The notes under the pieces are model-generated. The model saw only the letters and a list, made by a program, of their open reading frames with translations. It searched no databases and was not told the DNA's origin. 20,792 nucleotides of DNA from Nitrospinaceae bacterium (GTDB lineage: Bacteria; Nitrospinota; Nitrospinia; Nitrospinales; Nitrospinaceae): contig CBDCXH010000005.1 of the NCBI GenBank assembly GCA_965223665.1, positions 1 through 20,792 of the forward strand, in the 5' to 3' direction. Positions 1 through 20,792 of this stretch are shown piece after piece (the first letter of the stretch is position 1; every line of letters starts with the position of its first letter). Position numbers and translations under genes: made by a program.

Positions 1-2
1 CC

Positions 3-33
3 TTTTGAGTTATTGTTATTCATTATTGCGATC
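3..33. repeat. Left-end copies of the 10-bp T(A/G)TTG(T/C)(T/G)A.. motif; candidate integrase arm-type sites
   Basis: TATTGTTATT at 11-20 and TATTGCGATC at 24-33. Positions 3-25 match 20765-20787 at 20/23 positions. Confidence 0.6.
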
Positions 34-54
34 AAAAGGGTGACCCCTAACTTC

Positions 55-1110
55 ATGGCAAACTTTGAAAAAAGAAAATTAAAGAATGGGAAAACGGTTT
101 TTAGGGTAAGAGTTCGACTCAAAGGACAGCCTGTCGAAACTGCTACTTTCGAACGTCTTACAGATGCAAAGAAGTGGGCTGCTTCTATTGAATCTGCTAT
201 TCGTGAAAGGCGACATTTCAAATCAAGTGAAGCGAAGAGACGAACTCTTAGAGAAATGATTGACCGTTTTTTGCGTGACGAGCTTCCAAAAAAATCCGAG
301 GTAATGCAATTTGAACAACATCGGCATTTGACTTGGTGGAAAGAACAATTGGGTGACTATATTCTTGCGGATGTAACTCCTCCACTCATCGCTGAATATC
401 GCGATTTGCTTGCTAAAGGTGATTTAAAGCCTCGTTCACCGGCAACTGTTGTTCGATATATGGCTGCGCTTTCACATGCCTTTTCGATAGCCCTTCGAGA
501 ATGGCAATGGGTGGATGATAATCCTTTTAGAAAAGTTAAAAAACCCAAGGAGCCTAGAGGCAGAGTTAGATTTTTAAGTGATGAAGAACGAGCAATATTG
601 TTAGAGACATGTAAGACAAGCAAAGAACCTCTTCTATATCCAGTGGTTGTTTTAGCTCTCTCTACGGGAGCGCGAAAATCAGAAATCTTAAATTTAAATT
701 GGGGAGATATTGACTTAAAGCGGAAATTAGCGATTATTCACGAAACTAAAAATAATGAACGAAGGTCTTTAGCGCTATCAGGGCCTGCGCTTGATTGCAT
801 AGAAAAAATGTCGGAAGTTCGGCGGATAGATACAAACTTGTTGTTTCCAGATCAAAGTGGAAAGAAGCCATTAGAAATAAGACCCTCATGGGAACGTGCG
901 TTAAAAGCAGCAGATATAAAAGATTTTCGATTTCACGACTTAAGGCACAGTGCCGCAAGTTACTTAGCGATGAATGGAGCTTCCTTGGCTGAGATTGCTG
1001 AGATATTAGGGCACAAAACTTTAGCAATGGTAAAGAGGTACAGTCACCTTTCAGATAAACATGTTCATTCAGTTGTTTTGAAAATGAATGAAAAGATATT
1101 TGGTCTCTAA
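55..1110 (+). CDS. int: Tyrosine recombinase / site-specific integrase
   Basis: Catalytic set present: R (TGARKSEI), K (TKN), HDLRH, LGH, Y (RYSH). The N-terminal arm-binding-like segment MANFEKRKLKNGKTVFRVRVRLKG favours the ATG at 55 over the TTG at 13. Confidence 0.96.
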   Translation: MANFEKRKLKNGKTVFRVRVRLKGQPVETATFERLTDAKKWAASIESAIRERRHFKSSEAKRRTLREMIDRFLRDELPKKSEVMQFEQHRHLTWWKEQLGDYILADVTPPLIAEYRDLLAKGDLKPRSPATVVRYMAALSHAFSIALREWQWVDDNPFRKVKKPKEPRGRVRFLSDEERAILLETCKTSKEPLLYPVVVLALSTGARKSEILNLNWGDIDLKRKLAIIHETKNNERRSLALSGPALDCIEKMSEVRRIDTNLLFPDQSGKKPLEIRPSWERALKAADIKDFRFHDLRHSAASYLAMNGASLAEIAEILGHKTLAMVKRYSHLSDKHVHSVVLKMNEKIFGL

Positions 1111-1112
1111 TT

Positions 1113-1961
1113 ATGGGTTTAGACAATCGTTTTTATTTAAAATATTTAGATATAAAAGAAAAAAAGGAACTTAGCAAAAAAGAAAAAGGGGATCTTAGTT
1201 TGAATAAAATTAAGAAAGGATGCTTTGAAAAATTAAAAGATAAAATTCCAACCCAATCAGGGAAATATTTTGAGGGTTCCGAATGGGATTTTGATTTAAT
1301 GATTGAAGCTTTGGAACTTGGCGGTGAATATGATTTAGAATTACTGAAATTTGAAGAAAATCAAAGGGAGGATTTATGGGATTCCATAGAGCTAAATAAT
1401 CCTCTAAAAAACGAGTTCAATGAGTTCCATAAAAAATTAATTAATGATGTTCTAAAAACAAAAAAAAGTTATCAAAGACTAAAAAGAAAAATAATAAAGA
1501 ATAATTTCAAAAAAATAGAGTTTTCAAAAAATGAAATTAAACTACTTGAAAAAGCCTTAGATTCTGCCGCCAAGTATGAATTTACTATAAATTATATAGA
1601 AGAAGCTTTAGAGAAAGTGTTCGTCCTTACCCAATTAAAAAGGTTTGTTGATGCAATTTTTATGAAACATGGACGGACCGAAAAAGCAGCAAGGTTGGTT
1701 GCTAGGTTAGTCAATTCACCAAGGAAAACAATACCCTGGAAAGCTATTGCTCAAACTTTAAATCGTTTAAGAAAAAAATCCGAATCTGGGAAGCCTTTTG
1801 TTTTTATGGGCGAAAAATATAAAAATAGTTTAACGCGAGATCAAATTATTGATCTAGTTTGTAAAAAACATAAAGACTTTGCCCAGAGTAAAGAATCCTT
1901 AATTAAAGGATTGCGAAGACTAGACGAAAAAAACCTTCCTACACACTACAAATTCAAATAA
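1113..1961 (+). CDS. Hypothetical Lys/Glu-rich protein, possible C-terminal DNA-binding helix bundle
   Basis: 282-aa ORF starting 2 nt after the int stop; very AT-rich; no recognised catalytic motif. Confidence 0.75.
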   Translation: MGLDNRFYLKYLDIKEKKELSKKEKGDLSLNKIKKGCFEKLKDKIPTQSGKYFEGSEWDFDLMIEALELGGEYDLELLKFEENQREDLWDSIELNNPLKNEFNEFHKKLINDVLKTKKSYQRLKRKIIKNNFKKIEFSKNEIKLLEKALDSAAKYEFTINYIEEALEKVFVLTQLKRFVDAIFMKHGRTEKAARLVARLVNSPRKTIPWKAIAQTLNRLRKKSESGKPFVFMGEKYKNSLTRDQIIDLVCKKHKDFAQSKESLIKGLRRLDEKNLPTHYKFK

Positions 1962-2043
1962 TTTTCCACCTTCTTGAAATTAAGGACAATTTCCCCCCCG
2001 GTTTTTGTCCCTGTCAAATAAAAGCATAAATTTCTAAAATTCC

Positions 2044-2103
2044 GTTTGAAACAATCAATATTGTTTATTGATGTTGATTATTGTTTGAAAACAATTTTAG
2101 GAG
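2044..2103 (+). promoter_or_regulatory. Operator-like AAACAAT/ATTGTTT array plus RBS upstream of the xis-primase operon
   Basis: AAACAAT 2049-2055 / ATTGTTT 2060-2066 and ATTGTTT 2080-2086 / AAACAAT 2089-2095; AGGAG at 2099-2103. Confidence 0.5.
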
Positions 2104-2111
2104 CTGAATTT

Positions 2112-2366
2112 ATGAATGACAGAAATCACAGTTCGAAGACGGTAAATCGTTTTCGTAACCCTGCAACAATTGAGGTCCCAGAATTATTAACGGTAGCAAA
2201 GTTTTGCAATAAATATGACTTTATTAGTGAGGGTGGTTTGCGCTACCAAATTTTCAACCGAAAAAATAATGGGTTAGAAAGATCAGAGGCTATTATCAAG
2301 CTGGGTAAGAAAATAATCATTAATGTTCCAAAGTACTTTGAGTGGATTTTGGGAGGAAATAAATGA
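2112..2366 (+). CDS. Small excisionase/AlpA-like winged-HTH DNA-binding protein
   Basis: 84 aa from the ATG at 2112 with an AGGAG RBS. Pattern LLTVAKF...SEGGLRYQIF...IIKLGKKIIINVPKYFEWI fits Xis/AlpA-type proteins. ATGA overlap with the primase gene. Confidence 0.75.
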   Translation: MNDRNHSSKTVNRFRNPATIEVPELLTVAKFCNKYDFISEGGLRYQIFNRKNNGLERSEAIIKLGKKIIINVPKYFEWILGGNK

Positions 2367-5257
2367 AGATTGATGCCCAAAAATTAAAAGAGGCTATCCC
2401 AATCGAGGAATATTATAGGGAAGAGTTGGGCGAACCCCAGAAAAACAATAAAGATCATCGGGTGTATTTTTGTCCCTTTCATGAGGATCATAAAACTCCT
2501 AATCTTGCCGTTTATTTTGAGGGAGGTTTTTATTGTTTTGCTTGTGAAGCTAAGGGGGGAGATGTGATTTCCTTTCACCGGGAAAAACACAATCTTTCTT
2601 TTTCAGATACTCTCAAGGAACTTGCCGAGAAATACGCTCCTGAATTGATTCCAAAGAATAATCCAAAGAAAAAGCAATCCATCACCAATACCTATTACTA
2701 CCTTGATGAAGAAGGAAAACTACTTTACCAGGCGGTTCGGTATGGACCTAAAAAGAAGTTTAGCTATAGAAAACCTAAGGGCAAGAATGATTGGGAATGG
2801 AACATTGAAAGTGTCCGACGCGTTCTTTACAACCTGCCCAATATTTTAAAGTCAGATGCACCTATATACTTAGGTGAAGGTGAAAAGGACTGTGACCTAC
2901 TCAATAAGGAGGGATTAACTGCAACCACCAATGTTTGTGGTGGTCTGAGTTGGGAGTCTGAATACAATCAGTTTCTAAAAGATAAAGATGTTGTAGTTCT
3001 TGAAGATAATGATGAGATAGGACGTAAACGTGGGAAGCTGATTTCAGAATCCCTGTTTGGAATTGCCAGTTCAATAAAAATCATTCGATTTCCCGATTTG
3101 AAGAAAGGCGGAGATGTCAGTGACTATGTTGATAAAAACTCCATCGAAGATTTTATAAGTTTAGTCGATACCGCTCCTTTATATGAAGGGAATTATGCAA
3201 GGTATTTTGGTGAAGAAGATTTAGAAGACGAACCTAACTCGAACCAAGCTTCACCCATTCGATTGGGTGATTATTCTCTGCGGGGTAATGGGTTTGTTTG
3301 GTACAAAAGCACGGCCAGTGGAGAAGTGCCTACATACCTCACTAACTTCACAGCAATAATTATTTCCCAAATTGAAAAAGATGATGGAGCGGAGGTGGTC
3401 CACTTTTTTGAGATGGAAGCCCAATTGATGGGGAATACTTATAAGTTCTTTGTAACCTCTGCAGAGTTTAGTTCTCTTAATTGGGTTGTGCGTGAATTGG
3501 GACCCCAAGCTATCCTTTATCCTGGATTTGGTTTAAAAGATCAAAGTCGTTGTGCCATTCAAATGTTTTCAAAAAATATCACCAAAAGAACCACTTATCG
3601 CCATCTGGGATGGAGAAAAATAAAAAAGGAATGGGTTTATCTTCATTCAGAAGGGTCCATTGGGCCGAAAGGGTCGAGAAAAGATAAAGAAGAAGTCGAT
3701 TTAGAAGGGTCTCGCTTGTCAGAGTACAAATTCCCTGATCCTCTACAAGGGGAGGAGTTGATAAAAGCCATCCAAGCAAGCCTAGATCTTTTTGATTTAG
3801 CTCCGGATATTGTTACTTTTCCTCTATTCTCCGCAGTATTCCGTGCGGTGTTAGGAGAAGCTTGTATCTTGGATTTTTCATTGTACCTGGTCGGTCCAAC
3901 AGGAAGTCTGAAAACGGAGATGACCGCTTTAGCGCAGGCCTTCTTTGGTAAGGGGTTTCATGGAAAATGTTTGCCGGGCAATTGGAACTCCACGGATAAC
4001 ACTCTGGAGAAGCAGTCTTTCCTAATAAAGGATGGAGTTCTGGTCATTGATGATTTTGCTCCTTCGGGGAGCAATAATGATATCGCTCGTCTTCATCAAA
4101 AGGCGAATCGTATTTTAAGGGGGCAGGGCAATAACTCCGGCCGCGGCAGAATGAGAGCCGATGGATCATTAAGAGCCGAATACTTTCCGCGAGGTTTGAT
4201 TCTTTCCTCCGGAGAGGATGTGCCCAAAGGTCAGTCCATACGCGCGAGAGCACTCATCCTTGAAATGTCTCCTGGCAGTGTTAATTTGGATAAACTCAGT
4301 TTAGCCCAAACTTTAGCAGCAGAAGGAGTATACGCTCAAGTCCTTTCTAGTTATATTCAGTTTCTTGCTCCAAAACTGGACGAACTCAAACAAACGTTGC
4401 CTAAAAGAAAAAATGAGATTCGCGATTTGGTGTTGGAAGAATTATCAGTTCATAAAAGAACGGCAGATTTGGTGGGCAGCCTCTACATTGGCTTTGAAAC
4501 CTATCTCGAATTTGCTCAAGAATCCGGGGCTATTAGCCCAGAACAAAGAGAACAATTACGGGTTCGTTTTCGAAAGGCCATTGTCCAAGCGGCACAAAAA
4601 CAAATTGACCATCAGGTTAATGAAGAACCGACACGCGTATTTTTGGATTTAATTTCTGCTTCGCTGATGAACGGGAGTGCTCATATTACTGACCCAGATG
4701 GCAAAATTCCTGAAGAGCCTCAGAAATGGGGTTGGCGTCTAGAGCAAAGATATGGTCCCAATGGGGAAGACAATAGTTACTGGATGCCATCGGGTGATCA
4801 CATTGGTTGGACGAAAGACAAGGATCTTTATTTAGAACCTAATGCCTCTTATGCCGCGGCGCAAAAGTTAGCTAGAAACCAAGGGACCACCATTCCTACA
4901 CAATCGCGGACTCTTTGGAAACGAATGCATGAAAAAAAATTGTTAGCCTCTCGCGATGAAGCAAGAGGAAGAAATCTAATTAGAAAAGAACTGCAGGGAA
5001 CCAGGCATACAGTTCTTCATTTGAACACTGATGTATTAACCTGGACAACCGACCCAAACGGCCCAATCATCCCACTTTCCAATGAAAACAAAGAGTTAGA
5101 AGACGATCCATTGGGCCGTAAATCTGAGGGTGGTTCAAAAACGTCCCACAATATCGGCCCAAACACTCGGAGAAATCAAGACCTTGGGACGAAAGGGCCG
5201 TTTGGGCCGAAAACACAAAATAGGACACAAGAGTCTTTTATTGAGGGGGAAATATGA
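2363..5257 (+). CDS. Primase-helicase replication protein (CHC2 zinc finger + Toprim + DUF927-like/P-loop helicase)
   Basis: CPFHEDH...CFAC zinc finger; Toprim EGEKD and EDND; Walker A-like GPTGSLKT and Walker B VIDD; GGAGG RBS upstream. Confidence 0.9.
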   Translation: MKIDAQKLKEAIPIEEYYREELGEPQKNNKDHRVYFCPFHEDHKTPNLAVYFEGGFYCFACEAKGGDVISFHREKHNLSFSDTLKELAEKYAPELIPKNNPKKKQSITNTYYYLDEEGKLLYQAVRYGPKKKFSYRKPKGKNDWEWNIESVRRVLYNLPNILKSDAPIYLGEGEKDCDLLNKEGLTATTNVCGGLSWESEYNQFLKDKDVVVLEDNDEIGRKRGKLISESLFGIASSIKIIRFPDLKKGGDVSDYVDKNSIEDFISLVDTAPLYEGNYARYFGEEDLEDEPNSNQASPIRLGDYSLRGNGFVWYKSTASGEVPTYLTNFTAIIISQIEKDDGAEVVHFFEMEAQLMGNTYKFFVTSAEFSSLNWVVRELGPQAILYPGFGLKDQSRCAIQMFSKNITKRTTYRHLGWRKIKKEWVYLHSEGSIGPKGSRKDKEEVDLEGSRLSEYKFPDPLQGEELIKAIQASLDLFDLAPDIVTFPLFSAVFRAVLGEACILDFSLYLVGPTGSLKTEMTALAQAFFGKGFHGKCLPGNWNSTDNTLEKQSFLIKDGVLVIDDFAPSGSNNDIARLHQKANRILRGQGNNSGRGRMRADGSLRAEYFPRGLILSSGEDVPKGQSIRARALILEMSPGSVNLDKLSLAQTLAAEGVYAQVLSSYIQFLAPKLDELKQTLPKRKNEIRDLVLEELSVHKRTADLVGSLYIGFETYLEFAQESGAISPEQREQLRVRFRKAIVQAAQKQIDHQVNEEPTRVFLDLISASLMNGSAHITDPDGKIPEEPQKWGWRLEQRYGPNGEDNSYWMPSGDHIGWTKDKDLYLEPNASYAAAQKLARNQGTTIPTQSRTLWKRMHEKKLLASRDEARGRNLIRKELQGTRHTVLHLNTDVLTWTTDPNGPIIPLSNENKELEDDPLGRKSEGGSKTSHNIGPNTRRNQDLGTKGPFGPKTQNRTQESFIEGEI
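3651..3677. repeat. Triad of 9-bp repeats inside the primase gene
   Basis: AAGGGTCCA-TTGGGCCGA-AAGGGTCGA; same consensus as the repeats at 5184-5210. Confidence 0.6.
5049..5210. repeat. Iteron-like 9-bp repeat cluster; candidate replication origin
   Basis: Triad CCGACCCAA-ACGGCCCAA-TCATCCCAC (5049-5075) is inverted relative to triad TTGGGACGA-AAGGGCCGT-TTGGGCCGA (5184-5210), 21/27 match. Single copies at 5111-5119, 5141-5149 and 5154-5162. Confidence 0.7.
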
Positions 5258-5556
5258 GCATCCATGAATTATTAGGACGTATTGAAAACATGGGGGGAGA
5301 GGTGTGGGTTGATAGTGATCTATTGAAATTCAAGATTCCAAATCAATATTGCACAGCTGAATTAATGGAACAATTAAAGAAAAGCAAATTCGAAATTATC
5401 CATACTATAAAGGAAAGGCAGCCCAAACCTTATTTAGCTTCAAATGGTGATCTGGTAATTCCCTTCGATTGTGATCAAAAGTACCATTGGTGGAAACCAG
5501 GTAGCATGAAAATTAAGGAAATTAGAGAAGAATTGCAAAAACATTGGAAAAATTAA
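5254..5556 (+). CDS. Small hypothetical protein with a TubC N-terminal docking-domain-like N-terminus
   Basis: MSIHELLGRIENMGGEVWVDSDLLKFKIP...LMEQLKKSKFEII pattern; ATGA overlap with the primase stop; GAGGGGG RBS. Confidence 0.7.
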   Translation: MSIHELLGRIENMGGEVWVDSDLLKFKIPNQYCTAELMEQLKKSKFEIIHTIKERQPKPYLASNGDLVIPFDCDQKYHWWKPGSMKIKEIREELQKHWKN

Positions 5557-5590
5557 TAAGCATATAATTCTAATTTTATTTGGATGAATT

Positions 5591-6301
5591 ATGTCAAAGC
5601 CTAAAGATAAATTAAAAAAAGCATTAAGAGATAAAGTTGAAGTAAAAAACCTGAGAGCCACAGCCAAGGAACTGGAAACGCCACCTTGCGTAGATACTTT
5701 GGGAGCCAGCTTCATGCGTTTAGATGCTGATGAATTAGAAGAACAAGCTCAGAAAGCTTTAAAAATTCCGGAGAATGAACTTCCTGCTGTGGGTTGTGGA
5801 GGTGAGTTATCTCTCTCCAAAGAGAGAGCAGAAGATTTACCCGCTCTGATAAATACCCTCGAAAAACCTGATAATGTAACTGCCGAAGCGAGTCAAGAGC
5901 GACTGCAATTGATATTCGATTCAGACTGCACTGGACTTGCTCTCGATGCGGCTGAAACCATCCAAGCCAAAAACTCGTTAGAAAAAATGCTGGCGCATCA
6001 ATTGGGTGCTGCTCATAAACTGGCGATGACATTTGCCAGTCGTTCACTGAGCAATTTGAGTGAAAGTGATAAAGCAATCACCTTCCAATGCAAGGAATAT
6101 TATTCATTAGAGTCTATACGAGCATCCAATGCTTCTGCCCGAATGATGGAAAGTTTTCAAAAAGGCATATTGGCTCTCAATAAACTACGAAACGGAGGGA
6201 GTCAAACCATCACGGTGCAACATATCAATGTAAAAAATGGAGGACAAGCAGTTGTAGCAGGGGCCTTTGATACCAGGGGGGATCATGAAAAACGTCAATG
6301 A
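5591..6301 (+). CDS. Conserved hypothetical protein of the type found next to HGGxSTG genes
   Basis: Motifs LEKMLAHQLGAAH and LRNGGSQTITVQHINVKNGGQAVVAG, recalled from uncharacterised mobile-element proteins. Confidence 0.75.
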   Translation: MSKPKDKLKKALRDKVEVKNLRATAKELETPPCVDTLGASFMRLDADELEEQAQKALKIPENELPAVGCGGELSLSKERAEDLPALINTLEKPDNVTAEASQERLQLIFDSDCTGLALDAAETIQAKNSLEKMLAHQLGAAHKLAMTFASRSLSNLSESDKAITFQCKEYYSLESIRASNASARMMESFQKGILALNKLRNGGSQTITVQHINVKNGGQAVVAGAFDTRGDHEKRQ

Positions 6302-6593
6302 ACTCCATGTACCCATTTGGGAGATAGGTTTAAACTATGCTAACCAAGCTCCTCGCTGTGGTGCCAAAACCAGACAAAAAACCTCTTGCCAAAGTCCTGC
6401 AATGAAAAATGGACGCTGTCGATTACATGGGGGTAAGAGCACAGGACCTCGCACGTTGGAAGGTTTGCAACGAAGCCGGAAGGCTAACTGGAAACATGGA
6501 AACCGCTCTGCAGAAGTTATTCAACAGAGAAAAGAGTCTATGAAAGTAAAAAAGGAATTAAATCGGTTGGTGGAATCTGTTGGGAATTTGTAA
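6285..6593 (+). CDS. HGGxSTG domain protein (Cys/His, probably metal-binding)
   Basis: RCGAKTR...CQSPAMKNGRCRLHGGKSTGPRT; ATG at 6285 with AGGGGG RBS; overlaps the upstream stop. Confidence 0.88.
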   Translation: MKNVNELHVPIWEIGLNYANQAPRCGAKTRQKTSCQSPAMKNGRCRLHGGKSTGPRTLEGLQRSRKANWKHGNRSAEVIQQRKESMKVKKELNRLVESVGNL

Positions 6594-6768
6594 TTGACAA
6601 AATTATAAAAATCTAAAACGTTTTTTAGCTATAAAAAGTTTCAAAAACCAAAATTTTTTTAAATTTCTCTTAGTTTAACATCTAGTATGAATTTCGGGGT
6701 TTGATCAGTCCAAGCAGGCTGTAATTTTGAACTGTTATTTTGCTCTGAAATAATTTGTATTTTGTTTT

Positions 6769-7527
6769 TTAATTATTTTCCTTTAGCTTCAGAAGTTCAT
6801 CAACTAACCCATGTCGAACTACGTCGATGTTATCCGTTTGCCGCGCCACAAAATCACCAGTTATCATCGAGAGCCGAAACGGGAAAAATGCCGGATTATT
6901 CAGCAAGGGCCCCAAAACCTCTTTGCCTTCAGGGATGGCATTCAACGCTGACTCGAACAACAAGATGGTTAGATTTTTGTCGGGAATGATTATTGGTATT
7001 TTCTTCTCGTAGCAACCTTTTGCATTTGCTTCCTTCAGAACACCCCACGCCACGAAAGAGCGAATTACATACCGGGTATAGCGGCTGACTGTTGATCTAT
7101 CTCCATATTGTTCCTTAATACGGTTTATAATTTGTGTCTGGGTAACCTGATCCTGCAGGGTGAGTAGCCTGCCTGCCTGCCGCGCCACATTAAACCAAAA
7201 CGGATACACAGCAGAAATCATAGCCCAATGAATAGATAGTGCCATGGATGGGTGCTCACAAAGTAATTCTAGGGCTTTGTCCCTAAAGCTCACTAATTCA
7301 GTATCGGGAGAAACCCAAATCTTCATCAGATTATTAACAACGAAGGTGCGGGTCTGATTACTACGTTCACCTTCGAAGCCGTTGCCTTTGCGTTCCAAAA
7401 GGAATTCGTGCAGTTCCTTCCGAATCATCTTGGAATCCAACCCGGCAAGAAGCAAGTTGGTAGTTTTTTGCATCCACTCATAGCGGATGGCCTGTTTGAT
7501 TCCGATGGCATAATGTCGCTTTCCCAT
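6769..7527 (-). CDS. brxA: BREX type 3 BrxA-like protein
   Basis: 252-aa helical protein directly after pglZ (TAATG overlap); occupies the last position of the type 3 order brxF-brxC-pglXI-brxHII-pglZ-brxA. Confidence 0.78.
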   Translation of the reverse strand: MGKRHYAIGIKQAIRYEWMQKTTNLLLAGLDSKMIRKELHEFLLERKGNGFEGERSNQTRTFVVNNLMKIWVSPDTELVSFRDKALELLCEHPSMALSIHWAMISAVYPFWFNVARQAGRLLTLQDQVTQTQIINRIKEQYGDRSTVSRYTRYVIRSFVAWGVLKEANAKGCYEKKIPIIIPDKNLTILLFESALNAIPEGKEVLGPLLNNPAFFPFRLSMITGDFVARQTDNIDVVRHGLVDELLKLKENN

Positions 7528-9521
7528 TACCGTAACTTCCTTTCAAACTTCACCAAGGGCACAATGACTTCCTCAACGGCAATGCCTCCATGACCAACAA
7601 TTGATTCATCAAGATTTACAAACGCATCGCTGGCACCGGCAACGAGTGGGAAATAGTCCGGCGGAAGGCCCACTGGTTGCCACTCGTGGGCAAAAGTAAA
7701 TGTGCTGGCCACCTGAGATCGCAACTCCGACGTTGGATAAACCCGAACTCTCTCACCACGTGTTTCAGCGATGACGCCTTCCGAAGGACGGCCCTTGCCA
7801 CGGCATTCAATATTACCGTGATCAGACGTCATCCAGACTTCATAGCCGTTATCCAGCAAATACCCGATCAGTGATCCGAGAAAACCTCCCTGGCACCACT
7901 GTTTAATCTGATTGTGCATTCCGGCTACACCAAGCTGCATACCGTGCATGATTTTGTCGACCTTGTCCACGACCAAACCAATTGCCTTAGTTTTACCAGG
8001 ATGCATTGTTTTTTCCAATATGCTTTCAACGTCGCCATCGCTCAGGCCTCGTTGGTAGGAAATGTCGAGACGGGAAAGACCAATGCCTTCCCAGAACTGC
8101 TTCCAGAGATTACCTTCGCTGTTGGTTGAATTAATTGACGATGGGAAATACAGTGGTGGTTTACCGGAAAAGATCGCCTGCCTAGATACAGATGTCAACG
8201 TCGGAATCCAAGCGAAGGTCGCAGATTCTCGCATAATCAGACTCCGATCCTGATCCTGGAGAGTCCGGCGAATGGTGACCCACTGATCCAACGCAAGCCC
8301 ATCGACCACAAGTAGGGCAACGCGACCTTCCTTCATATCTTCCAGACAGCGGGCCAGACATCGCGGGACATGGTGTAGCATCGCTGGGCTGGTCGGTGGC
8401 AAGTTGATCAAGCTAGCATAGTGAGCACTCAGCCACTGGGCAAAGGTTGCGTTCAAACCATCACCCATTTCCCTCAGCTTGTTCTTATCCGCTTCGTTGG
8501 AGCTACAGTGAACCAAGGCAGACAATTCGGCCCATTTCATAGCAAAGAAAGTCCAATCCGAATACTGGGCTTCTACAGTAGGAATACCATTCTCAGCAAG
8601 CCCGAAGAGGCGAGAAATACGCACTTCGTTATTATCCGCATCTGCTGCAATGATGCCGCAGCGTATCCAGGAATCAGTATCAATGACAACCTCGGGCTTC
8701 TGTATTGGGGAGAGTTTCCCTTCAACGAATAGATTACCGATGTAAACTCTGATGTCTTGATGATCAAACGGCAGGACATCAGGCCCCGCATATTTAAGAC
8801 CATACTCCGGGTCGTTCTCACACACCTGGTCTGACGTGCCTAGTTTATTTAAGAATAGCGGCCAGCGCTCCTGGAGAAATTCAAAGAAGGTTTCCCCATC
8901 CGGCACGATCTCATCCAGTGGCCATGCATGAAAGCAGTTATGCCCATTGAGTACCTGCACAATTCGATCAGCCAGTGCTTGTGGGATCTGAGTTTTATTG
9001 TTGTGCTGGCGGAGTAGTGTTCTCAATAGATCCACTTCATTCGTAATCAGTTCAGCCGCAATGCCGAACACCTGCCGCAAAATAAAGTCCTTGGTTGCAT
9101 TGTCCCCCATACGGTCGGGTGTCGACTTGCTCTGCGCCTCGAAGAGAATGTCCAGTAGACTGCGATCCAACTTTTCAATAACCCGATAGCTTAGATTTGG
9201 GAAAAGTCCGCCCAGATCAAAGGCCAACTTTCTTCCAGCCTGAAGTAAATCATACGGCAGAGATTTCAGTTCCGCATCCTGAAGACGAAGAATGACAACT
9301 AGATCGGTATGCTCACCACGATCCCAGATCGAGCGATATTTCGATTCATAGGCGTAACGGAACTCGACCGGATCGTTGAATTCAATCAGATCAAAACCCC
9401 GGTGGCGCAACTCAAGTGCTAGCATCTCCTCGGTTAGCAGACTGTCCGGGTCGGCGACCAGGGTGAGCTTGCTGACGTTCGGGACAAAATCGTTCAGGAT
9501 GGCGTCTCGCCAACTTCTCAT
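7527..9521 (-). CDS. pglZ: BREX-3 PglZ (alkaline-phosphatase superfamily)
   Basis: VVDGL, PTLTSVSRQAIF, TSDHG and HGG motifs; operon context. Confidence 0.93.
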   Translation of the reverse strand: MRSWRDAILNDFVPNVSKLTLVADPDSLLTEEMLALELRHRGFDLIEFNDPVEFRYAYESKYRSIWDRGEHTDLVVILRLQDAELKSLPYDLLQAGRKLAFDLGGLFPNLSYRVIEKLDRSLLDILFEAQSKSTPDRMGDNATKDFILRQVFGIAAELITNEVDLLRTLLRQHNNKTQIPQALADRIVQVLNGHNCFHAWPLDEIVPDGETFFEFLQERWPLFLNKLGTSDQVCENDPEYGLKYAGPDVLPFDHQDIRVYIGNLFVEGKLSPIQKPEVVIDTDSWIRCGIIAADADNNEVRISRLFGLAENGIPTVEAQYSDWTFFAMKWAELSALVHCSSNEADKNKLREMGDGLNATFAQWLSAHYASLINLPPTSPAMLHHVPRCLARCLEDMKEGRVALLVVDGLALDQWVTIRRTLQDQDRSLIMRESATFAWIPTLTSVSRQAIFSGKPPLYFPSSINSTNSEGNLWKQFWEGIGLSRLDISYQRGLSDGDVESILEKTMHPGKTKAIGLVVDKVDKIMHGMQLGVAGMHNQIKQWCQGGFLGSLIGYLLDNGYEVWMTSDHGNIECRGKGRPSEGVIAETRGERVRVYPTSELRSQVASTFTFAHEWQPVGLPPDYFPLVAGASDAFVNLDESIVGHGGIAVEEVIVPLVKFERKLR

Positions 9522-9982
9522 TGAGGGCCCCTCTTGATAATGCGCATCAGCAATAGTGGTCTAATTTTTGGAACGACCTGGCTAGCTAATTCGAGTTCAC
9601 TTCGCCAATCGGCTTCATCGGCCAACAGATAACCAAATTGATAGCCATAGATGGCTCGGGATAAGGCATGGATCTGGTGTGGCAACGGGATGACCTTAGA
9701 CTCGATAGGAGCCAGTAGCACATGGTCATCAGACTTGCTGGTGCTACCTTCCAAAACTTCAGACACTTTTACTGCCGCCACGATATAATTAATGCGATGA
9801 GCTTCGACATCGGGCTGCAATTCGGCCCCCAGTGGACACAATGCGGAGCGGGAAACCCGCACTACGGCATCCTGGTTTGGCAGCCAGACCCGACAAACCA
9901 TCTGTCCCCACAATGTCTGTTCTTCGACCTTGCAGGCACAGTTATGGATGGTTCTGTATTGCCATTGGTCCTCCATCGTCAT
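9518..9982 (-). pseudogene. brxHII: BrxHII SNF2-type helicase remnant with an internal in-frame deletion
   Basis: N-terminus runs through the Q-motif PLPHQ to LLADE, where GLGKT (motif I) should follow, but continues into ADWRSELE...IRPLLLMRI and stops after 154 aa. It sits in the brxHII slot and is coupled to both neighbours. Confidence 0.85.
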
Positions 9983-11028
9983 TACCCAGGTATTGAAAAA
10001 TCATTGTGGAAAACAACTGACGCTAACTCGATTGTCCCGTCGGAACATTCCCAGAAGTGGAGATGAAACTCTCTATCGATGTCTCGCCGCTGGGCTTTAT
10101 CAGCACCACGCATTCGTTGTGGGTCATTGCCACCAGGGCCAGTTCTAAGCGAATGAACATAAGCCAAATTCTGGCCTTTAATTGTTTCTATGATCGAGCG
10201 AAGTATTTTCGGCGGCAATGAATCACTTTGGCTCACACAACACTGCTGGCAGGTTTCTCTAAAATTAGCACCAATGCTTGGCACTGATGTATTACTCCAA
10301 TCTGGAATATCTTTTTGCTCAAGATCATATTTAAATAAGGCAATTCGAAGTGATAGTTTAATCCCAAGATCATCTGATGCGCCAACGAATATTGCTGCCT
10401 CGTCAAGACATTGTATTAGCCCATTGAAATCGTCGCATACTAATACCTCGCCTTCAAAGAATTCTGGTGGGCAAGGCAAAACGGGGAGATCGTCTCGTTC
10501 GTGCTCAATCTCATGAATTTGCGCTCTGACTTTAATGACCTGTTTTGGTGCTTCTCTCAATATGAAAGAATGCCCAGCAAGTGGTTGCGAACAATGTTTT
10601 CGGAGAATTGCAATTAGGGTGATACATCGCGCCAAATCCGATTGGAGTCCCTCCCAAGCTGTCAGTCTTATTATGTCCGGGTCTGTCTCAAGATGATCCG
10701 TTAGAACATCTTTTAATCGATAGTATGTTTCAAAAGAAGGGGTGATGGTCAGTAGTCGATCTACAATTGTAGCGACCGTGTTTACGTCATATTCGGATAT
10801 TCCATGCGCATCGAATATCTCACTAAGCTGATTCCGTAATGGATAAAGATTATCCGCAATAAGAGCTTCAGATGCCCTTTCGCTCATACGAATGGCTACC
10901 CAAGGTTCATCCAGGAGTTTGCTCCAATCCAGCAGCGTATCAATGTACTGATAAGCGTCATCAATGGTACAGGTGGATTGAGGAGCTGCAAGGATTCCAG
11001 CATCAATTGTTACGCTGAAATTATTCAT
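9982..11028 (-). CDS. Hypothetical protein; putative effector with a RelE/ParE-like C-terminal pattern
   Basis: 348 aa from the ATG at 11028 (GTG at 11031 is an alternative start); overlaps the ATPase stop. C-terminus RRDIDREFHLHFW...IELASVVFH resembles the end of RelE-fold RNases (inference). Confidence 0.7.
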   Translation of the reverse strand: MNNFSVTIDAGILAAPQSTCTIDDAYQYIDTLLDWSKLLDEPWVAIRMSERASEALIADNLYPLRNQLSEIFDAHGISEYDVNTVATIVDRLLTITPSFETYYRLKDVLTDHLETDPDIIRLTAWEGLQSDLARCITLIAILRKHCSQPLAGHSFILREAPKQVIKVRAQIHEIEHERDDLPVLPCPPEFFEGEVLVCDDFNGLIQCLDEAAIFVGASDDLGIKLSLRIALFKYDLEQKDIPDWSNTSVPSIGANFRETCQQCCVSQSDSLPPKILRSIIETIKGQNLAYVHSLRTGPGGNDPQRMRGADKAQRRDIDREFHLHFWECSDGTIELASVVFHNDFSIPG

Positions 11029-12937
11029 CACTCTTCTTTCTGCTTGCTTTTCTTTTTACAGTGGCGGCCCGCAAAATTTCTTCCGCCTGTTGCTGAGATT
11101 GATCAAAAAAGCCCTCTGGCCAGTCGGAGATAGCACCATACTCATTGATGATGACTTCGCGGAAAGAAGAGTTTTCCAGTGGTTTTTCGACGAAGTAAAT
11201 CTTTGTCTGGCTATTGAGTTCTTTGCCCGAGGCTGCTGCAATTCGGAATCTCAGACGGTCAATAAAATACTCGCTGTGAGTTTCAACGATACACTGCTTG
11301 TTACATATAGCCATCGACAAGAAAAAATCTCCTAGGAGCGTCTGAACCTTGGGGTGAAGGTGTAATTCTGGTTGCTCGAACACTAGTGTTGAGTCTGTGT
11401 CGGCCAAAAGGCACATTACTAGGATAGGAAGAACCTGGCTGACACCAACGCCGACATGCGTAAGATCATGAGTGGCATCTGAGTTGGCTAATCCTACCTT
11501 TAACTCATACCCTAACTTACCTTGATCACGACTTTTTACTGAGCTTGCAACGCCGAGGTATTGAAGCCAGTCAATAACTGCGGCCTCAAGGGTTCTCGTA
11601 ACTGTTTTACGGTTAATTGTTGGTGTTTCGAAGTGTGCTGAGGGAATGTACTCTATTTTTTTGTTCTTGTGCAGCTCAAGAATAGAGGCTGTGTGCTCGC
11701 CACGCAATCCAACATCATGTGGATCTGCTGCTGGCGCAAGTGGGTACAGGGGTTTAGGAGCATCCCTCAGTGGGCCAAGATACTTTAGTGATGAAGCAAA
11801 AAAATTATCTAAATAACACGCGGATTCTGTGATCTGCCGTGGTGGACGGGTTTGAACAAAATCATGATGTTCTGATGACGATGGACTCGATTCCTTCATT
11901 GCCCCAACGATGCGATCAAAGAGGTCGTCTGACTCTCGCAAGGCTTGCTGGATCTTCATTCTGGTATTACGTGGCAATGACCGCATGTGCTCATTCCAAG
12001 CCCTGAACGACATCGATTCGGAATCAGAACCGAAGAGGTGTTGCTGCTGATCCTTATCCCTGAAAGCATCGTCAAAATCTATGATATCCTCAAGTACATC
12101 ACGCAACACAGAAATAATCTCTTTAGAAAAAAGAATGTCTCTGCCTAGACGGTGCCGGAGTCCAATGGCACGACGGCCATCATCTTGCAGCACCATAATG
12201 AGCGCGTTGGCTTCTTCTTGGATGGTGTCAATTCCGTAAACGACACGCTCTGGAAGAAAGTGGCGTAGGACGCAACCAATGGCGCGGGCCGAACGAAAAT
12301 CTTCTTTTACTTCAGCCATGGATGTGTCGTCAATGTCGACGTCATAGGAGAGGCTGGTACGGAGCTGATCATCGATTTCACCGATGGTGTCCATGCCATC
12401 AATTTCAGAAAAACCTTTATTGGAAAGGCGGACTGCAATCTCTGCGCTTTTATCTACATTATCCTCATCTCTTGATGTGCAGCTTAATTCGCTCGCGAAT
12501 AACCTTGGCTGTATTTGAAACAAGTCTCTCAGAGAACTGGAAGGATCTGCATCAAATGAAATTTCGCATGTTATTTCCCGAAGCTGATATGATTGTAGAC
12601 CATAATAAAAATCCCTTCCAAATGGAACAGACCTCCGATGCGCTATCCTGTCAGGATCAGATAATGGACGGCAAGTACATTTGATTGAGATTTGATCTGA
12701 CACACTACCGTTCGACTTCAGGTCGTCGAATTGGCCAAGGCTCGTAAGCGCTCCGTTCAAAACTACTGATCGAGAGCTCACCTTATGGGCGAGTGTTTGA
12801 GCCACAAGCAGGATCGACTGGATAAATGTACTCTTACCACTGCTATTCGCTCCGGCGAAAATGGTAAGTGGTCCGAGATCCAATTCAGTCTCCTCCCGAA
12901 TTGACTTAAAATTAAACACCTTCCATTTGGTGATCAT
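11021..12937 (-). CDS. ABC-type (AAA_15/AAA_21-like) ATPase with a DUF3696-like C-terminus
   Basis: NFKS start; Walker A GANSSGKS; YLGPLR; signature-like GVGVSQ; Walker B VFEQPELHLHP; H-loop ETHS; C-terminal WPEGFFDQ. Confidence 0.9.
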   Translation of the reverse strand: MITKWKVFNFKSIREETELDLGPLTIFAGANSSGKSTFIQSILLVAQTLAHKVSSRSVVLNGALTSLGQFDDLKSNGSVSDQISIKCTCRPLSDPDRIAHRRSVPFGRDFYYGLQSYQLREITCEISFDADPSSSLRDLFQIQPRLFASELSCTSRDEDNVDKSAEIAVRLSNKGFSEIDGMDTIGEIDDQLRTSLSYDVDIDDTSMAEVKEDFRSARAIGCVLRHFLPERVVYGIDTIQEEANALIMVLQDDGRRAIGLRHRLGRDILFSKEIISVLRDVLEDIIDFDDAFRDKDQQQHLFGSDSESMSFRAWNEHMRSLPRNTRMKIQQALRESDDLFDRIVGAMKESSPSSSEHHDFVQTRPPRQITESACYLDNFFASSLKYLGPLRDAPKPLYPLAPAADPHDVGLRGEHTASILELHKNKKIEYIPSAHFETPTINRKTVTRTLEAAVIDWLQYLGVASSVKSRDQGKLGYELKVGLANSDATHDLTHVGVGVSQVLPILVMCLLADTDSTLVFEQPELHLHPKVQTLLGDFFLSMAICNKQCIVETHSEYFIDRLRFRIAAASGKELNSQTKIYFVEKPLENSSFREVIINEYGAISDWPEGFFDQSQQQAEEILRAATVKRKASRKKSDE

Positions 12938-12940
12938 TTG

Positions 12941-15787
12941 CTACTCGCCTCCCATTCTTGTTACTGCCTGGTCGTACCACATGAGCAATTTTGGATCTTC
13001 TTCGAGGATTTTGTTGGGGATTTTGTTAGCTACGGCCACAATGATGGCATAGTCCCGCTCCTGCCAGGCTTTTTTGAAACCCGTGCGGACAGCCTCCAAA
13101 CGAAAGGCCTTAAGTTGCTTTTTAACCTGCTTGTATTCCTCAAATTCCTTGAGCAGGTCTTTCTCGCGCAGTTTTTCGAGGTCGCCCGCCTTGTTAGGGT
13201 CGGGCACATACCAGCGGTCTTGTGCCTTTGCCACCAGTGACGAAGCGTCCTTGGGCAGATTACGCAATTCCTTCCAATTGGATGAGAGGTAAGCGTGGAT
13301 CTGCTCTGGCACTAATCCTTTTCCATCATAACGAAGGAAGTTTTGTTCAAGTAGCGTTGATAATTCAAGTGGAATCTCATTCTTATTCCAGCCACTGATT
13401 TCACGCATAAACAGCGGATGCAACTCTTGAAAAGATTGCGGCCGTTCTTTTAATAGTTGTCGTAGCCATTGTATGGCCGTCGCTTCATCCGAGATAAAGA
13501 ATGATGCTTGTATAAGCTCCTTACAAAGCATTCTCTTTCTGTCATAATCAGCGACTTGATCAGCTAAGAAAAACATCCCATCCCTTTCTGAAAAACGCTG
13601 CGTGAGGCCCAGGTAAAAGTTAGAAGAAGAGATTGAAACAGGCACTCCTCTTTGAACGTGAAAGGCGACCATTCGGTCAAACAACAGATAATTCTGTCTT
13701 TCCAAAATAGCTTCTGCCCGTCCATCTTTATATGTAAATACTGGAAGTTGCTTCAGATGTGTTCTAACAAAGTCCCAGACACCTTCTTCAGTGCCAGCTT
13801 CATGTCCGAATCGTTTCTCTAATCCCCCATTAGGCTTATATGCTGAGATAATTAGGTCTTGTTTTACCGCATTGGTGCTTGTCATTTGTTGCATTGTCAT
13901 CTGTTTTTTGTCTAATGTGCGTACATCAGCAACAACAAAACCTGCAAATTGCAAGGCTTCTTGTATCGATACCCATACACTATTTTTTGAATTGTGAAAC
14001 TCTACAGTCATCCATCTACCAGGCTTTAATGCTTTGTAATAATTATCAAAACATTGAGTCATTAGTGCTTGGTATTCGGCCATGCCTTTAGATTGCTTTT
14101 TGCTTACTACCGCCTCTTGGTGAGTGTTCTCAACTATCCCAAGCCAACTATCCCAAATAAAGTTCAAATCAGAGTACATTATATTTCCGCCAAATGGCGG
14201 ATCAGTAAAAATATAATCGACAGAATTTTCACACAGGAAGTTGTCAGCACTGGATCGTGCGTTAACCAAATTTAAAGAGGTCCGGTTTAAGGAGAGCAAT
14301 TTTTTTATTTTTTTTATTTTTCCTTTCAAAGCATACTCCAAAGACACTTCTGTGGTGAATGGGGCCACATACAGGGTTCCTTTGAGATACCTATTTACTT
14401 GAGAAAACGAAGCTTCCAAATAGCGATTGAGTTTGGAAAAACCTAGAATGCCAGTTTGAATCCAAAATTTAAGAGTAAGACTTTGTTTCGATGCATCTGC
14501 TCTGTTCCACGCAATAGCTAGCATGGCTAATGTTCGTTTCGTATAAAAGTGATGTATATGCGTAAGACCAATGTTATCGTTTCGTCTTGCCTCATCTCCA
14601 TCAGGCATTCTTAGACATGGGAACGCAAAATCTATTTTGTAGTTTTCAATCTTGTAAAGTGTATCGAGATCGTCTCTGTCAGGTGTTTTTTCAAATTTTT
14701 GTCCATCGTATGAGTAATTTATTAAAACCGGTTGTTGTTTTATTTGGGATACCGTGGTGCCTAGAGTACTGTCATATCGGGTTTCTTTAACTCTTTCCCA
14801 TTTTTTAAGCACCGATTCTGAAGAACACCCTGAACATTTAATGGGTTCATCTTTTTTCTTTCTATATCTTGTGTCGGGATCGACTGCGAGATCCCAATAT
14901 GTAGATTCATAACCACAATTTTCGCAGCGAAATACCTCGCTCCATACTGTATAGTTAATTTTCCCTGGCCGATTGTCAGTATGCTTAGTTTTATACATCC
15001 ACCCGCATTGCTCTTCGGCTTCCTTGAGAATACGCTTGGCTTCCTTTTCAAAAGAAGCGACATCCACCGATGTATTATAGTTATATGCTATGAAGGTAGC
15101 AGCAGGTGACAAGTCATTCAATACTGCCCGGCGCATGCCTAGTTTACCAAAAGGTTTCCATACCTTCTGGCCTTTCTCATTAATTTCTTCCTGCAAAATG
15201 GTGCCGTCTGGTTTTACCTGATAGCCAAGCGACATGACCGTATCTCGATCACCACACATTTGGGCGGCAACGCCGGTCATACCTGTGCCGCAAAAACCAT
15301 CGAAAACAATATCCCCTGGCTCGGTGTAATGCAGGATGTAACGCATGATGGCCTTGTGAGGGACCTTGGTGTGGTAGGAGTGTACATTGTAAATAGGATC
15401 GCTCTTGCCTTCGCTTACGTCAGCTGCGAACGGTTCACGGTGGTATTGGTAGTCCTCTGGTTTTTCTGGCTTTTCCCCTTCCCATTCGGCAATAAAATCG
15501 GCAACCCAGGGATTCGGGCAGGCCGTATAGTACGGCGGATCGCTTAAGGTCAGGATATTCTCATCGCTGCCGATGGGAAAGCCCTCGATCTTACGAAACT
15601 CCAGATCGCGTAGCTTTTTGCGTAGCTTTTCGTTGAAGTACTTGCGCCGTTCCTCGTCATTGTTAAAGGTCATGCCGAGACAGGTCACCGGTTCTGATTG
15701 GGGCAATATCTCCTCCTCAAAAAGTTGGTCGGAGCCTTTTTTTGCAGGAACCATTCTAGTTTGGAATAGATTGTCTTGCTTGGTCAT
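12941..15787 (-). CDS. pglXI: BREX-3 DNA amino-methyltransferase PglXI
   Basis: SAM-binding DGFCGTGMTG; catalytic TDPPF; zinc ribbon CENC...CSGC; HSYHTKVP motif; lies downstream of brxC. Confidence 0.9.
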   Translation of the reverse strand: MTKQDNLFQTRMVPAKKGSDQLFEEEILPQSEPVTCLGMTFNNDEERRKYFNEKLRKKLRDLEFRKIEGFPIGSDENILTLSDPPYYTACPNPWVADFIAEWEGEKPEKPEDYQYHREPFAADVSEGKSDPIYNVHSYHTKVPHKAIMRYILHYTEPGDIVFDGFCGTGMTGVAAQMCGDRDTVMSLGYQVKPDGTILQEEINEKGQKVWKPFGKLGMRRAVLNDLSPAATFIAYNYNTSVDVASFEKEAKRILKEAEEQCGWMYKTKHTDNRPGKINYTVWSEVFRCENCGYESTYWDLAVDPDTRYRKKKDEPIKCSGCSSESVLKKWERVKETRYDSTLGTTVSQIKQQPVLINYSYDGQKFEKTPDRDDLDTLYKIENYKIDFAFPCLRMPDGDEARRNDNIGLTHIHHFYTKRTLAMLAIAWNRADASKQSLTLKFWIQTGILGFSKLNRYLEASFSQVNRYLKGTLYVAPFTTEVSLEYALKGKIKKIKKLLSLNRTSLNLVNARSSADNFLCENSVDYIFTDPPFGGNIMYSDLNFIWDSWLGIVENTHQEAVVSKKQSKGMAEYQALMTQCFDNYYKALKPGRWMTVEFHNSKNSVWVSIQEALQFAGFVVADVRTLDKKQMTMQQMTSTNAVKQDLIISAYKPNGGLEKRFGHEAGTEEGVWDFVRTHLKQLPVFTYKDGRAEAILERQNYLLFDRMVAFHVQRGVPVSISSSNFYLGLTQRFSERDGMFFLADQVADYDRKRMLCKELIQASFFISDEATAIQWLRQLLKERPQSFQELHPLFMREISGWNKNEIPLELSTLLEQNFLRYDGKGLVPEQIHAYLSSNWKELRNLPKDASSLVAKAQDRWYVPDPNKAGDLEKLREKDLLKEFEEYKQVKKQLKAFRLEAVRTGFKKAWQERDYAIIVAVANKIPNKILEEDPKLLMWYDQAVTRMGGE

Positions 15788-15843
15788 TAGTAATCTTTCT
15801 GGTTGCTGCCGCAGTAAATTAAAATTCGCTTTTCATCGATCAT
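15787..15843 (-). CDS. 18-aa mini-ORF (MIDEKRILIYCGSNQKDY) coupled to pglXI
   Basis: ATG at 15843 preceded by AGGA; its TAA overlaps the pglXI ATG (TAATG); fills most of the brxC-pglXI gap. Confidence 0.4.
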   Translation of the reverse strand: MIDEKRILIYCGSNQKDY

Positions 15844-15854
15844 TTTATTGTTTC

Positions 15855-18800
15855 CTACTCTATTACGATTCTTACTTTGGCCGGGTCTTTGCCCTTGGTA
15901 AGTTGATCTATATATTCCTCAAAGCGTTTTTTCATCTCCCCCGGGGTGGCCGGACCGTTTGCGACCTGCAGGGCATTCTGCAAGTCCTGTGCTTTTACTG
16001 TAACTTTGACCAGACCAGAGAGCACCTCTTTAAGGGCATGCACGAAGTTGCTGTTTAGCGGTACCGGCAACTCACGCGATTTGATGAAGGCTTCCAGCGG
16101 TTCGCGATCGTCAATCTTTAGCAGGTCCATGTTGGCTTGGGTGATCGGGTCCTCCAGGTTGCCGAGAATAGTGGAAGTCCAGCCCGCAATCATGGCATCG
16201 AGTTCGGTGTCCATCTGGTCAATCATTTGCGAGCCTGTCCCTGCAACGGTTTCGATCGACGGACGTAAACCGCAGTGCGGGCAGATAGGGGTAGAATCCA
16301 GGTCCTGCTCGGTCAGGGCAATACAGCTCTTTTGTCCTGCCAAGCGGTTTTGAAAATCGGTGAGCTGTTGCCTCGGCATCAGGTCGATACCTGCCAGTTT
16401 GAGCAGAGTTTGCAGCCGCGGGTCATTGAGTAGCGCCGCTTTGCGCTTGTCATCGTTCATGCCCAGCCTGGCTTTGGTGTGTAGGCCGATGTAGGCAACA
16501 ATGTAATCCTTCTTGAGCTTTCGAAGTTTGGTTCCGGTGTCGTGGGATTGTGTTGTCAGTTCGGACAGGGTCGCCGGTTTAAGTACATCTAGGATATCCT
16601 GTCGGGTCGCCTTCATGCGGTCCACCCAATCGTGCTCGGCGGGAAGCACCGCTTCGGCGGTGGAGAGCCATGAAGCCGTTGGACCATGGCCCATGACGAA
16701 CTCGCGCAGGGCGGCAAGATCATCCAAGGCCTTTATTGCCTTTTCGTAAGCTATCACTTCCTGGGCGCTGTAACGGAAGTTCTTCAGCTTTCCCGGCGAT
16801 GAGTAGGCCTGAAGCGATTCAAAGAAAGTCTTGGCTTCGTCCAGTCCATTAGCCTGCCTGTCTAGGTCGGTGCCCGCGAGCAGATCAAGCCCCCAGAAAG
16901 AAAGACTTTCCTGCAGCGTCTGCTGGGTCATGACAATGCGTTTGACCACATTACCCACGGCATGCTGAAGGTTCTGTAATGGCTCTTCCTTACCTTGGGT
17001 GACAAGCTGGGCCATACCCGGCGTCATGCCGAGTAATTCGAATAAAGCCTTGAGTGCAGGCAGATTCCATTCCTTTGGCTGTTCCAGGTGCTTGAACCGA
17101 ACCAATTCGTCCATACCGGTTGCGGCAAGCTGTTGAAGCCCAGTGGCATCAAACTTCTTTCCAGGGATTGCAAGCACGACGTCGCCCGAATAAATCAAGG
17201 CTGCAAGGATAACCGCTACCCATTCAGGTTCCAGCCTTGAGGCTCCCGGATTCATGTACTCGAGACCGTGGTCGTCCTGGATGATTTCGCTACGGTTCAC
17301 CACCTGCCCATGCCCCTTGGCCTTTATGGCATCAAGGATGAACTTGGCGTACTTCGATTTGTAGGGATCAATTTTTTCGCCATCGAGCAATTCCAGAGCG
17401 TCTAATACAGCTGTGGCCTGTTTGGTGCGGTTCTGCCCAGCAATGGCCCTCAGGGTATCCTGTGCGGCCTGGACAAGATTGTTACCTGTGATTAGGACTG
17501 AAAACTTTGGGTAGTCGGGTGCTTGATCAACAAAGTTTGGTGCAAGGCAAATACCCGCGATAGCATTTATTAAATCACGAAAATTGATGGTCTCGTTAGG
17601 AGCTACCCCGGAAATATCTCGAACTGACATCCCCTTTGCCCACTCAGTCATTGACTTGGTACGTCCCTGATAAGTAACTTCGAAGGCTTCGCTCATGTGC
17701 TTCTGCAGCCATTGGACTAACTTTTTTAAGAAGCCGTTGGCTTTCGACTCGTATGTGGACTTAGCATGCCCAGATGAGGTGGCCGCTAGATCAAGCGCTG
17801 CTGCATAGCTCTTAAGCGCGGTCAGAAATTCTTCGTCGGTGCCTTTCAGCCTGAAGAATACCTCATCTTTCCATTTGTCATCCTTAAACCGAGGCGGATC
17901 GTTCGGCTGGATGAAATAAAGATAAAAGTCTCGCTGAGGCACAGCGGTGGAACGCTCATTGGGAGCCCCGAAGAACATATAGCCTGTACGTGCCGCCTTA
18001 CGCTCATGCCATACTAACTCATGCTGCCATATCTTATAACCGGTAACATAGGTGGCATCTTGGCATTCCATGACCCGTTTGAGAGCCTCATAATAGAAGC
18101 GATCGAGGTGAGCTTTATCCAAGCTTTCAGCTCGTTTGTCGATCAGGGCATCGAAGTCGTCGGTCTTTTTCAGGTCCAGATAGAACTGACTGTTATCCTC
18201 ATTAAAGGAAATGAACTGGCCGCTAACCGTATTGTGTATTTCGCGCAAGACGGTTTCCACATGAGTCTGTAAATCTTTGTCTGGTTCGTCACTGCCCAAC
18301 TCAACGATCATGGGTTCAAAAAGGCAAAGGCGATCACGCAATTCCTCAGCAGATGCGCCCATTGGAGCATGTATGTCGCCAGTGGTCAGACGATGGACTG
18401 AAAGTGCGTGTATAAGGCGCAGTGCCATCGGCTTATACTGTTTGCGGGTGATACCGTTTTCGATACGCGATTCCAACACTTGGCTGCAATCCATAACCGC
18501 CCTGATTTCAGGAATGGTACGGAAGGATGCGTTCTGTTTGAGCGTGTTCCAGTAACTATCAAAGGCAATCAGTGCCGGCTCGTCCGGGGGCACATCTTTT
18601 CCCAGAACCCCTTTCATACAGATGGATAGAGTCCTTAGCACCTCACGTTTTTCGACCACGGAGACCCGCTCGAATGTGTCGATGTAATCGGGATGCACGG
18701 GGAAGAGCCGGACGAATTCATCCATACGCTCGTTGAGTCCTCCATAGTATTTAGCAAAGGGCGTCAGGTATTCTCGGATCTTGGCTTGCTGCTCGGCGGT

Positions 18801-19586
18801 CTTCTTAAGCAGACGCTCGGACACCACAAACTTGACGTCATTCCTTGCGATTAGAATCTGTTCAAAGCGATCCTTTACCCGGCGAACGCTGTCGGCCACA
18901 AAGGAAAAACGGGGGCTATCAAAAATGGCTTCCTGCACACCGGCCATAAAGCGAAAGCGCAGGTCTTTACATACTTCTCCGACCTCGCGTAGGAAGTTGA
19001 GGTCTAGTATCAGTTCCTGGTCCTTGCGAGTGCGTAAATAGTCTAGCAATTCATCGACCACCAGGAGCAAGCCGTGTTCAGGATAAGCCTGACCGAACTT
19101 CTCCATCATGTCTTCGAAGGCCCTCTTATGGTTGGTTGTTGCATCGATCTCTGGAAAGACATAATCTACACCGAGCTTATCGAGGTTTTCTTCAAGTTCG
19201 GCGATTAGAATATCGCGCAGGGACATGGTGGTTGCACCGATTTCAGTGCGGATGACCTTAAAGCGGCCAGCAATCTGCTTTGCAGCTTGGGTTACATTAG
19301 TATGATTAAGGTTGTCCAATAGAGATGCATCTGCAGCAAGACTGGATACCACCGACATCAAATGTGATTTGCCGGTTCCGTAGTTGCCAACAACCAGGAT
19401 GCCTTTGTTATCTACTGGCTGTTCGAACTGCAACTGCGGAAAAACAAGTTGAATCAGTCGTTCCGCCATTTCCTCTGAAATGACGTAGGTATTGATAAGA
19501 TGCTGTGCGGCGCTGGCTCTGTCCGCATCACGCAACTGAACAACTGATTCAATCGGGTCAAATTGGATAAGATCACCATATTTCAT
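15855..19586 (-). CDS. brxC: BREX-3 large P-loop ATPase BrxC/PglY (DUF6079-like)
   Basis: 1243 aa; Walker A GNYGTGKS; Walker B VVDE; FPVHP motif; C-terminal CPHC; TAATG overlap with brxF. Confidence 0.9.
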
Positions 19587-20098
19587 TATTTTGCTGCCCC
19601 TTTTGTTTTCTTTTCTGAATCGATTGTTGCCGTTCCATCCATACCCACTATTAATGCATCGACCATGTCATAACTCCTATACTCAGGATGTCCTATTTCG
19701 GCATAGACAAGCATCTGGCCCTCGATTGCACCACTCCAGGATGCCAATACCGTTCGATTTCTGGATATGCTCTGCAGGAGCCGCAAGGGATCTTGCTTCA
19801 AATCTTTGTCAAATAGGATTTCTAGGTTATCAAGAACCACAATCGCCTTTGCATTATCAGCAACGTGATCTATTATTCTGGGCAGGTGGAGTGCCCGTTG
19901 TTTATCCGTCAGCTCGAGCAATTCAGTTGAGATAGCCAGACTAATATTTATGACTTCAGTATCAAAGCTATCTGCGGTTCCACGAAGGACACCGGTTTTG
20001 CCAGAACTAGTCTCACCCACCAGCAATACCAAACGGTGATACAGGCCATCGGCTACCTGGAGGGATCGTTTTATTTTACTTTGAATTAAATCTGTCAT
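19586..20098 (-). CDS. brxF: BREX-3 P-loop protein BrxF
   Basis: [40 protein letters not shown]; first brx gene of the operon. Confidence 0.9.
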
Positions 20099-20396
20099 GG
20101 TTTTTACTAATTGACTGATTTCCTACTCTTTTTTTTCTTGATTGCATTTCTATATGAATATCCACTCGCTGGTCTAGTTTATTAAGAATTTTAATCAACC
20201 GGTCAATAGTAAATCGGCCAAGATCTCCATTTCGAATACGGGAAAAATCAGCAGCGGTAAATTTTGTAGCAGCCTGAGCTTCCCGAACGGATAATTTCCG
20301 GTCTTCAAGGATATGAATAATTTTTTCACTTAAACCTGCCTTAATTTGATCTATATCATGGCTATTAGAAACAGCTTGTTTGGTTGCAGTCTTCAT
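20076..20396 (-). CDS. XRE-family (HTH_37/HigA-like) transcriptional regulator
   Basis: LSVREAQAATKFTAADFSRIRNGDLGRFTIDRLIKIL HTH pattern; ATG at 20396 with AGGA upstream; overlaps the brxF start by 23 nt. Confidence 0.85.
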   Translation of the reverse strand: MKTATKQAVSNSHDIDQIKAGLSEKIIHILEDRKLSVREAQAATKFTAADFSRIRNGDLGRFTIDRLIKILNKLDQRVDIHIEMQSRKKRVGNQSISKNHDRFNSK

Positions 20397-20413
20397 ATTG
20401 TAGTTGTTCCTAC

Positions 20414-20456
20414 TTATAGTTTTTATTAGACTTAAACATATTGTCAAAAATGACAA
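20414..20456 (-). promoter_or_regulatory. Candidate promoter/operator of the defence operon
   Basis: Perfect palindrome TTGTCA-AAAA-TGACAA (20441-20456) overlaps a minus-strand TTGACA (20447-20442). The -10 box is weak (TAAAAA at 16-nt spacing). Confidence 0.6.
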
Positions 20457-20703
20457 CACCGGTCAAGGATATTTTGGGAGGACTTTACCTCTACTTTTTA
20501 ATGACTTTTAATTTCCTTTATGGCGTCTTTTTATTGCCCTAAGCGTGAACCTCTTTCCGTTTCTATCTGCAGGGGTTAGAAAAACATTACATCGATCTAC
20601 CTGCTTTACTCCTATTTACTGAAGTTTGACCTGACCTCAAAAATTTAGTCCAAAAGTTCAAATGGGCCAAAAAAAGGCCAATGGACTATCATTTTTCTCA
20701 ATT

Positions 20704-20787
20704 CTCCACAACATATCACAATATTACTTTAAAGAGAGGTGATTGATTTTTCTGTTGTTATTTGTTGTGAGATATTGTTATTAATTA
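20704..20787. repeat. Right-end array of 10-bp repeats (2 inverted + 3 direct); candidate integrase arm-type sites
   Basis: TGTTGTTATT, TGTTGTGAGA, TATTGTTATT in tandem at 20753-20782; TATTGTGATA and TGTTGTGGAG on the minus strand at 20704-20723. Confidence 0.65.
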
Positions 20788-20792
20788 GCCCA

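Follow-up and report, generated by a model that had tools for sequence, protein, structure and literature searches.

What does a type 3 BREX operon do once its helicase gene has been cut to a stub and an ATPase-effector gene pair lies nested beside it? This arrangement is found in the window (the whole stretch of 20,792 nucleotides analysed here). The initial annotation offered three alternatives: the pair replaces the helicase-dependent step, the locus is a methylation-only BREX with an independent abortive-infection module, or it is in early decay. We consider it reasonably likely that the locus is a helicase-deleted BREX-3, probably methylating without restricting, accompanied by an independent abortive-infection pair that does not take the helicase's place. 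Among the three alternatives, the second fits best because the core genes are undamaged and under constraint, the stub drifts, and the pair also occurs free-standing outside BREX. We therefore see in it a composite of a fairly ordinary kind rather than a new hybrid system. Both helicase-less BREX-3 and embedded ATPase-nuclease pairs have already been published (PMC12839542, NAR 2026, here cited from its accessible part).

The BREX-3 operon and its carrier island

The operon retains five of the six type 3 core genes at full length. They follow the canonical order brxF-brxC-pglXI-brxHII-pglZ-brxA (PMC12839542) and match type-3-specific models from PADLOC and NCBIfam. The window differs from this type in its BrxHII, which is cut to a stub of N- and C-terminal ends. 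Its features are as follows.

1 to 6593, plus strand: carrier island with an integrase, a primase/helicase-like protein and five small ORFs (Pfam, PHROG)
6769 to 7527, minus strand: brxA, 252 aa, full length (PADLOC BrxA, E = 3.5e-111 over 1-251)
7527 to 9521, minus strand: pglZ of BREX-3 type, 664 aa, full length (NCBIfam BREX_PglZ_3, PADLOC PglZ)
9518 to 9982, minus strand: brxHII stub, 154 aa (PADLOC BrxH, E = 1.8e-40, profile positions 2-115 of 933)
9614 to 9622, minus strand: deletion junction at codons Ala-Asp-Glu (GCC GAT GAA), from codon comparison
9982 to 11031, minus strand: cargo gene 2, NsnC-like effector by predicted fold, 349 aa, GTG start
11021 to 12937, minus strand: cargo gene 1, NsnB-like OLD-type ABC ATPase with a C-terminal DUF3696 helix, 638 aa (Pfam, PADLOC)
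12941 to 15787, minus strand: pglXI (BrxXI) N6-adenine methyltransferase, 948 aa, full length (PADLOC PglXI)
15787 to 15843, minus strand: 18-codon ORF in the 67-nt brxC-pglXI spacer (read from sequence)
15855 to 19586, minus strand: brxC/pglY ATPase, 1243 aa, full length (DUF6079, PADLOC BrxC)
19586 to 20098, minus strand: brxF, BREX-3 P-loop protein, 170 aa (PADLOC BrxF, E = 1.3e-59)
20076 to 20459, minus strand: HTH protein of HTH_37/Cro-C1 type, 127 aa, GTG start (Pfam HTH_37, E = 1.7e-15)

As the initial annotation had described, the genes for the HTH protein, brxF, brxC, pglXI, the ATPase, the 349-aa effector, the brxHII stub, pglZ and brxA form a tight chain on the minus strand between 6769 and 20459, with overlaps of 1-23 nt and gaps of 3-11 nt. 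Its statement that every frame except the helicase is intact also holds, as the eight genes besides the stub (about 13 kb of coding sequence) contain no stop and no frameshift. The mini-ORF that it included in the chain is a different matter. At 18 codons it falls below our ORF listing (at least 20 aa), its stop overlaps the pglXI ATG, and nothing supports its status as a gene. It cannot be conserved in another BREX-3 locus, L048, because the brxC-pglXI spacing there is about 15 nt.

The core proteins are identified with high scores. BrxF reaches 184 bits with NCBIfam BREX_3_BrxF (NF033453; cut-off 50) and has a Walker A motif at residue 28. BrxC matches Pfam DUF6079 over 1-1243 (1914 bits) and PADLOC BrxC (2104 bits), has a Walker A motif at residue 67, and is 82-88% identical over 1-1243 to its counterparts in eight other loci. 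PglXI matches the PADLOC PglXI model over 20-947 (1446 bits) and Pfam N6_N4_Mtase (1e-16), with an FxGxG motif at residue 165 and DPPY/DPPF motifs at residues 83 and 529. PglZ scores 882 bits with BREX_PglZ_3 (cut-off 250) and 1067 bits with the PADLOC model. The HTH gene, which overlaps the start of brxF by 23 nt and also matches an HTH DNA-binding protein in PHROG (5e-7), encodes a candidate local regulator. A tblastn search found no such gene upstream of brxF in any of the four other BREX-3 loci with at least 5 kb of upstream sequence.

The genes of the carrier island converge on the BREX operon. A tyrosine integrase, cut by the contig start (1-1110), matches Pfam Phage_integrase (2e-32) and PHROG integrase (6e-76), and the primase/helicase-like protein (2363-5257) combines Zn_ribbon_DnaG (1e-12) with DUF927 and matches PHROG DNA primase/helicase (1e-17). 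GC content is 30-44% in the island and 44-55% in the BREX part, and BREX-3 PglZ was found in none of 60 related genomes. The window is thus probably a horizontally acquired island, with its integrase and primase, that carries both the BREX operon and the cargo module.

An in-frame deletion within brxHII

The stub joins BrxHII residues 1-123 (a Tudor-like N-domain and the Q-motif region) in frame to residues 934-967. Aligned by blastp with the full-length BrxHII of locus L004, stub residues 1-131 correspond to 1-132 and residues 121-154 to 934-967. It retains the native start and also the native stop, which overlaps pglZ, while the Walker A loop and all that follows it, up to the retained C-terminal end, are gone. 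In full-length homologues, the Ala-Asp-Glu codons of the junction occur twice, immediately ahead of the Walker A loop and again at residues 934-936, and the pattern GCN-GAY-GAR is present at both sites in all ten homologues inspected. In-frame loss of about 810 codons between these two microhomologies removed the Swi2/Snf2 motor, and the remaining stub preserves translational coupling to pglZ. The initial annotation had the helicase broken right beside the inserted pair. The break in fact begins 123 codons inside brxHII, and the junction between the insert and the brxHII start is normal, being identical to that of loci with an intact helicase. No second BrxHII was found in the window's own genome (98.6% complete), whose only helicase matches are two generic ones (31-32% identity over about 100-130 residues).

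Other BREX-3 loci also lack an intact helicase. We surveyed 80 loci, of which 66 were assessable; 53 of these have a full-length BrxHII and 13 lack an intact copy. Both ends of brxHII are kept in eight loci (the window and seven others), and in six of the eight they are in frame with native start and stop, for which our own arithmetic gives P of about 0.02 if one in three is expected. The accessible part of PMC12839542 does not describe an in-frame, microhomology-flanked deletion or a drifting stub beside a constrained core.

By analogy with type 1 BREX lacking BrxL, such a locus would be in an M+ R- state, methylating host DNA with helicase-dependent phage exclusion lost or largely lost. When brxL is deleted from the BREX-1 of E. 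coli HS, methylation stays and protection is abolished (PMC6326788, accessible part), and BrxHII has been proposed to fill the role of BrxL (PMC12839542). In both cases the operon has lost a motor or a component on the effector side but retains the methyltransferase, PglZ and BrxC. The two cases differ in that BrxL and BrxHII are unrelated proteins, their equivalence being the proposal just cited, and in that the loss in the window is natural and apparently long-standing. For type 3 BREX itself, a literature search returned neither methylation nor phage data.

The same operon might instead still exclude phage, with PglZ, BrxC and PglXI sufficing, BrxHII an accessory and the nested pair an extra abortive-infection layer. 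We regard this as unlikely. In its favour, BrxHII is reported from only 702 taxa (77%) with type 3 BREX (PMC12839542), all 13 of our helicase-less loci keep an open pglZ frame, and the window's core genes are under constraint (see below). Type 1 PglZ is called a metal-dependent nuclease in the title of PMC12205998, and PglZ is treated as the primary effector in PMC12839542. However, protection by type 1 BREX needs the analogous motor BrxL, as the deletion in E. coli HS demonstrates. BrxHII is also among the most conserved proteins of the surveyed loci, with 92-98% identity across phyla in many of them, which argues that it matters where present. Furthermore, conserved PglZ columns are somewhat more changed in helicase-less loci.

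In the window, the stub is decaying but the core genes show constraint. Taking columns at least 95% conserved in the 53 intact BrxHII proteins, and applying the same measure to the core genes, we find 10 of 67 columns changed in the stub, compared with 5 of 311 in PglZ, 5 of 268 in PglXI, 5 of 138 at the BrxC C-terminus and 0 of 43 in BrxA (0-4%; Fisher p 2e-5 to 8e-3 for stub versus core genes). In intact loci, the same region of BrxHII never has more than 4 of 67 columns changed. This contrast fits a locus kept under selection.

It also bears on the suggestion that the entire locus was inactivated recently and is now a relic without current function that decays neutrally, which we consider improbable. 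Its helicase is destroyed, and absence of the locus from the 60 related genomes marks it as dispensable to the lineage. Across the survey, helicase-less loci have more changed PglZ columns than intact ones (median 7 versus 2 of 327; Mann-Whitney p 0.005), and in one such locus, L041, brxA contains a stop; on these two grounds, some helicase-less loci may be decaying. The PglZ of the window, with 6 of 327 columns changed, lies above the intact median, although the window is also the lineage that diverges most within its clade. Against early decay of this locus stand the intact frames of its eight other genes, the low rate of change at conserved columns outside the stub, and an in-frame deletion that preserves the stop/start overlap with pglZ.

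The nested ATPase-effector pair

The pair consists of a Menshen-like NsnB ATPase and an NsnC-like partner, and is a common, self-contained passenger. The ATPase matches Pfam AAA_15 (5e-25), AAA_21 (2e-17) and DUF3696 (7e-12), as well as PADLOC NsnB (3.9e-76), HEC-03B (2e-53) and PDC-M55A (4e-43). It has a Walker A motif at residue 29 and keeps the QPE and THSE motifs. Its homologues number 2521 at E of 1e-10 or better and, where named, are called "DUF3696 domain-containing protein".

The effector gene overlaps the ATPase gene by 11 nt, and the database copy of its product starts one codon later (348 aa). The protein has no sequence-level match in Pfam, PADLOC or NCBIfam. Its AlphaFold2 model (pLDDT 96.0, pTM 0.91) predicts a PIN-like N-domain at about residues 2-209 and a C-domain of YafQ/RelE (BECR) fold at about 248-346. 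The C-domain aligns with YafQ 4q2u_B (VIA-align Z 9.0, rmsd 2.5, 85 residues aligned), Foldseek likewise returns YafQ/RelE (probability 0.99, E 0.045), and the N-domain gives middling Z scores of 5.0-5.7 with PIN domains. The protein keeps 18 of the 19 residues conserved in its family, among them H293, R296, R315, H325 and H342. The C-domain is joined to an S1 RNA-binding domain in all three ORFs examined in other genomes. Compared with 13 close relatives, 24 of 208 invariant columns are changed, which is no different from the stub (p 0.52), a measure that is weak because the reference set is small and closely related.

Menshen (NsnA-NsnB-NsnC; PMC12065111, NAR 2025) is among the closest known systems to the pair. 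The ATPase shares the AAA_15 and DUF3696 regions with NsnB, and the effector has the architecture of NsnC by fold, PIN-like followed by YafQ-like BECR, with conserved His and Arg residues. In addition, 27.9% of Menshen operons adjoin BREX, RM or methylase genes (PMC12065111). The window differs in that its ATPase, at 638 aa, is roughly double the NsnB model (345 positions) in length, only the two ends matching, that its effector is not recognised by the PADLOC NsnC model, and that no NsnA (ParB-DUF262) was found. The locus has no DUF262 gene, and a search of the genome for PF03235 gave no match, the control having detected it in 7 of 14 known genomes.

Two-gene ATPase-effector modules nested in BREX are also known from PARIS-like AriA/AriB and from the ATPase-DUF4435 pair in the BREX-1 of Salmonella StySA, where deleting either nested gene leaves methylation unaffected (PMC9009780, accessible part). 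ATPase-nuclease modules are embedded in type 3 core operons, and OLD-ABC ATPases paired with HNH, REase or PIN nucleases occur in 594 taxa (PMC12839542). Unlike OLD-type dyads with a Toprim nuclease, the window has a RelE/YafQ-fold effector behind a PIN-like domain.

We propose that the DUF3696 tail of the ATPase holds the effector and that, when the ATPase is triggered, the C-domain would cleave RNA and abort the infection. When two ATPase tails were modelled together with the effector, the predicted complex gave weak support to such contact: it scored 0.45 (best control 0.00), passing a mark that 58 of 80 solved complexes and 2 of 110 mismatched pairs reach, but in the range up to 0.60 that holds only 7 of those 80 complexes and both mismatches. 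Contacts agreed between runs to at least 86%, with partner pLDDT of at least 79.

Helicase loss and the pair across BREX-3 loci

The pair and the helicase deletion appear to have arisen independently. Loci with the pair do not lack the helicase more often (2 of 13 other loci, the remaining 11 having full-length BrxHII) than loci without it (11 of 53 deleted or absent, 42 full-length; among these 53 are two that combine the ATPase with a divergent partner and have full-length BrxHII). Thus, replacement of the helicase by the pair is unsupported. The initial annotation had itself named beforehand a full-length brxHII in most loci with the insert as a finding that would speak against its proposal, and such loci prevail. 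On the PglZ tree both traits are scattered, with 12 changes each for 14 rows, and an independent-pairs test detects no association. The pglXI-brxHII gap is at least 1 kb in 42 of 45 intact loci, and is thus the usual cargo slot.

It is therefore very unlikely that the pair took over the BrxHII step, so that BREX-3 recognition feeds an RNase effector. Lack of an own NsnA-type sensor in locus or genome would suit such a hybrid, as would the embedding of the pair through 3-nt and 1-nt junctions and the three loci, the window included, that join it with a deleted helicase. However, neither trait tracks the other, and in length and conserved residues the pair of the window matches those that accompany an intact helicase. 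Such a pair is also found away from BREX altogether, adjoining McrBC genes in genome G187 and again without NsnA, and the deletion lies away from the cargo edge.

Finally, it is scarcely credible that the short brxHII arose as an artefact of assembly or binning in an organism with a full-length gene: the Logan contigs have a low depth of about 3-4x, and the supporting runs X1, X2 and X3 all come from one sample, possibly the source of the window, but their separately assembled contigs cross the junction without differences, joints or loose ends, so it is not an error of a single assembly; the junction is in frame and at a microhomology, the stub has diverged at conserved sites, which is not expected from assembly collapse, and comparable deletions with other breakpoints are present in 10 other loci.

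The BREX operon and its island

The window is an entire contig of 20,792 bases, one of six in a 4.35 Mb genome, and carries the following features.

Within 1-6593, plus strand: tyrosine integrase, truncated at the contig start
Within 1-6593, plus strand: 964-aa primase/helicase-like protein with a CHC2 zinc finger and DUF927
Within 1-6593, plus strand: small ORFs
20459-6769, minus strand: densely packed operon in the order HTH, BrxF, BrxC, PglXI, 638-aa ATPase, 349-aa protein, 154-aa BrxH-like protein, PglZ, BrxA
20076-20459, minus strand: HTH_37 gene, overlapping brxF
15787-15843, minus strand: 18-codon ORF in the 67-nt brxC-pglXI spacer, its stop overlapping the pglXI start codon
9518-9982, minus strand: the 154-aa brxHII remnant (the stub)

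PglZ belongs to the type 3 subfamily (NCBIfam NF033449 BREX_PglZ_3, 882.5 bits against a cut-off of 250, residues 5-659). It is accompanied by the BrxC/PglY ATPase (PADLOC BrxC, 2104 bits, 1-1243; Pfam DUF6079, 1914 bits), the PglXI (BrxXI) methyltransferase with SAM-binding and DPPY/F motifs (PADLOC PglXI, 1446 bits, 20-947), the P-loop protein BrxF (NCBIfam BREX_3_BrxF, 184 bits, cut-off 50) and BrxA (PADLOC BrxA, 3.5e-111, 1-251 of 252). All of these are strong matches, specific for BREX of type 3, and the gene list of the initial annotation is correct. A full-length BrxHII Swi2/Snf2 helicase is absent, with Walker A and the later helicase motifs missing. Because a published survey reports BrxHII in only 77% of type 3 BREX loci (PMC12839542), we classify the locus as a derivative of BREX type 3 with its helicase deleted.

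The BREX-3 locus is acquired cargo of the island, since BREX-3 PglZ was found in 0 of 60 related genomes and the G+C content of the BREX part (44-55%) exceeds that of the integrase side, 1-6593 (30-44%). An integration-site search found no tRNA in the window, and the sequence at the contig's right end is not repeated elsewhere in the genome. Promoter and terminator scans returned site numbers no higher than in shuffled sequence, and DNA searches with the complete locus gave no match to E. coli genomes or to plasmids. Among the small ORFs of the integrase side, one of 100 aa matches a TubC_N docking domain (1.8e-8) and one of 108 aa weakly matches a small terminase.

Upstream of brxF, four other BREX-3 loci lack a counterpart of the HTH_37 gene, which may be a lineage-specific regulator or part of the island. 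The 18-codon ORF was rejected as an unsupported gene; it is probably a chance frame, since the brxC-pglXI spacer of another BREX-3 locus (L048) is only about 15 nt.

The brxHII deletion

The 154-aa protein matches only the first 115 of 933 positions of the BrxH model. In a comparison with the full-length, 967-aa BrxHII of another type 3 locus (L004), residues 1-123 of the stub align with BrxHII 1-123 and its residues 121-154 with BrxHII 934-967. The two segments meet at an Ala-Asp-Glu junction (9614-9622). All 10 full-length homologues inspected carry GCN-GAY-GAR at both sites, one just before the Walker A loop and the other at residues 934-936. About 810 codons have been cleanly deleted, in frame, between these short direct repeats. 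All helicase motifs are gone, while the native start and the native stop, which overlaps the pglZ start, are retained. Independently assembled contigs of three runs cross the junction without differences, although these come from a single sample, possibly the source, at low depth. The genome has no other BrxHII.

The junction between brxHII and the cargo, the nested pair of ATPase and 349-aa genes, is identical to that of loci with an intact helicase, so deletion and insertion are separate events.

Among 203 short BrxHII-like proteins found, 19 were aligned with the stub. Most of these are N-terminal fragments that extend through the Walker A loop before they are cut short, which suggests contig ends or frameshifts. 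Four (P0307, P0341, P0344 and P0381) are fusions of the N- and C-terminal ends, each with its own junction; P0341 joins approximately the same two sites as the window stub, with which it shares only 49% identity. A conserved 'mini-BrxHII' family was considered and dropped, as the aligned proteins include no diverged set with the architecture seen in the window. One further locus (L025) has, at 4878-5054 in its cargo region, a second copy of the first ~60 brxHII codons upstream of the internally deleted gene, an arrangement suggestive of a recombination scar left by cassette exchange.

Helicase loss and constraint across type 3 loci

A PglZ scan yielded 141 relatives, and the best 80 of the 141 loci were kept. 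Fourteen of the 80 are cut too near pglZ to judge, which leaves 66 assessable loci: 53 with a full-length BrxHII frame and 13 without. Close homologues of both pair genes occur in 13 loci, always between pglXI and brxHII. The initial annotation had offered, as one of several readings, that the pair replaces the helicase-dependent restriction step, and had proposed surveying the two traits together. The survey does not bear this out: 11 of the 13 pair-bearing loci keep a full-length helicase, and the other two (L041 and L048) are deleted at breakpoints other than those of the window. An intact helicase is missing from 11 of the other 53 loci. Loss rates are 15% with the pair and 21% without, which gives no indication that pair and helicase loss go together. 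On the PglZ tree both traits are scattered, with 12 changes each for 14 rows. An independent-pairs test shows no association, but its power is low and the tree is weakly resolved, with stars on 6 of its 62 inner branches.

Between pglXI and brxHII lies a cargo slot that is almost always filled: the gap there is at least 1 kb in 42 of 45 intact loci. Other cargo in this slot includes Schlafen-type, AAA-plus-subtilase and HEC-01 modules. Three helicase-less loci (L062, L077 and L033) share a different cargo, a 443-aa AAA_21 ATPase with a DUF4276 protein of about 220 aa; that of L077 matches PADLOC HEC-01A (1.6e-197) and HEC-01B (2e-85).

We measured constraint as changes at columns at least 95% conserved, for the stub relative to the 53 intact BrxHII proteins. 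The stub is changed at 10 of 67 such columns, including 4 of 35 invariant ones, and no intact locus exceeds 4 of 67 in this region. In the core genes a smaller share of conserved columns is changed (PglZ 5/311, PglXI 5/268, BrxC C-terminus 5/138, BrxA 0/43), and each of them differs from the stub (Fisher p 2e-5 to 8e-3). The stub has therefore been drifting for some time, and meanwhile the core genes have remained constrained and open. Both brxHII ends are kept in eight loci, six of them in frame with native start and stop (P ~0.02 against a one-in-three expectation, by our own arithmetic). This is about what one expects if pglZ expression is still selected.

Some observations run contrary to continued constraint. 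As a group, helicase-less loci are more changed in conserved PglZ columns (median 7 versus 2 of 327, p 0.005), and in one of them, L041, brxA is interrupted by a stop. The effector, too, is changed at 24 of 208 positions relative to its 13 close relatives, which is not different from the stub, yet it retains 18 of the 19 residues conserved across the broad family.

The nested pair and the proposed function of the locus

The ATPase has an AAA_15/AAA_21 plus DUF3696 architecture (Pfam AAA_15 5e-25; DUF3696 7e-12 at 576-620) and keeps Walker A and the later ABC motifs. Its best defence-model match is PADLOC NsnB, of the Menshen system (3.9e-76). The 349-aa effector matches nothing in Pfam, PADLOC (E<=0.01) or NCBIfam, and its profile gives only a chance match (E 0.4) to PDB sequences. 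Its family is sizeable, with 590 homologues and 609 representatives of 50% clusters; a Pfam domain was found in 0 of the 104 members scanned, and a protein search of plasmids with the effector found no match.

An AlphaFold2 model of the effector, built from a 104-sequence alignment, is confident, with a pLDDT of 96.0 and a pTM of 0.91. In structure comparison, residues 248-346 resemble the toxin YafQ (4q2u_B; Z 9.0, rmsd 2.5, 85 of 90 YafQ residues aligned) and also match other RelE, YoeB and ParE toxins. For residues 2-209, the matches are PIN domains (Z 5.0-5.7). Foldseek ranks YafQ and RelE first, with an E-value of only 0.045. Five residues of the C-terminal domain (H293, R296, R315, H325 and H342) are invariant or nearly so in the 104 family members and are retained in the window; D10 and E101 are conserved in the PIN-like N-terminal domain. 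From the predicted fold and these conserved His/Arg residues, we infer that the effector is a putative RNase of RelE/YafQ (BECR) type. A predicted complex of two ATPase tails with the effector weakly supports contact between them, scoring 0.45 against 0.00 for the best control, where scores of at most 0.60 occur in 7 of 80 solved complexes and in both passing mismatches.

The C-terminal domain also occurs without the rest of the effector, at the end of larger proteins of 475-927 aa, in 10 of 401 genomes of another phylum. An S1 RNA-binding domain precedes it in all three proteins examined (L105:4477-7020, L106:4482-6551 and L107:4404-5879), a fusion that fits an RNA target. Outside BREX, the pair itself was found in 1 of 400 genomes of another class (G187), where a DUF3696 ATPase of 644 aa and a family member of 355 aa adjoin McrBC genes, again without NsnA. 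Within BREX-3, loci L009, L010 and L011 (~6040-7113) have identical PglZ in all three. In L010 the ATPase is partnered by a family member of just 22% identity (hhalign probability 99.9) with different residues at the conserved His/Arg positions, which suggests either an exchanged effector or an inactivated variant within an otherwise identical operon.

Of the Menshen components, NsnB, an OLD-type ABC ATPase with a C-terminal DUF3696, agrees with the ATPase found here. NsnC is described as an inactive-PIN-like domain joined to a YafQ-like 'PB-BECR1' domain (PMC12065111). The effector is a candidate NsnC: its predicted fold agrees (PIN-like plus BECR, as in the commonest type), although it has no sequence-level match to the PADLOC models, and its PIN-like domain, with D10 and E101 conserved, may be active. 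In contrast, NsnA (ParB-DUF262 plus ParBDB), which lies upstream of the ATPase in Menshen, is missing here, and pglXI sits 3 nt upstream of the ATPase instead. DUF262 (PF03235) was not found anywhere in the genome, which is 98.6% complete, by a search whose control was positive in 7 of 14 known genomes.

In the type 1 BREX of E. coli HS, deletion of brxL leaves methylation in place and abolishes protection (PMC6326788), and a study of Salmonella StySA, where the locus also holds a nested ATPase-DUF4435 pair, reports the same (PMC9009780). BrxHII has been proposed to fill the role of BrxL in type 3 (PMC12839542). By this analogy, we infer that the locus methylates and no longer restricts, or restricts poorly. 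The nested pair would act alone, as an RNase module gated by its ATPase and of a kind with Septu, PARIS and Menshen (PMC12065111).

A working, helicase-free BREX-3 defence runs against the brxL analogy and is a live rival, since the literature searched holds no experiment on type 3 BREX. Improbable, in our view, is a joint reading in which the NsnA-less pair specifically guards BREX-3. Lacking a sensor subunit, the pair would rely on its ATPase to monitor the BREX-3 machinery, or phage inhibitors of that machinery, as PARIS does for Ocr. It would be the only killing arm wherever recurrent in-frame excision of the BrxHII motor had ended restriction, making the locus a selected 'methylate plus abort' state, not a broken one.

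Type 3 loci without the helicase have been published before, as have embedded ATPase-nuclease pairs, and current views are not overturned. OLD-type ABC ATPases with Toprim, HNH, REase or PIN nucleases have been described inside BREX operons as 'backup effectors' (PMC12839542); the main text of that paper mentions neither DUF3696 nor BECR. The window adds modestly to this: a well-resolved example of microhomology deletion, evidence that the remaining operon stays under selection, and an NsnA-less pair of NsnB/NsnC type as a recurrent BREX-3 passenger. Natural in-frame brxHII deletions in an otherwise constrained operon are ready-made mutants, which could tell if restriction depends on the helicase in the way that it depends on BrxL in type 1, and why the five other genes are kept. 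The absence of the Menshen sensor subunit from a predicted Menshen-like ATPase-RNase pair is relevant to the triggering of such modules.

Full-length BrxHII proteins (L004-L045) are 92-98% identical between loci named to different phyla, such as Desulfofustis, Stutzerimonas, Phycisphaerae and Synergistaceae, which points to a very recent spread of one BREX-3 lineage. The window copy is an outlier, at ~73-78% identity.

Follow-up and report, generated by a model that had tools for sequence, protein, structure and literature searches.

A remnant of the BREX helicase gene brxHII, probably left by an in-frame internal deletion, in a type 3 BREX operon

RESULTS AND DISCUSSION

A 154-aa ORF joins the two ends of BrxHII

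The window analysed here (the whole stretch of DNA, a complete contig of 20,792 bases) carries a phage-defence operon of BREX type 3 in which the Swi2/Snf2 helicase gene brxHII is reduced to an ORF of 154 codons, which joins the N-terminal region of BrxHII to its extreme C-terminus. In our assessment, with a probability of roughly 0.75, this ORF is a deletion remnant of brxHII that is dispensable and slowly decaying while the rest of the operon is intact. A deletion scar of this sort is a known kind of lesion. The parts of the ORF and its overlaps with the neighbouring genes are as follows.

9518..9982, minus strand: brxHII remnant ORF (P0001), 154 aa, matched by the PADLOC BrxHI/BrxHII profile
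9980..9984, minus strand: TAATG overlap of the stop codon of the 349-aa ORF (TAA, 9984-9982) with the start codon of the remnant (ATG, 9982-9980)
9758..9982, minus strand: counterpart of the Tudor domain, residues 1-75, with limits taken from the domain description in PMC12839542
9623..9757, minus strand: start of helicase lobe 1, residues 76-120, from the alignment to 120 full-length relatives
9632..9649, minus strand: divergent patch (residues 112-117), YGYQFG where relatives have a near-invariant SGDRVR
9614..9622, minus strand: junction GCC GAT GAA (A121 D122 E123), common to both parental blocks
9521..9613, minus strand: C-terminal piece, residues 124-154, equivalent to the last ~31 residues of BrxHII
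9518..9521, minus strand: ATGA overlap of the stop codon of the remnant (TGA, 9520-9518) with the start codon of pglZ (ATG, 9521-9519)

An earlier note on this DNA had read the ORF as an in-frame fusion of the N- and C-terminal ends of brxHII, broken inside SNF2 motif I, and profile, protein and DNA alignments agree with that reading. Residues 2-123 match positions 2-115 of the 933-position PADLOC BrxHI/BrxHII profile (E 1.8e-40); searches of the ORF against Pfam and NCBIfam returned no match. In a reference set of 120 listed full-length BrxHII relatives (953-987 aa), BLASTP matched the N-terminal block in every one, and in 115 it also matched a second block that ends at the C-terminus of the subject (E ≤1e-3), the best C-terminal match being to residues 929-961 of P0002 (88% identity over 33 residues). 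The note had let its reading hang on whether this tail aligns with BrxHII C-termini; it does, and the fusion survives. At the DNA level, the two blocks expected against full-length genes were found in the brxHII of Thiohalocapsa marina (L001), where nucleotides 19-368 of the stub align to nucleotides 13-365 and nucleotides 361-465 to nucleotides 2794-2898. The blocks are colinear with nothing inserted between them, overlap by 8 nt (GCCGATGA) and lie in one reading frame (tblastn), and the ORF contains no internal stop or frameshift. Compared with full-length BrxHII (965 aa in T. marina, 961 aa in P0002), the N-terminal 123 residues of the stub are 75-79% identical and its last 31-34 residues 65-88% identical, whereas ~808 internal residues, from Walker A onward, are absent.

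The helicase part of the stub ends at LLADE, and the GLGKT of motif I is gone. Within the retained start of lobe 1, residues 76-120 include PLPHQ, which we take to be a Q-motif-like segment, and presumably the strand YLL that leads into motif I. The claimed loss of both RecA-like lobes is borne out: neither SNF2-rel_dom nor Helicase_C was matched in the stub (Pfam), and tblastn found no further helicase pieces anywhere in the 20,792-base window. BrxHII of L001 and of a second relative, L002, match SNF2-rel_dom, Helicase_C, ResIII and DEAD in the same database. [quoted passage not shown] Judging from the domain description in PMC12839542, this C-terminal piece probably comprises the end of a long helix together with the final strand of the C-terminal domain. 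Among solved structures, full-length BrxHII is closest to RapA of E. coli, an RNA-polymerase-associated Swi2/Snf2 ATPase (PDB 6bog, 4s20 and others; E ~1e-37), and the match falls on the helicase core that the stub lost. According to the passages on RapA in PMC12839542, that protein shares the domain order of BrxHII, including an N-terminal Tudor-type domain, which there forms a tandem Tudor pair.

Junction and likely origin of the deletion

On the minus strand, positions 9625-9605 read TTG GCC GAT GAA GCC GAT TGG, in which GCCGAT occurs twice (9622-9617 and 9613-9608). The earlier note had taken this repeat as the trace of recombination between short repeats, and that claim stands in part. 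The A-D encoded by the second GCCGAT belongs to a native C-terminal motif, ADE-x-D/E-W (ADEVDW in P0002, ADESEW in L001), and this second copy is hence not a duplication made at the join; the visible repeat was a misread native motif. Nonetheless, ADE codons are found at both breakpoint sites in relatives: ADE occurs at the N-terminal site in 119 and at the C-terminal site in 85 of the 120 listed full-length proteins, P0002 (the closest full-length relative listed) has ADEV at both, and the two ADE sites of L001 are identical at 7/9 nt. Microhomology, seen here by proxy in relatives, would fit a microhomology-mediated deletion. We infer a single deletion of ~2.4 kb (~808 codons, measured against the nearest full-length relative), which would have joined the ADE codons of motif I (LLADEVGLGKT) to a second ADE site 31-34 codons before the stop, most likely by RecA-independent recombination or slippage between the short identical ADE stretches.

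The divergent patch YGYQFG lies 9-27 nt upstream of the junction, has five of six residues changed and matches L001 at only 8/18 nt. A simple one-step deletion does not account for such a patch near the junction, which hints at a more complex event. No second copy of the 27-mer containing it was found in the window at ≤3 mismatches. A compensated frameshift was considered as its source and rejected, as it did not reproduce SGDRVR (judged by eye from the DNA alignment). Likewise, a match of AIYG to residue ~685 of full-length proteins (104/120) was dismissed as a coincidence rather than a donor, because it requires only one changed residue. Local repeats relevant to the stub were absent from positions 9400-10100.

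The rest of the operon is intact

The remaining genes of the locus, from upstream to downstream, are as follows.

19586..20098, minus strand: brxF, intact (PADLOC BrxF, E 1.3e-59)
15855..19586, minus strand: brxC/pglY, intact (PADLOC BrxC, profile positions 1-1231 of 1231; Pfam DUF6079)
12941..15787, minus strand: pglXI methyltransferase, intact (PADLOC PglXI, profile positions 4-918 of 919)
11021..12937, minus strand: inserted ABC-type ATPase (Pfam AAA_15/AAA_21 and DUF3696)
9982..11031, minus strand: inserted gene of 349 aa that partners the ATPase; no family match, 609 relatives
7527..9521, minus strand: pglZ, intact, 664 aa (PADLOC PglZ, residues 1-662 against profile positions 1-664 of 666; Pfam PglZ)
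6769..7527, minus strand: brxA, intact, 252 aa (PADLOC BrxA, E 3.5e-111, profile positions 1-250 of 251)

Five BREX genes match full-length PADLOC profiles and brxHII covers 115 of 933 positions, so five rather than six core genes are present at full length, and the sixth gene of this type 3 BREX is defective. The stub sits between pglXI and pglZ and overlaps the pglZ start, which is the position of BrxHII, with a two-gene insert on the side of pglXI. The gene directly upstream is not pglXI; the actual neighbour is the inserted 349-aa gene, with the ATPase beyond it. In L001 and L002, a two-gene insert likewise separates brxHII from pglXI. The inserted ATPase also matches PADLOC NsnB (3.9e-76), HEC-03B and PDC-M55A. 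The structure model of its 349-aa partner (pLDDT 95.7) gave matches to YafQ/RelE/YoeB folds (E 0.04-0.1, probability 0.99), and a RelE/YafQ-like fold at the C-terminus of this protein may be offered as a lead only.

Couplings to both neighbours are kept, as claimed earlier: read on the minus strand, TAATG links the stub to the gene upstream and ATGA links it to pglZ. At the start of brxHII, L001 and L002 have an ATGA overlap rather than TAATG. At the other end, L001 has the stub's operon position before pglZ and the same ATGA overlap, and the CAATGAG context of this overlap is also found there, indicating that the ATGA is native. With the frame preserved, translation of the stub still ends on this native overlap with pglZ, and that of pglZ and brxA is probably undisturbed, as far as can be judged from the in-frame ending. 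It is plausible that the frame was kept to spare pglZ and brxA from polarity. Neither predicted promoters (8, against 9.1±3.3 in shuffles) nor terminators (10, against 6.2±2.5) were in excess at 6500-13300.

Lacking Walker A, the RecA lobes and the degenerate nuclease domain, the stub cannot act as a motor. By analogy with a published type V BREX from which brxHII was deleted, the remaining operon (brxF, brxC, pglXI, pglZ and brxA) probably still methylates DNA, and it may still defend its host with the help of the embedded ATPase/effector pair.

Decay is better supported than a retained function

We consider it most likely that the remnant can be dispensed with and is undergoing slow decay. 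At 44 columns conserved at ≥97% among the N-terminal parts of 116 unique references, the stub departs at six, compared with a median of 0, a 90th percentile of 1 and a maximum of 6 among the references, and one codon, that for the I of KVIEEQ, is missing from it. Replacements unique to the window branch number ~15 of 121 residues in the N-terminal part of BrxHII (BrxHII-N) versus 30 of 664 in PglZ (Fisher P 0.002), or ~2.7 times more per site. On the sister branch the numbers are 7/121 versus 32/664 (P 0.65), where P0002 and P0242 (a PglZ 87% identical to that of the window) are treated as one sister operon on the basis of their shared 15,945-base contig size and source only. For BrxHII-N alone, a Tajima relative-rate test with four outgroups was not significant (14-16 window-unique versus 6-8 sister-unique replacements, P 0.05-0.29), and leaving out the six-residue patch lowers the excess relative to PglZ to 2-fold (P 0.07). 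Deviations were not significantly concentrated outside the Tudor region (2/28 within it versus 8/38 in the rest, P 0.17), and the Tudor core residues W7, C17, V19, L24, W25, G26, C30, W33, L34, P35, V40, V41 and R42 are all kept.

Other short homologs help to place the stub. Among the 119 others listed, five, from environmental sequences, are in-frame N/C fusions (P0122, P0156, P0190, P0193 and P0230), and the six fusions, including that of the window, have six junctions: N72/C891, N120/C933, N123/C932, N124/C909, N127/C916 and N133/C834 in P0036 numbering. Five of the six N-terminal breakpoints fall within residues 120-133, in a search whose length range (84-270 aa) recovers only deletions with both breakpoints near the ends. 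Because each fusion has its own junction, these are independent scars and not a conserved mini-protein family; a Tudor-plus-tail family with a common junction was not found among the six, and the protein cluster of the window's stub has one member. P0156 deviates at 11/44 conserved columns and the other four fusions at 0-1, so that together the fusions resemble scars of graded age, from young to old.

All eight recognizable distal-junction products are in frame (8/8). When the junk tails of short homologs were compared with L001 (tblastn), 11 proved to be contiguous frameshifts (E <0.01), and no tail gave a match to a distal out-of-frame stretch. A further ~36 tails of ≥10 aa are without explanation and could hide out-of-frame deletions, and an in-frame bias therefore cannot count as established. 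The earlier note had proposed looking for the same deletion in other strains: a scan of species representatives gave 81 pattern matches, of which two encode relatives (L001 and L002), and neither carries the deletion. In addition, a nucleotide search of positions 9300-10200 against E. coli genomes and plasmids gave no match.

The best-surviving alternative is that the stub is a maintained, functional mini-protein: a scaffold or regulator whose Tudor domain, with the C-terminal peptide possibly capping it, still contacts a BREX partner or nucleic acid, a role for which in-frame N/C fusions would be selected repeatedly. The intact ORF, both kept overlaps and the invariant Tudor core are consistent with this, as are six in-frame fusions among 120 listed short homologs and the clustering of five breakpoints just past the N-terminal region. 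Moreover, the patch swaps polar and charged residues for Tyr, Phe, Gln and Gly, which adaptive remodelling could explain. We nonetheless consider it unlikely, as no junction is common to a clade, the window stub and P0156 are changed at many near-invariant positions, and the search range itself favours breakpoints near the ends. The C-terminal piece, moreover, is a fragment of a five-stranded domain and no domain on its own, going by the domain description in PMC12839542. The AlphaFold model of the stub (35-row alignment; pLDDT 43.4, pTM 0.32) is of low confidence and uninformative either way. The earlier suggestion of a retained interaction role thus loses ground to the changes at near-invariant positions, the faster branch relative to PglZ and the differing junctions; a retained function is not supported by these sequence comparisons.

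A more elaborate variant appears doubtful to a greater degree still, namely that recurrent, selected removal of the motor by short-repeat deletion re-tunes or switches off the helicase step while pglZ and brxA are translated. The stub would then dock on the BREX complex as a scaffold or dominant-negative regulator, and the aromatic patch beside the junction would reflect an adaptive re-packing of the new fold.

It is very improbable that the deletion is an assembly artefact or minority variant in a genome with a full-length brxHII. The contig is of a metagenomic style, and searches of the E. coli, plasmid and species-representative collections gave no close relative, but the sequence common to both sides is only 8-9 nt, presumably too short to collapse an assembly graph. 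Also against an artefact, the join is in frame, the stub carries lineage-specific changes, including the codon loss and the patch, and five independent proteins have comparable fusions.

Just as improbable is displacement of the helicase by the ATPase/349-aa pair, with brxHII lost as a result of the cassette's arrival: the pair does lie directly upstream of the stub and overlaps it translationally, but it occupies the same slot alongside a full-length 965-aa brxHII in L001 and accompanies a brxHII with an intact helicase core in L002, it lies upstream of the stub's start codon and not at the internal breakpoints, and to our knowledge ABC-type ATPases are not helicases.

BREX loci without a working BrxHII

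A deletion remnant of brxHII beside otherwise intact BREX genes has counterparts among known systems. The survey figures of PMC12839542 give BrxHII for 702 taxa, or 77% of type 3 BREX loci, leaving 23% without it. In the archaeon Haloarcula hispanica, according to the portion of bioRxiv 10.64898/2026.04.28.721311 dealing with the deletion, a type V BREX lacking brxHII kept both its defence against HHPV3/HHPV4 and its methylation. The two cases are alike in having a BREX locus without a working BrxHII, but in H. hispanica the gene was deleted in the laboratory from an archaeal type V system, whereas the deletion in the window is natural and in frame, affects a type 3 locus of bacterial type and leaves a remnant. 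Truncated pglX and brxL were described in MAGs of Antarctic cyanobacteria (passages of PMC9716671). As in the window, these MAGs and the BrxHII-less type 3 loci show a single BREX component lost or truncated while the rest persists; the passages concerned make no mention of in-frame N/C fusions or of breakpoints.

Five intact BREX genes next to a changing remnant agree with published evidence that BrxHII can be dispensable and, by this comparison, suggest that type 3 BREX loci lacking the helicase persist naturally. Annotation pipelines would call the ORF hypothetical or wrongly count this helicase-less locus among complete type 3 BREX systems. The understanding of BREX as it stands is unchanged by the remnant and the census of fusions. 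The independent in-frame N/C fusions hint that internal deletions strike brxHII frequently, and such deletions could serve as a natural experiment on the contribution of the helicase.

The brxHII position is held by an in-frame N/C fusion

The window, which is the whole contig (20,792 bases) and the only contig in its own protein cluster, carries a BREX type 3 operon on its minus strand, in which the position of brxHII (encoding the Swi2/Snf2 helicase) is held by a 154-aa ORF, here called the stub.

Genes of the BREX operon in the window
20459-20076, minus: operon head, HTH gene (HTH_37 protein, 127 aa)
20098-19586, minus: brxF, PADLOC profile matched end to end
19586-15855, minus: brxC, PADLOC profile matched end to end
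15787-12941, minus: pglXI, PADLOC profile matched end to end
12937-11021, minus: ABC-type ATPase gene, between pglXI and the 349-aa gene
11031-9982, minus: 349-aa gene, directly upstream of the stub
9982-9518, minus: stub, 154 aa, between the 349-aa gene and pglZ
9521-7527, minus: pglZ, PADLOC profile matched end to end
7527-6769, minus: brxA, PADLOC profile matched end to end

The HTH_37 gene (20076-20459, minus) shares 23 bases with the start of brxF; its product is a possible regulator, with a weak PADLOC capH match (E 8e-4).

The stub had no matches in Pfam or NCBIfam, while the PADLOC BrxHI|BrxHII model matched its residues 2-123 (profile positions 2-115 of 933, E 1.8e-40). We found 1,650 longer homologs (E ≤0.001), and among the best 120 of these (953-987 aa, with SNF2 and helicase domains) the N-terminal block aligned in 120/120 and the second block (residues about 121-154) matched the extreme C-terminus in 115 (E ≤1e-3), in keeping with the origin that the earlier note had proposed for the last ~30 residues. 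The best match of the C-terminal block was to residues 929-961 of P0002, the closest full-length relative (88%). The two colinear blocks expected against a full-length gene were found at the DNA level in brxHII of the Thiohalocapsa marina locus L001 (stub nt 19-368 to 13-365; nt 361-465 to 2794-2898), overlapping by 8 nt (GCCGATGA). A tblastn search of P0002 against the window returned only those two blocks, in a single frame; compared with P0002, the stub lacks about 808 codons. Protein and DNA alignments and tblastn thus confirm a 154-aa in-frame fusion, and the overlaps with both neighbors that had been described are present (TAATG at 9984-9980, ATGA at 9521-9518).

PMC12839542 divides BrxHII into four parts. 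A Tudor domain spans about residues 1-75 and a Swi2/Snf2 unit about residues 75-670; a nuclease-like domain, which is degenerate, and a last, C-terminal domain follow. The layout overall parallels that of RapA; RapA was also the best solved-structure match of P0002 (E about 1e-37). Of these parts, the stub retains the Tudor region, the roughly 45 residues that precede the P-loop and a piece of the last domain, and it cannot be an ATPase.

The junction and the deletion mechanism

The minus strand at 9625-9605 reads TTG GCC GAT GAA GCC GAT TGG. The earlier note pointed to GCCGAT repeated at the join; the second copy is just the A-D of a native C-terminal motif, ADE-x-D/E-W. Among the best 120 of the 1,650 relatives, 119 have ADE in motif I and 85 have a second ADE 31-34 residues before the end. 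P0002 has ADEV at both junction sites, and the two sites in L001 agree at 7/9 nt. As judged from these relatives in place of the parent gene, the join would sit exactly on a pre-existing short repeat, the expected outcome of a microhomology-mediated deletion.

Constraint on the remnant

In 116 unique reference N-parts, 44 columns are conserved at ≥97%; the stub departs at six of them (references: median 0, 90th percentile 1, maximum 6), and one codon is gone from KVIEEQ. Just before the join, YGYQFG (9632-9649, minus; residues 112-117) replaces a near-invariant SGDRVR, with 5/6 residues changed and 8/18 nt matching L001, and the 15 preceding residues are identical to the consensus. A search within the window found no donor for this patch; it could reflect a mutation cluster during the deletion event or later remodeling.

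For branch comparisons, P0002 and a PglZ relative (P0242, 87% identical to the window PglZ) were taken as a sister operon on one shared 15,945-base contig, which we infer. PglZ replacements were even on both branches (29-31 window-unique, 31-33 sister-unique), and those in the BrxHII N-part numbered 14-16 and 6-8, respectively (P = 0.05-0.29 alone). Per site, the window branch had about 15/121 in the BrxHII N-part versus 30/664 in PglZ (Fisher P = 0.002), or 10/115 without the patch (P = 0.07); the sister branch had 7/121 versus 32/664 (P = 0.65). Together, these changes are moderate evidence that constraint relaxed after the deletion. Nonetheless, the ORF is intact, every Tudor core residue is retained, and the part outside the Tudor region shows no significant excess of deviations, all of which count against relaxation.

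Other fusions and lesions of brxHII

Short homologs (120 listed of 203 found) were screened with an HMM covering the final 60 residues, which picked six proteins including the stub. At least five further in-frame N/C fusions were present among those listed, all with different junctions.

Junctions of the further fusions (P0036 numbering; N-side end, C-side start)
P0122: 133, 834
P0156: 124, 909
P0190: 120, 933
P0193: 127, 916
P0230: 72, 891

N-side breakpoints fell within residues 120-133 in five of the six fusions. Of the 44 conserved columns, P0156 departs at 11; P0122, P0190, P0193 and P0230 each depart at 0-1. Since junctions and degrees of decay differ, the fusions indicate independent, short-lived scars and no conserved mini-protein family. 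In two further short homologs (P0181 and P0188), BrxHII residues 1-84 or 1-63 continue in frame into PglZ at about residue 310-331; these are larger deletions, which took the front of pglZ as well.

Recognizable distal junctions were in frame in 8/8 cases among the listed short homologs. Eleven junk tails were plain contiguous frameshifts, and none corresponded to a distal stretch read out of frame. These counts hint at an in-frame bias but do not establish it, because about 36 tails are without explanation and the length window of the search favors large end-to-end deletions.

In L002, a second relative-bearing locus (a MAG), homology of brxHII (1887-4172) to L001 stops at residue 731 of 761, and the last about 30 residues look like the beginning of a 23S rRNA intervening-sequence protein. 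By this comparison, it is another, different truncation. L001 has a similar intervening-sequence protein gene between brxC and pglXI.

Consequence for the BREX system

pglZ natively overlaps the preceding gene through ATGA, so the in-frame deletion would preserve termination-reinitiation at pglZ, which may be of importance. PMC12839542 gives BrxHII in 77% of type 3 loci, and a preprint (bioRxiv 10.64898/2026.04.28.721311) reports that type V BREX without brxHII kept methylation and defense against two viruses. Because of these reports and the five intact genes, the likeliest prediction is a helicase-less, otherwise working BREX. In our search of the literature on BrxHII and type 3 BREX, no experimental study of a type 3 system turned up.

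A cassette slot between pglXI and brxHII

A two-gene insert (9982-12937, minus) separates pglXI from the stub. Its first gene encodes an ABC-type ATPase (AAA_15/AAA_21 plus DUF3696; PADLOC NsnB, HEC-03B and PDC-M55A). The 349-aa protein had no matches in Pfam, PADLOC or NCBIfam and has relatives in 609 cluster representatives (E ≤1e-3). AlphaFold modeled it with very high confidence (pLDDT 95.7), and the best PDB folds were YafQ/RelE/YoeB/ParE toxins (about 95 columns, E 0.04-0.1, probability 0.99, TM 0.6-0.68 on target); a C-terminal helix-helix-four-strand unit holds near-invariant His/Arg/Tyr/Glu. As a lead from the modeled fold, the insert may encode an ATPase sensor and a RelE-fold RNase effector.

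ATPase-plus-small-partner cassettes in the slot
Window: 9982-12941
L001: 7741-10007
L002: 1-1890 (partner DUF4276)

The three pairs are different and non-orthologous, and the final gene of every insert runs into the start codon of brxHII (TAATG or ATGA). By gene order, the gap is evidently a cassette slot. BxaP (PMC10799925) and OLD-type ABC ATPase pairs (PMC12839542) have already been placed in BREX loci. L001 has an ATPase pair together with full-length brxHII, so the insert does not account for the deletion.

Flanking mobile-element genes and pglXI divergence

PglXI is only 52.6% identical to that of L001, against 84.5% for BrxC and about 76% for PglZ and BrxA, and GC falls to 0.38 at about 14000-15000, within pglXI (12941-15787). 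The divergence and the GC dip may reflect exchange of the target-recognition region.

Mobile-element genes adjoin the operon (1-6600, plus), with several ORFs without family; GC there is 0.30-0.45 versus about 0.5 in the BREX genes.

Genes of the adjoining region
13-1110, plus: tyrosine integrase
2363-5257, plus: 964-aa protein (CHC2 primase zinc ribbon; weak match to DUF927)
5254-5556, plus: small TubC_N-like ORF
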